Source: an uncultured Candidatus Saccharibacteria bacterium (GTDB lineage Bacteria; Patescibacteriota; Dojkabacteria; SC72). Taken from it: a stretch of DNA of 64,000 nucleotides. The notes beneath the pieces were generated by a model that saw nothing but the letters and a program-made list of their open reading frames with translations, did not search any database and had not been told where the DNA came from. Location of the stretch: NCBI GenBank assembly GCA_964536135.1, contig CAZHVM010000001.1:29268-93267 (forward strand), written 5' to 3'. Shown here in pieces: positions 1-64,000 of the stretch (the first letter of the stretch is position 1; each line of letters starts with the position of its first letter). The position numbers and the translations under genes are program-made.

Positions 1-389
1 TTTGAGTCCGAGAATTTCTTTGAATCTCCTATTCCAATACTAGAAATCTTCTCTAGAAATTCTTCATTTAAAAAACATGCGACTACTACAAGAGGTCCAA
101 AGTAATCTCCCTTTCCTACCTCATCTACACCAAGATGGGCAACAACATCACTGTCATCCTCTCTGTTATTTTTAACTGCAGTAATTATGTTTGTAAAATC
201 TTCACTCCCTTGGAATACCAATTTACCACTAGTGTAAAGGATTACATTGGAACCCTCAGGACTTTTCATCCGAAATTTAGCATATGGATTATTTACGTAC
301 TCCTCTTTCCATCCGTATGCTTCTAGTACATCTTCCGCATTCTCTCTTTGAACTTCATCTAATTGTATAGTGACAGTATTTTGTATCAT

Positions 390-1823
390 CTATTTCTTTT
401 GGTACTTGGTACCTTGGGCTGTATCTAAAATTACATATCCAGCATCTTCTATCTTCTTCCTGTATTCATCTGCTTTAGTATAATCTTTGTTTACTCTAGC
501 TTCATCTCTGAGCTTTGCATACTCCTCAATATCGTTTCCTAGCTCTACTTTTGTATCTTCAATCTTGTCTAGATCTAATCCTAGTACTTTGTCAAAATCT
601 AAGACAGAAGCAAGGATATCTTCCTTCTTTTCGGAAGACTTTAGTAGTTCATTTAGTATGGATAGGACTTCAGACATATTTAGGTTGTTCTCTAAAGCAT
701 CTCTAAATCTTTGAATATATCCTTCTAAAAGATTTCCTTTCTCAGTTCCAAGCTCCTTTACTCTTTTGTTAATATTTAATCTTGCATTTCGAGCACCTTC
801 AAGAGCTTCTTGGGAGAATGTAAGCTTGGTATGGTAATTAACAGATGCAAAAAGATATCTAATGTCTAATGGATCAAATCCTTTTTCTATGATTTCAGGT
901 AATGTGTCTGCATTTTTATCACTCTTGGATAATTTTGCATTATCTTTGTTTACTAGCCATTCATTATGTATCCAATATTTAACTACACCGTGTCCAAAAG
1001 CACCAATGTTTTGAGCTCTTTCATTTGGATGATGCACTGGAATATGGTCTATACCACCAGTGTGGATGTCAAAATATTCCCCAAGAATTTTTGTACCCAT
1101 CGCAGAGCACTCTATGTGCCAACCTGGGAATCCCTCCCCCCATGGTGAATTCCAATTCATAATGTGATTTGCATATTTACCAGTTTTCTTCATCCAAAGA
1201 ACAAAGTCTGCAGGATTTTTCTTCGCAGAATCCACTTCTACTTCATCCCTTACTCCAACTTCCTTCTCTTCTAGTTTCTGACCTGTAAAGATTGTGTAGT
1301 CTGGAATTTTTGTAACATCAAAGTAAAGGGCCTGTTCTGTTTCGTATGTGTATCCGTTCTGCTCCATCTTCTTAATCAGAGATATCATCTCCTCAATGTA
1401 ACTGGTTGCTCTGCACCAACCATACTTTTCAATTTCTTGATGATTTAATTCCGAGGGAATATTCTCACCAATAGGAGTAAGTACATTTAATGCTCTAAAA
1501 TCTTCTAAAACAGTATCTATATATTTATTTGCAATATCTAGTGGTTGTACACCCTCTTGCTTGGCTTGGACATCAAATTTCTCTTCACCAAAATCTTCAT
1601 CGTGAGTCATATGTCCTACATCTGTTATATTCATAACTCTCTTCACATCGTAACCTAGATACAGTAATGCTCTATGAAGAATGTCCCAATTTATATATGC
1701 TCGGATATTCCCAAGATGCATACGGTAGTAAACTGTTGGGCCACAGCTATATATTGAGATCTGCCCCTCTTTTATAGGAACAATATCTACAATCTTTTTG
1801 TCTAGTGTACTGTAAAGCTTCAT
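390..1823 (-). CDS. cysS: cysteinyl-tRNA synthetase
   Basis: Class I aaRS. N-terminal CGPTVY...HLGN (HIGH-type) motif and KLSKS (KMSKS-type) motif; length 477 aa typical of CysRS. Confidence 0.9.
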
Positions 1824-2446
1824 TAAATATCTCTCCTTCCTTCTAATGCTCTCTTTAATGTTAATCTATCTGCATATTCTAGATCTGCCCCCGTTGGAAG
1901 ACCCATTGCTAATCTAGATATCTTTATTTTACCCTCTTTTAGTAAATTCTTAAACAAATCTAGAATATAGTTAGATGTAGCTTCCCCCTCCAGACTTGGG
2001 TTAGTTGCTACAATTACCTCTACTGTATCATTCTCCTTCAAAAGCTCGTCTACCCTACCCTTTAATTCTGCAAACCTAATTTCATCTGCCCCTATACCAT
2101 CAGCTGGAGATATAACTCCACCTAAAACAAAATAAAAACCATCATATACCGCGGAATTCTCAAAAGCTACAACATCCAAAGGCTCCTCTACTACACACAG
2201 CTTGTTCGTTTTTCTTAACTTACTTGAACAGATATCACAAATATCTTTATCTGAAACGTTAAAACATTTACTACAGCTTTTTACTTCCAAATCCATTTGA
2301 GTTAAAGCTTTCGCCAATTTAGTAGCATCTTTGTTTGGAGATCTTAAAAAATGGTAAACCATTCTCGACGCTGACTTAGGACCAACACCTGGTAACTTAC
2401 TAAACTCATCTATAACTTGTTCTACAGATTTTGGAAGTACAGACAT
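1823..2446 (-). CDS. recR: recombination protein RecR
   Basis: N-terminal helix-hairpin-helix (LPGVGPKSA), C4 zinc finger (CSKC...CDIC), Toprim-like C-terminal half. Conserved dnaX-ybaB-recR order. Confidence 0.9.
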   Translation of the reverse strand: MSVLPKSVEQVIDEFSKLPGVGPKSASRMVYHFLRSPNKDATKLAKALTQMDLEVKSCSKCFNVSDKDICDICSSKLRKTNKLCVVEEPLDVVAFENSAVYDGFYFVLGGVISPADGIGADEIRFAELKGRVDELLKENDTVEVIVATNPSLEGEATSNYILDLFKNLLKEGKIKISRLAMGLPTGADLEYADRLTLKRALEGRRDI

Positions 2447-2447
2447 A

Positions 2448-2738
2448 TTATCCTAGCATGCTCTTTAATTGACTCAAATCCATATCTGCAACCATCTCCT
2501 TCTGAAGCTTCTTTTGATAATCCTTAAATGCATCCTTAAAGTGCTTTCTTAATTCATCTGACATATCTGGAGAAAGTAGTTGGTCATCTACACGAAGATC
2601 TTCTAATTCCTGCGCAGCATTCATGTAGAGCTTTACCAATCCATCTTTTGATTCCCCTGTAATTCTCCTCTCTCGAAGCTTCTGTTGCATTTTTTTAGCT
2701 TCACTTTGCATTCTAAGTAGTTCAACTGGATTTATCAT
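2448..2738 (-). CDS. ybaB: nucleoid-associated protein YbaB/EbfC
   Basis: 96 aa, typical YbaB size and charged helical composition; sits between dnaX and recR as in most bacteria. Confidence 0.8.
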   Translation of the reverse strand: MINPVELLRMQSEAKKMQQKLRERRITGESKDGLVKLYMNAAQELEDLRVDDQLLSPDMSDELRKHFKDAFKDYQKKLQKEMVADMDLSQLKSMLG

Positions 2739-2800
2739 TTTTATATGATGAAAATATTAAATATATATTAATATTATATCTCAATTGGGGAAGTTAAACA

Positions 2801-4423
2801 CTACATACCCTCAAAAATTGCTTCGACCTCTTTCTTCATATTTCTACTTGAAGCTTCTTTCTTCTTCGGAGGGGCAGACGGTAGATTCCGAAGAACAAAT
2901 TCTGCTTCTGATTTTCTCTTTGGTTTTACATCTTCATTAACATTACACACTACCTTGCAGTTAACACCGTATACCTTTTGGAAAGTTGTAGATATGATAT
3001 CTCTACTTCTTGGAATCTCTATTCTGTCCTTGTGGAATGCAAAAGGGACTTCAAGAAGAAGAGTATTTTCATCAAAACTAACAACCTTAGCACCACCTAG
3101 AAATGCATACAAATGACCATTAAAAGGCTTAACCTCATTAACAAACTTTTCCCACTTCGCTCTTACATCCTCGACAGAAATGTTTTCATCTATTATATTG
3201 TCTTCTTCTTCCTCCTCCTCAGATTCTTCTGTCGTCTCTTTTGGTTCTTCTTCTGTCTGTTGTATCTTCTTTTTTACATCTGTATTTACAATTTTAATTT
3301 CTTCATTATCTACCTTTGCCATTTCTGGGATTATCATTTCTAAAACAAGCCCTTGGTTGCTTGAATATTTAATCTTGTTTTCTGCGTCCAAAAACAGATT
3401 AATAAGTTTGTGAAGGATCTTTAAATCTGTATCCTTAGCAAAAACATACTCCTTAGAAACCTTTCCCTTTATCTTCTCTACCAACATAGTTCGCAATATC
3501 TCTAAGGCATAGTTTGTAAACTGTTGGAGATTAACACCCTTCTTTTCCAAATTTTCAATTACCTCTAGGGACCTTTTTCCACTTCCTTCAAGTAGGCTCC
3601 TAAGAAGAGAAATTACCAAGTCAAAATCTGGAAGACCAAGAATATCTCTTACATCTCGCTCCGAGATATTTTTAATTCCCTCACCTCTTCCACTGTAAAC
3701 AACATCTAGAAGAGAAAGAGCGTCTCTGTAGCTTCCTTTGGCATTCTGAACAAGTATATCTACTGCTTCTTTTGCAATCTTTATGTCTTCCTTCGCAGCA
3801 ACTTCCTTTAAAAGTTTCTCTATCTCGTCATTAGTACCAAGTCTGAAGTCATATCTTTGGCATCTTGAAAGAATTGTGGGCGGAAGCTTGTGTACATCCG
3901 TTGTTGCGAGAATGAATATGACATGGGCAGGTGGTTCCTCCAAGGTCTTTAAAAGGGCATTGAAAGCCTCCGTTGTAAGCATATGTACTTCATCTATGAC
4001 ATAGACCTTGTACTTACTATCTGTAGGAGAGTATTCAATCTTCTCTTTTAATTCTCTAATCTGGTCAATACCTCTGTTTGATGCTGCATCTATCTCCATT
4101 AAATCCATTAATTTACCAGTTGTTATACCAACACACACCTCACATTCATTACAGGGATTACCATCTTCCTTTGGATGAAGACAATTTACTGCTTTTGCGA
4201 GTATCCTTGCAGCACTGGTCTTTCCGGTACCACGAGAGCCTACAAAAAGATATGCTTGAGATATCTGGTTTGTTTTAACTGCGTTCTTAAGCAGCTTCGT
4301 AATATGCCCCTGACCTATCAGCTGGTCAAAATCTTGGGCACGGTATTTTCGGTAAAGGACTGAAGACATGGTATATACTAGAGTAAATATATATAGGTAC
4401 ACAAGTGAAAAATATTTGCTCAA
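2801..4423 (-). CDS. dnaX: DNA polymerase III subunit gamma/tau
   Basis: Walker A GSRGTGKTS, zinc module CxxC..C..C, AAA+ clamp-loader motifs; followed by ybaB-recR. Confidence 0.9.
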   Translation of the reverse strand: MSKYFSLVYLYIFTLVYTMSSVLYRKYRAQDFDQLIGQGHITKLLKNAVKTNQISQAYLFVGSRGTGKTSAARILAKAVNCLHPKEDGNPCNECEVCVGITTGKLMDLMEIDAASNRGIDQIRELKEKIEYSPTDSKYKVYVIDEVHMLTTEAFNALLKTLEEPPAHVIFILATTDVHKLPPTILSRCQRYDFRLGTNDEIEKLLKEVAAKEDIKIAKEAVDILVQNAKGSYRDALSLLDVVYSGRGEGIKNISERDVRDILGLPDFDLVISLLRSLLEGSGKRSLEVIENLEKKGVNLQQFTNYALEILRTMLVEKIKGKVSKEYVFAKDTDLKILHKLINLFLDAENKIKYSSNQGLVLEMIIPEMAKVDNEEIKIVNTDVKKKIQQTEEEPKETTEESEEEEEEDNIIDENISVEDVRAKWEKFVNEVKPFNGHLYAFLGGAKVVSFDENTLLLEVPFAFHKDRIEIPRSRDIISTTFQKVYGVNCKVVCNVNEDVKPKRKSEAEFVLRNLPSAPPKKKEASSRNMKKEVEAIFEGM

Positions 4424-4451
4424 AGAAGGCTCTGTGCGAAAGGATTATCCC

Positions 4452-6848
4452 CTACCCCCTTGCTTTTATTTTTTCAATTGCTTCGGAAAGCATTTGTGTA
4501 TACAAACCGTACCCAACTGAGTTAATAGTTCCAGACTGATTCTTCCCTAAGATATCTCCTGCTCCTCTAATTTCCAAATCTCTGTTTGAAAGCAAGAATC
4601 CTGAGCCTAAACTTTGAGAATCTCGCAGAGCATCGAGTCTTAAAACAGCGTTTTCCGTTAAAGTATCAAAGAAGAAATATGCATAGGCCTGCTCAAGAGA
4701 TCTACCTACCCTTCCTCTAATTTGATACATTTGTGAAAGTCCCAATCTTGAGGCATCGTCAACAATTAGGGTGTTTGCATTTGGTATATCCAAGCCATTT
4801 TCAATAATCGTAGTACACAAAAGGATGTCTGTTTTCTTAGATACAAAATCTGACATTCTCTCTGAGAGATATTTGCTCCCCATCTGTCCATGTACTACAT
4901 CTACAGCTGCTTTTGGAAACAACTCTTGCAGCTTCTTTTGAATGGACAGGATATTACCAATCCTGTTGTGCAAGAAATATACCTGGCCCTCTCTGTCCAT
5001 CTCCTTTTGGATTGCCTTTACAATACTGTCCCAATTAAAATGTTCAAAACTGTTCACAATATCCTTTCTTCCACTAGGAGGTACTGCCAAAACAGAGATA
5101 TCTCGCACTCCCATAAGAGCCATATTCAAGGTTCTTGGAATTGGCGTAGCCGTTAGAGAAAGAACATTACTGTTAACTCTCATTCCTTTAATCTTTTCCT
5201 TTTGCTTAACACCAAATTTCTGTTCTTCATCTACTACAAGAAGTCCCAGATTTTTAAACTGAACTTCATCAGCAAGCAGAGAGTGTGTACCAACTACAAT
5301 ATCCACGATTCCATTTTTTAGCCCATGCAAGACTCTCTCTCTCTCTACTTCTGTTGAAAATCTTGAAAGACTTTGGATGTTGAATGGATAATTTTTAAAT
5401 CTCTCTCGAAGTACAGTTAAATGTTGTTGTACAAGAATTGTCGTAGGAGCAAGAAATGCTACCTGAAATCCACTATTTACAACTGGGAACATTGCTCTCA
5501 TCGCTATCTCCGTCTTCCCAAAACCGACATCTCCTACAAGTAACCTATCCATGGGCCTTCCCTTTTTGAAATCTTGTTCTATCTGGTCAGTCGCAAGTAT
5601 CTGGTCATCTGTATCTGTGTATTCGAACTGTTTAACAAAGGTCTTAAAACTATCCCTATCTTCGTCTTCGAGGGTAAACACCGACTGCGCAGTCTCTCTC
5701 ATTGCATACAGCATTAAAAGCTCTTTGGCTATCTCCTCTGCACGCTCAGAGGCTTTTTGCGAAATTCTCTTCCAGCTTCCACTGTTTAAGCCAGTAAGTA
5801 TTGGCTTACCTTTACCCGCACCGATATATTTTGTTAATTTTTCTGATGCGCTAAGCGGTACATACAATTTATCCTCTCCTGTGTAGGATATTTCAATGTA
5901 GAAACCTTTGTCTCTTTCTACAACACCTACAAATTTTCCAATTCCATGGTCCTCATGGACAAGATATTCCCCTGGGGTAACCTTTTTCAAAATTTCTACA
6001 CTATTTGGATCCAAACTCTTGTTTACTTTCTCAAAGTTGGAGAGATCTATCTCTCCTAGCACTTCTAAATCTGTCAATACTACAACTTTGTTTCTTTGTG
6101 ATACAAAACCTCTGGTAGAGATATTTCTTTTTTCTGTAAATACTTGGTCTATCATTCCCAAAACATCCTTTTGGACTAATTTCTCAACTCTTTCTCCCTT
6201 GTCTGTGACATACCATATTTTAAATTTCCTACTTCTGAAATTTTTTACAATCTCTTTTAATACCTTAGGATTAGAAAAATTTTCAATACCAGGGATACTT
6301 CGCAATTCTAAATCTACATACTCATCCTCGCTCACCCTTGGGACTATATCTATAATCTCCTCACCAACGGCATCCTCATTTCCCAGATATATTTTGGAAC
6401 CTTCAGAAACAAATACTCTTTCATTTACATCTTTAATCTTTTTTCTTGTTTGAGAATCTACTACAGCCATCTCTTCAATCTTTTCACCCAAAAGACTAAT
6501 TCGCAGGACATTGTTTGTGCTAAATGGCCACACTACAACAACATCTCCTAGAACGGAAAGCTCACCTTCACACCAGACTCTCTCTACACATGTATATCCT
6601 AAGTCAAGAAGATTGGAGATATTGAACATGTCTCCTTTTTTAATTGTGAGAAGTTTCTTCTGAAGATTTTCGCCACTATCTCGAAGGAAAATTTTCTTGT
6701 TTAATATATTTCCCAGAAGTTCGGCAGAGAATTCCAAAAGGTAGGATTCTATACCAGACACTTTTTTAGTCTTTAAAATCCCCTCTTTTATCTCTTTTAA
6801 ATTTTTACTTAGCTCTTTTGTAATATTTACCACGCCATATTTTATCAA
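4452..6848 (-). CDS. mfd: transcription-repair coupling factor Mfd, short form
   Basis: CarD/TRCF RNAP-interacting motif VHEDHGIGKF, SF2 helicase motifs (GDVGFGKTE, DEEQKFGV, SLTATPIPRTL, QIRGRVGRS). At 798 aa it is shorter than canonical ~1150 aa Mfd; parts of the UvrB-homology N-domains and of the C-terminal D7 domain appear absent. Confidence 0.8.
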   Translation of the reverse strand: MIKYGVVNITKELSKNLKEIKEGILKTKKVSGIESYLLEFSAELLGNILNKKIFLRDSGENLQKKLLTIKKGDMFNISNLLDLGYTCVERVWCEGELSVLGDVVVVWPFSTNNVLRISLLGEKIEEMAVVDSQTRKKIKDVNERVFVSEGSKIYLGNEDAVGEEIIDIVPRVSEDEYVDLELRSIPGIENFSNPKVLKEIVKNFRSRKFKIWYVTDKGERVEKLVQKDVLGMIDQVFTEKRNISTRGFVSQRNKVVVLTDLEVLGEIDLSNFEKVNKSLDPNSVEILKKVTPGEYLVHEDHGIGKFVGVVERDKGFYIEISYTGEDKLYVPLSASEKLTKYIGAGKGKPILTGLNSGSWKRISQKASERAEEIAKELLMLYAMRETAQSVFTLEDEDRDSFKTFVKQFEYTDTDDQILATDQIEQDFKKGRPMDRLLVGDVGFGKTEIAMRAMFPVVNSGFQVAFLAPTTILVQQHLTVLRERFKNYPFNIQSLSRFSTEVERERVLHGLKNGIVDIVVGTHSLLADEVQFKNLGLLVVDEEQKFGVKQKEKIKGMRVNSNVLSLTATPIPRTLNMALMGVRDISVLAVPPSGRKDIVNSFEHFNWDSIVKAIQKEMDREGQVYFLHNRIGNILSIQKKLQELFPKAAVDVVHGQMGSKYLSERMSDFVSKKTDILLCTTIIENGLDIPNANTLIVDDASRLGLSQMYQIRGRVGRSLEQAYAYFFFDTLTENAVLRLDALRDSQSLGSGFLLSNRDLEIRGAGDILGKNQSGTINSVGYGLYTQMLSEAIEKIKARG

Positions 6849-6898
6849 TCAAACAAGAATATGTATAATTGAAAAGATAAAATAATAAACAGACAAAT

Positions 6899-8101
6899 AT
6901 GTTTTTAGCACACGGCCCCATTTCGTATCTTGCAAACGAGGTTATTCAGAAGAAAAAGATCTCAAATTTAAAATTCCATGAGCAAATACTGGTAAGTATA
7001 TTGGCAATCCTTTTTGGTATTCTTCCAGATATTGATTTGCTAATACTTCCAATGTTCTCTATTCCACAGTTTTCTCACCACAACTACTTTACCCATGCTC
7101 CTCTGTTCTACATAGGTATATGGTTAATACTTAAACTAAAGGTAGCCATATTCGACAGAATAGTTAACAAGAAAACTTTAGCTGTACTTCATCATGATTT
7201 AATGAATGTAATTCTCAACACCTTCCTCATAGCTACAATGGTGCATTTCCTTGCAGATACACTAACTGGAGGGATCATGTTGCTCTATCCAATTTCTACA
7301 TTCAAATTCAGTATCCTTTCTTCCTTCATGGTACCCAATCTCTTCCAACAGTATTTCCTACTCCCAGATTTCGCCATAGAGTTGGTTTTCTGTTCCATTT
7401 TCTTTGTACATATTTACAAGAAATTTTTCCAAAAGAATATCTTCTTTGATGTTCTTAAATATTTCTTCCTTTCTGCTTCTGCTATATTCCTTTTTGTCAC
7501 CATTTTCTTCAGTACCCAAACCTACAACAAAAATAAGATGTATGACAGTAATGGAAAGGAAAACTACGATGTAGATATGGATGGGTTATATGACAAGAAG
7601 GATATGGATATTGATAATGATGGTGTAGACAACATTGTAGATATTGATCTTAAGAAATTAACACAGGAAGTTAAAGATATTTCTGAGAGTGGGAAGTTAG
7701 CATCGTTTAATACTGGTTCAATTCAGTATATGTTCGGTGGTTTTGATTCATACAGATTACTTTCTCAAGCATATTTCAATATTTCATCTCCAATTGAAGG
7801 AGTTTTGAAAAATACTGTAAAAGAGAGAGAGTACTGGACCAAATTAAGCTATCCTGAGCTCCTGTATGGCTATTTTAACTCAAAATCCCTACTCAAGGAG
7901 TTAGATGTAACTCAAGAGAGTGTTTTAAATATTGGGACCTTAATATTCCTTTTGGACGAAAATGACAAAGTAGTGAATATCGCTTTGGTTGTAGATGAAG
8001 ATAGTGTTGGAGTTGTACTATCACAAGACAGACAGTTAAAAACACATACCTTGCAAGAATTGTTCGAAAGCGAATATACTAGTGTAAAGGTTACCAAATA
8101 A
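6899..8101 (+). CDS. polytopic membrane protein, YdjM-like (DUF457-type) N-terminal half with Asp-rich calcium-binding-like C-terminal region
   Basis: Multiple hydrophobic helices with His-containing motifs (HHNYFTHAP, HFLADTLTGG). C-terminal DMDGLYDKKDMDIDNDGVDNIVDID repeats resemble thrombospondin type-3 / Ca-binding Asp repeats. Family assignment is tentative. Confidence 0.4.
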   Translation: MFLAHGPISYLANEVIQKKKISNLKFHEQILVSILAILFGILPDIDLLILPMFSIPQFSHHNYFTHAPLFYIGIWLILKLKVAIFDRIVNKKTLAVLHHDLMNVILNTFLIATMVHFLADTLTGGIMLLYPISTFKFSILSSFMVPNLFQQYFLLPDFAIELVFCSIFFVHIYKKFFQKNIFFDVLKYFFLSASAIFLFVTIFFSTQTYNKNKMYDSNGKENYDVDMDGLYDKKDMDIDNDGVDNIVDIDLKKLTQEVKDISESGKLASFNTGSIQYMFGGFDSYRLLSQAYFNISSPIEGVLKNTVKEREYWTKLSYPELLYGYFNSKSLLKELDVTQESVLNIGTLIFLLDENDKVVNIALVVDEDSVGVVLSQDRQLKTHTLQELFESEYTSVKVTK

Positions 8102-8654
8102 TATCTACAAGGATTCCTTGTATGGCTTGCTGAATAGTTTCGTCAAGAATTACCTTTTCTTCTTCTGTAAATTTCATTAGTACATAATCTTCACCTTTTA
8201 TACTCTTCTCCTGCCTGTTTTCTACCCCTATTCTTACTCTTTTGAAATTGTTTGTCCCGAGTCTATCTTCTACATTTTTAACTCCGTTATGACCATTTGG
8301 CGATTTCCCAATCTGTATTTTAAATTCTCCAAAAGCAATATCTAAGTCATCGTGTACAAGTACCATATCTTCAGAGATATTCTCTATTTCCATTTTCTTA
8401 ATAATCTTGCTTACAGCATCCCCAGATTTATTCATGAAAGTCATTGGTTTAACCAATACAGCAACGATGGTAGAGGATCTTTTTACAAAGGATATCTCAG
8501 ATTGAAAGGTGTCTTCTACTCTCCATTCAGTAGCATATATATCTTTTTGGTAAAGGAATTTATCCTTAAGAGCTTCCAAGAACATAAAGCCAGCATTGTG
8601 TCTGGAGTTTGAATATTCTTTACCTGGGTTACCCAAGCCTACAATTAATCTCAT
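8091..8654 (-). CDS. pth: peptidyl-tRNA hydrolase
   Basis: N-terminal LIVGLGNPG...Y..SRHNAGF signature of Pth; 187 aa. Confidence 0.9.
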   Translation of the reverse strand: MRLIVGLGNPGKEYSNSRHNAGFMFLEALKDKFLYQKDIYATEWRVEDTFQSEISFVKRSSTIVAVLVKPMTFMNKSGDAVSKIIKKMEIENISEDMVLVHDDLDIAFGEFKIQIGKSPNGHNGVKNVEDRLGTNNFKRVRIGVENRQEKSIKGEDYVLMKFTEEEKVILDETIQQAIQGILVDIIW

Positions 8655-8665
8655 ATTTTCGAAGT

Positions 8666-9082
8666 TTACTTTAAATCTCTAAGTATATTCTCCAATATCT
8701 CCTCCTGTTTTACAAACATATCTTCTTTTTGTTTAGATATGTCATCTAGTTTTGTCTTGTGTTCAAATCCAAGTAAATGAAGGATGCCATGTATGATAAC
8801 TCTAATGAGTTCTTCTTCATAGTTTTCCACAGTCCTTTTTATGTATTTTGGGCATATGTATACTTCTCCGAGAAATCCCTCTGCATCAAGGTTAAAAGAT
8901 AACACATCTGTAACATCATCTACATTACGATATTCTTTATTGAGTCTTTGCATTTCCTTCTCATCTACAAAAATTACATTGATTGTAGATATGTCAAAGG
9001 AGGAAAATTCTTTTTGGAGAGAATTAATAACTGCATTTTCTTGTATAGATATATCGGGCCAATTGAATATCTCTAATTTCAT
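8666..9082 (-). CDS. ybeY: endoribonuclease YbeY (rRNA maturation factor)
   Basis: Zinc-binding HGILHLLGFEH motif; 138 aa. Confidence 0.85.
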   Translation of the reverse strand: MKLEIFNWPDISIQENAVINSLQKEFSSFDISTINVIFVDEKEMQRLNKEYRNVDDVTDVLSFNLDAEGFLGEVYICPKYIKRTVENYEEELIRVIIHGILHLLGFEHKTKLDDISKQKEDMFVKQEEILENILRDLK

Positions 9083-9531
9083 TTGGTTAGTATCTGAATA
9101 ACAAGATTTTTTACTGTATTACCATCTGCTTTACCAGCGGTTTCTTTCATTACAGCTCCCATTAGCTTACCCATGTCACTCATACTAGAGATATTTAATT
9201 CTTTAATCTTGTTATTTATGATTGTTTTGATATCTTCTTCTGACATTAGTTCTGGGAGATATTTCTGCAATATCTCTAATTGGGATTTTTCTTTTTCTAC
9301 AAGGTCGTTTCTTCCCATTTGTGTAAATTGGGCAATGGAATCTTCAATTTTTTTTACTTCCTTTCTGAGGATTCTCTCTTCATCTTGTACAGTCATTTCA
9401 CTTTCTTGAGTAAGTTGAGCGTTCTTAATGGATGCTATTGCCATCTTCAAGATATCGCTAGCATTAGTATTTCCTTCTTTGGAGAAGGTAAACATATCTT
9501 TTCTTAAATCATCTGTGAGAGACATTTGCAA
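9079..9531 (-). CDS. GatB/YqeY domain protein
   Basis: 150 aa helical protein with a GatB/YqeY-like N-terminus; overlaps ybeY start by 4 nt (operon). Confidence 0.6.
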   Translation of the reverse strand: MQMSLTDDLRKDMFTFSKEGNTNASDILKMAIASIKNAQLTQESEMTVQDEERILRKEVKKIEDSIAQFTQMGRNDLVEKEKSQLEILQKYLPELMSEEDIKTIINNKIKELNISSMSDMGKLMGAVMKETAGKADGNTVKNLVIQILTK

Positions 9532-9548
9532 AAGCGTTAAAATTAAGA

Positions 9549-9752
9549 TTAATTTTTAGCTCTTCTTGCTGCACTTCTTCTTCTTCTTTTCATTTTTGCC
9601 CATTCTTTTCTCTTTGCAATATCCCCAAGAGAAGCTTTTACTCTGTATGCTTTTTCTCTGTATGTTTCAAGGATCTTTTCCCTAAGAACTTCTCTGTGAA
9701 GTCTTTTAAGAGCACTATCTATATTTTCGTTAGAATGTACGATTACTGACAT
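9549..9752 (-). CDS. rpsU: 30S ribosomal protein bS21
   Basis: 67 aa, highly basic C-terminus KRRRRSAARRAKN, N-terminal VIV..NE..D.ALKR motif typical of S21. Confidence 0.85.
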   Translation of the reverse strand: MSVIVHSNENIDSALKRLHREVLREKILETYREKAYRVKASLGDIAKRKEWAKMKRRRRSAARRAKN

Positions 9753-9797
9753 ATTTATATATTTATTATGTATGCTCGGTGATTATATCATACCTGT

Positions 9798-11384
9798 TTA
9801 CTTTTTTACTATCTTTTTCTCAAAATTTCTTTTTCTTCTTTCGCTTTGTGTATCTTGTATAGATATGGAGAGTTTGTTTAGGCTATTTTGAACTCTCCTG
9901 AAGCCTGTATCTACTCTGTGTAGATTGAATCCTAGAAGGAGTAGAACTATTCCTGCAACAATCTTCGCAACTGTACTGTCAAAGAGTCCTGTTTGAGGTA
10001 TATCTTGAACACAGTCAACTTTTACTTCTACACTGTCAGAGAAGTTCTCTCCAGTTGTTGGGTATGCTGTCGCTGTATTGATGTATGTCCCAAATGCTGT
10101 TTTAGGAATGACTAGGGTATATGTGTATGTCTTTTCTTGGTCTGAAGTAAATGTCTCTTCTTCGGCTTCCAATTCCCATGTAATATTTCCACTCCCAAAG
10201 AGTCCATCTTCAGAGATTGTTCCAGTTATGTACGAAGCAAGGACTTTGCTATCTAGAGTGTCTACTATCTTATCTATACTTCCAGTACCAGTCCCGGTAT
10301 TTTTTATTTTAATGGTATATATTATCTGGGCATCTCCATTCTCTAGGCATTGTTCTGCTCCTGTTTTAGTTATCGTCCAATCTGGATTTTGTTCTTCCGC
10401 AAGTATACTGAAGGTCGTTGTCAGGGTACAATTTGTACTTGTTGCACCTTTTTTGTCTTTCCAATTTAGATCAAGGGTATATGTTCCAACTGGTAAACAA
10501 TTTGTAGCAGTACTAAGTGATTCTGATAAATCTACTGCTGTAGTAGTTTCATTAGTGAAGGATACTGTTGACCTTGCTGTATTGTTTAATTTTGCCACTA
10601 CAGATGTTTTATCTATACCATCTTTATCTTTAGCTTTCGCAGTATATGTTATTGGGTCACAGTATTTGTAACTACCGGTTGGTTTAGTTAACCATTCCCC
10701 ACTATCACAGGTATTGGAAGAAGTGTCAGGGTTACAGTATCTGTATATCCTTGAGGGATTGTTACAATCCTTATGGTATACGGTACAGTACCCTCCTCGC
10801 GTATATCCACCGGGTAATACACCATTCCAATCTACCGAGGTTCCAGCATCGGAGCCTGAACTACAAGCAGGAGGAGTACAGGTTGTAGGAGGATTCCCAT
10901 TACAAATTGCGCTGTATTGTCCACCGCATTTAGAACATGTACATGTATCACTCATTAATACTTCTGGCCATTCACACGTTTTATCACAAGTCCCTTCTTC
11001 TGGATCTTCAGGGTTATCATCTTTTACACACTTTCCATAGATTCCAGGAAATACACACCTAGCTTTACCATTAACACAATCAACTACTTCTTCCTGTACA
11101 TCAACGTATTTAAAAGATTTTCTACAAGTAAATGTACTCCCTGTACAGTCACTAATTAGCGTATCAGTACAAGAACGTGGCTCACACTTCCACCCAGCAA
11201 CACAACCGTCTTGTTGCGAGCAACATGCTCCAACCCCACCACCAGCTTCACTATCTGTAGGTGCTACAGTATCTGGTTGATTAGTTCTCCATAGTAGATA
11301 TCCTCCACTACCTCCAAGTATTAATACAAAAATAACAATTATTATTATCTTTAATTTCTTTGTTAGTTTTAATCTAATAGCCAT
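9798..11384 (-). CDS. cysteine-rich secreted/cell-surface protein with C-terminal IPQTG sorting-signal-like motif
   Basis: N-terminal signal/anchor helix, about 40 Cys in the first 250 aa, Thr/Ser-rich beta-rich middle. C-terminus has IPQTG followed by a hydrophobic helix and a basic tail (LPXTG-like sortase substrate architecture). Confidence 0.55.
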   Translation of the reverse strand: MAIRLKLTKKLKIIIIVIFVLILGGSGGYLLWRTNQPDTVAPTDSEAGGGVGACCSQQDGCVAGWKCEPRSCTDTLISDCTGSTFTCRKSFKYVDVQEEVVDCVNGKARCVFPGIYGKCVKDDNPEDPEEGTCDKTCEWPEVLMSDTCTCSKCGGQYSAICNGNPPTTCTPPACSSGSDAGTSVDWNGVLPGGYTRGGYCTVYHKDCNNPSRIYRYCNPDTSSNTCDSGEWLTKPTGSYKYCDPITYTAKAKDKDGIDKTSVVAKLNNTARSTVSFTNETTTAVDLSESLSTATNCLPVGTYTLDLNWKDKKGATSTNCTLTTTFSILAEEQNPDWTITKTGAEQCLENGDAQIIYTIKIKNTGTGTGSIDKIVDTLDSKVLASYITGTISEDGLFGSGNITWELEAEEETFTSDQEKTYTYTLVIPKTAFGTYINTATAYPTTGENFSDSVEVKVDCVQDIPQTGLFDSTVAKIVAGIVLLLLGFNLHRVDTGFRRVQNSLNKLSISIQDTQSERRKRNFEKKIVKK

Positions 11385-11385
11385 A

Positions 11386-12528
11386 CTAACTAAACATATT
11401 CTTTATATTATCTATATTAACAATATCCTTAATCATTATAAATAGTACAAGAATCATTAATAAAATAAAACTAGTATTTATTATAAGACTCTCGACCTTT
11501 TCATTAAGATCTTTTCGAAATATACCCTCTATCATTAAAATTAAAACCCTTCCTCCATCTAATGCAGGAATTGGAAGAATATTAATAATTGCAAGTGACA
11601 AAGAAAGATCTGCCATGATACTTAGGAAAGTAATAACTCCGAACTGTTTAAAATAATCTATGAGAAAATATATACCAACAGGTCCCGAAACAGAATTAGA
11701 AAGATCTGAGTAATCTCCTGTCTGTTTGGCTTGCTTAAACATATCTCCCAATCTGTCAGATATCAAAAGCAGTGTGTTTATGACATGTGCAAAACCAGAA
11801 AACACTTTGTTATTCTCGTATGAAAGAATTACATAGTAGTTAGAACTCAGTGAGATACCAATTGTTCCCTCCTCAGTTACATTCACCTTATAATCATTAC
11901 AGGCATCCTCTACACAGATATTCATCTCTACACTTTCACCCTTGTATTGTGCAAGAAGAGATTTAATCTCGTCTGAATATTTAAGCTCTACTCCTCCAAT
12001 ATCCTTTATCTGTCCATTTGCAGGGATTTCTGCCTTGTATGCATTTCCACCTTCTACAACTTCAGCATATTCTACATCCCCCACTATCTCTCTGGTCATT
12101 GTTCCACCAACAGGACTAAATCCTTCAAAATCGTTTGAAAGAGGTATCTTCCATCCCACTGAGGCAATAACAATGAAATATACTGCAACACAAAAAAGTA
12201 TATTCATTGTAACACCTGCGAGCATTACAGCTACCTGTGCTATCTTTGGTTTGTTGTTAAGATTCCCTGGATCATCCTTTATCTCTTTGTGATTTCCAGG
12301 ATCTCCATCACCCATTATCTTTACAAATCCACCAAGAGGAAGAATTCTAATACTGTACTGTGTCCCCTTGTACTTTTTTTTAAAAAGTACTGGGCCAAAA
12401 CCCAAGGCAAACTCATATACCTTTGCTTTAATTGCTTTAGCTACTAAAAAGTGTCCAAGCTCGTGAACAAAGGTCAGGACTCCAATTACAAGGATAAACA
12501 GGAGAATATTTAGAAGTATGGACAGCAT
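11386..12528 (-). CDS. rseP: RIP metalloprotease RseP (site-2 protease, M50)
   Basis: HELGHFLVAK zinc motif near the N-terminus, PDZ-like middle, second S2P motif NILPIPALDGG, multiple TM helices. Confidence 0.85.
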   Translation of the reverse strand: MLSILLNILLFILVIGVLTFVHELGHFLVAKAIKAKVYEFALGFGPVLFKKKYKGTQYSIRILPLGGFVKIMGDGDPGNHKEIKDDPGNLNNKPKIAQVAVMLAGVTMNILFCVAVYFIVIASVGWKIPLSNDFEGFSPVGGTMTREIVGDVEYAEVVEGGNAYKAEIPANGQIKDIGGVELKYSDEIKSLLAQYKGESVEMNICVEDACNDYKVNVTEEGTIGISLSSNYYVILSYENNKVFSGFAHVINTLLLISDRLGDMFKQAKQTGDYSDLSNSVSGPVGIYFLIDYFKQFGVITFLSIMADLSLSLAIINILPIPALDGGRVLILMIEGIFRKDLNEKVESLIINTSFILLMILVLFIMIKDIVNIDNIKNMFS

Positions 12529-12544
12529 ATTTAAAATATACAGA

Positions 12545-13090
12545 TTATATAGTTAGAAGATCTTTTTCTTTTTGGTCCTTCATCTCTTCTATTTTTGTAT
12601 TACTCTCTTTAACAACCTTTTCAATTTCTTCCCTTGCCCTATCTGCTTCGTCTTCGGAAAGTCCAGATACTTGCATATCGTCTAATTCCTTCATATATTT
12701 CTGTCTTACCTGCCTTACAGCTACTCTTCCATCTTCTATCCTTTCTTTCATTACCTTAACATATTCTTTCCTTCTCTCTTCTGTTAAATCTGGGATCTTC
12801 ACTAGGATTCTGTCTCCATCTCTTGCAGGAAGAAAACCCATATTAGCGTTAGTTACAGCTTTTGAGATATTGTCTATAATACTTTTATCCCATGGTTGAA
12901 TGGCAATAGTTTTAGCATCTATTGCGATAATGGTTGCATAGTTTCTAATAGGTGCCATTGTCTCATATGCATTTACAGGTATCTCCTGAACTAGTTCAGG
13001 AGTTGCTCTACCTGTTCTAATCTGAGAAAGTTCATCACCTAAATGATCTAGGCATTTTTGTATATCAACTTTAAAGAGATCTATATCCAT
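12545..13090 (-). CDS. frr: ribosome recycling factor
   Basis: 181 aa; conserved RRF motifs (LSQIRTGRATPELV, IPDLTEERRKE). Confidence 0.9.
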   Translation of the reverse strand: MDIDLFKVDIQKCLDHLGDELSQIRTGRATPELVQEIPVNAYETMAPIRNYATIIAIDAKTIAIQPWDKSIIDNISKAVTNANMGFLPARDGDRILVKIPDLTEERRKEYVKVMKERIEDGRVAVRQVRQKYMKELDDMQVSGLSEDEADRAREEIEKVVKESNTKIEEMKDQKEKDLLTI

Positions 13091-13161
13091 ACGAAATTAT
13101 GTAAATATATTATTTACAAATTGTATATCAACTGAGGGGTATTGTCTAGAAAGGCTTTCGG

Positions 13162-13875
13162 CTATTTTCCGAACTCCCAAAGGAGCATTCTTCTGACTTC
13201 GAGAGGCTCTCCTAATTTCTGAGTCGCCTCATCAAGAAGATTAGAGATTGTCTTAGATTCATCTTTAAACCATTTTTGCTCTAAAAGACACTTCTCAGAG
13301 TAGAATTTGTTTAACTTACCTTCTACTATCTTCTCTCGGATGTTTTCTGGTTTTCCTTCACTCTCCGCTTCCTTCTGAAATATATCTTCAAGTTTTGCTA
13401 ATTCTTCCTCAGAGACACTATCTTTAGAGATATATTCTGGCTTCATAGCTGCAATCTGTAGGGCTAACTCATGTGCAAATATCTTGAAATCTTCATTTCT
13501 AGCTACAAAATCTGTTTTGCATTTTACTTCTACTAAGGCTACCAGTCTCTGCTCTTTACCGTGTACATATGATTCGATTATTCCCTCTCCTATTTCTTCT
13601 ACTTCATCTCCAATTGGTTCATTCCACCCTCGCTCATTAATTAAAACTACTGCTTTTTCAAAATCTTTCCCTGCCTCATCGTATGCTAATTTACAAAGGC
13701 CAATCTTTGCACCAGTTAAATTTCTCAATCTGCTAATTACATCGCTTCTTTCATTGATATATTCAATGGCTTTTGCCATATCTCCTTCGCTTTTGGTCAA
13801 TGCTTCCTTACAAAGCCCCATACCTGCAGATGTTTTGTTTCTTAAAGTTCTGATATCGTCTACTGAGATATTCAT
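13162..13875 (-). CDS. tsf: elongation factor Ts
   Basis: EF-Ts N-terminal UBA-like motif (LRNKTSAGMGLCKEAL) appears twice in tandem (second copy LRNLTGAKIGLCKLAY), followed by a single EF-Ts core. rpsB-tsf-frr synteny. Confidence 0.85.
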   Translation of the reverse strand: MNISVDDIRTLRNKTSAGMGLCKEALTKSEGDMAKAIEYINERSDVISRLRNLTGAKIGLCKLAYDEAGKDFEKAVVLINERGWNEPIGDEVEEIGEGIIESYVHGKEQRLVALVEVKCKTDFVARNEDFKIFAHELALQIAAMKPEYISKDSVSEEELAKLEDIFQKEAESEGKPENIREKIVEGKLNKFYSEKCLLEQKWFKDESKTISNLLDEATQKLGEPLEVRRMLLWEFGK

Positions 13876-13894
13876 AGCAGTAAATATTTTTAAA

Positions 13895-15028
13895 TTATCT
13901 TAAAGATTTTAAAATCTCTTGTGCAGCTTTCTCTCCAATACCCTTAATTTCCTGTAAACTCTTTTCATTTTTCCCAGAAAGATCGCTTATTGTATTAATT
14001 CCTTCCTCTTTTAATGCTTTAAGAATTCTTGTCGAAAGACCTAAATCTTCAATCTGTTTTGAATCCGCTTCTTTCTTAGCTTCTTCTGCCGCTACTATGT
14101 CTGCAGTTATATCCTTTTTAACAACTCTTACAACTGTTCCTTTTGATTCTGCAATTTTTCCTTCTCTAAGTGCCTTCATTCTCTCCCTCTCCTCGTTTGC
14201 CATTTTCTCTTCTCTTTCTTTTTTCTCCAAGAAGTTTCTGCTCATTCTATCTAATACTGCCTCATGATCTCTTCTTAGAGCAACTAAGGAATTACCATAT
14301 TTGGAATTCCCGATTACCTCTCCAAGGACATTCATAATTAGAGTTATACTCTTTAGAGAGTCATCGTTTGCAGGTATTGAGTGTGTAATTAAGTCTGGGT
14401 TACTGTTTGTATCTACCATTGAAATGATTGGGATACCTACTTTGTTAGCTTCTCTTACTGCAATTTTTTCTACTTTACTGTCTATTACAATGATAGCTAC
14501 AGGAAGTTTGTCCATGAATTTAATCCCTTTGTAAATCATGTTGAGTTTTGCAATTTCTTTTTCCATTAAAAGAACTTCTTTTTTAACAAGATCTTTACCA
14601 CCCTGCGCAATCTCCTCTTCCATCTTTACAAGATTTTGGATACTTCTTCTTATGGTTTCAAAGTTTGTAAAAAGACCACCTGGCCATCTTCTATTTACGT
14701 AGAAAGCACCCTTCTCTAGTGCAATGTTTTGAACTATTGAAGCTGCTTGTCCTTTTGTACCAACGATTAAGATATTCCCTGTATTAGAGAGTTTTTCTAA
14801 TTCTTCTACTGCTTTTTTAAGCAATTCTTGTGTTTTAACAAGGTCTATGATGTGAATCCCGTTTCTTTCCTCGTAAATATATTGTTTCATTCTTGGATTC
14901 CACGCACTTTTCTTGTGACCAAAATGGCATCCTGATTGAAGCAATTCTATTAACTCTGGGAATTTAACTGTAGAGACTTTGTTTTGAGTCTTTGTCTCTT
15001 CTACGACTTTTTTTGCTGTTTTTTCCAT
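13895..15028 (-). CDS. rpsB: 30S ribosomal protein uS2 with C-terminal extension
   Basis: uS2 signature LLQSGCHFGHKKSAWNPRM and the core to about residue 250. About 120-aa extra Lys/Glu-rich C-terminal tail ending in a helix-hairpin-helix-like LQEIKGIGEKAAQEIL motif. Confidence 0.9.
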   Translation of the reverse strand: MEKTAKKVVEETKTQNKVSTVKFPELIELLQSGCHFGHKKSAWNPRMKQYIYEERNGIHIIDLVKTQELLKKAVEELEKLSNTGNILIVGTKGQAASIVQNIALEKGAFYVNRRWPGGLFTNFETIRRSIQNLVKMEEEIAQGGKDLVKKEVLLMEKEIAKLNMIYKGIKFMDKLPVAIIVIDSKVEKIAVREANKVGIPIISMVDTNSNPDLITHSIPANDDSLKSITLIMNVLGEVIGNSKYGNSLVALRRDHEAVLDRMSRNFLEKKEREEKMANEERERMKALREGKIAESKGTVVRVVKKDITADIVAAEEAKKEADSKQIEDLGLSTRILKALKEEGINTISDLSGKNEKSLQEIKGIGEKAAQEILKSLR

Positions 15029-15118
15029 ATTTTTCCTTTTATTAATATCTCTGGTGGGTGATATCTATATCATCCAGGAATTGTTCAGAGATATATGAGA
15101 TATATATTAAACGTTAGG

Positions 15119-15147
15119 ATTATACAAAGAGAATGAGGAGAATGCAA
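15119..15147 (-). promoter_or_regulatory. sigma70-type promoter for rpsB (TTGCAT-17 nt-TATAAT)
   Basis: On the minus strand ttgcat tctcctcattctctttg tataat, about 90 nt upstream of the rpsB start; perfect -10 and 5/6 -35 with 17-nt spacer. Confidence 0.6.
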
Positions 15148-15413
15148 GGTTTTACTTGCACTTTATATTGAGAAAAAGCTTGTAAGCGACAGTATCGCCA
15201 CCCCCAATTAAGTGAGATGGCGACTTGTCAAAGGGATACCCTTCCTAAGAAGATGGACTTGCACCATGTAGCATACTGCCCTAGAACTATCGTATGGAGA
15301 GCTTCTACCAACTCTCAACCTTCTTAGATATTGAAGCAAGGAACAGTCTTATGACAAAAGTCTAAAAAGACTGTTCCTTGTGAGGGGGATGCATCCCTCT
15401 ATAATTGTGAATG

Positions 15414-15623
15414 TTACTGCTGGGTCGTGTGAGTATTATCAACTGTCCACCCACCAGAGGGAGAAGGATTTAAATCAGAAGATGTTCTTTCTGAGTTTCC
15501 ATTTCCATCATTACTCCAATGAGTGACATGGGCAGAAGTACCGCCACATCGATCATCACCAACGACCTCTTGCCGACTCCAGTTGGAGCCTGATTTCTCT
15601 TCACCAGTTGCACGGCCAGGCAT
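15414..15623 (-). CDS. small Gly/Ser/Asn/Thr/Trp-rich hypothetical protein (69 aa) inside a GC-rich island; coding status uncertain
   Basis: ATG preceded by AAAGGAGG 5 nt upstream (the strongest SD seen in the window). Codon GC far above genome norm; the region is full of hairpins, so a structured RNA is an alternative. Confidence 0.3.
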   Translation of the reverse strand: MPGRATGEEKSGSNWSRQEVVGDDRCGGTSAHVTHWSNDGNGNSERTSSDLNPSPSGGWTVDNTHTTQQ

Positions 15624-15731
15624 AACAATCCTCCTTTAAAAGAACCCAACATGCTCGTCATGTTGTTTATAATGACTATTTTACTCCAGAAAGAGAGAAA
15701 TGTTAAGTATTATCAAGCCAGAATAGCCAAT

Positions 15732-16364
15732 CTAAGTAATGCTTTTCCACGCCTCTCCCCCAATAACAATATGATCTAGTAGTTTAATACCAACAAGATC
15801 TAATGCTTCCGAGAGCCTTTTTGTGAAGAGTATATCTTCTTCACTTGGACTAGGATCTCCAGATGGATGGTTATGTGCTATTACTACCAAAGCTGCATTT
15901 AATTCTAGTGCTGGCGTTATGATATCCCTTGGTAACACACTAACGATATCCAACGACCCCATACCCACTACCCTCTTATCTAGTACCTCAAACCTAGAAT
16001 TAAGAAAAAGCCCAACTACATACTCCTGCTTTTTACTACCAATATCTCTTAACAAACCATACGCATCTTCAGAATCCTTCACAAAACTCCTCTCACTCCT
16101 ACACAATCCATATACTCTTCTTCCCAACTCCATGCCTGCAAGAATACGCATTGCCGTTACAATTCCAACCCCCTCTACTCCATCGATATCTTCAATACAT
16201 ATCTCCTTACCATTACTCACAACCTTACGTATTCTCTTTACAATACTCCTTGAGATTGAAAGGAAATCTTTCCCTTTTACACCAGAACCAACCAATATTG
16301 CTACCAATTCTGTATCACTAAGACTATCTATCCCTCTCTCAAGGTATTTCTCTCTCGGAAGCAT
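15732..16364 (-). CDS. radC: RadC-like JAB/MPN domain protein
   Basis: JAMM motif HNHPSGDPSPSEED and N-terminal helix-hairpin-helix region; 210 aa. Confidence 0.85.
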   Translation of the reverse strand: MLPREKYLERGIDSLSDTELVAILVGSGVKGKDFLSISRSIVKRIRKVVSNGKEICIEDIDGVEGVGIVTAMRILAGMELGRRVYGLCRSERSFVKDSEDAYGLLRDIGSKKQEYVVGLFLNSRFEVLDKRVVGMGSLDIVSVLPRDIITPALELNAALVVIAHNHPSGDPSPSEEDILFTKRLSEALDLVGIKLLDHIVIGGEAWKSIT

Positions 16365-16409
16365 GTATATATCATAGAAGACATATATGAAATTACTCTG
16401 AATTCTTCT

Positions 16410-17255
16410 TTAAATTCTTGTCCTGTTTACTTTTTCTCTTTTAGAATGTTGTTCTGTATGTTTTTGGTAATACCCTCGAACTTTTTTCTTGTAATTATCT
16501 CCATTCATTTTGAAATATTGAAAAATTTCTAAGTAATACCTTCGAGGTATATCGGATGGCGTATTATAGCCCTTTTCAAGAAGATATTTCTTAATATATT
16601 TCATCTGTTTTTCTGTAAATATCTTCTTTAAAGTATCAATAACGAATCTATTTGTCTGGTTAAATATGTACGAAACAAAATCCCTGTACAGTTCAAATTC
16701 AACCTCAGGATTTTCCCTCTTTACAATCTTAAGTAAAACAATATCTACGCTTGGGACTGGACTGAAATCATATCTATCAAGTTCTTCTACGATTGAGAAT
16801 GTGTATCTTGAGCTTAGAATAGTGGCAATCTGGGTATTAAATGGTTCTCCTAGAAATCTATCTGCCGCTTCTTCTTGTACGAAAAGAAATGCTTCTATCA
16901 AGCTAGAGTCTATGGCCGTTATCTTATTTATAATCTCGGATGTTAACGCAAATGGTATATTACTAAATATTTTGAAATCTTTCGTAGGTAAGTTTGTAAG
17001 AAGAAAATCATCATTTATGAGTTTAATCGGAAGAGAAGAAAGATTCTTGGTTAGCTCTCTAAAATACTTTGTATCTAATTCAAAAGCCGTTACATTATCT
17101 GAATATTTGGATAGTTCTTGTGCTATTACCCCTTTTCCTGCACCAATATCTAATACTATGTCATCTGAGGAGAAAGAGGCATTTTTAACCATCTCCTTGA
17201 GATGATTAGCATTTTTATAGAAATTTTGTGAATAACAGATATCTACCATCAACAA
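16410..17255 (-). CDS. rRNA adenine N6-(di)methyltransferase, KsgA/Erm family
   Basis: YSQNF start, SAM-binding VLDIGAGKG, catalytic KIFSNIPF (NIPY-type) motif. Overall layout is closer to Erm (HSQNF...IFGNIPYNISTDI) than to KsgA but cannot be resolved without a search. Confidence 0.7.
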   Translation of the reverse strand: MLMVDICYSQNFYKNANHLKEMVKNASFSSDDIVLDIGAGKGVIAQELSKYSDNVTAFELDTKYFRELTKNLSSLPIKLINDDFLLTNLPTKDFKIFSNIPFALTSEIINKITAIDSSLIEAFLFVQEEAADRFLGEPFNTQIATILSSRYTFSIVEELDRYDFSPVPSVDIVLLKIVKRENPEVEFELYRDFVSYIFNQTNRFVIDTLKKIFTEKQMKYIKKYLLEKGYNTPSDIPRRYYLEIFQYFKMNGDNYKKKVRGYYQKHTEQHSKREKVNRTRI

Positions 17256-17256
17256 A

Positions 17257-19401
17257 TTATACCACCTTCTTTTTCTTCTTAGCCTTGAAACTCTTCTTAA
17301 TATATTTACACTTTGGGTATGTACTACAACCTATGAATGTTTTACCCCATTTACTCCTTCGTTCTACCAAATTACCACCACACTCTGGACATTTCTCCTT
17401 GAGAAGTAATGGCATCGTCCCTTTACACTCTGGATATTTCTCACAAGCCCAGAATTTACCATATTTGCTATTTTTGAGTAGTAATTTACTACCACACTTT
17501 GGACATTTATCTGGCTTGGCATACTTATTGAAATCTAAACTCTCCTCTCCACCAGAAAGATCTTTCATTCCCTTACATTCAGGGAATTTGGAACATGTTA
17601 AAAACTTACCATATCTTCCGAGTCTCACTAGCATTTCAGAGCCACAGATTGGACACTTCTCTTTGGATTTAGAAAGTATGACAATATCTTCCTTATTTAC
17701 ATCCTTAAGAGCTTTTTCTATCTCTGCAACAAGTGGCTTGTACTGCGCATCTATTACTGGAATATATTCACTCTTACCATTGGCTATATCGTCTAATTCA
17801 TCTTCTACCTTAGCAGTATATTTGTAATCTACTAATCTTTTGAAATTATTTCTTAAAAGATTTGTAACAACCCTTCCAACATCTGTTGGTAAAAGTGCCT
17901 TATCTTCCTTTGTAACATATCCTCTACTTTGTATTGTAGAGATAATGGTTGCATATGTAGAAGGTCTACCAATACCCAATTCTTCAAGCTTTTTAACAAG
18001 TGCAGCCTCTGTATATCTAGCTGGAGGTTGTGTAAATTTCTGTTCTTTTACAAATTTATCCCACTTAAGAATATCTCCTTTTGCTATCTTTGAAACTTCC
18101 TGCAGATCACTATCTCCCTTTCCACCACCAAGTGCTCTTCTGAAACCGTCAAAGAGTGTTTTCTCTCCACCAAGGGTAAATGTATACAGAGGTTTCTTTT
18201 TATCTTTGCTTTCTATATGTATTGTCAATGTCTCTGCTTCTTTCTCTTTCATCTGAGAAGATATTGCTCGTCTCCATACTAGATCGTAGAGTTTGGCTTC
18301 TGCAGGACCGAATTTAGATTCAATTTCTGCTTTTTCAAGGTTTAGATCTGTTGGTCTTATAGCTTCGTGTGCTTCTTGTGCATTTTTACTTCTAGTTTTG
18401 TAGTAATTTGGTTTCTCTGGAAGATATTCCACACCATATTTGTTCTTTACTAATTCTCTTATTCCATCTATTGCTTTTGAACTTAAATTGACAGAATCTG
18501 TTCTCATGTATGTAATTACACCTGCTTGATACAATACCTGAGCTATACCCATTGTTCTTTTGGATGAATATCCCAAGACATTGTTTGCAGACTGTTGTAG
18601 TGTAGAGGTTGTAAATGGTGGATATGCATGTCTTTTAATATTCTTTTTAAGAACATCTACAACTTCGTAACTTCCCTTTCCAAGGAATTCCTCAATATCT
18701 TTTACCTCTTCTGCTTTAGCAGGAATATATTTTTTACCATCTTTCTTTACTAATTTTGCTCTCAGAGTATCCCCGCTTGGACTTGTTGTATCTACAAAAA
18801 ACTCCCAGTATTCCTCAGAGTCAAACGCATCTCTTTCCTCTTCTCTTTCTACAACTAACCTCAAAGCTACAGATTGGACTCTACCGGCAGAAAGACCGTA
18901 CCAAATTTTCTTCCAAACTAACTCTGAAAGTTTGTAACCAACTAATCTGTCTAGAACTCTTCTAGCCTTTTGTGCTTCTACAAGGTTAATATTTATATCT
19001 GAAGGCTTACTTACTGCCTCTAAAATGGCATCTTTGGTTATCTCATGGAATGTGACTCTTTTGGTATTTTTAGCTTTCAGAACTGAATCTACATGCCAAG
19101 CTATTGCCTCTCCTTCACGGTCAGGGTCCATTGCAAGATATACATGGCCCTCTTTTGGAACAGCTCGTTTTAAATCTTGTATTATCTTACCTTTACCATA
19201 TATCGTCTCGAAGAGGGGTTTGTATCCATCTTCTACATCTACTGCCAACTTACTCTTTGGAAGATCAATTATATGGCCTATTGTAGCCATAACTTTAAAA
19301 TCGTCTCCAAGATATTTATTTATGGTCTTCGCTTTTGCAGGAGACTCTACTATTAGAAGGTTTTTATATTTTTTAGTTGATTTTGTCATTTTTATTCGCA
19401 T
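17257..19401 (-). CDS. topA: DNA topoisomerase I
   Basis: Toprim N-terminus (LLIVESPAKAKTI), type IA core, three C-terminal C4 zinc ribbons (CPxCG...C..C repeats). Confidence 0.9.
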   Translation of the reverse strand: MRIKMTKSTKKYKNLLIVESPAKAKTINKYLGDDFKVMATIGHIIDLPKSKLAVDVEDGYKPLFETIYGKGKIIQDLKRAVPKEGHVYLAMDPDREGEAIAWHVDSVLKAKNTKRVTFHEITKDAILEAVSKPSDININLVEAQKARRVLDRLVGYKLSELVWKKIWYGLSAGRVQSVALRLVVEREEERDAFDSEEYWEFFVDTTSPSGDTLRAKLVKKDGKKYIPAKAEEVKDIEEFLGKGSYEVVDVLKKNIKRHAYPPFTTSTLQQSANNVLGYSSKRTMGIAQVLYQAGVITYMRTDSVNLSSKAIDGIRELVKNKYGVEYLPEKPNYYKTRSKNAQEAHEAIRPTDLNLEKAEIESKFGPAEAKLYDLVWRRAISSQMKEKEAETLTIHIESKDKKKPLYTFTLGGEKTLFDGFRRALGGGKGDSDLQEVSKIAKGDILKWDKFVKEQKFTQPPARYTEAALVKKLEELGIGRPSTYATIISTIQSRGYVTKEDKALLPTDVGRVVTNLLRNNFKRLVDYKYTAKVEDELDDIANGKSEYIPVIDAQYKPLVAEIEKALKDVNKEDIVILSKSKEKCPICGSEMLVRLGRYGKFLTCSKFPECKGMKDLSGGEESLDFNKYAKPDKCPKCGSKLLLKNSKYGKFWACEKYPECKGTMPLLLKEKCPECGGNLVERRSKWGKTFIGCSTYPKCKYIKKSFKAKKKKKVV

Positions 19402-19489
19402 CCTAAAAATACAGTATATATTCTACCATTGTCAAACATGTTTATATTTATTACACACCCAAGGAGCATATCTCTACCATGTACAAAGA

Positions 19490-20161
19490 TTATATCCCTA
19501 TTCGTATTTGTTCTCCATCTATTCCCAATATACCAAGGAAATCCTCTATCCCTGTAATTATGTCTGCACCCTGCTTTATTAAACTATTGCATCCCTTTGA
19601 ACTCTCTCTTGTAATATCTCCAGGGACAACAAAAACATCTCTTCCGTATTCAAGAGCAAGGTTTGCAGTAAGTAAAGATCCACTCTCTAAACCTCCCTCT
19701 ATGACAATTGTAGTGTCTGACATACCTGCCAATATTCTGTTTCTTATTGGGAACATCTCTTTCCTTGTTTGCGTTCCTTTGGGAAACTCCGCTGCCACAA
19801 TGCCTTTTTTACATATTTCATCATATATTCCCCTGTTTTGCTCTGGAAAGCCTTTGTCAATACCGCCTGCGATTACTGCTATTGTGCTAAGCCCTTTCTC
19901 CAAGCACATTCGGTGCACCTGGCTGTCTATACCAATTGCTAAACCACTCACAAAAGCTACATTTAATTCCTTTGGAACAAAGGAAAGCAGATATCTTACA
20001 ACCCATTTCCCGTATGTACTCATTGTTCTTGTTCCTACAATTGTAATAAGTCTTTTTGAGAGTATCTCTTTGTTCCCTTTACAGTACAAGACATTGGGAT
20101 ATCTATATATATTTCGAAGATCACTGGGATACTCTTTGTCGGATGCCTTTATGGTGTACAT
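19490..20161 (-). CDS. dprA: DNA processing protein DprA (Smf), short form
   Basis: Rossmann-like DprA core motifs (IVGTRTMSTYG, GLAIGIDSQVHR, IAVIAGGID); 223 aa, lacks the SAM and winged-helix extensions. Confidence 0.8.
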   Translation of the reverse strand: MYTIKASDKEYPSDLRNIYRYPNVLYCKGNKEILSKRLITIVGTRTMSTYGKWVVRYLLSFVPKELNVAFVSGLAIGIDSQVHRMCLEKGLSTIAVIAGGIDKGFPEQNRGIYDEICKKGIVAAEFPKGTQTRKEMFPIRNRILAGMSDTTIVIEGGLESGSLLTANLALEYGRDVFVVPGDITRESSKGCNSLIKQGADIITGIEDFLGILGIDGEQIRIGI

Positions 20162-20196
20162 AACCGAGATTATGTACCTAGATTGTTAAAAATATA

Positions 20197-22197
20197 TTAA
20201 ATCTTTCCCTCTTTAACCATCCACATAATCATGTTTTGCATAATGGCGACAGCATTGGAGCTATGCCCACCATCTTCAAGAAATACTGAGAAAGAGTACT
20301 TAGGCTTGTCATACGGGAAGAAACCACCTACCCATGCATGAGTATTTTCGTAAATTCCTTTGGAATTTACCTTTCCGAACTCTGCAGTACCCGTTTTAGC
20401 AGCCACGACTACCCCCACATTGGCCAACTGCCCCACAGACCTTTTCGGACCGTTCACAGCGGACCACATCCCCTCCTTAGTGGTATTAAAGGCCTCCTTG
20501 GACACCATGTTTTCCTCTAAAAGGTCAAATGTTAGAGTTTCTGTTTCTCCTTGCTCATCTCTAAAAGACTTTGCAACATGTGGAGTATGTAGTTTTCCCT
20601 CGGTAGCAAGAGCTGCCATCCAGTTGGACATCTGGATTGGTGTTACCAGAGTTATTCCCTGCCCAATTACAGAGTTACATGAGTCTCCCTCTGGATACCA
20701 CACAGACTCAAGCCATGGGCTTGTGGTCTCTGCTAAAAGCTTTTTATTGGCTGGAGAAGGAAGTCTACCCGGAGCTTCTCCTGGTACATCTATTCCCGTG
20801 TATTTTCCTATTCCAAACTTCTCTAAGTAAGGATCTAGCTTGTTAATATCCCAGTTTCTAATTAATTCACAAAAGAAAATGTTTGAAGATTGGGCTATAC
20901 CTCCGACAACATTAAGAGGACCATATGCATGATTTTCGAATTCTTGGAAAGGCGCACCATTGGAGAATTTGTATCCATATCTGCTTACGTAAATTGTGTT
21001 TTTAGTTATGGCACCAGCATCCAGTGCAGCAGGTGCAACTAGACTTTTAAAGGTGGAACCAGGAGGCATCTGAACAGATATAGCTCTATTAATGAGTGGA
21101 AGATTTTTGTCACCAAGAAGTTTGGAGTAATCTTTTGTTGAAATACCACCTACGAAGAGATTGTTGTCATAGCTTGGGTATGTAACCATCGCTATAATTT
21201 CGCCTGTCTCAACATCCTCTATGATACCCGCACCGCCTACAGCATCAGCTTTCTTAACACCACTCCTTAGGAAATCGTAGAATTTCTTCTGTATATCTAT
21301 ATCTATAGTTAGATACAAACTATCCCCCGATACAGCCTCTTTTATAACATATTCTTGGTTTGAGATAGACCTTCCAAGAGCATCAACCTCCATTGCTATT
21401 TCACCATTTTCACCTCTAAGCTGTTCGTCATACCATCTCTCTACACCACTTTTGCCAATTGTATCTGTCAGAGTAAAAGATTCCGAAGAAGACAAATCCT
21501 CATTTGTGATATCGCCAGTATATCCAATAATATGTGAGACTATATCCTTGTATGGATAGTATCTTTGACTATCATTATCTATATATATACCTATCAACAA
21601 CTCACTTTTTGACTTTATATCTATCGCTTTTTCATTACTTACATTCTCTGCAATCAATATGTCTGTAAAATATGGACTCTCCTTGTGAACAAAATAAATC
21701 TTTTCAAGAATACTACTGTATTCTCCACCAGCATAGGTCTTTTTCCATGCATCACCAAGTATACCCCCGAGGGTATTGATTGCGTTCTCTAAGGCCTCTG
21801 CCTTTATTGCCCCTCTCTCATCTAGATAATCTCCCATCTTAATGTACAAGTTCATAGACGGAACATTCTCAGCAAGTTTTTTACCATTCCGATCAAAGAT
21901 TGCACCTCGATAAGCAGTTTCAGTCTTTAACCTTATTTGGTTATCATTAGATTTTTTCAGCATTTCTTCTCCTTTCACTATCTGAAGTGCTGTTAAATTC
22001 CCTAGCAGAACAATGAAAAGTATGAAAAAAAGAAAAAAAACAAATATATAATTCCAAGGGCTACTCTTCTCAACAGTGGCAGGCTTAGAGAAGTATTTCT
22101 TAAGCGAAAAACTAAAAGGCTCTAAGCGCCCATTAGAGATCTTCTTTTTTCTTTTAGGGATACTACCTGCTATTTTCTTGGATAGTTTTAATTCCAT
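20197..22197 (-). CDS. mrdA: penicillin-binding protein 2 (elongasome transpeptidase)
   Basis: N-terminal TM anchor; transpeptidase motifs STFK, SSN, KTGT; downstream of mreBCD. Confidence 0.85.
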   Translation of the reverse strand: MELKLSKKIAGSIPKRKKKISNGRLEPFSFSLKKYFSKPATVEKSSPWNYIFVFFLFFILFIVLLGNLTALQIVKGEEMLKKSNDNQIRLKTETAYRGAIFDRNGKKLAENVPSMNLYIKMGDYLDERGAIKAEALENAINTLGGILGDAWKKTYAGGEYSSILEKIYFVHKESPYFTDILIAENVSNEKAIDIKSKSELLIGIYIDNDSQRYYPYKDIVSHIIGYTGDITNEDLSSSESFTLTDTIGKSGVERWYDEQLRGENGEIAMEVDALGRSISNQEYVIKEAVSGDSLYLTIDIDIQKKFYDFLRSGVKKADAVGGAGIIEDVETGEIIAMVTYPSYDNNLFVGGISTKDYSKLLGDKNLPLINRAISVQMPPGSTFKSLVAPAALDAGAITKNTIYVSRYGYKFSNGAPFQEFENHAYGPLNVVGGIAQSSNIFFCELIRNWDINKLDPYLEKFGIGKYTGIDVPGEAPGRLPSPANKKLLAETTSPWLESVWYPEGDSCNSVIGQGITLVTPIQMSNWMAALATEGKLHTPHVAKSFRDEQGETETLTFDLLEENMVSKEAFNTTKEGMWSAVNGPKRSVGQLANVGVVVAAKTGTAEFGKVNSKGIYENTHAWVGGFFPYDKPKYSFSVFLEDGGHSSNAVAIMQNMIMWMVKEGKI

Positions 22198-22691
22198 TTC
22201 TTACTTATCTTTATATTATTCTCCTTACCCCTAGTAAAACTAAGTAATATGTCCACTACATACAAAGCGACTGTGAGTAGCACAGACTTAACACCAGCTA
22301 CCAGAAGCATATTCCCTGTTAAAATTCCCAAATTACCACTAAGGAAAAGTGAGGGTAAAATCAAAATTAAAACAAAGTAAAATGTAATTGCGACAAATTT
22401 GATACCATACCCAATAGCTCCTTCGCTTATATTGAATATAAAAGAGCTTGCAAGCAAAAATAGCAATGGAATACCAACTAGAAGAATATCTATCCCAAGT
22501 GGATAGTGAAATACCACATCAGAAATTAGGGAATATATTACTAGGATTACTGTCAACCATTTAATATCTAACCTTCCCAAAAGCAAGAGAATTAATACAA
22601 AGAAAATTCTAATTCCTAAAGCACTATAAAGGAAACCCTCAGCAAAAAGAGCTCCAATTACCCCTATTGTTATATACAAAATTTTTAACAT
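22188..22691 (-). CDS. mreD: rod shape-determining protein MreD
   Basis: 167-aa polytopic membrane protein between mreC and PBP2; assignment mainly by synteny. Confidence 0.6.
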   Translation of the reverse strand: MLKILYITIGVIGALFAEGFLYSALGIRIFFVLILLLLGRLDIKWLTVILVIYSLISDVVFHYPLGIDILLVGIPLLFLLASSFIFNISEGAIGYGIKFVAITFYFVLILILPSLFLSGNLGILTGNMLLVAGVKSVLLTVALYVVDILLSFTRGKENNIKISKKWN

Positions 22692-22702
22692 TCTTCTTTT
22701 CC

Positions 22703-23530
22703 TTAATTTATTCTTACAAAAACCTTACTTAAAGAGTCATAATCCACTATTGTAGACACAAAGCATGTTCTCGAAATACTTGCAGGATTACTTGAAAGGC
22801 CAACTACATAACCCAAGACTAACATATCTCCTACTGAAGAGTCATTTACAAAGATTATGTCTCCATCACTTATATCTGAATTCATCGTTATATTCTCAAC
22901 CTTTATACCCTCTACTGAGCCATTCATAACACCACGGCTTACTACTTTATTTTTAAGATATCCATCTAGTTCCTTTTCTCCATCATATTTAAGAATACTT
23001 ACACCAAGATATGAATCGTTGCTTGTTGGAAGCTTAATACGAGAGCCAAGCTCATCTGCATACTCCACTATACCTACAAAAAAATTACCAATTACTGCTA
23101 CATCTCCTATTTGAATCCCTGATTTTGTTCCTTCGTCTATTCTTAAGTAATCAATACCGTCATTTTTCAAAACATTTCCCATTACATACTCTCTCTCCTT
23201 GTTTTTTAGACCTAATTGTTTTTTCAATAGCTCGTTTTCTGCCAAAATCTCTAAGTAAGAGGCATCCCCTATCTCGTTTTCTACTATTTGTATCTTTAAT
23301 CTTTCGTTTTCCTCTACTATATTTTTTAAACTGACAAAGTTTTTAAAATAAGAAGATATTCCTTTTCCCAAATTCTCACCTGTCATAAAAATTGGTTCCA
23401 TACTGTAAGAGATTGGATATCTAATGAAATTGGTAACATTTGCCTTATCTAAAATAAGTAGAATTCCACCAAATAATATTACAATTATGGAAAAAATTAG
23501 CTCTTTTTTAAAACTACCCTGAGCATTCAT
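22703..23530 (-). CDS. mreC: rod shape-determining protein MreC
   Basis: N-terminal TM, coiled-coil segment, beta-rich C-terminal domain, located between mreB and mreD. Confidence 0.7.
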   Translation of the reverse strand: MNAQGSFKKELIFSIIVILFGGILLILDKANVTNFIRYPISYSMEPIFMTGENLGKGISSYFKNFVSLKNIVEENERLKIQIVENEIGDASYLEILAENELLKKQLGLKNKEREYVMGNVLKNDGIDYLRIDEGTKSGIQIGDVAVIGNFFVGIVEYADELGSRIKLPTSNDSYLGVSILKYDGEKELDGYLKNKVVSRGVMNGSVEGIKVENITMNSDISDGDIIFVNDSSVGDMLVLGYVVGLSSNPASISRTCFVSTIVDYDSLSKVFVRIN

Positions 23531-23546
23531 TTCTTAAGAGATAATG

Positions 23547-24602
23547 TTAAACAAGCTCTTCCCAAGATTTTTGTATTCTCTCCAACAATTCTATATGGTC
23601 AAGCATTAAAGCTGTTCCTCTAGCTACAGCAGAAAGTGGATCATCTACAATTTTAACTGGAAGATTCAATTCCTGGGAGAAGTATGTATCAATTCCTTTT
23701 ATTAAAGCACCACCACCTGCAAGACGAAGCCCTGATGCAAGTAAATCTTTAAGAAGTTCTGGTGGAGTATCTTCGATTGCGTCTTTTACTCCATCACATA
23801 TCTGGGATATGGAAGACATAATTGCTTCTCTAACCTCAATACTACTTAGTTCTACTGTTCTTGGTAATCCAGTTAGAAGGTCTCTGCCCTGGACACTCAT
23901 CTTTGTTTCTTTTCTTTGGGGTACTGCACTTCCTATGGAGATTTTTACATCCTCAGCACTTCGCTCCCCTATTAATACATTGTATTTCTCTCGAACATAG
24001 TTAATAACGTCCTGGTCCATTTCATCACCTGCAATTCTCATTGTATTATCTACAACAATATCTCCGAGAGAAAAGACTGCAATGTCTGAGGTGCCTCCAC
24101 CGATATCTACAATCATGCTTCCTGAGGCATCTTCTACTGGAAGTCCAGCCCCAATAGCTGCTGCCATAGCCTCTTCGACAATGAATACCTCTCTTGCTCC
24201 CGCCGTTTTTGCAGCATCAAGTACCGCCTGTCTTTCGACTTCGGTTACAGAGGTAGGGACACCAATAATGACTCTTGGTCTTGGAAGTTTAAAGCTTTTA
24301 CCAAAATATCCATGTGCTCTGTGTATGAAATGATGAATCATAGCTTGGGTAGTATCAAAATCAGAAATTACTCCATCTCGTAAAGGTCGCACAGCAGAGA
24401 TATTCGCTGGAGTTCTACCAATCATCTGTCTTGCATCTTTTCCTACAGCAAGGACCATTTTAGTCCTTTTATCTATAGCTACAACGGAAGGCTCGGATAC
24501 AACAATGCCATGGTTTCTCATATATACCATCGTATTTGCCGTTCCTAAATCTATACCTAAATCATAGGTAAAAAATTCTAGTATGGAATTTATCAATTTC
24601 AT
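23547..24602 (-). CDS. mreB: rod shape-determining protein MreB
   Basis: Actin-fold ATPase motifs (GIDLGTANT, EPSVVAID, DIGGGTSD, LAGGGALI); heads the mreBCD-mrdA operon. Confidence 0.9.
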   Translation of the reverse strand: MKLINSILEFFTYDLGIDLGTANTMVYMRNHGIVVSEPSVVAIDKRTKMVLAVGKDARQMIGRTPANISAVRPLRDGVISDFDTTQAMIHHFIHRAHGYFGKSFKLPRPRVIIGVPTSVTEVERQAVLDAAKTAGAREVFIVEEAMAAAIGAGLPVEDASGSMIVDIGGGTSDIAVFSLGDIVVDNTMRIAGDEMDQDVINYVREKYNVLIGERSAEDVKISIGSAVPQRKETKMSVQGRDLLTGLPRTVELSSIEVREAIMSSISQICDGVKDAIEDTPPELLKDLLASGLRLAGGGALIKGIDTYFSQELNLPVKIVDDPLSAVARGTALMLDHIELLERIQKSWEELV

Positions 24603-24659
24603 AGCACAATTCTATCACTTAAAAGGATACAAAACGAGTATTGGGAACAAAAAGGGAGC

Positions 24660-24878
24660 TTACTTTTCTAAAGAATCTTTTCTAAGCTTTTTGTAACACT
24701 TCATACAAACAGAAGCTTTTACTACTGCGCCATCGATCTCTATATCTACTTTTCTTAGATTAGGTTCGAATATTCTTTTTGACTTTGGTGCTTTGTATCT
24801 CCAGCCCACAGAATGTTTGTGTTGGATACGATTACCAGCCATTGTTGTTTTTCCGCAAATGTTGCAAATCTTTGACAT
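24660..24878 (-). CDS. rpmB: 50S ribosomal protein bL28
   Basis: MSKICNICGKTTMAGNRIQHKHS...RKFEPNL matches the bL28 zinc-ribbon N-terminus. The ORF-track start at 24944 adds 22 non-conserved residues, so the internal ATG at about 24878 is the likely start. Confidence 0.8.
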   Translation of the reverse strand: MSKICNICGKTTMAGNRIQHKHSVGWRYKAPKSKRIFEPNLRKVDIEIDGAVVKASVCMKCYKKLRKDSLEK

Positions 24879-24942
24879 AACGGTGGTATTATATTCTAAT
24901 CTTTGGCATATTGTCAAAGATTTAGAACTGATATAATAAGAC

Positions 24943-25563
24943 ATGATAACAACAGAAACATTGTATTGGCTTTTATTCGCTATTCCCTCGATATTAATAG
25001 CTTCTACTGTACATGAATACGCACACGGATTGGCTGCTTACAAGCTTGGAGATCCCACAGCCAAAGCGTACGGAAGACTTACACTTAACCCTCTTAAACA
25101 CATTGATCCCATAGGAGCACTCTCCATGGTTCTTTTTAGATTTGGATGGAGTAAGCCCGTACCAATAAATGAATATAATTTCGAGAAAAGAGAGCTTGGA
25201 ACTGCAATAGTTTCTTTTGCTGGACCTCTTTCAAATCTCATACTAGCAGCAATTTTTGGCTCTATTAATCTAATTTTCCACCCAGATCTTGGGAGTATTT
25301 TCGGGATATTTCTTTTTACATTTACACTAATAAACATATCCTTAGCTATTTTTAATCTAATCCCTATCCCACCATTGGATGGACATAAGATTGTAAGAGC
25401 ATTTCTTCCAAAGAAAATAAGATACTACTGGGAAAAGATGGAAAAGTTCTCATTTCTGTTCATTTTGCTCCTAATTATCCCTTTCTCCCCTATAGGCAAA
25501 TTTGTTCTAGGAGGGATTTCTAGTATCCTAGCGCGATTATTAGCCCTTTTTGGGTTCCTCTAG
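24943..25563 (+). CDS. small site-2-protease-family (M50) membrane metalloprotease
   Basis: HEYAHGLAAY (HExxH in a TM helix) plus NLIPIPPLDGHK (S2P LDG motif); 206 aa with about 5 TM helices and no PDZ. Confidence 0.65.
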   Translation: MITTETLYWLLFAIPSILIASTVHEYAHGLAAYKLGDPTAKAYGRLTLNPLKHIDPIGALSMVLFRFGWSKPVPINEYNFEKRELGTAIVSFAGPLSNLILAAIFGSINLIFHPDLGSIFGIFLFTFTLINISLAIFNLIPIPPLDGHKIVRAFLPKKIRYYWEKMEKFSFLFILLLIIPFSPIGKFVLGGISSILARLLALFGFL

Positions 25564-25813
25564 TGACCCCATTACAGGCCTTTTTTTATTTGTTCCCAAT
25601 ATGAAAATATCGTAAAATATATATGCCCTAGTAGGAATAAAAGGATTCATAGCTCTATATTCAAGAGCTCGGGATTCCAACTATCGCTTAGCTCCGTGGA
25701 GTTAAGTTGAGGAAACCCAACTGTATTACTGAGCTCTATGACTCCATCTTACTGGGGCGTTTTTCCCTTGTATATTGACTATAATTCCCATATATATTAA
25801 ACTTCTCTCAGTT

Positions 25814-25890
25814 GCCGAAGTAGCTCAGTTGGTCAGAGCAACTGTTTTGTAAACAGTAGGTCGAGAGTTCGAATCTCTCCTTCGGCTCCA
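25814..25890 (+). tRNA. tRNA-Thr (anticodon TGT)
   Basis: Cloverleaf: acceptor gccgaag/cttcggc, D arm tagctcagttggtcagagc, anticodon stem actgt/acagt with loop ttTGTaa, T arm tcgag-ttcgaatc-tctcc, CCA encoded. Confidence 0.85.
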
Positions 25891-25895
25891 GGTAT

Positions 25896-25978
25896 GCAGA
25901 GGTGGCGGAGCGGTCAAACGCATTGGACTGTAAATCCAACTCCTTCGGGATACACAGGTTCAAATCCTGTCCTCTGCA
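25896..25978 (+). tRNA. tRNA-Tyr (anticodon GTA), type II long variable arm
   Basis: Acceptor gcagagg/cctctgc, anticodon stem ttgga/tccaa with loop ctGTAaa, 14-nt variable arm, T loop ttcaaat; 5 nt downstream of tRNA-Thr. Confidence 0.85.
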
Positions 25979-26055
25979 TATACCTAAATCTCCTTCTTGC
26001 TTTAATGCAAATAATGTTTAAAATGTATGTATATATAAATTAGATATATTTTTAC

Positions 26056-26769
26056 ATGTCTACACTATTACCTGTCATTTTTGCGATTCTTTCAATTCTA
26101 GGTAGCTTGTTAGTTGTAGGAGGTGTTGTTTACGCGATAATATTTTTTACCAAGAAGAAAAAAGATGAAAAATTCTCTCTTTCTGTAGACTTACTCCTAA
26201 AAATTTATCTTTATGTTATATCCATAGCAACACTCGCTATCGCTGTTATAGGAGGGACAATGCTTTTAAGAGCAGGCTCTTCCTACGCTTTTGGAATACC
26301 CTTTGCCTATGAGACATACAAACCAAACGAACTAATGGATATTGAGGTTAAAGAACCAAACGCCAATACTCCAGAATGTTACGAGGGAGAGAAAACACAG
26401 ATTAATGGACAGACTGTTTGTTTTGATAACGAGAAAGTTAAGCAAGAATTAATAAATGGAGGAACTATTTTCTTCTCAATGGTAATTCTTTTCACCATAC
26501 ATATGATTGGGATTAAGATGATAGAAAAGAAGAATGTTACAGAGTGGTTAAAAAAAACTTATACCTTTTTATCTTTAATTTTGTATAGCTTGGTAGGTAT
26601 AGTAACAATACCTATAGCAATATATCAACTATCTACTCACCTACTCTACAGAACCGAAGATATTACTAAATACGAGGCTCCAGCAACTGCCATTGCAATA
26701 CTGATACTTGTATTACCACTTTGGATCTATTATTTATTAAAAACAACTAAGCTACGAAATAAGAATTAG
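26056..26769 (+). CDS. hypothetical polytopic membrane protein
   Basis: 237 aa with about 5 hydrophobic helices, long uninterrupted ORF, AT-rich native codon usage; no recognisable motif. Confidence 0.5.
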   Translation: MSTLLPVIFAILSILGSLLVVGGVVYAIIFFTKKKKDEKFSLSVDLLLKIYLYVISIATLAIAVIGGTMLLRAGSSYAFGIPFAYETYKPNELMDIEVKEPNANTPECYEGEKTQINGQTVCFDNEKVKQELINGGTIFFSMVILFTIHMIGIKMIEKKNVTEWLKKTYTFLSLILYSLVGIVTIPIAIYQLSTHLLYRTEDITKYEAPATAIAILILVLPLWIYYLLKTTKLRNKN

Positions 26770-26790
26770 ATATTGTATAATTGCCCTGTT

Positions 26791-26867
26791 GCTGGATTAG
26801 CTCAGTTGGTTAGAGCACATTCATGGTAAGAATGAGGTCCTGAGTTCGACTCTCAGATCCAGCTCCA
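26791..26867 (+). tRNA. tRNA-Thr (anticodon GGT)
   Basis: Acceptor gctggat/atccagc, anticodon stem cattc/gaatg with loop atGGTaa, T arm ctgag-ttcgact-ctcag, CCA encoded. Confidence 0.85.
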
Positions 26868-28109
26868 TTATCTCTTCTCCCTGATTAAATCTCTGTAGAA
26901 ATACCCGCTCTTTTTAATTTTTCTCTTTTTCGTTACTGGATCTACCTCAACTAATCCAAATTTGGGCCAAAAACCACTATCCCATTCGAAGTTATCTAAC
27001 AAAGACCAATATGTATATCCCCTTATATCAACACCCTCACTCAACAACCTTTGTAGACAATCAACTGTTTCCTTTATCCACCATTGCCTATATTTGTCTT
27101 TCTCGTCTGCCAATCCATTCTCAGTGATTATTATCGGAATTTTGTATCTTCCGTATATCTCCAAAAGCAAATCATATATAGAAGACGGCTTCATATACCA
27201 ATTCATATCAGAAAACAATCCTTCTTTATGCTTCATAAAAAGCAACTTAGGCTCTAAGTGCATATAATAATTAATACCCAGGAAATCTACGTACTCCCTT
27301 ACCTTATCTAAATAGGAATAAATCATATATCTCTTAAACAACTTGATGAAAGGTTTGAATAAGAAAACATCGCTTTTTAGATAGAAACAATTCTTTGCAA
27401 TGGAGATCTGGTACTCTGGATTCTTTGCTTTTAGTAATTCGTACGCTTTTTTATGTATCTCTACAAAGGTGTGCAGGAAAAGTTTGTTAAATTTAAAAAA
27501 ACTATATTTCTGAGGGGGCCATTTGCCAATTAAATGTGATGCCGCAAATGATTCTGGTTCATTTACTGTAATCCAGTATTTAACATACTTCCCAAGTTTA
27601 TCAGAAACATAATCTACATATTTAAGATATCTCTCAACAAATACCTTGGAAAGCACCCCACCCTTCTTCTCCAACCATACAGGTATAGTCCAATGCCAAA
27701 GTGTTAACATAGGTTCAATACCGTTTTTCTTTAATTCTTCTAGGATATTAATATAGTATGAAATTCCTTCTTCACTGAAGTTATCCTCAGAGGGTTCCAT
27801 CCTTGACCATTCCACTGAGAATCTGTATATGTTTAACCCCATCTCCTTTAAAGATGCTATATCCCCTCTCCAATGGTTGAAACTATCGCAGGAAAGATAT
27901 GAGTTTGATTCAAAATTCTCTTTTGTAAGACCTTTTCTTTTACTTTTTTTTAATAAATGTTCCGACTTCTTCTCCTCCCATTCTGTCCAGTTATTCTCTA
28001 AACCGCCCTCTATCTGATGACTTGCAGTAGCAGCTCCCCACAGAAAATCTTTCGGAAAAGTTTTTGAATTATTCATATACAAGAAGTATACAATATATTT
28101 CTCTACCAA
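26868..28109 (-). CDS. glycoside hydrolase family 1 beta-glucosidase
   Basis: GH1 catalytic motifs: acid/base WITVNEP and nucleophile ITENG, N-terminal FPKDFLWGAATASHQIEG. True start is probably the ATG giving MNNSKTFPKDFLWG (about 28076); the track start is a TTG. Confidence 0.85.
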   Translation of the reverse strand: MVEKYIVYFLYMNNSKTFPKDFLWGAATASHQIEGGLENNWTEWEEKKSEHLLKKSKRKGLTKENFESNSYLSCDSFNHWRGDIASLKEMGLNIYRFSVEWSRMEPSEDNFSEEGISYYINILEELKKNGIEPMLTLWHWTIPVWLEKKGGVLSKVFVERYLKYVDYVSDKLGKYVKYWITVNEPESFAASHLIGKWPPQKYSFFKFNKLFLHTFVEIHKKAYELLKAKNPEYQISIAKNCFYLKSDVFLFKPFIKLFKRYMIYSYLDKVREYVDFLGINYYMHLEPKLLFMKHKEGLFSDMNWYMKPSSIYDLLLEIYGRYKIPIIITENGLADEKDKYRQWWIKETVDCLQRLLSEGVDIRGYTYWSLLDNFEWDSGFWPKFGLVEVDPVTKKRKIKKSGYFYRDLIREKR

Positions 28110-28161
28110 GGGGTATATATGTTAAACATTTCATACACCCCTTGGTGCTACAGAGAAAAGG

Positions 28162-28371
28162 TCAATCATTTCCTATTCCAGTAAACAACTCTCTCCAGAA
28201 AGACTCCCTACGCATTTTTCTTACTTCTCTTTCTGCCCATCCTTCTTCTTTTTTTCTCTTTTGGCTTTCAAAAAAATCAATAACAGAACATACTGCCAAA
28301 GCTATTGAGAAAAGGATTACAAAACAAAACGCTAAAACTAGATCTATGAAAGAATTCCATGCCTTTCCCAT
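28162..28371 (-). CDS. possible small membrane protein (69 aa)
   Basis: One hydrophobic helix followed by a Lys/Glu/Arg-rich tail; no RBS or homology evidence. Confidence 0.25.
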   Translation of the reverse strand: MGKAWNSFIDLVLAFCFVILFSIALAVCSVIDFFESQKRKKEEGWAEREVRKMRRESFWRELFTGIGND

Positions 28372-28431
28372 TTCCCTCTCCCTTCTATTTTCTCTGTATA
28401 AAAAGAGCTAGATTTCATTATATCAAACTAT

Positions 28432-28460
28432 TTGACCTTACCCATAATTTCCCATATAAT
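28432..28460 (+). promoter_or_regulatory. sigma70-type promoter (TTGACC-17 nt-TATAAT) upstream of rpmG/secE/nusG
   Basis: tttgacc ttacccataatttccca tataat, about 50 nt upstream of the rpmG start codon. Confidence 0.65.
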
Positions 28461-28510
28461 ACGCAGTATATTTCCCAATATAGCATTTTTAATTTTGATT
28501 TCCGAGGGAT

Positions 28511-28675
28511 ATGGCAAAAGTAAAAAGAGATATCATAGCTTTGAAATGTACAGTCTGTAACGAAAAAAACTATACAGATTACAAAACTAAGAATATTAAG
28601 GAAAAAATTGAATTAAAAAAGTATTGCTCTAAGTGCCAAAAGCACACAAGCCATAAAGAAACTAAGGTTAAATAA
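28511..28675 (+). CDS. rpmG: 50S ribosomal protein bL33
   Basis: Manual translation MAKVKRDIIALKCTVCNEKNYTDYKTKNIKEKIELKKYCSKCQKHTSHKETKVK has the bL33 zinc-ribbon CxxC...CxxC pattern and KNxxE.LELKKYCPKC-like core. GAGGG RBS 4 nt upstream. Below the ORF-track size cutoff. Confidence 0.85.
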   Translation: MAKVKRDIIALKCTVCNEKNYTDYKTKNIKEKIELKKYCSKCQKHTSHKETKVK

Positions 28676-28694
28676 TAGCTCTTTTAACTAACTA

Positions 28695-28771
28695 GGGCCC
28701 ATAGTTTCAATTGGTTAAAACCGCGGTCTCCAAAACCGCTATTCCCTGTTCGAATCAGGGTGGGCCTGCCA
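28695..28771 (+). tRNA. tRNA-Trp (anticodon CCA)
   Basis: Acceptor gggccca/tgggcct, anticodon stem gcggt/accgc with loop ctCCAaa, T arm ccctg-ttcgaat-caggg, CCA encoded. Classic position before secE. Confidence 0.85.
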
Positions 28772-28784
28772 AAGTATAAACAAA

Positions 28785-28958
28785 ATGAAAATATTAAAGA
28801 ATATATTAACAGAACTAAAGAAAAGTAAGTGGCCAAAAGGCAAAGAATTGCTGGTTCTTTCAATATATGCTCTAGTATTATGTGGTATAATCACCGCTAT
28901 TATATTAGGCCTAGATCTTGTGTTCTACAAGGCTAGAGAGTGGTTCCTTAATCTTTAA
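28785..28958 (+). CDS. secE: preprotein translocase subunit SecE (57 aa)
   Basis: Manual translation MKILKNILTELKKSKWPKGKELLVLSIYALVLCGIITAIILGLDLVFYKAREWFLNL has the SecE KxxWP..KE motif plus a single TM helix. Located immediately upstream of nusG as in nearly all bacteria. Confidence 0.8.
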   Translation: MKILKNILTELKKSKWPKGKELLVLSIYALVLCGIITAIILGLDLVFYKAREWFLNL

Positions 28959-28968
28959 TTAAGAAAAA

Positions 28969-29526
28969 ATGGCTAAAGAAGAAGTTAAAACAAAAGAGAA
29001 TCCAAATGCAAAGTGGTATGTCCTAAATATTAGGACTGGATACGAGAATAGTATTCAAAAAGAACTCAAACAGAGGATTGAAGCTACAGGTATGGAAGAC
29101 AAGATTGTAGATATCCTAATCCCTGTACAGAAGAAAATCTTTGTTAAAAAAGGTAAACAGGATGTAAAAGAGGAGAAGATATTCCCTGGATATGTCCTCA
29201 TAAAGATGGAACTAGACAACAGAACATGGGATTTGGTTAAGAATACAGAGGGTGTAAGAGGTTTCGTTAAGACAGATAGATACCCAAGACCCCTACCAGA
29301 TTCAGAGGTAAGAGCAATTACAAAGTTCATGGAAGTAGAACAGCCTTCATTCCAGAATTCATTCAGCGTTGGAGAAGCAGTAAAGATTGTTGATGGTGCA
29401 TTCGCAGATTTCATTGGAAGTGTTCAGGACGTAGATACTGAAAAGGGTAAGATAAAAGTCCTCATATCTTTCCTTGGAAGAGAAGCTCCTGTTGAATTAG
29501 ACCTAACACAAGTAAGTAAACTTTAG
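28969..29526 (+). CDS. nusG: transcription termination/antitermination factor NusG
   Basis: NGN domain (KWYVLNIRTGYENSIQKEL) and C-terminal KOW motif (GEAVKIVDGAFADFIGSV). Confidence 0.9.
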   Translation: MAKEEVKTKENPNAKWYVLNIRTGYENSIQKELKQRIEATGMEDKIVDILIPVQKKIFVKKGKQDVKEEKIFPGYVLIKMELDNRTWDLVKNTEGVRGFVKTDRYPRPLPDSEVRAITKFMEVEQPSFQNSFSVGEAVKIVDGAFADFIGSVQDVDTEKGKIKVLISFLGREAPVELDLTQVSKL

Positions 29527-29540
29527 TTAAATATATACAT

Positions 29541-29966
29541 ATGGCAAAAGAGATAAAAAAAATCATAAAGATAACTATACCTGCAGGTGGTGCAACAATG
29601 GCTCCTCCAATAGGACCAACATTGGCTCCTTACGGTATAAACGCACAGGATTTCTGTGCTCAATTTAATGAGAAAACAAGAGAGAATAACGGTATTCTTA
29701 CTCCAGTAATATTAACAATCTATGAGGACAGGACATTTGCATTTGAGCTTAAGACACCTCCTACATCAGAATTAATCAGAAGAGAATTAAAACTTAAGGC
29801 TGGTTCTGCAAAGCCAAATCTAGAGAAGGTGGGAAAACTTTCTAAAGAACAAATAATGAAGATTGTAGAGGTAAAAATGCCAGATTTGAATACATCAGAC
29901 CCAGAGCAAGCAGCAAAGATAATTACTGGTACTGCAAAACAAATGGGTGTAGAGGTAGAACTTTAA
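29541..29966 (+). CDS. rplK: 50S ribosomal protein uL11
   Basis: IPAGGATMAPPIGPTLAPYGIN signature; 141 aa. Confidence 0.9.
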   Translation: MAKEIKKIIKITIPAGGATMAPPIGPTLAPYGINAQDFCAQFNEKTRENNGILTPVILTIYEDRTFAFELKTPPTSELIRRELKLKAGSAKPNLEKVGKLSKEQIMKIVEVKMPDLNTSDPEQAAKIITGTAKQMGVEVEL

Positions 29967-29985
29967 TTATACATATATAACCGCC

Positions 29986-30675
29986 ATGAAAAGAGGAAAG
30001 AAATATACAAAAAGTGTAAAAGGTCTAGACAAGAGTATTGAATATACTTTAGTAGAGGGAATTAAAAAAGTTAAAGCACTCTCCTACACTAGCTTTACTG
30101 GTACACTAGAAATGCATGTAGATATTAAAATCCCAAAGGACAGAGATCCTAAATCCATAAAGGGTGCTGTTTCTCTTCCACATTCTTCTGTTAAAAAGGA
30201 AGTAAAAATCGCAGTATTCTGTACTCCAGATAAGGATGCTCTGGCTTCAAAGGCTGGTGCGGATATTGTTGGACTCGACAACCTAGTAAAAGATATTAAG
30301 TCTGGAAAGATAGAATTTGACGTAGCAATTGCTACTCCAGATGTAATGGCAAAGATTGCAATTTTAGGTAAAGAGCTTGGTCCTAAAGGATTAATGCCAA
30401 ATCCTAAGAATGGGACAGTTACAAATGACTTAGAAGGTGCAATTGGTGAATACAAGAAAGGTAAGCAGACATTCGCATGTGATGATTCCGGAGTTATACA
30501 TCTTAATGTAGGTAAACTAGATCTTGAGGATGAGAAATTGATAGAGAATATCCATACAGCAGTGCTAGCATTGGAAGAGATATTCGGGAAATCATATGAG
30601 CAGATTGCAGATAGGATGCATATGGCACCAACAATGGGAGCTAGTGTTAAGATATCTTATAGTAAGCCAGAATAA
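29986..30675 (+). CDS. rplA: 50S ribosomal protein uL1
   Basis: 229 aa, follows rplK; L1 motifs (GKKYTKSVKGLD, FDVAIATPDVMAKIAILGKELGPKGLMPNPK). Confidence 0.9.
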   Translation: MKRGKKYTKSVKGLDKSIEYTLVEGIKKVKALSYTSFTGTLEMHVDIKIPKDRDPKSIKGAVSLPHSSVKKEVKIAVFCTPDKDALASKAGADIVGLDNLVKDIKSGKIEFDVAIATPDVMAKIAILGKELGPKGLMPNPKNGTVTNDLEGAIGEYKKGKQTFACDDSGVIHLNVGKLDLEDEKLIENIHTAVLALEEIFGKSYEQIADRMHMAPTMGASVKISYSKPE

Positions 30676-30696
30676 CCTTATTACATTGTAATTAGA

Positions 30697-30723
30697 AAGA
30701 CCTCGCAAGAGGTCTTTTTTGTT
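30697..30723 (+). terminator. rho-independent terminator after rplA
   Basis: 8-bp GC-containing stem aagacctc/gaggtctt with gcaa loop followed by a T6-T9 run. Confidence 0.75.
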
Positions 30724-30794
30724 ATATATACTCTTTACATTATATACTCTATGGGATAGAATATATCTCGTTGCTCTTTAGGGATTAAAAAACA

Positions 30795-31169
30795 ATGAAG
30801 GGGTTAATAGAGATGAAATCACGGGAAGGAACACTCTTAAAGATAGAAGCAAGAACTTTGTTTGTTAAGGGAGATTATCAGGATCTACTTGTCGTACAGG
30901 ATGAGAATGATAAATTAATTCTCTATTTCGAGACTATTGGCCTTGAAATCCGGTGCGAAAGTAAGAGTAAAAATTTCTCCCGCTATGTAGTATATGAGAA
31001 AGGTGATCCAAGTTTCTCGTTCAATGGCAAACCCTTTGAGCTGGTCGGGTATGACACCTTGGGAAACAATTCTCTTGTCTTAAAGACTAGACTTCTGGAC
31101 TATAAGTTCGCCTTTAAGATTGATACAAAAAACAAGAGACTTCTAAGTGTCGACATACTAATCAGCTAA
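30795..31169 (+). CDS. hypothetical protein (124 aa), inserted between rplA and rplJ
   Basis: Uninterrupted ORF with native AT-rich codon usage; no SD, no recognisable motif; beta-rich composition. Confidence 0.4.
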   Translation: MKGLIEMKSREGTLLKIEARTLFVKGDYQDLLVVQDENDKLILYFETIGLEIRCESKSKNFSRYVVYEKGDPSFSFNGKPFELVGYDTLGNNSLVLKTRLLDYKFAFKIDTKNKRLLSVDILIS

Positions 31170-31401
31170 AAACAATCCACCCTAAAGAAAGACAGAGAGC
31201 GAGCTAATAGTAGCTTGATAGGTGACTTAAGGGCCCATCAGGCTTTTATTTTAATAAATCATCTATTAGCTCCTCTCAGCACCATCCCATTAACATATTT
31301 ACAAACTATCTCCTATAGTATAAAATGTCTAGGCAACAAGCTTACCCAGCTTATTGCTCTTAAAAAACAAACTGAAACACAATCCCTTAAGGAGGGAACA
31401 A

Positions 31402-31683
31402 ATGCTTCAAATCCCTGACCGTAATCACAATCGTAAGAAAAAACATATCGAGGATTGTTCAATTCCCCAGCATGTTAGAAAGCTCATGTCTGACAACGGA
31501 CTTACCTTCCCTGGAAATGGAAAAGTTTCTATCTTTCCCAGTGGGAAGAATTCGATTACAGTCACCATCGAAAATTTTGACGCAAAAGGGAAGTGCAAAA
31601 AGCCGTTTATTAAGGAGATAAATAAGAAATTAAACAAACCTGTCTACCTTAAATTTAAAGATGGCCATTGCACAAATTGTTAA
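31402..31683 (+). CDS. hypothetical small basic Cys-containing protein (93 aa)
   Basis: ATG preceded by AAGGAGG (5-6 nt spacer) and a TTTACA-17 nt-TAAAAT promoter-like element about 75 nt upstream. The track ORF starts earlier (31354) but the SD supports 31402. Five Cys including a C-terminal HCTNC. Confidence 0.5.
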   Translation: MLQIPDRNHNRKKKHIEDCSIPQHVRKLMSDNGLTFPGNGKVSIFPSGKNSITVTIENFDAKGKCKKPFIKEINKKLNKPVYLKFKDGHCTNC

Positions 31684-31801
31684 TTAGCCTTTGCATTGGG
31701 TAGCTTGTTGAAACAGGATGGTGGATCTAAGAGATTCTAAAGAAGCTGAGCTCTGCGCAGAGTTTCTTTTAATCGTTTTCTTAGGTCCACCTGCAATTCC
31801 C

Positions 31802-31830
31802 TTGACCATCCCCTATCCTCCTGATATAAT
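31802..31830 (+). promoter_or_regulatory. sigma70-type promoter (TTGACC-17 nt-TATAAT) for rplJ-rplL
   Basis: cttgacc atcccctatcctcctga tataat located about 85 nt upstream of rplJ; the 230-nt leader between it and the preceding ORF is structured (palindrome ctctgcgcagag). Confidence 0.6.
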
Positions 31831-31915
31831 CCACCTAGTATTAACCAAAGAAACAAGGTACAAAGATAAATCCTTGCGAGGTTAAAATATACATTCAATT
31901 AAAAAATATATAACT

Positions 31916-32437
31916 ATGTCTAAATCTCGTTCACAGAAGACAGAGCTACTTGAGAAATACAAAGAAGTACTTAAAAGTAAGGAAGGATATTTCTTAATTA
32001 ACTCCGACAAAGCAGACACACTAACAACAACCGGACTCAAAATTCAGTTAAAAGGTGTTGGAGCAAACCTAGCAATTGTTAAAAACAGTATATTTAAGGT
32101 AGCTCTTCAAGAAACAGAACAACCTTTAAATACACAAAACTTTGATGGACCTACAGCAATCATATACTTCGATGAAGATCCTACAGCTCCTGCAAAATTA
32201 ATAAAAGAGATACAGAAGAAAACACAACTTTTCGATGCAAGAGGTGGAGTATATGAAGGAGAATTCTTAACAGCAGAGAAAGTAATGCAGTTAGCTGAAA
32301 TACCTTCTAGAGAAGTATTACTTGGTAAATTACTTGGAACTATGTCAGCACCAGTATCTGGATTTATGAATGCGCTAACAGGAAATGTAAGAGGATTAAC
32401 TATGGTTCTAAAGGGCATCTCTGAAAAGAGTGCTTAA
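31916..32437 (+). CDS. rplJ: 50S ribosomal protein uL10
   Basis: 173 aa, immediately upstream of rplL; L10 N-terminal region (KTELLEKYKEVLKSKEGYFLINSDKADTLTTTGL). Confidence 0.85.
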   Translation: MSKSRSQKTELLEKYKEVLKSKEGYFLINSDKADTLTTTGLKIQLKGVGANLAIVKNSIFKVALQETEQPLNTQNFDGPTAIIYFDEDPTAPAKLIKEIQKKTQLFDARGGVYEGEFLTAEKVMQLAEIPSREVLLGKLLGTMSAPVSGFMNALTGNVRGLTMVLKGISEKSA

Positions 32438-32476
32438 CCGAACATTATTTAGTATTTAATTTAAACATATATAACC

Positions 32477-32881
32477 ATGGCAGACGAAAATACAAAGCTT
32501 CCAGAGCTATCTGAGAACTCTAAGAAAGTACTAGCGATAGTAGAGAAGATGACTGTATTGGAACTTGCAGACCTTGTAAAGGTTATGGAGGATAAATTTG
32601 GAGTAAGCGCAGCAGCTCCTGTTGCAGTAGCAGCAGCTCCAGTTGAAGCAGCAGCTCCAGAAGAAGAGAAAACAATCTTCAACATCGTCCTTAAAGAAGC
32701 AGGTGCAAACAAGATTGGAGTTATCAAGGTAGTAAGAGAGATAACTGAGCTTGGATTAAAAGAAGCTAAAGATCTTGTAGATACAGCTCCTCAGACAGTA
32801 AAAGAGGGAGTTAAAAAAGAGGATGCAGAAGCATACAAGGCTAAATTCGAAGAAGCAGGTGCTACAGTAGAATTAGCATAA
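32477..32881 (+). CDS. rplL: 50S ribosomal protein bL12 (L7/L12)
   Basis: N-terminal dimerisation helix, Ala/Pro/Glu-rich hinge ([20 protein letters not shown]), conserved C-terminal domain ([27 protein letters not shown]). Confidence 0.95.
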
Positions 32882-32906
32882 CTATATATTTAAGAATATA
32901 TAACAG

Positions 32907-32933
32907 AGGAGCCACGAAAGTGGCTCTTTTTGT
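32907..32933 (+). terminator. rho-independent terminator after rplL
   Basis: Stem ggagccac/gtggctct with gaaa tetraloop followed by TTTTTGTT. Confidence 0.75.
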
Positions 32934-33019
32934 TATCATTAATTCCCATCGACAAAGCAATATCCAAAGAAGTATAATTATACTGAATCTGCCAATATAT
33001 TAATTTATCAATATATCTA

Positions 33020-33688
33020 ATGGACTACACACCTTTTACTAAATGGGTATTGGACAATGGACTTTCGGAAAGAACATTGGAACTACTCGTAGGAATAGCA
33101 ATAGTTGCTACAATTGTAAGTCTAGCAAGATACCTTTTTGGATCTAAATCATTTGGAATATACGCGCCAGTAATTCTGGCTGTAGCATTTACATATACTG
33201 GACTTAGATACGGGCTAATCATTACTGCCGTTGTTATTGCATCATCCCTACTCTCTCACCTCATACTAAGTAAAATTAGAATGCATTATATATCTAGAAT
33301 TGCAATTAATTACTGCATTATAATAATGTCACTACTCGTTTTCTTCGTAGTAGTAAAAAAATATAACTTAGGGCTACCAAACATGTCTTTAATACAACCG
33401 CTAGCAATAATTTCCATAATTGGACTCTCCGATTTCTTTGTTAAACAACAAATTAAAAAAGGCTTAAAAAACTCCATCCTCGTACTCGCAAGCACACTCA
33501 TCATAGCCTCTTTGGGTTGGTTCATCATAACAAGGGAAACTATTTCAGCCTTCATGATTAACAACCTCTGGATAATCCCTGCCTTAATTGTCGTTAATAT
33601 ATTAATCGGACAATTTTCTGGCCTTAGATTTAAAGACCTTTTGAGATTTAGAACCATTATCCAAGATAAAGAAAATGTTAAAAAGTAA
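33020..33688 (+). CDS. polytopic membrane protein (6-7 TM), first gene of the ATP-grasp cluster
   Basis: 222 aa, almost entirely hydrophobic helices; stop overlaps the start of the downstream RimK-related ligase by 14 nt (translational coupling). Could correspond to the 7TM partner described for RimK-related ligase systems, but this is not verifiable here. Confidence 0.55.
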   Translation: MDYTPFTKWVLDNGLSERTLELLVGIAIVATIVSLARYLFGSKSFGIYAPVILAVAFTYTGLRYGLIITAVVIASSLLSHLILSKIRMHYISRIAINYCIIIMSLLVFFVVVKKYNLGLPNMSLIQPLAIISIIGLSDFFVKQQIKKGLKNSILVLASTLIIASLGWFIITRETISAFMINNLWIIPALIVVNILIGQFSGLRFKDLLRFRTIIQDKENVKK

Positions 33689-35135
33689 GAAGATAAAAGA
33701 AATATTGGGATTAAATAGACGAAACCAAGAATATGTTCGTCCCTTAAATTCCCCCTCATCCAAAAGGATTGCAGACAACAAAATCCTTACAAAGAAAGTC
33801 CTCGCAAGGGAAAATATTAATACTCCTGAAGTTTACAAACTAATTAGAACGAAAAAACAGCTCCAATTCCTAGACTTTGAATCCTTACCAAACAGTTTTG
33901 TCATAAAACCAAACCAAGGGACAGGTGGTAACGGTATCGTAGTACTCTACGGTAAGAAAAAAGGTCAAACAGCCTGGATTAGACCAAGCGGAGAGATAAT
34001 GACCGCAAGGGACATTACAGTACACATAGAGAATATAATCGAAGGAAGATACTCCATGGGCTCTAGAAAAGATATCGCAATCATAGAGGAAAGAGTCAAA
34101 ACGGATCCATTTCTCAAACAATATTCCTACAAAGGAGTCCCAGATATCAGGATAATTGGATACAACCAAGTTCCAATAATGGCAATGATGAGACTTCCAA
34201 CAAAGAAATCAAACGGTACAGCAAACCTACATTCAGGAGCAATATGTACTGGTATAGATATCAGCTCTGGTATAACAACCTACTCTATGCACATGCAAGA
34301 AAAAAGTCTCGTAAGTGACTCGTATGAAATGATAGATTCTACACTAGATTTGAAAGAAAACAGGAAACTCTCAGGGATCCAAATTCCTTACTGGGAGGAG
34401 ATATTGGAGATAGCTGTTAAATGCCAAAAAGCTAGCAAATTAGGATACATAGGAGTAGATATAGCCCTAGATGCAGAGAAAGGGCCCGTTGTTTTTGAAC
34501 TAAATGCTAGACCAGGCCTTGGTATACAGGTAGCAAACCAAGCAGGATTAAGATGGAGACTTGAGAAAGTTAAAGGTATTGAAATTAAAAGTATGAAGCA
34601 CGGTATAAGAGTAGCAAAAAATCTCTTCGGAGGAGAAGTTGAAGAAAGTATTGAAGCTATTAGTGGAAGAAAAGTTGTAAATATTAACGAAAAAATCTTT
34701 CTCTACTATAAGACACCTGTCTCTAAGAAGAAGAATGACCCTCAAAATCGTGAAGCTATAAGAGTATTTGTAGATACAGGCCTAATAACATCCCGTATAA
34801 ACAAAACTCTCGCTTCTAGGATAGGCTTTTTCGAAGCAATTAAATATTTCTACTCCCTCTCTATCCCCAAAAAGTTTGAAAGCTTCAAAGAGGCTCAAGA
34901 ATATATAGATTCTAACCAATCCACCATTATAGGACACCCAGATATCCTAAGAGTCGCCAAAATCGTAGAAGAGGGTGCCATAAAGACAAGACCAGTCATA
35001 TGTGTACATACAAAAATAGCCAGTGAGGAGAAAGAAATAGAGATGGTGGTAACAGAAGATACCACATATAATGTAGTAATAGGAAGAAATGAACTTAAAG
35101 GATACTTAATAGATACATCTAAAACATTTAAATAG
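33675..35135 (+). CDS. RimK-related alpha-L-glutamate-ligase-like ATP-grasp protein with about 150-aa C-terminal extension
   Basis: N-terminal GLNRRNQEYVRPLN...DNKILTKKVLARENINTPEVY region resembles the RimK-related (alpha-L-glutamate ligase-like) family. Central ATP-grasp features (FVIKPNQGTGGNGIVV, DIRIIGYNQVPIMAMMR, GVDIALDAEKGPVVFELNARPG). Confidence 0.65.
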   Translation: MLKSKKIKEILGLNRRNQEYVRPLNSPSSKRIADNKILTKKVLARENINTPEVYKLIRTKKQLQFLDFESLPNSFVIKPNQGTGGNGIVVLYGKKKGQTAWIRPSGEIMTARDITVHIENIIEGRYSMGSRKDIAIIEERVKTDPFLKQYSYKGVPDIRIIGYNQVPIMAMMRLPTKKSNGTANLHSGAICTGIDISSGITTYSMHMQEKSLVSDSYEMIDSTLDLKENRKLSGIQIPYWEEILEIAVKCQKASKLGYIGVDIALDAEKGPVVFELNARPGLGIQVANQAGLRWRLEKVKGIEIKSMKHGIRVAKNLFGGEVEESIEAISGRKVVNINEKIFLYYKTPVSKKKNDPQNREAIRVFVDTGLITSRINKTLASRIGFFEAIKYFYSLSIPKKFESFKEAQEYIDSNQSTIIGHPDILRVAKIVEEGAIKTRPVICVHTKIASEEKEIEMVVTEDTTYNVVIGRNELKGYLIDTSKTFK

Positions 35136-35136
35136 T

Positions 35137-36129
35137 ATGACAAAATATGAAGAATATTTAAAAGAAGCAGGAAATGTACATTTGGCTTACTACCTTGAAG
35201 CTGCAGATGAGCTTGGTATTGAGTACGAGATTGTTGTACGTAGCCTACTCGCTAGATTTACATACCAAGATAAACACTGGTTCATAATCAATACAGTAAC
35301 TCCGCTTACCCCATCCCCAGGAACTACCATTGCAAAAAGAAAATATCTTACAAATCTGGTGCTTAGCAGAGCAGATATAGATGTACCTAGACAACAAGCA
35401 CTTGGAAGTGCCATAGATGCAATCAAATTCTTTAACAAATACAAGAATGTTGTCATTAAACCATCTCAACAGTTAGGTGGTATTGGTGTCACCATGCTCC
35501 CAGAGACTGAAGAGCAGGTTATCGAGGCATACGAAGGTGCATTACAAAAAAGTAATGCAAAAGGAGCAGTAAAAGTACTAGGTGAAGAGTTCATAAAAGG
35601 AGAAAATTACAGATTCCTAGTAGTTGGAGATCAAGTGGTAGGAATAGTATGGAGAAAGGCACCAATAGTTATTGGTGATAGTAAAAACACTATAAGGGAA
35701 CTGATTGATATTAAGAATAAAGAGCGAAGAATGCTCGTATTAAAGCCTATTCCCATCGACACAGAAGTTGAGATAAGACTTCGAAACCAGGATCTTACAT
35801 TGGACTCAATTCCAGAAGAAGGCAAAGAGGTTGTTCTTAGATACAACTGTAACCTAACCACTGGTGGAACTACAGAAGAATGCTCTTCCATAGTTGACCC
35901 ATACTACAAACAACTTGCAGTTTCCGCCGTCAAAGAACTTGGCCTTGAATTTGGGGGTGTAGATATCATTGCACAGGACATTACAAAACAAGATAAGTGT
36001 GGAATTAACGAAATAAACTACAATCCGGGCCTTAGATTACATTACAAGGTAAACAAAGGGCAAATTGTAAGAGTAGCGATTCCAATAATGGAGTATATTA
36101 GAGATAAATATATAAATTCAATCAAATAA
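35137..36129 (+). CDS. cyanophycin-synthetase-like ATP-grasp (G-domain only) amide ligase
   Basis: Strong resemblance to the CphA ATP-grasp module: VVIKPSQQLGGIGVTM, ENYRFLVVGDQVVGIVWRKAPIVIGDSKNTIRELIDIKNKERR, TTGGTTEE, GGVDIIAQDITK, EINYNPGLRLH. No N-domain and no Mur-ligase (M) domain. Confidence 0.7.
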   Translation: MTKYEEYLKEAGNVHLAYYLEAADELGIEYEIVVRSLLARFTYQDKHWFIINTVTPLTPSPGTTIAKRKYLTNLVLSRADIDVPRQQALGSAIDAIKFFNKYKNVVIKPSQQLGGIGVTMLPETEEQVIEAYEGALQKSNAKGAVKVLGEEFIKGENYRFLVVGDQVVGIVWRKAPIVIGDSKNTIRELIDIKNKERRMLVLKPIPIDTEVEIRLRNQDLTLDSIPEEGKEVVLRYNCNLTTGGTTEECSSIVDPYYKQLAVSAVKELGLEFGGVDIIAQDITKQDKCGINEINYNPGLRLHYKVNKGQIVRVAIPIMEYIRDKYINSIK

Positions 36130-36131
36130 AT

Positions 36132-37802
36132 ATGGTCAAAGTAATACAAGGATTAAATCTAGAGAACAAAACTTCCATTATCGAGATTAATACAATTAAG
36201 ACAGATAATTTAGAGAAAATTCTCCGATTAATACACTCCTTTCATCCAATATTCTTCGAAGAATATAAATATGAAGAAAATACACTCAAGATATACTCTA
36301 ATCTGCCCTTCCTTTGGGAAGAGCTAGGTAAAGTACTGGAGCAGGATTTAATATATGACAAAGCATTAGAACAATGCCTAGAGATTATTAGAATTCGAGT
36401 TTCCTCAATGTCCACCATACCCCTACTCTTTGCAGCACATAAACTTGGCTATGAAACAACCCCAACAATGGCTGGGAAAGAACCTTTGTCTTACACACCC
36501 TCTTTTAACCGTCACTACACAATAGGATGTGGAAAAGGCTCAGAAATAATCTACTCCATCTCCTCTTCCAAAGATTCTAAGATTGCGAAAGAGATTCAAA
36601 GAGACAAATGGTCAAGCAACCTTGTTATAGAGAAATTAGGCTTGCCTCTTCCAGCATGGGAAATTATAGATTCGTTCACAGAGATAGAAGAAATTTGGAG
36701 ACATTTTAACAAACCAGTAGTTATCAAACCAACTGGTCTAACAGGAGGAAGCGGTGTTTCAGTAGGAATTAAAACAATCGAAGAGGCAAAAGAAGCGTAT
36801 AAATATGCAAAGGAAATGGTAGATGCTAAACTTAGAAAAGATTGGCAAACCAAGGTAATGATACAGGAACAAGTAAGCGGAGAAGATTACAGGATCCTTG
36901 TTATAGATGGCCATTTAGAAGTAGTGACGAAGAGAATACCTGCATTTGTAATTGGAAACGGTAAAGATACAATAACAAGACTCATAGAAAACACAAACAA
37001 AGATCCAAGAAGGGATACAACAAGCCCAGCACATACATTAAAACCAATTGAAATAGATCAACCCTTAAAAGCATATCTTAAAGAACAAAACCTTGAACTA
37101 GATTCCATCCCAGACAAAGACCAAAAAGTACCAGTTAGAAAGGTTGCAAGCATGAGCCAAGGCGGTATAACTGAAGACTTTACAGATAAAGTTGCCCCTG
37201 AAATTAAAAGCATCGTAGAAAGCATAGCTACCTCTATCCATGCCTTTGCACTAGGTGTAGATGTAATGTGTAAAGATATCTCCAAGCCTTTAACAAAAGA
37301 CAATGGAGCCATACTTGAGATTAATACCATGCCAGAGGCATACCTTAACCTCTTCCCAGTCATAGGCACAGATCGAGGATATGTTGCAGATACATATATT
37401 AAAAAGCTTCTTACAAACAACAAAACAAAGAAGATTGTAGTAATAGGAAATCCTCAGTATGACATCCCTACAACATTGAAACAGAAGAAACTCTTGTCTT
37501 CCTATTTACGAAATGAAAATACCGTAGGAGAATACAAAGATGGAGAAATAAGAATAAACTCCTTAACATTAAACAAAGATTTAACAAAAAGACAGGGTGT
37601 AGAAGCACTTAAACTTAACGCTTCTCTAGATGCAATTATAATTCACCACAGAAATTGGGAAGAAGTAATAAAAGATGGTTTAGGATTAAACAAAATAGAC
37701 CTACTCATGATTGAATCTTCCCTGAAGGAGAACACAGAGTATATGAAAATAATAAAAAGATACAAACGAAAAGGATTAATATCTAAAATTAAAACATTCT
37801 AG
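36132..37802 (+). CDS. cyanophycin-synthetase-like protein: CphA N-domain + ATP-grasp G-domain, Mur-ligase M-domain degenerate/truncated
   Basis: ATP-grasp block aligns closely with CphA (VVIKPTGLTGGSGVSVG, EDYRILVIDGHLEVVTKRIPAFVIGNGKDTITRLIENTNKDPRRD, VDVMCKDISKPL). Where CphA has the M-domain P-loop GTNGKTT this protein has IVVIGNPQYDIPTT and ends about 130 aa later. Confidence 0.7.
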   Translation: MVKVIQGLNLENKTSIIEINTIKTDNLEKILRLIHSFHPIFFEEYKYEENTLKIYSNLPFLWEELGKVLEQDLIYDKALEQCLEIIRIRVSSMSTIPLLFAAHKLGYETTPTMAGKEPLSYTPSFNRHYTIGCGKGSEIIYSISSSKDSKIAKEIQRDKWSSNLVIEKLGLPLPAWEIIDSFTEIEEIWRHFNKPVVIKPTGLTGGSGVSVGIKTIEEAKEAYKYAKEMVDAKLRKDWQTKVMIQEQVSGEDYRILVIDGHLEVVTKRIPAFVIGNGKDTITRLIENTNKDPRRDTTSPAHTLKPIEIDQPLKAYLKEQNLELDSIPDKDQKVPVRKVASMSQGGITEDFTDKVAPEIKSIVESIATSIHAFALGVDVMCKDISKPLTKDNGAILEINTMPEAYLNLFPVIGTDRGYVADTYIKKLLTNNKTKKIVVIGNPQYDIPTTLKQKKLLSSYLRNENTVGEYKDGEIRINSLTLNKDLTKRQGVEALKLNASLDAIIIHHRNWEEVIKDGLGLNKIDLLMIESSLKENTEYMKIIKRYKRKGLISKIKTF

Positions 37803-37804
37803 CA

Positions 37805-38749
37805 ATGAAATATCTAGTAATCGACAAAAGACAGAGAGTGAAAGAAATGGAAATACCTACCGCTTCTTCTAGGATATTGGAGGAGTTAAAAAAGAAAGAT
37901 ATACCAGCAGATTTCGTTTACAACGATGAGATAGAGATGCTTTTCATGGCAGGTTCCACGCAGATTAAAGCAAAGGGAATAGACGTAAAGGAGTACACGC
38001 ACATCATTTTTAGAGGTCATGCACTTCACAACGATAGGGAGTATGCACTAAAAAGATACATCATAGACTACATTGAGCAATATAATAGTGACAACCCAGA
38101 AAAAAAAGTGCTCATACAAAATTCCAAAGCAATTAAGAAATTGCCATATTATAATAAGGTAGCCATTTCTTTACTTTGTTCACAATATAACCTCCCCTAC
38201 TTTCAGACATATTACAGAACAGATGGTAAATATCTAGAGCCTAGAGATATGCTAAAAGAATATCCTTTAATAATCAAAGAGTATGCTGGAATCAATAGAG
38301 TCGAGATAATAGATGGAGAGGAGAAGATTAAAAAAAATGTTTACAAATTAGAAAAAGATGAAGATTTTAAACAAGAGGGATTAAAGGAGCAAGATTTAAG
38401 TAGCTTCTTCTTACAAGAATTTTCCAATACCGCAGAGGATTACAGAATATTTGTTAAATTAGGTAGGGTTGTTGGTGGATGGAAAAGGACTGCATCTAAG
38501 GGGTTTATGACAGTAAATAAGGGAATCTATGAAATGTATAATAATCCCGATAAAGAAATCACAGCTATTGCAGAAAAGATGGCTTCTGTATTAGAGGCCG
38601 ATTTTATAGCTGTAGATTTTATGTATATGAATGGAAAGCCTTGTATACAGGAAATAAGCTTACATCCAGGATTTAAAGCTTATGAGACTAAGATAGAAGG
38701 AGAACCTGTTAACATAGCAGAAGCTATAATAACTGCATTTTCAGATTAG
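37805..38749 (+). CDS. RimK-like ATP-grasp ligase (fourth ATP-grasp gene of the cluster)
   Basis: C-terminal half shows the RimK-type pattern DYRIFVKLGRVVGGWKRTASKGFMTVNKG...ADFIAVDFMYMNGKPCIQEISLHPGFKAYE; 314 aa. Confidence 0.6.
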   Translation: MKYLVIDKRQRVKEMEIPTASSRILEELKKKDIPADFVYNDEIEMLFMAGSTQIKAKGIDVKEYTHIIFRGHALHNDREYALKRYIIDYIEQYNSDNPEKKVLIQNSKAIKKLPYYNKVAISLLCSQYNLPYFQTYYRTDGKYLEPRDMLKEYPLIIKEYAGINRVEIIDGEEKIKKNVYKLEKDEDFKQEGLKEQDLSSFFLQEFSNTAEDYRIFVKLGRVVGGWKRTASKGFMTVNKGIYEMYNNPDKEITAIAEKMASVLEADFIAVDFMYMNGKPCIQEISLHPGFKAYETKIEGEPVNIAEAIITAFSD

Positions 38750-39909
38750 ATTCCTGCCTTTATAAATATCTCCATCCAGTCACTCTTAGTTGGAATCTTA
38801 CCTGCTTTAGGTATTAATCCCTCATCCACCCATTCGCACTGCTTAAAACTAATTTTCCCCGAATATAATTTCTGATACAAAGTAGAATCCTCTTCTAATT
38901 TCTTCATTACTTTTCTTAATCCTCTGAAATAAACAACATCCTTTGCATAAATACCAGGATATGAAGTGTCCGACAAACCTCTCTTCACCCTATATGCTAT
39001 ATCAAAGGCCCCTAGTTTAGAGAAATTACCCAAAAGTACATTGTAAAGCTGTCTAAATGACAGCTCCTCTCCGACATATATAGCCCATGCTAAACCTGCT
39101 TTATTTTTTAGTGATTTCTCAGGTAAAAGACCCATATTATTCTCATTCCATGAAGCTAATCCCTCCTCTATATCTAAATAGCTTGCAAGATTTGGTTTAC
39201 TTATAGCCTCAAATCCACTCTTTTGGCCATAGTACGAACGAAGAGCATGAGTGCCTACCTCATGTATCAAAGTCTTTCTAAGTTGAAATCTACTCTTACT
39301 AATATTTCCATCCACAAGTACTTCCTTCCTCTTAACCCCTACTTTAACTCCATTCTTAGCGATATTTAAAGACTTATTTACAGACCAACCCTCCAGCCCT
39401 AATTCTTTAAATACAACATTAAAAACAGAAACTATTCTGTCATACCCCAACATTTCTGGATCTTTCTCGTTATCTTCCTTTGCCAAATTATATTTCCCAT
39501 ATTTGCCTCGCAGGACTCTAGCTGAATTTCTAAAAAGCTTAGCCGAAGGTTTACCATACCTAGCGACAGAGATATCTGTTACTGCTTCATTGTTCCCTAC
39601 TGCATGCATAAGATCACTTGCTTCTCTCTTTGAATCTATAAGATCTATGTAAAAATTCGAAATCCTTGGATCTACATCTGAGATCTCTTTTACAGCTGAA
39701 AGTTCTTTAAGAATTTCTCTGTTTTTGTTTTTTACTATCCTATATTGAAATTGAGGCTCATATGTCTCTGAAGCAAAAAACTTTTTCTTCTCTGAATTCA
39801 AATTGGTTGGAGTAAATACTAATGCAATTGGAATTTTTAACTCTCCAAGGAGCTTTGTTACTTCCCCCACTTTCATAGTTTTCTTGGCTTTTCTAAAGAA
39901 TATATTCAT
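38746..39909 (-). CDS. HExxH zincin-like predicted peptidase, DUF1704/QEGLA-motif family-like
   Basis: HEVGTHALR (HExxH) followed about 45 aa later by DIEEGLASW (QEGLA-like motif). This family is reported next to RimK-related ATP-grasp genes. Convergent with, and overlapping by 4 nt, the last ATP-grasp gene. Confidence 0.55.
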   Translation of the reverse strand: MNIFFRKAKKTMKVGEVTKLLGELKIPIALVFTPTNLNSEKKKFFASETYEPQFQYRIVKNKNREILKELSAVKEISDVDPRISNFYIDLIDSKREASDLMHAVGNNEAVTDISVARYGKPSAKLFRNSARVLRGKYGKYNLAKEDNEKDPEMLGYDRIVSVFNVVFKELGLEGWSVNKSLNIAKNGVKVGVKRKEVLVDGNISKSRFQLRKTLIHEVGTHALRSYYGQKSGFEAISKPNLASYLDIEEGLASWNENNMGLLPEKSLKNKAGLAWAIYVGEELSFRQLYNVLLGNFSKLGAFDIAYRVKRGLSDTSYPGIYAKDVVYFRGLRKVMKKLEEDSTLYQKLYSGKISFKQCEWVDEGLIPKAGKIPTKSDWMEIFIKAGI

Positions 39910-39943
39910 AGTTAATATTTACATAAATGGAAATAAAAAGGAA

Positions 39944-40963
39944 CTATCTTCTAAACTCTCGGTTAAAGGTAAACTTTCTATCTCCTGCTGCAAGAAGTTC
40001 CAGAGCTATACCCGTGCCTTTTGCTACACAAAATGCTGGATCATCTGCTACATGAGATGGAACACCTGTTGCTTTAGTGAAAAGTCTGTCTAGATTTCGC
40101 AACATTGCCGTACCACCACTCATTACCATACCTCTGTCAATAATGTCTGCAGAAAGTTCTGGTGGAGTTTTCTCCAAAACTGATTGTATACTCTTTATGA
40201 TACTTCTAAGAGGTCTTTCTACTGCTTTGGCTATATCGTTTGAGTCTACAACAATGGATTTTGGCATACCTGCGCCAACATCTCTACCTCTTACTTCCAT
40301 TTCTTTTGGATCTTTTACTTCAAGTGCTGAACCAATCTTAATCTTTACTCTCTCTGCCGTCTGTTCCCCAATTAAAAGACCTTTCTTTTTTCTCATATAC
40401 ATAATGATTGCTTCATTTATGGCATCTCCTGCTACTCGTAGAGAATCGTATTCTACAATTCCGTCTAATGACATAACTGCTACCTCTGTTGTTCCACCAC
40501 CCATATTTATAATCATGTTACCTGAAGATGTATGAATTGGAAGCTCTGCTCCAAGTGCAGCAAGAAGTGGCTCTGGCATAAGGGTTATCTCTTTAGCTCC
40601 CACAGCATTTGCAGCCTTAAGAACAGCTCTTTCTTCCACAGAAGTAATTCCGGCAGGTACGCTTATTACCACATCTGGTTTAAAGAACCTAGATTTACCA
40701 AGTGCCTTATCAAAGAAAAATCTTAGTAATGCTTCAGTCACTCTAGAATCTGCTATAACTCCATTTCTAAGTGGTCTTTTAGCAACAATATTCTCGGGGG
40801 TTTTTCCAATCATTTCTTTAGCTTCGTTACCTACTGCTACTACAGTAAATTTGTTCACATCTATAGCAACAACTGTTGGTTCTACAAATACTATACCCTC
40901 CCCCTGAACAAAAACCACAGAGTTTGCAGTACCTAAATCAATACCTAATTTCTTTGCAAACAT
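39944..40963 (-). CDS. MreB-like actin homolog, second copy
   Basis: Actin-fold motifs GIDLGTANSVVFV, EPTVVAID, NMGGGTTEVAV, MSGGTAMLRNLD; 339 aa. Paralog of the mreB in the mreBCD operon. Confidence 0.8.
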   Translation of the reverse strand: MFAKKLGIDLGTANSVVFVQGEGIVFVEPTVVAIDVNKFTVVAVGNEAKEMIGKTPENIVAKRPLRNGVIADSRVTEALLRFFFDKALGKSRFFKPDVVISVPAGITSVEERAVLKAANAVGAKEITLMPEPLLAALGAELPIHTSSGNMIINMGGGTTEVAVMSLDGIVEYDSLRVAGDAINEAIIMYMRKKKGLLIGEQTAERVKIKIGSALEVKDPKEMEVRGRDVGAGMPKSIVVDSNDIAKAVERPLRSIIKSIQSVLEKTPPELSADIIDRGMVMSGGTAMLRNLDRLFTKATGVPSHVADDPAFCVAKGTGIALELLAAGDRKFTFNREFRR

Positions 40964-40981
40964 AATAATTCAATATTATAA

Positions 40982-41962
40982 CTAGAATCCCATAGCTTCT
41001 AAAACTCTTGCCTCTGTCTCAGATGCTACTCGTTGGGCGTTTTTCTCTCCACTTTCCAAGAGATCGTAAATATATTCATCCCCTTTCCTATCTATTTCTG
41101 CTCTCTTTGCTCTAATTGGTTCCAAGAATGTTTCTATTGCGTTGAACAGTTTTGTCTTTACCTCTACATCACCAACGTTACCTTTTTTATACCTCTCTTT
41201 CAAATCTAAAATCTCTTCTTTATTTGGATTAAAGTAATCATGGTATATAAACACGGGATTTCCGTCCACTTCGCCAGGATCATTAGGATGTATTCTGTTT
41301 GGATCTGTGTACATAGACATAACCTTTTTCCTTACTGTCTCTGTATCGTCCGTAAAATATATGCCTCCTGTAGATTTTCCACTTTTCCCCTGCCCATCAA
41401 GACCAACCACGATATCTCCAATTAACCCCTTTGGTACATTGAAAACTTTCCCATATAAAGAATTAAAACTTAAAGCCAAATCATGAGCAATCTCAACATT
41501 CGCTTCGTTATCCTTCCCAACAGGAACAAGATCTGCATTCATTATTAAAATATCTGAAGCCATTAAAACAGGATATCCCATCAATCCATAAGTAAGCTTA
41601 TAGCCTAAGCCGAGCTTTTCTTTTAACATTGGCTGTCTTTCTAACTCAGGCATTTTAATTAACATTGAAAGAATAGTATTCAATCTATAGATCTGAGGAA
41701 TACGAGATTGTCTATAAAAAGTAATAACCTTCAGATCTAGTCCAAGGCTTAAATAAGTCCTCATCAAATTTAAGGTGTTTTGCTTTATCTCAGACACATT
41801 ATCGAAATGTGTCGTCAAGGCGTGATAGTCAGCAATAAAAATAAAGCTGTCAAAATCGTACTGCCTATCTATTCTATTTTTCAGGGTACCTACATATGCA
41901 GCAATTGGGAAAGTCCCTCCTGTCGCCCTGTCCCCTGTTAAAATTCTTTTCTTATCATTCAT
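40982..41962 (-). CDS. trpS: tryptophanyl-tRNA synthetase with degenerate HIGH-type motif
   Basis: Aligns with bacterial TrpRS (MASDILIMNADLVPVGKDNEANVEIAHDLALSFNSLYG vs [37 protein letters not shown]). KMSKS position reads KSGKS. The TIGN/HIGH position reads FPIAA. Confidence 0.75.
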   Translation of the reverse strand: MNDKKRILTGDRATGGTFPIAAYVGTLKNRIDRQYDFDSFIFIADYHALTTHFDNVSEIKQNTLNLMRTYLSLGLDLKVITFYRQSRIPQIYRLNTILSMLIKMPELERQPMLKEKLGLGYKLTYGLMGYPVLMASDILIMNADLVPVGKDNEANVEIAHDLALSFNSLYGKVFNVPKGLIGDIVVGLDGQGKSGKSTGGIYFTDDTETVRKKVMSMYTDPNRIHPNDPGEVDGNPVFIYHDYFNPNKEEILDLKERYKKGNVGDVEVKTKLFNAIETFLEPIRAKRAEIDRKGDEYIYDLLESGEKNAQRVASETEARVLEAMGF

Positions 41963-41986
41963 AGCTTACATTCTAACAAAATTATC

Positions 41987-43537
41987 TTGTATTATGCTAT
42001 ACTTTTCGAGATGTTAGAAGAACATAAAAATTTAAAAGACAAAATCATCCCCGTTCTACTTTCCATACTCTCCTCTATCATTATATTACTAGGAGCGGCA
42101 ATAATCTATCTATATTCAAGTGGATACAGAATAGATATATTTAAAAGAGAAATAAGTATAACTGGAGTCATAACGATACAGAGTGATCCAAATTTGGCAG
42201 AGATGTATATAAATCAGGAGAATGTTGGAAGAACACCAAGAAGCCATGTACTGAAAGTGGGAGATTATGACATCTCACTAAAGAAAGAAAGTTATAAAGA
42301 TTGGAACAAGAAAATTACTGTTGCTGAAGGAAAATCAACTCCGTTATTCCCATTTTTAGTTTATGACACAACCGCAAGTAAGGAAAAATGGCAGTCTGAT
42401 GGATTGATTGAGAAAATTTGGATGAATGAGACAAGAAACAATATCCTCTTCTTACAAAAAGATTCCAACTCTTCCTACTCGCTATGGGAATACACTATAA
42501 ATACCCCTATATGGGATTTCTCCACAAACCCTTCAAAAATACTCTCTCTAGAGTCAAATAAGATTGCTATAAGTATTTCTCCCAATGGACAGAGAGCAAT
42601 TCTAACCAGTACCGCTTCTGATACGACTTCATTCTACCTTCTCAATACTCAACAATTAAACACCCTAGGAAGTTCTAATCAATTGCCTTTTGGAAGCTAT
42701 TCTAAATCTACAATATCTTGGAGTAAAAACAATCGATATATTGTATTCGATTCTTCTAAAGAACTTCTCTCATACGACATTGAAAAACAAACATTTACAA
42801 CTCTTCTTAAAAAAGATGCTTCTCAAAAGTATATCTGGGATACAGATACAGAAGGTTCTCTATATATAATCGCAGAGATTTTAAGTGATGAGTTAGAAAA
42901 TATCTACACCTACTCCCTTACGCAAAAATCTCTTGCCGGAAACAATACAAAAACTATCATTGAAAAAATATACTTGCAAGGATCTGAAGAGTATATCAAA
43001 GAGTACAGAGATGCTGATGGTATTTGGCAAGAATTTACAAATTCTCCAGAGAGCACACAAAGCTCCGGAGAGATAAATGATTTAGATGTAAACGTAAGTG
43101 CGAAGGGTATGTATATATCAACCTCATTTGCATCTTACTGGTACTTTATTGATACCTCCAAATTTCTTATGATTTCCCCATATCCAACAGAATTACTCTC
43201 CTACTCCCCAGACTCTACAAAATTAGGATACAAGGATCTCAAAGGCTATCAGCTCTTTACCTTTGATAAAGAAGAGGAAGACCATACTGTGAGAATCGGT
43301 TCGAAGATCATAAATAACGTGACAAATAATTTCTTCTGGCTATCAGACTCGACATACATTTACTTCAAAGACGGAAATAATATATTTATATCTGACAAAG
43401 ATGGCGACAACAAATATTCATTAACAGAATCCACAAATATTCTTGAGTACTCAATAAACAACGCTCGAGATATCCTCTATACCTTCGAAAAGAATAGTGA
43501 TGGTAAATTAACCATTGTTGAGAATAAATTTCACTAA
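41987..43537 (+). CDS. membrane-anchored PEGA-domain protein with beta-rich C-terminal region
   Basis: N-terminal TM helix; PEGA-like segment (ITIQSDPNLAEMYINQENVGRTPRSHVLKVGDYDISLKKESYKDW); long Ser/Thr/Asn/Tyr-rich remainder. Confidence 0.55.
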   Translation: MYYAILFEMLEEHKNLKDKIIPVLLSILSSIIILLGAAIIYLYSSGYRIDIFKREISITGVITIQSDPNLAEMYINQENVGRTPRSHVLKVGDYDISLKKESYKDWNKKITVAEGKSTPLFPFLVYDTTASKEKWQSDGLIEKIWMNETRNNILFLQKDSNSSYSLWEYTINTPIWDFSTNPSKILSLESNKIAISISPNGQRAILTSTASDTTSFYLLNTQQLNTLGSSNQLPFGSYSKSTISWSKNNRYIVFDSSKELLSYDIEKQTFTTLLKKDASQKYIWDTDTEGSLYIIAEILSDELENIYTYSLTQKSLAGNNTKTIIEKIYLQGSEEYIKEYRDADGIWQEFTNSPESTQSSGEINDLDVNVSAKGMYISTSFASYWYFIDTSKFLMISPYPTELLSYSPDSTKLGYKDLKGYQLFTFDKEEEDHTVRIGSKIINNVTNNFFWLSDSTYIYFKDGNNIFISDKDGDNKYSLTESTNILEYSINNARDILYTFEKNSDGKLTIVENKFH

Positions 43538-43541
43538 GATA

Positions 43542-43615
43542 CGCATCCGGCCGGAATCGAACCGACAACCTACGCGTTAGGAGTGCGTTGCTCTGTCCTT
43601 TTGAGCTACGGATGC
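43542..43615 (-). tRNA. tRNA-Arg (anticodon CCT)
   Basis: Minus-strand cloverleaf: acceptor gcatccg/cggatgc, D arm gctc-aaaaggaca-gagc, anticodon stem acgca/cgcgt (one A-C mismatch) with loop ctCCTaa, T arm gtcgg-ttcgatt-ccggc; no encoded CCA. Confidence 0.65.
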
Positions 43616-43672
43616 ATGTATAAATATACCACATTTCCAGAAGTAATTTAATTAGCTATGGGATAATAGATA

Positions 43673-46555
43673 TTGTCATTTAATGGTATAATTAAGGTTG
43701 CTATGGAACAAGAGTATATAAAAATAAAAGGAGCAAGAGAGAACAACCTTAAGAATATATCAGTAGATATACCCAAAAACAAGCTTGTGGTATTTACTGG
43801 TGTATCTGGAAGTGGTAAATCTACGCTTGCATTTGACACCCTCTATGCAGAAGGTCAAAGAAGATACGTTGAATCTCTATCTTCCTATGCTAGACAGTTT
43901 CTAGGAGTAATGAAGAAACCCGATGTAGATTCAATCACAGGACTCTCTCCAGCAATATCCATAGACCAGAAAACAACAGGTACAAATCCTCGCTCTACAG
44001 TCGGAACCATTACAGAAATATACAATCATCTTCGACTACTCTATGGGCATATAGGACAACCCCACTGTCCAAGGTGTGGTTCCCCAATTCAATCACAAAC
44101 CATCCAACAAATAACAAATAAAGTGATCAAAGAGATCTCCAACACCTCTGAGGTTACACAGGTTGTTTCACCCATCATTAAAAACAGAAAAGGCGAATTT
44201 ACCGCTCTTCTAAGCAAACTCCTCTCGAAAGGCTTTTTAAGGGTCATTATAGATGGAGATACATACCTTCTTGACGATATAGAGGACATAAAACTAGAAG
44301 AAAACAACAAACATACAATAGATTTAGTAATAGATAGAATAGATTCCACCAAATTAGATAGAAAAAGACTCACAGATGCCATTGAACTAGCAATTACACA
44401 GTCAAATGGTGAAGTAAAGATATTACTTAAAGATAAAGAGCTATTCTTCTCAGAAAACAATACATGTCCGAAATGTGAGATATCCTATCCAAAGATCACT
44501 CCAGCATCCTTCTCTTTCAATGCTCCAGAGGGCGCATGCCCTAAGTGTGCAGGGCTAGGTGTTTTGAAAGAAATTGATGTAAATTTAATATACAACCCTG
44601 CCTTAACAATACTAGAGGGTGGCATCTTCCCATGGAGTAACAGAACTAGCAAAGATTCTTGGACATTGCGAATACTTCAAGGAATAGCTAAAGAACATGG
44701 TTTTAACCTTACTACACCAATCGGTAAATACCCAAAGGAAATTTTCGGCTTGATTTTCTATGGGAATGGCACAAAAGAGGCATATACAATTGAATACACC
44801 AATAGATTTGGTAGAACTAGACTCTATGAAGCCGAATATGAGGGAGTCATTCCAGAATTAGAGAGAAGATACAAGGAAACATCCTCGGATTATGCTCGAT
44901 TCGAGACAGAGAAGTACATGAGAGAGAACGTATGCCCTGTGTGTGAAGGAAAACGACTTAAACCCTACTCTTTAGCAGTTACTATCGATGGTAAGAATAT
45001 AGATGAAATTACCAATATGCCAACAAAAGATGTCTTAACATTCTTCAAAGCACTAGAGCTAAAAGGAAGTAAGAAAGACATTGCAGAACCAATAATTAAG
45101 GAAATTAATCAAAGATTAAATTTCTTAGAGAATGTCGGTTTAAACTACCTTTCGTTATCTAGAAAAGCCAATACACTCTCAGGTGGAGAATCACAAAGAA
45201 TTAGACTAGCTTCTCAAATAGGTACTGGACTTTCAGGAGTCCTCTATGTGCTAGACGAGCCATCTATTGGCCTTCACCAAAGAGATATCTCAAAACTCAT
45301 AACCTCCCTAAAAGATTTAAGAGATGGAGGAAATAGCATAATTGTAGTTGAACATGACGAAGAAATGACAAAGAGTGCCGACTGGATTTTAGATATTGGG
45401 CCATTTGCGGGTAAGCATGGTGGAAGCGTAGTTGCCAAAGGTACTTTAGAAGATATTAAGCACAGCGACTCGTTGACTGCGAAGTATCTCAACAAAGCCC
45501 TCTCTGTCGGGCAAGACATTCCTCAATCAATTCCAAGCACTAGCGGGAAAGAGATTTCTTTAATGGGTATAAAAACTCACAACTTAAAGAACTTAGATCT
45601 AACTATCCCACTAAACCAGCTAATTTGTATCACAGGTGTTTCTGGCAGCGGCAAGTCTTCACTGATAGCAGATACGCTTTATCCAGTACTAGCAAATAGA
45701 ATATCAAGGTCTAAGCTTCAAGAAGGAAAATATGACTCAATTGAGGGTTTAGAGAATGTAAATCAGGTAATTAATATCGATCAGTCTCCTATCGGAAGAA
45801 CTCCTCGCTCAAACCCGGCCACATACACAGGTGTATTTACCCAAATAAGAGAAATCTTCGCCCAAACAAACGAAGCACAAGCCAGAGGATACAAAGCTGG
45901 TAGATTTAGTTTCAATGCAAAAGGTGGAAGATGTGAGAAATGCCGTGGTGACGGCGTTTTAAAGATAGAGATGCAGTTCTTGCCAGACATGTACATAACC
46001 TGTGATGAGTGTAATGGTAGCCGATACAATGACGAAGCACTTCAAATAGATTTTAAAGGTAAAAATATATCTGAAATTTTAAAAATGACAGTCGAAGAAG
46101 CTTTAGAGTTTTTCAAAAATATTCCCTCTATATATCGGAAGCTTTCTGTTCTCAACGAGGTCGGTCTTGGATACATTGAACTCGGGCAATCAGCTCTTAC
46201 TCTATCTGGTGGAGAATCCCAGAGGGTAAAGCTTTCCAAAGAGCTTTCTAAGATGTCTCGAGGGCATACTTTATACATCCTTGATGAGCCTACTACAGGG
46301 TTACACTACTACGATGTAGATAAATTGTTAGTAATTTTAAGAAACTTGGTAAAAAAGGGTCACACAGTAATCACGGTTGAACATAATATGGATATTGTCC
46401 GACACTCAGACTGGATAATTGATCTCGGACCGGAAGGTGGAGACCAGGGAGGCTACATTATTGCTCAAGGGTCAGTGTCAGATATCATAAAAAACAAGCA
46501 AAGTTGGACTGGAAAATATCTTAAAAAATACATTGGTGAAACTTCACGGGAGTAA
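43673..46555 (+). CDS. uvrA: excinuclease ABC subunit A
   Basis: Two ABC ATPase modules (GVSGSGKST twice, LSGGESQR twice), zinc fingers (CPRCG, CPKC...[15 protein letters not shown]). TTG start in track; an ATG 11 codons in ([14 protein letters not shown]) is the more typical UvrA N-terminus. Confidence 0.95.
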
Positions 46556-46746
46556 ACACGATAGCCACATCTTTACTATCACAAAATGACTGGGTGTAAA
46601 AAATAACCCCAATTTGTATTTTCTTTTACTTAAAAATGCTTTTTGAGCAAAAACTGTTGAAAATGCAAAAACTTCAGATCTGTGTAAGTTCAGATAGTTT
46701 TAACGAAATCTTCATTACTCTTTTTTGAAATTTCCTGATGTTCCAC

Positions 46747-46995
46747 TTAGTACGATACTGAAAACACCCATTCTTCCTTACTTTCTTTTCCACAGATAAT
46801 ACACTTGCCCGAGGAGCCGACACCCTCTTTTGTGAGACATCTGGTGGTAGCCTTGGTTTCACTCTTAATCTTCTCCTCACACTCATTGTTACCACACCAA
46901 TGTGCTAGTACAAATCCCTTTTCATTGCTTAGGACACTCTTTAGCTCTTCATATGACCCTACTCTATGGGTTTTTGATACTAACCACAGCTTAAA
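46747..46995 (-). pseudogene. remnant of prolyl-tRNA synthetase C-terminal zinc-binding domain (no start codon)
   Basis: Minus-strand frame translates to ...GSYEELKSVLSNEKGFVLAHWCGNNECEEKIKSETKATTRCLTKEGVGSSGKCIICGKESKEEWVFSVSY*. Matches the archaeal/eukaryote-type ProRS C-terminal domain (AHWCG..ECE.KIK..T.AT.R......C..CGK......FA.SY end). Upstream frame runs into a stop with no Met. Coordinates approximate. Confidence 0.55.
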
Positions 46996-48364
46996 CTATC
47001 TTTCCCTCAAAGCCCCAATGCTGCGCAGCTTTGGCAAGTGCAGAATCTGGATTTTGGAGTATCCACTCATCTATTTTTCCTCTGCCCAACGCAATATCTT
47101 TGGCCTGCACTACCGCTTCTACACCAGCCTCTATACCCCATGGATGTCCTAACACTCCACCACCACACTGTATGATTATGTCCTCACCAAGTTGTTTAAT
47201 TGACTCATCAATAGTGCCTGGATGAAGACCACCAGAAGCTACATGCCATACTGGCTTCATGCCATACCAATTCTGCCCTAGTGTCATTGAACTTGCTGGC
47301 GTTACATCTAACTGTAATGTGTCTCTAATCAATTTTGGCTCTCCATAGTTTTCCATCTTAGTTTTTGGAGCACCACCATGTATTGAATCCACACCTAAAA
47401 GACGCATTAGCTTAGCAATAACTACCATAGACATTGAGAAATCAGCAATAAAGCCTTTGTCATATACTCCAGCACCAGAATCCCTATCAAAAAGACCATG
47501 CATAGCCCTATGTGCATGTATAGCCAATCCAGGATTTTTCAATCTCATTGTATGAACAGCAGAAAATCCAGTAACAACGACATCCAACATCATCCATCTT
47601 CCACCCTGTGCCTTTATACGATCTGTTCTCTCAATCATTGTATCAAAGTTAGAATGAGTAACATTACAAAGGTAGAACTTCTTTTTCCCAGATTTCTTCT
47701 CAATATCTCTTTGAACAGCATGTACAAGATCGCATCTGTCTTCAAATTTGTTAAAAAACAAGCTTGTTAGGTTCTCATCATCCTTAATCCCATGGTAATC
47801 ACCATTTGCAGCAGTAAACAGTACCTTTGCTAATTCGGCCTGCTCTTTGGCTGTTCTACCAACTTTTGGCTTAGGTACAGTACAAAGCAAAGGTCCCTCT
47901 TCCAGTTGCATTTGCTCCCTTACTCCACTGATACCAAACTGTGGACCAGGGAAAGATTGCACAATGGCTTTAGGAAATCGAACATCTAGACATCTAAAAG
48001 CTTTAAGCATCTTCATTCCATCTATATTCCCAACTATACCTGCTAGAAGACCAGACATATTTCCAAGCTCAAAAAGTTCTTTTTTGTAGGCTATCTTGAA
48101 TGTTTTTGTCTTTGGCTCAAGATCAAAAGCTATCGCTTTCATTTTGTCAGCCATCTTTACACCTGAGTTTTTTCCAGAATACACACCAGTCCACGTACCA
48201 GTAGAACTCTCAGCTGCACATGCAGCAGCTACATCCTCAAATTTATCCATACCGATACCATCGGCAAGCTCGATATCTAAAAAGGATATTATGTAGTCCT
48301 CATCGGGATTTTTTGGCTTCCATCCCTTAGGAGCAACATATGATGAATGATTTGAACTAAACAT
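46991..48364 (-). CDS. RuBisCO large subunit, form II/III-like
   Basis: Catalytic signatures present: PKPKVG (KPKLG-type), GDYHGIKDDENL (GxDFxKDDE with the carbamylated Lys), HAHRAMHG, GGGVLGHPWG; 457 aa. Confidence 0.85.
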   Translation of the reverse strand: MFSSNHSSYVAPKGWKPKNPDEDYIISFLDIELADGIGMDKFEDVAAACAAESSTGTWTGVYSGKNSGVKMADKMKAIAFDLEPKTKTFKIAYKKELFELGNMSGLLAGIVGNIDGMKMLKAFRCLDVRFPKAIVQSFPGPQFGISGVREQMQLEEGPLLCTVPKPKVGRTAKEQAELAKVLFTAANGDYHGIKDDENLTSLFFNKFEDRCDLVHAVQRDIEKKSGKKKFYLCNVTHSNFDTMIERTDRIKAQGGRWMMLDVVVTGFSAVHTMRLKNPGLAIHAHRAMHGLFDRDSGAGVYDKGFIADFSMSMVVIAKLMRLLGVDSIHGGAPKTKMENYGEPKLIRDTLQLDVTPASSMTLGQNWYGMKPVWHVASGGLHPGTIDESIKQLGEDIIIQCGGGVLGHPWGIEAGVEAVVQAKDIALGRGKIDEWILQNPDSALAKAAQHWGFEGKIV

Positions 48365-48448
48365 TGGCAGTAAATCTATATATTATACATCTACATATTA
48401 AATCAAACCTCTCCTTTTGTAAAATACCTATCTAGGATATAATGCGGT

Positions 48449-49450
48449 ATGTTTAAAAAATTCGTAGAAAAATATAATCTCCCTTCCTTTAGACTAAAAC
48501 AATTACAAGAGCAGTACTTCATACACAATATCTCCTCTTGGGACGAGCTTACTACATGGTCTAAAGATATGAGGGAAACATTAAAGAAGGAAGTCCCCTT
48601 TTCAAAGCTTGGAAATCTACAAGAGTTTAGCTCCAGTGATGGGAGAACAGTTAAGCTTCTCTCCTACACATATGATGGGTATCCAGTAGAGACAGTTCTA
48701 ATGAGAAACAAGGATAGAATAACCATTTGCATAAGTAGCATGAGTGGTTGTCCTGTTGGATGTAAGTTCTGTGCAACAGGAAGGATGAAGAACAACAGAA
48801 TCCTTGATGAACAAGAGATAATTGACCAGGTGATGTATTTCAAAAGGAAATTAGCAAAGAAAAACGAGAGTGTTACAAACATCGTTTTTATGGGTATGGG
48901 AGAGCCTTTGCTTAACTTGGACAATGTTTTAAACGCAATTAAGATACTTACAGATCCCGAGTTAATTGGACTGGGTAGAAGAAGAATTACTCTTTCTACA
49001 GTTGGATATATAGAACAATTGAAGGAATTCTTTAAAGCAAATACAGGTGTAAAGATAGCAATTAGTCTACATGCACCAAACCAAAGGCTAAGAGAGTTCC
49101 TGATGCCAAAAGTAGCTAAGGACAACAGGTTAGATGACTTAATGAAGGTATTAATTGACTACCAAAAGAAAAAGGGTAAAAAGGTTACATACGAGTATAT
49201 CCTCATAAAGGATGTAAATGATTCAGCAGAACATGCAAAGGAGTTAGCAAAGTTGCTTAAGAACCAGATTTGTTTAGTTAATCTGATTAATTTTAATAAG
49301 TCAGATAATATTCCTTTTGAAACTACAACAAAGAGAAGGGTTGAGGATTTTCAAACTATTCTTAATTCAAGAGATATTAACAATACACTAAGATATTCCC
49401 ATGGTAATGATATATTAGCTGCTTGTGGACAGTTGGCAAGTATTTCATAA
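48449..49450 (+). CDS. rlmN: radical SAM 23S rRNA/tRNA adenine-C2 methyltransferase RlmN
   Basis: CPVGCKFCATG radical-SAM cluster motif; C-terminal catalytic Cys in LAACGQL; 333 aa. Confidence 0.85.
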   Translation: MFKKFVEKYNLPSFRLKQLQEQYFIHNISSWDELTTWSKDMRETLKKEVPFSKLGNLQEFSSSDGRTVKLLSYTYDGYPVETVLMRNKDRITICISSMSGCPVGCKFCATGRMKNNRILDEQEIIDQVMYFKRKLAKKNESVTNIVFMGMGEPLLNLDNVLNAIKILTDPELIGLGRRRITLSTVGYIEQLKEFFKANTGVKIAISLHAPNQRLREFLMPKVAKDNRLDDLMKVLIDYQKKKGKKVTYEYILIKDVNDSAEHAKELAKLLKNQICLVNLINFNKSDNIPFETTTKRRVEDFQTILNSRDINNTLRYSHGNDILAACGQLASIS

Positions 49451-49505
49451 ACTTAAGTTTGATTTCATTAAGAAATCATTTTCCAGAAAAATGTTGTGAT
49501 AAGAT

Positions 49506-49916
49506 TTGTGCATGAAAAATGCTATCATAACAAAAGAAATTGGAGCTTCTCCAAACTATGACGAAAATAAAGTCGGCGATTATTTTGCTGCCCTTGGCTA
49601 CGACATTTTATTTCTCGCTATTAACAAGGCTTTACACCATACATCACCAGATATTGAAATGTGGGGCAAGAAATGGGAGATAAAAACTCCCAAAGAAAAC
49701 GGTAAATACACTATAGAGCATACAATTCAGCATGCTTCCAAGCAGTCTAAGCACATTATCATCGATTTACGTAAATCTAAAATGTCAGAATCAAAAGCAT
49801 TATTAAAGATTCAAAGAGAATCAAGATTACGAAAGGTAATCAAAACTGTATTGGTAATTACAAAATCAAGAGATCTCTTGATTATAAAGGGGAAGTTTGG
49901 TAGCATGAAAGCATAG
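49506..49916 (+). CDS. hypothetical basic protein (136 aa)
   Basis: Uninterrupted ORF followed directly by a strong terminator; no recognisable motif. Confidence 0.45.
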   Translation: MCMKNAIITKEIGASPNYDENKVGDYFAALGYDILFLAINKALHHTSPDIEMWGKKWEIKTPKENGKYTIEHTIQHASKQSKHIIIDLRKSKMSESKALLKIQRESRLRKVIKTVLVITKSRDLLIIKGKFGSMKA

Positions 49917-49961
49917 GAACACCTCCTTTGTCGGATGACTTAGGGGGTGTTCTTTTTTTTT
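49917..49961 (+). terminator. rho-independent terminator
   Basis: 10-bp stem ggaacacctcc/ggggtgttc with 16-nt loop followed by a T9 run. Confidence 0.7.
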
Positions 49962-49987
49962 ATACCTTCTTTCTTATTTGTTTAAAT

Positions 49988-50061
49988 TCGGGGTGACTCG
50001 ATTTGAACGAGCGACCTCTACGTCCCGAACGTAGCGCTCTAGCCATCTGAGCTACACCCCG
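49988..50061 (-). tRNA. tRNA-Pro (anticodon CGG)
   Basis: Minus-strand cloverleaf: acceptor cggggtg/caccccg, anticodon stem ctacg/cgtag with loop ttCGGga (G37), T arm gctcg-ttcaaat-cgagt, discriminator A; no encoded CCA. Confidence 0.8.
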
Positions 50062-50240
50062 TTACTCTTCTCCCCTTTCTTGTAATCTACATACTCCTTG
50101 ATTAAACCGGCTAATAACACAGTAAAATCATCTACATTACCTAACAAAGGTATAGCATCACTTATAAAATCAATAGGAAGTATTAAATATACTAATGCAA
50201 CAATAATTATCCATCTATCCTTAAAGAATCTCTTTAACAT
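50052..50240 (-). CDS. DUF1232 (YkvA-like) small membrane protein
   Basis: 62 aa with LILPIDFISDAIPLLGNVDDFTVLLAGL matching the DUF1232 consensus; overlaps the tRNA-Pro 5' end by about 10 nt. Confidence 0.6.
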   Translation of the reverse strand: MLKRFFKDRWIIIVALVYLILPIDFISDAIPLLGNVDDFTVLLAGLIKEYVDYKKGEKSNGV

Positions 50241-50257
50241 AATATCTTTTTAACAAA

Positions 50258-52027
50258 TTACATCTGATCCACAACCTCTATACCCAAAAGATTTAACCCC
50301 TCCTTCATAGTTACCATCGTGGCTTCAACAAGACTAAGAAGGAATTCCTTGTCCTCGTCCTGAGCATCAAGTATACGAACATTCTGGTAGAAATTGTTAA
50401 ATTTCTGTCCTAAATCGAACAGATATTGGCAAAGTATCGATGGACAATAGCTCATACCGGAGTTAAGCACAACACTTCTGTATTTGCCAATGCGATTAAG
50501 CAACTCCTTCGCATAGGGATTTCCTAAACAGCTACCAACACACAGGCTCCCGAGATTCTTAGAATCCGAATCTCTCAGGAGAGAACTTCCCCTTGCATAC
50601 ACATACAGAAGATATGGTCCCGTATCTCCGTCAAAGCTAATACTTTTTTCAAAATCAAAGATAACATCCTTACCTACCCCTACTTTCAAGAAAGCGTATT
50701 TTATTGCCGCTTGAGCTATCTTTTCAGCACTCTTTTCCTTCTCACCCTTACCATTCTCCTCCATTACAGCAAGGACCCTCTTCTTTGTTTCGTCTAACAA
50801 CCACTGAGCCTCTATTATTTTCCCTTTCCTGCTAGACATTTTCTCAGCACCTGGAAGCTTAACCATACCATGTGGCATATGTACTGTTTTCTCTGCCAAA
50901 TCTTTTCTTAATTTGCTCAAAGCATCTAATAAGACTTTGAAATATCCAGATTGCTCATTACCAGTAATTATTATTGACTCGTCATACTCAACTAACTCAC
51001 CCTTTTTAATAGCCAATCCCAAATCTTTTGCCTCGTAGGTAGGAATTCCATACTTATTTACAAAAACCCTTGTATGCAAACCCTTTTCTTTGTCTCCCTC
51101 GTATATAATTGCACCCTCATCTTCCTTAAATACGCTTCCTACATTGTCCAAAACAATCTTTAAACCACTCTCTCCTACCTCACTTTCGAAAAAGTAATAG
51201 TCAAAAGTAGTTCCTACTCGTTCATATATTGTTTCGAAGTAATCTAAACACCACGATCTTCCCTTCTGGTACATATCTTTAAGATCAACTCCTTCATACA
51301 CAGGAACATCTTTCTTCTCTAACTGAGGAATGAACATGGAGAAAATGTAATAGTTAATAGCATCAATTTCCTTAATTGCAGCTTCATCTTTGTCATCGTC
51401 ATAATACTTAAATCCAAGCATATATGCTTCTCCTAGATACTTTACCCTCTCAATTAGACTTTTCTGCTCTACATCCTTAAAAGACACACCATTCTCTTCC
51501 ATCATCTTGACTATACCCCACAAAGTTTTGGCCACATGAAGACCAACATCCCCTTGGTAGTTTGCTCTCTTTACTGTGGCCCCAAGAGCCTCTGAAAGCC
51601 TCGCAAAAGATTCTCCAACTATGTTGGTATATAGGTGACCAATATGTAGTATTTTAAATGGATTAGCATCTGTATACTCAATTACAATCTTCTTACCATC
51701 TTTACCACCAATGCTTGTAAATTCCCCACTCTTTACCTTACTTAATTCCTTAAGTAAATGCTGGTTTGATACAAAGAAATTTACAAATCCTGGCTTAGCA
51801 GCCTCTACCTTTTCAATATCCTCATCCTTCTCAATTTTACTTACAATATCGTTGGCAATATCCAAGGGATTTTTCTTTAAAATAGAAGACAATCTCATCG
51901 CGATATTGCTTGAATAGTCTCCATTCCCACTAACTCTTGGCTCCTCTACTTCAATGATATCGTACTGCACTCCCATCTCTTTTAGAGATCTTTCAATCAT
52001 TCCCTCTATTTTTTTCTTAATATCCAT
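50258..52027 (-). CDS. argS: arginyl-tRNA synthetase
   Basis: N-terminal Arg_tRNA_synt_N-like domain, HIGH-type motif (NPFKILHIGHLYTNIVGE), C-terminal DALR anticodon-binding region; 589 aa. Confidence 0.9.
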   Translation of the reverse strand: MDIKKKIEGMIERSLKEMGVQYDIIEVEEPRVSGNGDYSSNIAMRLSSILKKNPLDIANDIVSKIEKDEDIEKVEAAKPGFVNFFVSNQHLLKELSKVKSGEFTSIGGKDGKKIVIEYTDANPFKILHIGHLYTNIVGESFARLSEALGATVKRANYQGDVGLHVAKTLWGIVKMMEENGVSFKDVEQKSLIERVKYLGEAYMLGFKYYDDDKDEAAIKEIDAINYYIFSMFIPQLEKKDVPVYEGVDLKDMYQKGRSWCLDYFETIYERVGTTFDYYFFESEVGESGLKIVLDNVGSVFKEDEGAIIYEGDKEKGLHTRVFVNKYGIPTYEAKDLGLAIKKGELVEYDESIIITGNEQSGYFKVLLDALSKLRKDLAEKTVHMPHGMVKLPGAEKMSSRKGKIIEAQWLLDETKKRVLAVMEENGKGEKEKSAEKIAQAAIKYAFLKVGVGKDVIFDFEKSISFDGDTGPYLLYVYARGSSLLRDSDSKNLGSLCVGSCLGNPYAKELLNRIGKYRSVVLNSGMSYCPSILCQYLFDLGQKFNNFYQNVRILDAQDEDKEFLLSLVEATMVTMKEGLNLLGIEVVDQM

Positions 52028-52045
52028 ATTTTTATTCTAACATAA

Positions 52046-52122
52046 TGGCGCACTCGGAGGGATTCGAACCCCCAACCGTCGGTTCCGAAGACCGATGCTC
52101 TATCCAGTTGAGCCACGAGTGC
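52046..52122 (-). tRNA. tRNA-Arg (anticodon TCG)
   Basis: Acceptor gcactcg/cgagtgc, anticodon stem tcggt/accga with loop ctTCGga, T arm ggggg-ttcgaat-ccctc, CCA encoded; 19 nt upstream of argS. Confidence 0.8.
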
Positions 52123-52135
52123 ATTTTTAAATATA

Positions 52136-52209
52136 CGTACCTGGCCGGAATCGAACCGACAACCGTTGGCTCCGCAAGCCAATGCTCTATCCAATTGAGC
52201 TACAGGTAC
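52136..52209 (-). tRNA. tRNA-Arg (anticodon GCG)
   Basis: Acceptor gtacctg/caggtac, anticodon stem ttggc/gccaa with loop ttGCGga, T arm gtcgg-ttcgatt-ccggc; no encoded CCA. Confidence 0.75.
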
Positions 52210-52242
52210 AAAAGAGCTACAAATTTATTAATTCTACCACAT

Positions 52243-53055
52243 TTATTCTAATTCAAATACAATATTCCCCTCCTCATATGTTATTAAATATTGCACATTA
52301 AGCTTTTTAAACATTTCCAATGTTTCATTGTGTGGATGACCGAATTTGTTCCCTTCACCAACCGAACAGATGGCTATCTCAGGTTCTACTGAATTGAGAA
52401 ACATCTCTGAGGAAGCAGTCCTTGAGCAATGATGACCAGCCTTGAGTATATCTACATCCCCAACATCATCAGAAATCTTCTCCTCCACCTCCTTTTCAGC
52501 ATCCCCCGTTAGCAGGATTCTCTTTCCGCCCACTTCTACATCCAAAACAACAGATTCATTGTTAATATTTTCCTCACACTTTGCTTCTACAGGATATATT
52601 ACCGACATCAAGATTTTTCCATACTTCAGCTTGGTTAAAGTATCCACTTTTACAAGTTTCTCTGCGTATTCTTCGAGCATAAACTTGTAAGAAGAAGTAT
52701 CCGTACATGACGGTGAATACCAGATACTATCTACGCTATAATTTTCCAGCACCATCAACAAGCCCCTCAGATGATCATCGTGTGCATGCGTCAATACAAC
52801 TACCTCGATATTTCTATCATACATAGGTATATATTTTGCAAGCTCATATAAAACAGCGTCATCTGGACCTCCATCAACTAAAATTTGAAAATTATCCTGC
52901 TGAATTAAGATTGCATCTCCCTGCCCAACATCAAGGAAAACGGCTACAGGCCCATCACTATGTTTGTTATACTGCATGAAAGTAGCAATTATAACAAAAA
53001 GAACTATAACCCAGTTTTTAAGAATAAATTTTAAGATAGTAATTAGAATCTTCAC
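52243..53055 (-). CDS. comEC: ComEC C-terminal metallo-beta-lactamase domain (separate ORF)
   Basis: MBL-fold motif VVLTHAHDDHLRGL and downstream Asp/His ligands; N-terminal TM helix; overlaps the upstream ComEC channel ORF by 38 nt in another frame. Confidence 0.75.
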   Translation of the reverse strand: MKILITILKFILKNWVIVLFVIIATFMQYNKHSDGPVAVFLDVGQGDAILIQQDNFQILVDGGPDDAVLYELAKYIPMYDRNIEVVVLTHAHDDHLRGLLMVLENYSVDSIWYSPSCTDTSSYKFMLEEYAEKLVKVDTLTKLKYGKILMSVIYPVEAKCEENINNESVVLDVEVGGKRILLTGDAEKEVEEKISDDVGDVDILKAGHHCSRTASSEMFLNSVEPEIAICSVGEGNKFGHPHNETLEMFKKLNVQYLITYEEGNIVFELE

Positions 53056-54676
53056 CTCCTACAGGATAAAAATATATACAAAATAATACAACAACGACAG
53101 CAATAGCGATGGAAATCCACTTTCCATCAACCAAATCCCAATATCCAACACCACTATTACCAATTAACTGTACTACTATCTCCACATATTTAAGCTGTAA
53201 ATTAACGACATACATTAGAAAATGGTTCGATAGAACAAGCCCCAGCACACCAAACAACATAGTCGATTCGATAACAGGTAGTACCAAAGTATTTGCTATA
53301 ACAGCCCACATAGAGAATGTTTGAAAGGTAAAGATAGAGATTGGTAAGGTAGTAATCGTGCAACTGATAGTAGTTAAAACCGTATCCACAAAGAAACCCT
53401 CTCTAGAATTAATCTTAAGTGCATTGGTTATAGATGGCAAAAGATATATAAGACCACCTGTAGCACAACAGGATAATTGAAACCCTACATCAAAAACAAT
53501 CTTTGGATTAAACAGTATGAAAATAAAGATGCAGAGAAAAAACACCACATGTATGCTCCCCTTCCTACCCCACAACAACCCGATTAAAGTTATGCTTGCC
53601 ATTATACAGGCTCTCACTATCGATGCAGATACACCTGAGAGTAGGCAGAAACACCAGATAAACATTATAGACAGGCAAATTCTGATTCTCTTCGGCAGAA
53701 ATCTTAGAAACGAATTCACTACTATAAGCAAGATCGTTACGTTATACCCAGATGCTGCGACAATATGACTTATACCAGCAATGCGTATATTAGATTCAAA
53801 AGATTGACTAAATAGTCTATCTTCACCCATTAAAATGCCTACAAATAGAGAAGATTGAGGCTCATTTATATATTTCTCCACATTTTTAATAATTTCTTGT
53901 TTTAAATCTACCAGACATCTTTGTAAAAAATATTTTTTACTAAAACTATCACACTCCATTTTTGGATATTCCATCAAAAAATATATTTCCCTGTTTTTTA
54001 GAAACTTTTTGTAATCAAAATTCTCAGAAATTTTTGGTTCAACAAGAGTACCAGAAATTTTACATATATCTCCCACTCTAAATTTTTGGAACTTTTCTAC
54101 CTTAATTAAAATATCTCCGGAAATTTCGGGCTCTATATCACCACCCCGTAGTAATCGCACCTCCAAGTTTTGGTAGCTATGCTTTTGAGCAGGTTCAGAT
54201 ACCACCACTCCGTCAAATCCCGTGTAACCTGAAGTGAAACCCACCGCAATATTTGAAACAATTTTTTCCTTGTTCACCACTTTCAAAGAACACACTAGGC
54301 TAAAAGTGGCTACAGAAAAGACAAGAAGAAATATACTCATACCTTTACTAACCCTCTCCCTCCGCCCCCTATTATCCCTATTCATAAAACTATTGTCTTT
54401 CTCTCTTTTAGAGATACACAGAGCTATCGCAACAGTAAGTAAAGTGCAACAAGACATGTAGAACAATCCGATAGTTAGCGCGTTCCAATTGTTTCTCAGA
54501 AAAGGTATCCCGAAGAGAATAAAAAAGAGATGTAAAACAGAAACCAATATGATTTTGTAATCCCATACATAGACAAATAGGCTTACAAACCTCTGAGTAA
54601 AAATTTTAAGAGGATGAAACATTTCAAATACATATTTTGTCCTTAAATTTGTCCAATGTGGTCTGCCCAATTCCAC
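53018..54676 (-). CDS. comEC: ComEC/Rec2 DNA-uptake channel, N-terminal (DUF4131 + competence) part
   Basis: Polytopic membrane protein with the ComEC competence-domain motif (RIAGISHIVAASGYNVTILL) and an OB/DUF4131-like N-region. Confidence 0.75.
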   Translation of the reverse strand: MELGRPHWTNLRTKYVFEMFHPLKIFTQRFVSLFVYVWDYKIILVSVLHLFFILFGIPFLRNNWNALTIGLFYMSCCTLLTVAIALCISKREKDNSFMNRDNRGRRERVSKGMSIFLLVFSVATFSLVCSLKVVNKEKIVSNIAVGFTSGYTGFDGVVVSEPAQKHSYQNLEVRLLRGGDIEPEISGDILIKVEKFQKFRVGDICKISGTLVEPKISENFDYKKFLKNREIYFLMEYPKMECDSFSKKYFLQRCLVDLKQEIIKNVEKYINEPQSSLFVGILMGEDRLFSQSFESNIRIAGISHIVAASGYNVTILLIVVNSFLRFLPKRIRICLSIMFIWCFCLLSGVSASIVRACIMASITLIGLLWGRKGSIHVVFFLCIFIFILFNPKIVFDVGFQLSCCATGGLIYLLPSITNALKINSREGFFVDTVLTTISCTITTLPISIFTFQTFSMWAVIANTLVLPVIESTMLFGVLGLVLSNHFLMYVVNLQLKYVEIVVQLIGNSGVGYWDLVDGKWISIAIAVVVVLFCIYFYPVGGEDSNYYLKIYS

Positions 54677-55280
54677 TCACATTTAACAAGTCCGTTATCT
54701 GTGTATATGGCCTTCCATCAATTATCTTCTGTGCGGTAGAATCGCCCACTCCATTTAGTGTAGTAAGCTGCTCTTTTGTCGCTGTATTGATGTTTACACA
54801 CTCTACTTCCTCATTCTCGGTATCTATGCTTGATTCCGTATCGCTGAAGTTATCTTCCACATCCTTCGCTATAACCGCAAACTCCTGTAGTTTACAATCT
54901 ACATCTTGTTCAAAGGGGATATATATCTTTTGGTTGTTTTTAAGTGGTAATGCTAAGTTAATCTTTCTAGATAGATACTCCTTCGCATAACCTTTCTTAA
55001 GCCCCTTAGATGTGTTTAGCGCATCTACTATTATGGATCCTTCGTCAAAACAGTATACAGAGGGGACATTTACAGCACCAGAGATATCTACTCTTATCGG
55101 ACACTCTGGCTCCCCCTCCTCTATAGGCTCACATTTATTTTCTACAACATACACACTCTGTTCTTTAAGATTATTAGATATCTTTCCAACCTTTGGCAAA
55201 AAGTAGTAAATAGCAAGGGCACCGAGAAAAAAGCCCAAAAGGAAGAACATAATAAATACGTAAATATATCTCCTATTCAT
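54624..55280 (-). CDS. comEA: competence protein ComEA (DNA receptor)
   Basis: N-terminal TM anchor, SLBB-like middle, C-terminal tandem helix-hairpin-helix (VNINTATKEQLTTLNGVGDSTAQKIID...LNVSGIGQTTLDKF). Confidence 0.8.
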   Translation of the reverse strand: MNRRYIYVFIMFFLLGFFLGALAIYYFLPKVGKISNNLKEQSVYVVENKCEPIEEGEPECPIRVDISGAVNVPSVYCFDEGSIIVDALNTSKGLKKGYAKEYLSRKINLALPLKNNQKIYIPFEQDVDCKLQEFAVIAKDVEDNFSDTESSIDTENEEVECVNINTATKEQLTTLNGVGDSTAQKIIDGRPYTQITDLLNVSGIGQTTLDKFKDKICI

Positions 55281-55315
55281 TGGAGATAATATATATTATC
55301 GAGATTAAAAAACGA

Positions 55316-55972
55316 TTAATTCTCCAATATTTGGATTGATTCAACAGTCACAGCATTGACTGGCTTGTCGTCAGAATCCGTAGTTACCCTTTCAATGGAA
55401 TCAACCACTGCAAAGCCTTCTACAACCTCTCCAAATATAGTGTACGAACCATCTAGATTAGACATATTTGCCTGAGTAATGCCAGAACTAGTTATAAAAA
55501 ATTGTGAACCATTAGTATCTGCCCCTGCATTTGCCATACCAAGTGTATATGGTTTGTACTTTCGACTTGTTATCTCGTCGTCTACAGTATATCCAGGGCC
55601 TCCTCTGCCTGTTCCAGTTGGATCTCCTGTTTGTATTACAAAATTTCTAATTACTCTATGGAAGATAACTCCCTCGTAGTATCTCTGTCCAACTAAAAAG
55701 AGAAAACTGTTTACTGTCTCTGGTGTTTCATCCTCAAAAAGGTCTACCGTTATATCCCCAACGGATGTTCTTATTAATGCTTTGTAATTTATGCCCTTTT
55801 CTAGTACGTTTTCTGGTTTTGTAAATTGCATTGTATCTGTATTGATTAAATTATTTGTATCTACAGCTGAGCCTTTCAAAAAGGAAAGTCCTATTACTGT
55901 GGCAACAAGCAAGCCTACTGACAGTAGTAATATTTTTCTGTTTTCTTTTAACCCATCTTTAAGACCTGGCAT
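55316..55972 (-). CDS. secreted cyclophilin-type peptidyl-prolyl cis-trans isomerase
   Basis: Signal/anchor helix followed by the cyclophilin core (FHRVIRNFVIQTGDPTGTGRGGPGY, QFFIT). Confidence 0.85.
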   Translation of the reverse strand: MPGLKDGLKENRKILLLSVGLLVATVIGLSFLKGSAVDTNNLINTDTMQFTKPENVLEKGINYKALIRTSVGDITVDLFEDETPETVNSFLFLVGQRYYEGVIFHRVIRNFVIQTGDPTGTGRGGPGYTVDDEITSRKYKPYTLGMANAGADTNGSQFFITSSGITQANMSNLDGSYTIFGEVVEGFAVVDSIERVTTDSDDKPVNAVTVESIQILEN

Positions 55973-56008
55973 ATTACAGGATACTATATTTATATATTTC
56001 TTTGCAAA

Positions 56009-59000
56009 TTATGGCATATTTACCCACCAGAAAGGTTGTTTCTCACCACTACTGTTAAACCATTTGCCATGCCTCATTACCTGATCCATTGTAGGGCCAT
56101 CAGTACCATAGTCTAGTTGCACCTGGCTGATATAGAAGGTTGCATCTATATCCCAAGTATTAAATATTGCTTTGTATTGGAAGTATTGCCCACTTGATGG
56201 GAAAGTTAGTTCCTCTCCTGTATCGTCTGAAAGATATCCAGAGGTCGACCTTAGATCATCTATCCAGAGATTCCTTCCCTCATCTCCATTTGTAATGTTA
56301 AGAGTCAATAAATTTATAGCATTTACTTGAGTATTTATAGTTCTGTTCTTAATCGGTATATACTCCCTTTGCCATTTGAATACATCTGCATTCACTGTAT
56401 ATCCACCACTTGGAAATGTGGAACCTGTATCCCAAGAAGATACGGTTACAGCTCCTGTGCTAGCGGTTATGGCAGATACAGTACCTTGAGCTATATACTC
56501 TGTACCATCATAGTTTTCCTTTATAATGACTTTTTCGTCTTTGTACAACCCACTTCCTAGCTCATCTAGACCATAAACTGTTGCATCAATATTAAAAGAT
56601 GTATCTCCAGAGCCTGTTATGAGATTACCACTTACCAGAGATGCTCCAAAGTCTATCTGTACTGGGTGAGTTCGTGATTCCATTTCATATACCTGACGAA
56701 TATCTTCAGGGTTTCTAGCAATATTAGATATCCTAACACCATCAATAATTCCATCAAAATAGCTGACATAGTTTGTCATCATTGATCCAATAGTTAAATC
56801 CATTGCTTGAGTATTTGGAGTTACAGTAACACCAGTGGTAACTTTAACAAGTTGCCCATTGTGGTACAATCTTAGCTCATCTTCATCATCATCAAAAACA
56901 CCAGTTAGATGATGCCAAGAATTTAGCTCCAGTGATTCGTTCACTGTAGCATAGTAGTTTGATCCTGCAGCAACTTCAAAACCGAAGCTGTAACCAGCTC
57001 CTGTATTTCCTGCCCAAGAAGCATCATAACAGAGGCTAAGCCAAAAATTATGATTGTATGTTGAAGTTTCTCCGTACCATCCCTTTGTCACTATCCCTCC
57101 ACCACTCTCAGAAACACTTGGTAGACTATCAGGTTTTATCCATGCTTCAACAGTAAATGAAGAACTAAAATCTAAACTGTTGTCATCAAGAATAGTTACT
57201 TGATCTGAACCACTAAAATCAAGCCCATCTCCCATTTTTCCATCTGCCGGGGCTGGATAATCTAGCTGCGTAACAAGAGTTCCCCAGAGAGCTTTTGCAA
57301 CAAGTATATTATATGTCTTTGGTGTGAAGCTAACCCAAGTGGAATTGTTATCATATTGCCATCCGCTATTATATCTTACTGCTATAAAATTATTACTATT
57401 ATTAGCGTATGCTGTTATACTTTGCCCTGAAAGAGAAGGCGAATACATAATATAAAGGGTCGAAGAGACATCTTGTGCAGCGACACCATAATTAATACTT
57501 GTAGGAGATAGCGTCTCCCCTTCTAAAGTTACTATCTGACAGAAGCTATCACCACCTGGGCACGTAATATCCATCTCATAGTTGTTTGCAACTCCATTCC
57601 ACTGGTTCATTATCATTGTTAAGTTAGATGATAAAATTCCATATCTCATTCCATAGTAAGAAGTAATTCCAGAATTCCCTTCCCTACTTTGATCTATATA
57701 TGTCGAACCTTCACCACCTTCATCAAAGTTCCATAGACCAACAGTATTGGTGTCTGGTTGGTAGTTAGAGTACTCTGTTTCTCCCCATATAGTATTCAAA
57801 TATGAACCTGGTCTGTCCCCTGCAACATATATTGGTAATGTCGTTGCGGAAGAGAGATCCTTTTCCTCAATGATTGTATTCACGAATCCATCTTTTCCCA
57901 ATCTATAGGCATTTGCAATTTCATTTGTTGTACGAGCACCGCTTGAAATACGTATTTCATCCACCGAACCATTAAAATAAGCTTCACTAATCTGTGCTTG
58001 AGCTATCTTTAATGCCATACTTGAGAAATTAAATGTCATTGCTGTAGTACTTTTTAATACGCCGTCTAGATAACATCTACCCGTTGTTCCATCAAACGTA
58101 AATGCTACATGGTTCCAAGCCCCAACTACAGGAGTTATTTTACAATTACCAACATCCCAAGCCCCCAAATATATTCCTCCATCGGACTGATGTAAAATAT
58201 GGAAATTACCCGCAGAAGCGCCTCCAAGAAGTAATGGCCACTGCCTTGTTGTGGGGGTTGCTGTTGGTTTTATCCACATCTCTATGGAGAATGGGGTGTT
58301 TCCGAGACTTAATCCGCTAACACTTGCCAAAGATAGATAATCACTGCTTCCATTGAAACTCCTTGCTCCTTCAATCTTTCCGCTATTTAAATATGATGTT
58401 CCAGTTGGAGTTAAATGGTTTCCACTATTACCACTATCTTTGATGTATGCACCACTTCCTCCTCGTTCATCTAAATGCCATAGACCTACAGTATATCTAT
58501 CTACATTTTGCATTCCAGCAGATATTTTCTTACTGTAATCTCCTCCTATTTTAATTATAGAATCACTATTCGTCTGTATTACCTTAGATATTTGAGTACC
58601 CGTAAAATAATTTGCTTGTATTTCATCTTCCGTCCTTACAATACTTGAGATACGGATTTCATCTATTGAGCCATTAAAATAAGCTTCACTAACCTGTGCT
58701 TGAGCTATCTTTAGTGCTGTACTAGATAAATTAAATGTCATCGCTGTAGTGCTTTTTAATGCTCCATCAAGATAACATCTACCCGTTGTTCCATCAAACG
58801 TAAATGCTACATGGTTCCAAGCTCCAACTACAGGAGTCACCGAACACTCTCCACCATTCCAAACTCCAAGGCTGATAGTTCCACTTGTATTATACGAAAT
58901 ATGCAAATTACCTGCAGAAGCATCGCCCAAGAGTAATGGCCACTGCCTTGTTGTGGGGGTTGCTGTTGGTTTTATCCACATCTCCGTGGAGAATACTGTG

Positions 59001-62000
59001 TTTCCTAAACTCAATCCACTAACACTTGCTACAGATAGATAATCGCTACTTCCGTTAAAATTCCTTGCTTTTCCATATGGACCATCCACTATGGTTGTAC
59101 CAGTTGCAGTTCCCGTATTACTACCAACAACATCAGCTACAGATGTACCACTTGTTTCTTCCATTGGCCAATATCCTAAGAGCCCTGTTGTATCAGTATC
59201 ATAAAGATATGGGTTATCGAAACTCTCCCATAGTGAATCACTCCCTCTTTTACTCTTCGAAGACCATCCGCTAGACTCTTTTACATCTCTTCCGGATGTA
59301 TCTGTAAAATTGGTTAACGTTCCATTACATGAAGCACCGCAGCTACCAATCGCACTAGCTGTTGTACCACTTAATTCATTCATCTTCCAAAAGGCAAACA
59401 TACTATCTGAGCTGTATGGCGTTTCTCCATCTGATGTAGAATAGTTTGATACAATTTCAGATGCGGATAGCACACGCGAATAGACTTGAATATTATCAAT
59501 ATTCCCATCAAAATAGTTCTGAGTACCTGGCTCATATCTACCAATAGAAAGGATATTTGTCCCAGAAGCTATCCCCATAGTACCAACAGTACTAACAGGA
59601 CTATTAGCGTCCTCCACACCATTAACATATAGGTGAAGTCCAGTAGCATCATTAGCCTTAAAAGTCGTACATACATGTGTCCACTTATCTGCTACTGCAG
59701 AATTCGATGCACCTTCAATATATGCCGTACCTGATATATATACTTTGTACATATCCGTTCTCCCCGTTTCCTGCCCTATATCATCTTTTAAAAGCATAAA
59801 CCCTTCCCACGCTATGTTGTCAATCTTTGTTAGTATGAAATCATCATCAGAGATTGTGTCATGCTTAACCCATGTACAAACCGATAATTCTGTTAAAGCA
59901 TCAAAACTGTCAACATCCCCTACACTAATATAATCGTCTACACCATCAAGAGCAATTCCACCATCACCATATGATGTCCAATTACTCCATGTACTATTAT
60001 CTGTACTTACCCTATATTGAAACTCAATATTTCCAGCTTGGTAATTGGAAAGTACTTCTGAGTCTGGAAGTGCTCTTGAATAAATTCTTACCAAATCTAT
60101 GTTTCCATTCCAAAAGTCACCTCCAGATCCATAACCTTCTTTCCCAATGGTCAATGCTGTGCTGGTATTAGTTATGCTTTCAGAAAAGGCTACAGAGTCC
60201 TGTAATACACCATTAATATATAATTTGGCATAAGAGCCATCATATGTCCCGACAATATGTTGCCATTCGTTATATCCTTTGGACAAGCCCTCTGGCCAAG
60301 CACTATTTGTGCCTGAAAAAACCCAGAAACGAAAATATCCATCCTCGAAATAAAGACCATACCCGTCTTCCCATATACTGTTTGATTTTGCAATTATTGC
60401 AGGATAGGAGCTACTACCCTTATTAAGATTAACCCATGCTTCAAGTGTAATATTTGTTTCTAGATTCAAATAAGCATTATTAGGAACACTTATATAGTCA
60501 TCAACTCCATCAAACATTACTGCTCCAGATCCCCATCTTCTGTTGTCTGCAGTCCATCCTGTACCTACAGCTGCATCTTGACCAGTGGTAGTCATACTTG
60601 TTAATGTACCATTACATGATGTACCACAGCTACCTCCACTTACCGCAGTGGTACCGCTAGTTTCATTGAAATTCCACTGAGCTACTAATCCAGTTGTACT
60701 ATATGGTGTTTCTCCATCCCCTGTATTTACACCAGATGGTATCCAAGACAATGTAGCTTCTGACATACTACTACCCATATCCATGGAAGAGGAGGTATAT
60801 TCTCCAAAGATATTACCTTCTTCGGCTTCCGTTGGTTTATACCTAATAATTACAATTCCTGAGCCACCAGTACCACCATTGCCTCCCCCTGTTGCACCAC
60901 CACCACCACCACCACCTAGCCCATTGGTACCAGCATTTCCCACTGTTCCTCCACCACCACATGCTCCTGGACTTCCACTAGTAGTACGACCTGACGAGGC
61001 TCCTCCTCCAGCATAACACACAGAAGTTCCTGAAATTGAAGAGTATGCACCGGTACCACCATTGCCTGCTGTTTTATATCCTCCAGTAGTTCCAGCTGCC
61101 CCTGCACCACCACCACCACCACCATTATAAGCCGGTGAGGCTCCTGTTCCACCACCATTATAACCCTGTGAACCTATACCTCCAGAGGCAGTAGAATTCC
61201 ATGCGGCGGCACCACCACCACAACCTCCATTTCCACCATTGGCAGTAGGTGCTTTGCCAGCACCTCCACCATAAGCAGTTATTGTCGAAAACTCTGAATC
61301 ACCTCCGTTTGAGCCAGCTACTCCTCCCGCACCAACCGTGACAGAAAATGAACCTTCTGAAATTACAAATGTTGAATCATATACCATACCCCCTGCACCA
61401 CCACCACTATTAACCAAGCCACCACTCCCACCACCACCACCACCACCAACTACTAAAACTGCAACATCACCCGAACCTGTACATACAAAATCTCCACTTG
61501 CCGTAAATGTGTGAATCTTATAAACACCATCCATAGTCACAGTACCACCAGTACAATTAAAAGCAGAAGTTGGTTGTTCAATTTGTATCTTCGGTCCAGT
61601 TACGGATTCTACACCATTAAATATTCCGCCACTAAAATCTGTAGTATCATCATGTACAATACTAGGATCTATCCTTACAGGAAATACCCTTTCACTACTT
61701 AACAACCATTCTAAACTTACAGTAACCTTTGCCCTGTAGTTATCATTCTCTCCCTCTTCTACCTTTAGTTTTACATCAAATGTCTTGCTATTAATATCAT
61801 CAATAGCAAAGTTTGGTAAGAAATGTGCTAAATACCTACCCTTACTATCCACAAAATAATATGTGCTTGTACTCTGTCCATCAATAGTAAACCAACCTTC
61901 TTTTAATTCAACATCACTATCCATCTTCAAATCAAAAACAAACTCATTAACAGGAAGTGAACATTCCTTGACTTTACAACTATCCTGGTATGCCTCCAAA

Positions 62001-62623
62001 TCTCTAATAATTATCTCCTCTTTCAATCCCAAACCCTTCATTATCTGGTATTCCAAATCTACACCATTTGCAACATCCTTATTCAATACAGTTTGTTTGG
62101 ATACTGGAACCTCTTGATCCTCATATACCCCTATCTCTCGGCCAACATCTATTAATTCTGTAGATGTCTTTATACTATCCGTACCGATTACATCCGCGAC
62201 CAATACAACCTCATCCCCATATTTCTCCAGATTTTCTCCTGTGAGATCCACACCTACTAAAGACATCTCTATGCCATATCTTTCTTTTTTTTGAAAAAGC
62301 TTTGCTATTTTTGTAAAGATATTACCCTTTTCTTTTTCAAAAGGATTATTAGCTGATGTCTGTGCCTCAAACCTTACCCACTGCTTATCTGGTTGTTCTA
62401 CATTACCAAAATCAACAGAGAATTTAGGATTTTTGTTTACCAGATATGCAACACTTCCTTCCTTAGGAACAAATATGTTGTCATTGGGAGATATCCTTCC
62501 AAAGAGAAAATACATAGTAAGACCGATAGCTAGCTGTAGAGAAAGTGCAACAACAAAAATAGTTGTTTTGTACTTACAAAAGAGACTCTTTATTCTGTTT
62601 TTTAAGGCAGATTTTTTCATCAT
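56009..62623 (-). CDS. giant (2204 aa) cell-surface protein with multiple LamG/concanavalin-A-like lectin domains and a glycine-rich block
   Basis: N-terminal TM/signal helix; about 200-aa Gly-rich segment (GGGGGGSGG...GGTGGSGIVIIRY); at least five LamG-like units (FNGSSDYLS...MWIKP...WNHVAFTFDG...YLDG...DEIRIS pattern), two of them nearly identical. Confidence 0.8.
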   Translation of the reverse strand: MMKKSALKNRIKSLFCKYKTTIFVVALSLQLAIGLTMYFLFGRISPNDNIFVPKEGSVAYLVNKNPKFSVDFGNVEQPDKQWVRFEAQTSANNPFEKEKGNIFTKIAKLFQKKERYGIEMSLVGVDLTGENLEKYGDEVVLVADVIGTDSIKTSTELIDVGREIGVYEDQEVPVSKQTVLNKDVANGVDLEYQIMKGLGLKEEIIIRDLEAYQDSCKVKECSLPVNEFVFDLKMDSDVELKEGWFTIDGQSTSTYYFVDSKGRYLAHFLPNFAIDDINSKTFDVKLKVEEGENDNYRAKVTVSLEWLLSSERVFPVRIDPSIVHDDTTDFSGGIFNGVESVTGPKIQIEQPTSAFNCTGGTVTMDGVYKIHTFTASGDFVCTGSGDVAVLVVGGGGGGGSGGLVNSGGGAGGMVYDSTFVISEGSFSVTVGAGGVAGSNGGDSEFSTITAYGGGAGKAPTANGGNGGCGGGAAAWNSTASGGIGSQGYNGGGTGASPAYNGGGGGGAGAAGTTGGYKTAGNGGTGAYSSISGTSVCYAGGGASSGRTTSGSPGACGGGGTVGNAGTNGLGGGGGGGATGGGNGGTGGSGIVIIRYKPTEAEEGNIFGEYTSSSMDMGSSMSEATLSWIPSGVNTGDGETPYSTTGLVAQWNFNETSGTTAVSGGSCGTSCNGTLTSMTTTGQDAAVGTGWTADNRRWGSGAVMFDGVDDYISVPNNAYLNLETNITLEAWVNLNKGSSSYPAIIAKSNSIWEDGYGLYFEDGYFRFWVFSGTNSAWPEGLSKGYNEWQHIVGTYDGSYAKLYINGVLQDSVAFSESITNTSTALTIGKEGYGSGGDFWNGNIDLVRIYSRALPDSEVLSNYQAGNIEFQYRVSTDNSTWSNWTSYGDGGIALDGVDDYISVGDVDSFDALTELSVCTWVKHDTISDDDFILTKIDNIAWEGFMLLKDDIGQETGRTDMYKVYISGTAYIEGASNSAVADKWTHVCTTFKANDATGLHLYVNGVEDANSPVSTVGTMGIASGTNILSIGRYEPGTQNYFDGNIDNIQVYSRVLSASEIVSNYSTSDGETPYSSDSMFAFWKMNELSGTTASAIGSCGASCNGTLTNFTDTSGRDVKESSGWSSKSKRGSDSLWESFDNPYLYDTDTTGLLGYWPMEETSGTSVADVVGSNTGTATGTTIVDGPYGKARNFNGSSDYLSVASVSGLSLGNTVFSTEMWIKPTATPTTRQWPLLLGDASAGNLHISYNTSGTISLGVWNGGECSVTPVVGAWNHVAFTFDGTTGRCYLDGALKSTTAMTFNLSSTALKIAQAQVSEAYFNGSIDEIRISSIVRTEDEIQANYFTGTQISKVIQTNSDSIIKIGGDYSKKISAGMQNVDRYTVGLWHLDERGGSGAYIKDSGNSGNHLTPTGTSYLNSGKIEGARSFNGSSDYLSLASVSGLSLGNTPFSIEMWIKPTATPTTRQWPLLLGGASAGNFHILHQSDGGIYLGAWDVGNCKITPVVGAWNHVAFTFDGTTGRCYLDGVLKSTTAMTFNFSSMALKIAQAQISEAYFNGSVDEIRISSGARTTNEIANAYRLGKDGFVNTIIEEKDLSSATTLPIYVAGDRPGSYLNTIWGETEYSNYQPDTNTVGLWNFDEGGEGSTYIDQSREGNSGITSYYGMRYGILSSNLTMIMNQWNGVANNYEMDITCPGGDSFCQIVTLEGETLSPTSINYGVAAQDVSSTLYIMYSPSLSGQSITAYANNSNNFIAVRYNSGWQYDNNSTWVSFTPKTYNILVAKALWGTLVTQLDYPAPADGKMGDGLDFSGSDQVTILDDNSLDFSSSFTVEAWIKPDSLPSVSESGGGIVTKGWYGETSTYNHNFWLSLCYDASWAGNTGAGYSFGFEVAAGSNYYATVNESLELNSWHHLTGVFDDDEDELRLYHNGQLVKVTTGVTVTPNTQAMDLTIGSMMTNYVSYFDGIIDGVRISNIARNPEDIRQVYEMESRTHPVQIDFGASLVSGNLITGSGDTSFNIDATVYGLDELGSGLYKDEKVIIKENYDGTEYIAQGTVSAITASTGAVTVSSWDTGSTFPSGGYTVNADVFKWQREYIPIKNRTINTQVNAINLLTLNITNGDEGRNLWIDDLRSTSGYLSDDTGEELTFPSSGQYFQYKAIFNTWDIDATFYISQVQLDYGTDGPTMDQVMRHGKWFNSSGEKQPFWWVNMP
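57950..59100 (-). repeat. intragenic tandem duplication of a LamG domain (two copies of about 450 nt, about 690 nt apart, very high nucleotide identity)
   Basis: Long identical runs (e.g. ccgttgttccatcaaacgtaaatgctacatggttccaagc in both copies); encoded repeats differ at only about 20 of about 150 residues. Confidence 0.75.
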
Positions 62624-62625
62624 AA

Positions 62626-64000
62626 CTACAATGATCTGTTGTAAATAATTTGTATATCTCCAACTCTTGCATAACTGTCATTTGCCGAGGACATCTTGAT
62701 AACAAACATACATGTTGTACCAGCTCCAGTACATTCATCCAAGCTCGATCCTGAAATAGTGGCAGTATTCCAAACTCCTGCAGTACTCGAGGCCTGCCCA
62801 GTAGACGATCCATCTACTGTTGCAGAACTTTCTTCATAAACATAGAAATCTAATTTATTATTTGTTGTACCTGTAGCTTCCGTAGCATAATTAAACAATA
62901 CCCATCCACTACCCCATGAGCTGAAATCTGAAGGGAGAGTAAATCTAACACGAACATCATAATCATTTAAAGATGTTTCTGAACTACTCCATTCGTAGTA
63001 ATTCATTGAATCGGAGGATGTTCCTTCGCTGTCAGAAGTCATTACACCTGTGTTGCTTGTACTATCTGCAGAGAGGACTGCCCCTGAATATTCTGCCGAT
63101 AGAGTAATCATATTAGTATAATCTCCCAACGGCACCCAAGCTTCATCGACATAGAATTCTAGACGGTCAGAGGTAGTGTTGTATCTTATTCCTCCCTGAT
63201 ACCCAGTTCCTGCACCTAGTGTTAAAGTGACATTACCAGAAGATCCACCTCCAAAAGTAGCATTTCCTCCAGAATCAACGACAAACATGTCACTGCCACC
63301 CGTTTGCATCTTCAGAAGGTTTCCCCCTGTTCCTGTTTTGTTTACCCAAATACTGTTTGTATCGTTGGCACTATCTACCTGTGCAAGAGCTGGGGCAAGA
63401 TTGATATATCCCAAACCACTTCCGACACCTCCTGCAATAGCTACAGAGAGCTTTAATACTTGGGTCTCTCCAGAGTAGTTATATAATCTTACATTGTTGT
63501 TATCATATATAACTATCCTGTAACCCGTGTTGTAGGTTATAGATATGTTTTCTAATCTTGGATAGTAAGCTAGATTTGTAGTAGTAAATATTACCCTGTA
63601 TTGGATATAATTATTCGGTGTACTTGAAATCGTAGCTCCATCATTATTTGTTAACAATTTTTCTACCCTTACATTATCTAAATATATTGTGTTACTAGAT
63701 GCAGATTGGTTTGTTAATCTTATCTTCGTTACACCATCAATGTCTGTACCAGTAATATCTGAGATATCCCAATATATCTTTTGCCATGTATCTGCCGCAT
63801 CTATAGTAATATCTTCATACTGTTCTGCAGCGGCACTTTCCCCTACCCCAAGTCTTAATGTGTTACCTGTTTGAGAGGCCCTAACCCACGCAGTAACATA
63901 GTCGTAATCGGAGATATCTGTACTGGTTATTGTAGCTTCTGCATATCCTCCAGATGTACTGCTAGTAATTTTGGTTACATTGGTAGCTGTTGCTTCGTCT
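62626..64000 (-). CDS. second large Ser/Thr/Gly/Asn-rich surface protein, 5'-partial (continues beyond window end)
   Basis: Track ORF 62626-63657 starts at a TTG, but the same frame stays open with no stop to position 64000, so the gene extends past the window. Beta-rich low-complexity composition similar to the downstream giant protein. Confidence 0.6.
   Translation of the reverse strand, partial: DEATATNVTKITSSTSGGYAEATITSTDISDYDYVTAWVRASQTGNTLRLGVGESAAAEQYEDITIDAADTWQKIYWDISDITGTDIDGVTKIRLTNQSASSNTIYLDNVRVEKLLTNNDGATISSTPNNYIQYRVIFTTTNLAYYPRLENISITYNTGYRIVIYDNNNVRLYNYSGETQVLKLSVAIAGGVGSGLGYINLAPALAQVDSANDTNSIWVNKTGTGGNLLKMQTGGSDMFVVDSGGNATFGGGSSGNVTLTLGAGTGYQGGIRYNTTSDRLEFYVDEAWVPLGDYTNMITLSAEYSGAVLSADSTSNTGVMTSDSEGTSSDSMNYYEWSSSETSLNDYDVRVRFTLPSDFSSWGSGWVLFNYATEATGTTNNKLDFYVYEESSATVDGSSTGQASSTAGVWNTATISGSSLDECTGAGTTCMFVIKMSSANDSYARVGDIQIIYNRSL

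Follow-up and report, generated by a model that had tools for sequence, protein, structure and literature searches.

The window analysed here, a 64-kb stretch of DNA, carries immediately downstream of a RuBisCO gene what is very probably a non-functional 3' remnant (a pseudogene fragment) of the chromosomal proS gene for prolyl-tRNA synthetase (ProRS). As ascertained by tblastn, blastn and Pfam comparisons, this remnant (46747..46983, minus strand) comprises codons 413-490 and the TAA stop of an ancestral 490-codon proS of the archaeal/eukaryote type, and it encodes a linker helix followed by the complete C-terminal zinc-binding domain, with the cysteine ligands and the terminal tyrosine. The host is presumably a Candidatus Dojkabacteria (WS6, CPR) bacterium from biogas-plant digestate.

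Translated on the minus strand, positions 46747-47010 of the window read as a TAG codon (46998-46996), 82 sense codons and a TAA codon (46749-46747). The peptide of the 82-codon open frame (46995..46747, minus strand) is FKLWLVSKTHRVGSYEELKSVLSNEKGFVLAHWCGNNECEEKIKSETKATTRCLTKEGVGSSGKCIICGKESKEEWVFSVSY. Compared with Pfam by hmmscan, it matched ProRS-C_1 (PF09180; E=5.3e-21; 75 bits for a cutoff of 31.5) over frame residues 15-82 and profile positions 1-71 of 71. These are the 68 residues in which an earlier reading, made by a model from the bare letters (the sequence-only reading), had rightly recognised an orphan ProRS C-terminal domain on the minus strand, beside RuBisCO. The closest solved structure is the ProRS of T. 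thermophilus (1H4Q, residues 404-466 of 477, E=4e-10), to which the cysteine pairs align, and the zinc-ligand cysteines, the HWCG motif and the terminal tyrosine are all kept. Only positions 46983..46747 of the frame derive from proS. Positions 46984-46990 are a 7-nt junction filler (5'-gctgtgg-3', minus strand), delimited by blastn against relatives and by the junction alignment, and positions 46991-46995 are the end of RuBisCO, whose stop codon (46993-46991) the frame overlaps in the +1 register relative to RuBisCO. No ATG, GTG or TTG occurs in the 82-codon frame before codon 77, the sole exception being a GTG located 6 codons ahead of the stop, and the ORF listing of the window has no entry for this frame.

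The rest of a ProRS is absent from the window. The nearest relative, found by scanning the GTDB species representatives with the 82-aa peptide, is the Ca. Dojkabacteria MAG DAOSSC01 (DAOSSC010000008, locus L003), which is 93% identical to that peptide. When its 490-aa ProRS was used as a tblastn query against the 64-kb window, only residues 413-490 were matched, at 46983..46750, with 94.9% identity. Neither this sister ProRS nor that of M. jannaschii detected a class II catalytic core (PF00587, tRNA-synt_2b) anywhere in the 64-kb window by tblastn. The HGTP anticodon-binding domain (PF03129) was not found either, the homology to the relatives' ProRS starting at residue 413, past this domain. 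The absence of a start codon, of a catalytic domain and of an intact proS in the window, all three noticed from the letters, thus withstood the frame reading and the tblastn searches. Of the parts of a functional ProRS, the feature has the C-terminal ProRS-C_1 domain; because it has neither a catalytic core nor an anticodon-binding domain and lacks both a start codon and a ribosome-binding site, it cannot be a ProRS. We also considered, and rejected, the restoration of a ProRS by a hidden exon or by a frameshift near 46990 joining the frame to a ProRS body, the outcome that the sequence-only reading had named as its own refutation: what lies upstream is a RuBisCO complete to its normal stop, and the window holds no ProRS core.

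This RuBisCO large-subunit gene (46991..48364, minus strand) is intact. It encodes 457 aa with the Pfam domains RuBisCO_large_N and RuBisCO_large, of a form III or II-III-like type; the closest NCBIfam model, TIGR03326 (rubisco_III), scores 380 bits, under its cutoff of 497. Form II/III or III-like RuBisCO is well documented in Dojkabacteria (PMC5113843). The window RuBisCO is 96.5% identical in amino acids to that of L003, with which it has the C-terminus GFEGKIV in common, and the homology runs to its normal TAA stop at 46993-46991. On the other side, uvrA (43703..46555, plus strand; 950 aa from the ATG at 43703, the ORF list starting it instead at the upstream TTG at 43673) runs towards the remnant; to the right of proS this neighbour is conserved, a 950-aa UvrA with UvrA Pfam domains occupying the equivalent position in L003, L031, L032 and L033. 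The convergent intergenic region between the proS and uvrA stops (46556..46746) is conserved, falling in the blastn alignments of the window with L001 (81%), L003 (83%) and L035 (85%), and the transcripts of both genes presumably end in it.

Upstream of RuBisCO, an 84-nt spacer (48365-48448) separates it from the divergent rlmN gene, and an intact tRNA-Pro (CGG) gene, detected with ARAGORN, lies 3 kb from the remnant (49988..50061, minus strand). Between rlmN and tRNA-Pro (region 49442-49984), a plus-strand ORF of 136 aa (49506-49916) has no match in NCBIfam. It has a 134-aa counterpart in L003; in L031 and L033 a 62-aa DUF1232 gene lies nearby instead, and the copy of the ORF in contig L030 has a precomputed match to CdiA_C (PF18451). 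This region may be a small, toxin-related variable insert. Elsewhere in the window, the minus strand carries a very large ORF of 2,204 aa (56009-62623).

The origin of the remnant is best read from the gene order of its relatives. In L003, rlmN (minus strand) is followed by RuBisCO (plus strand, ending in GFEGKIV and the stop), a 31-nt spacer, an intact 490-aa proS (plus strand) and a convergent uvrA. RuBisCO likewise precedes an open 490-aa proS in L031-L034 (four contigs from four samples, carrying protein P0277), in the Logan contigs L035 and L036 and in the metagenome contigs L037-L039, and proS converges on uvrA wherever the contig reaches that far. The intact order is thus found in at least nine contigs from several samples, at approximately 85% nucleotide identity to the window. 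Because the relatives share RuBisCO, a 490-aa proS and a convergent uvrA, the ancestral state is RuBisCO followed by proS in the same orientation, with uvrA facing proS.

Between L003 and the window, blastn returned three collinear blocks of 83-87% identity. L003 positions 2-3956 align to window positions 50968..46991, L003 positions 5224-10288 align to window positions 46983..41919, and the third block lies further on. L003 positions 3957-5223 (1,267 nt, i.e., the 31-nt spacer plus proS codons 1-412) have no counterpart in the window, which has gctgtgg (46990-46984) there instead. The endpoints are alike against five relatives (L003, L031, L033, L034 and L035; 79-87% identity), at 46991 and at 46983 or 46982, and blastn found no counterpart of the relatives' proS bodies in the window. 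What is missing is the 5' 84% of proS, in one contiguous block. With an intact syntenic orthologue in the relatives and a single missing block of defined endpoints, both of which are expected of a deletion remnant, the window locus is a deletion scar at which 1,267 nt were lost and 7 nt gained. Of the two fates proposed for the gene from the letters, the decayed proS or rearrangement scar is therefore upheld by the 1,267-nt deletion relative to the relatives, with a reservation on 'decayed': the remnant has a low dN/dS (0.035 against L003) and neither an indel nor a stop, which points to a recent loss and not to a prolonged erosion. An imperfect direct repeat (ATAGAGTAGG.CATATG-like) occurs in the window at 46940-46965 (minus strand) and in L003 at 3972-3990 and 5228-5250; in the intact relatives one copy stands just 5' of the start of proS and the other within its tail. 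A deletion via this imperfect repeat, ATAGAGTAGG.CATATG, was rejected, as the junction is not at the repeat.

Two other histories of the junction have to be weighed against a deletion. The sequence-only reading had envisaged that RuBisCO, or a RuBisCO-bearing segment, was inserted into proS and split the gene. Such an insertion, for which nothing speaks but that the fragment lies next to the RuBisCO stop, is refuted by synteny: the ancestral order in at least nine contigs is RuBisCO, 31 nt and intact proS, RuBisCO being directly 5' of an intact proS in all close relatives, and no 5' part of proS is found upstream of RuBisCO, where only the 84-nt spacer to rlmN intervenes and tblastn found nothing. 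Alternatively, the dominant genome may have an intact proS, the junction being a misjoin, the product of chimeric molecules or the mark of a defective sub-population. The loss of an essential, single-copy aminoacyl-tRNA synthetase (aaRS) gene is biologically awkward, tRNA-Pro is still present, the deletion allele was seen in one sequencing run alone (SRR8925806), and there are further short contigs with odd proS joins (L001 and L002, see below). However, exact look-ups of the window RuBisCO and RlmN proteins, used to find the strain in other samples and which returned only SRR8925806, a digestate metagenome of a full-scale biogas plant (PMC7842101), led to a Logan contig of that run (L030, 4,589 nt) that is 100% identical to window positions 50032..45444. 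This contig crosses the junction unbroken with approximately 1.5 kb or more on each side, and the distance from the RuBisCO stop to the uvrA stop is 436 nt in both L030 and the window, so that two assemblies, probably built from the same reads, have the identical junction.

A De Bruijn misjoin requires a shared k-mer. No direct repeat is shared by the two breakpoints, as judged from the intact relatives and the junction alignment, and the 7-nt filler gctgtgg matches neither flank, which disfavours a k-mer-mediated assembly collapse. A misjoin, which the sequence-only reading had asked to be told apart from a real rearrangement, is thus unlikely, and the junction, from its nucleotides, fits illegitimate recombination. 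Taken as a whole, the explanation by an artefact or a minority defective haplotype is improbable, if less so than the insertion of RuBisCO, although, with the two assemblies probably sharing their reads, an intact haplotype may coexist with the deletion; we retain the deletion in the sampled genome as the preferred reading.

The substitution pattern bears on the age of this deletion. Over the 75 C-terminal codons of the proS tail, the Nei-Gojobori method gave 20 synonymous and 4 nonsynonymous differences between the window and L003 (dN/dS 0.035), 25 and 4 between the window and L031 (0.023), and 23 and 5 between L003 and L031, which are both intact (0.034); for RuBisCO, the window and L003 differ by 145 synonymous and 18 nonsynonymous changes (0.021). 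Among the window, L003, L031 and L035, 5 synonymous substitutions and 1 nonsynonymous substitution fall on the window branch, the branches of the intact L003 and L031 being alike. The probability of at most 1 nonsynonymous change of 6 under neutrality is 0.0017, and there is no indel or stop in the remnant relative to its relatives; neither relaxed selection nor a disabling mutation is thus seen. From the 5:1 pattern and this probability, the fragment evolved under ProRS-type constraint for most of the branch, and a neutral phase, roughly estimated, would occupy no more than about a fifth of it. The dN/dS values would fit both a recent deletion and, less likely, a fragment still under selection. 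We infer a recent event because the remnant has not begun to decay. This absence of decay is compatible with the status of pseudogene, since that status is based on the loss of 84% of the gene.

The second branch of this alternative, namely that the remnant is still a gene, its zinc-binding domain being made as a separate small protein acting in trans, e.g., in a split ProRS, was considered as a rival reading. Translation could in principle occur by termination-reinitiation at a CTG or by +1 slippage at GUU-UAA-G, the latter giving a RuBisCO-zinc-binding-domain fusion. The frame is fully open; the zinc-ligand cysteines, the HWCG motif and the terminal tyrosine are intact; the whole Pfam domain and the linker are kept; a dN/dS of 0.035 is equally expected under continued selection on the fragment; and L001 and L002 keep an open C-terminal domain after different truncations. 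The zinc-binding domain at the C-terminus is an integral part of archaeal/eukaryote-type ProRS. The mammalian enzyme depends on it for its stability and is not active without it, the domain being packed against the ATP site (PMC7960942). The remnant, however, has no ATG, GTG or TTG and no correctly spaced Shine-Dalgarno sequence. The sole near-cognate start is the CTG, one base past the RuBisCO stop, and the GAGGG found 14 nt upstream of it is no normal Shine-Dalgarno sequence, because it is too far from the CTG. A simple scan revealed no promoter aimed at the remnant beyond chance, and a simple terminator scan gave 0 matches to a canonical terminator around it. The remnant is therefore most likely carried, untranslated, as the 3' tail of the RuBisCO mRNA. 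Moreover, any recent deletion would also show a low dN/dS.

The short homologues of the domain count against a gene as well. A first protein search returned two short proteins only, P0001 (128 aa, 85% identity) and P0002 (94 aa, 65% identity). When 1.84 billion representative proteins were searched exhaustively with a profile, 2,493 matches were obtained; among the best 150 of these 2,493, the short ones form a continuum of 75-475 aa, with the domain nearly always C-terminal in the protein, the pattern expected of contig-end cuts. The loci that were checked (those of the closest relatives and those with a short upstream flank) have a full-length proS or reach the contig end. No short homologue with a start codon of its own was found to recur across genomes, and no free-standing version of ProRS-C_1 emerged from the profile search of 1.84 billion representative proteins. 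A stand-alone ProRS-C_1 family was consequently rejected, P0001 and P0002 being independent truncations and the length continuum being typical of contig-edge fragments. We know of no free-standing ProRS zinc-binding domain.

P0001 and P0002 come from the contigs L001 and L002. L001 (positions 1-467; Logan SRR29870302) joins proS codons 1-25 out of frame to the last ~115 codons, and its comparison with the 93%-identical intact L035 reveals a clean internal deletion of 1,031 nt (L035 positions 976-2006 are missing). This frame-shifting deletion is an independent event in a sister lineage, and it argues against a gene, as it is another recent accident. In the more distantly related L002 (positions 484-937; ENA ERZ23498388), rplQ (L17) contributes its first ~67 codons, which are joined in +1 to the proS tail (last ~85 codons), and a convergent uvrA comes next. 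In no other retrieved locus does rplQ adjoin proS, so that L002 reflects a rearrangement on a larger scale or else a chimeric contig. Both L001 and L002 were found with this domain as the query, and because only truncations retaining the C-terminal domain are detectable with a C-terminal query, their 'recurrent retention' of the domain is an ascertainment effect. In the window, L001 and L002 alike, the fragment stands in +1 to the ORF ahead of it, which had hinted at programmed frameshifting; this idea was dropped, with three cases, no slippery motif and a plain deletion in L001. Altogether, we see little prospect that the remnant is still a gene, and marginally less that its zinc-binding module is under selection and expressed, alone or appended to RuBisCO (CTG reinitiation or a +1 shift at GUU-UAA-G), complementing in trans a ProRS body from another locus. 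If true, the latter would make this a naturally split ProRS, or the lineage one without a conventional proS at all. The pseudogene fragment remains our preferred reading.

This reading leaves the supply of ProRS activity to be accounted for. proS is normally an essential, single-copy gene, and the intact tRNA-Pro(CGG) located 3 kb away implies a continued need for ProRS activity in this organism. An intact or relocated proS of the same species, with a tail identical to that of the window, was sought in the closest ProRS clusters with their members and was not found (best tail 71 of 75), nor was one found in the JGI metagenomes. Since proS is essential and neither the window nor, for this species, the protein databases yielded a compensating copy, a fixed deletion needs an unobserved second gene. 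A compensating proS elsewhere in the genome, a second or a xenologous copy, appears likeliest. A xenologous copy is plausible because swapping of an aaRS gene is seen 6 kb away, at trpS.

As an observation in its own right, trpS (40982-41962, minus strand) stands in a conserved slot between a PEGA-domain gene and mreB. It is compared here with the trpS genes in the same slot of L003 (10245-11255) and L031 (10981-11997): the proteins are only 40% identical, and the flanks have 79-87% DNA identity. The window TrpRS has 'FPIAAY' at the class I HIGH site and 'KSGKS' for KMSKS, a signature common to dozens of Dojkabacteria TrpRS, whereas the gene in this slot of L003 and L031 is a xenologue with the canonical HIGH/KMGKS motifs. 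The possibility that the window trpS, devoid of a canonical HIGH motif, is decaying was rejected, as it is of the mainstream conserved Dojkabacteria type. Two matches to the window TrpRS, P0339 and P0340 (496-500 aa), have an added PF04073 domain (YbaK/ProRS-type aminoacyl-tRNA editing), an unusual fusion.

We propose the following sequence of events. In the ancestor, proS followed RuBisCO head to tail at a distance of 31 nt, and both faced uvrA. By illegitimate recombination, a single deletion would then have taken 1,267 nt and left the 7-nt filler; lost with it were the spacer, which held the proS ribosome-binding site, and codons 1-412, with the start codon, the catalytic core of class II and the anticodon-binding domain. 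The 78 codons left over stand in the +1 frame right after the RuBisCO stop, without a start codon, and would most likely be transcribed only, as a 3' untranslated tail of the RuBisCO mRNA. ProRS activity would come from another proS elsewhere in the genome, or the assembled haplotype may be a defective variant.

These findings carry a warning for annotation, namely that such a ProRS-C_1 match should be labelled as a pseudogene fragment and not as a small zinc-finger gene. They also point to a Dojkabacteria genome without proS at the conserved locus, i.e., with an essential gene missing from its usual place, and if the complete genome truly lacked any other proS, this would be remarkable for a bacterium carrying tRNA-Pro.

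Compared with known systems, the remnant has the tail of an archaeal/eukaryote-type class IIa ProRS (PF00587, PF03129 and PF09180), such as that of T. thermophilus (1H4Q) and the 488-491-aa Dojkabacteria ProRS: over its last 78 residues it has 95% identity to residues 413-490 of the sister protein, with which it shares the ...SY end. It differs from these enzymes in having no start codon, no ribosome-binding site and neither of the two preceding domains, catalytic and anticodon-binding. The free-standing YbaK/ProX editing domains and the split AlaRS of Nanoarchaeum are split or trans-acting aaRS modules, and these are genes conserved in many genomes and equipped with translation signals of their own. 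The remnant is similar to them in that one aaRS domain is encoded apart from the enzyme, and it is unlike them in having neither a start codon nor a conserved stand-alone family, and in its probable origin in a recent deletion. It also resembles the ordinary deletion pseudogenes of bacteria, which arise by illegitimate recombination with little or no microhomology and sometimes with filler: it has a syntenic intact orthologue, sharp endpoints, a 7-nt filler and a lost start. It departs from them in that the lost gene encodes an essential aaRS and that the remnant has so far accumulated no damage. The remnant is thus a known kind of object, an ordinary deletion-derived pseudogene fragment.
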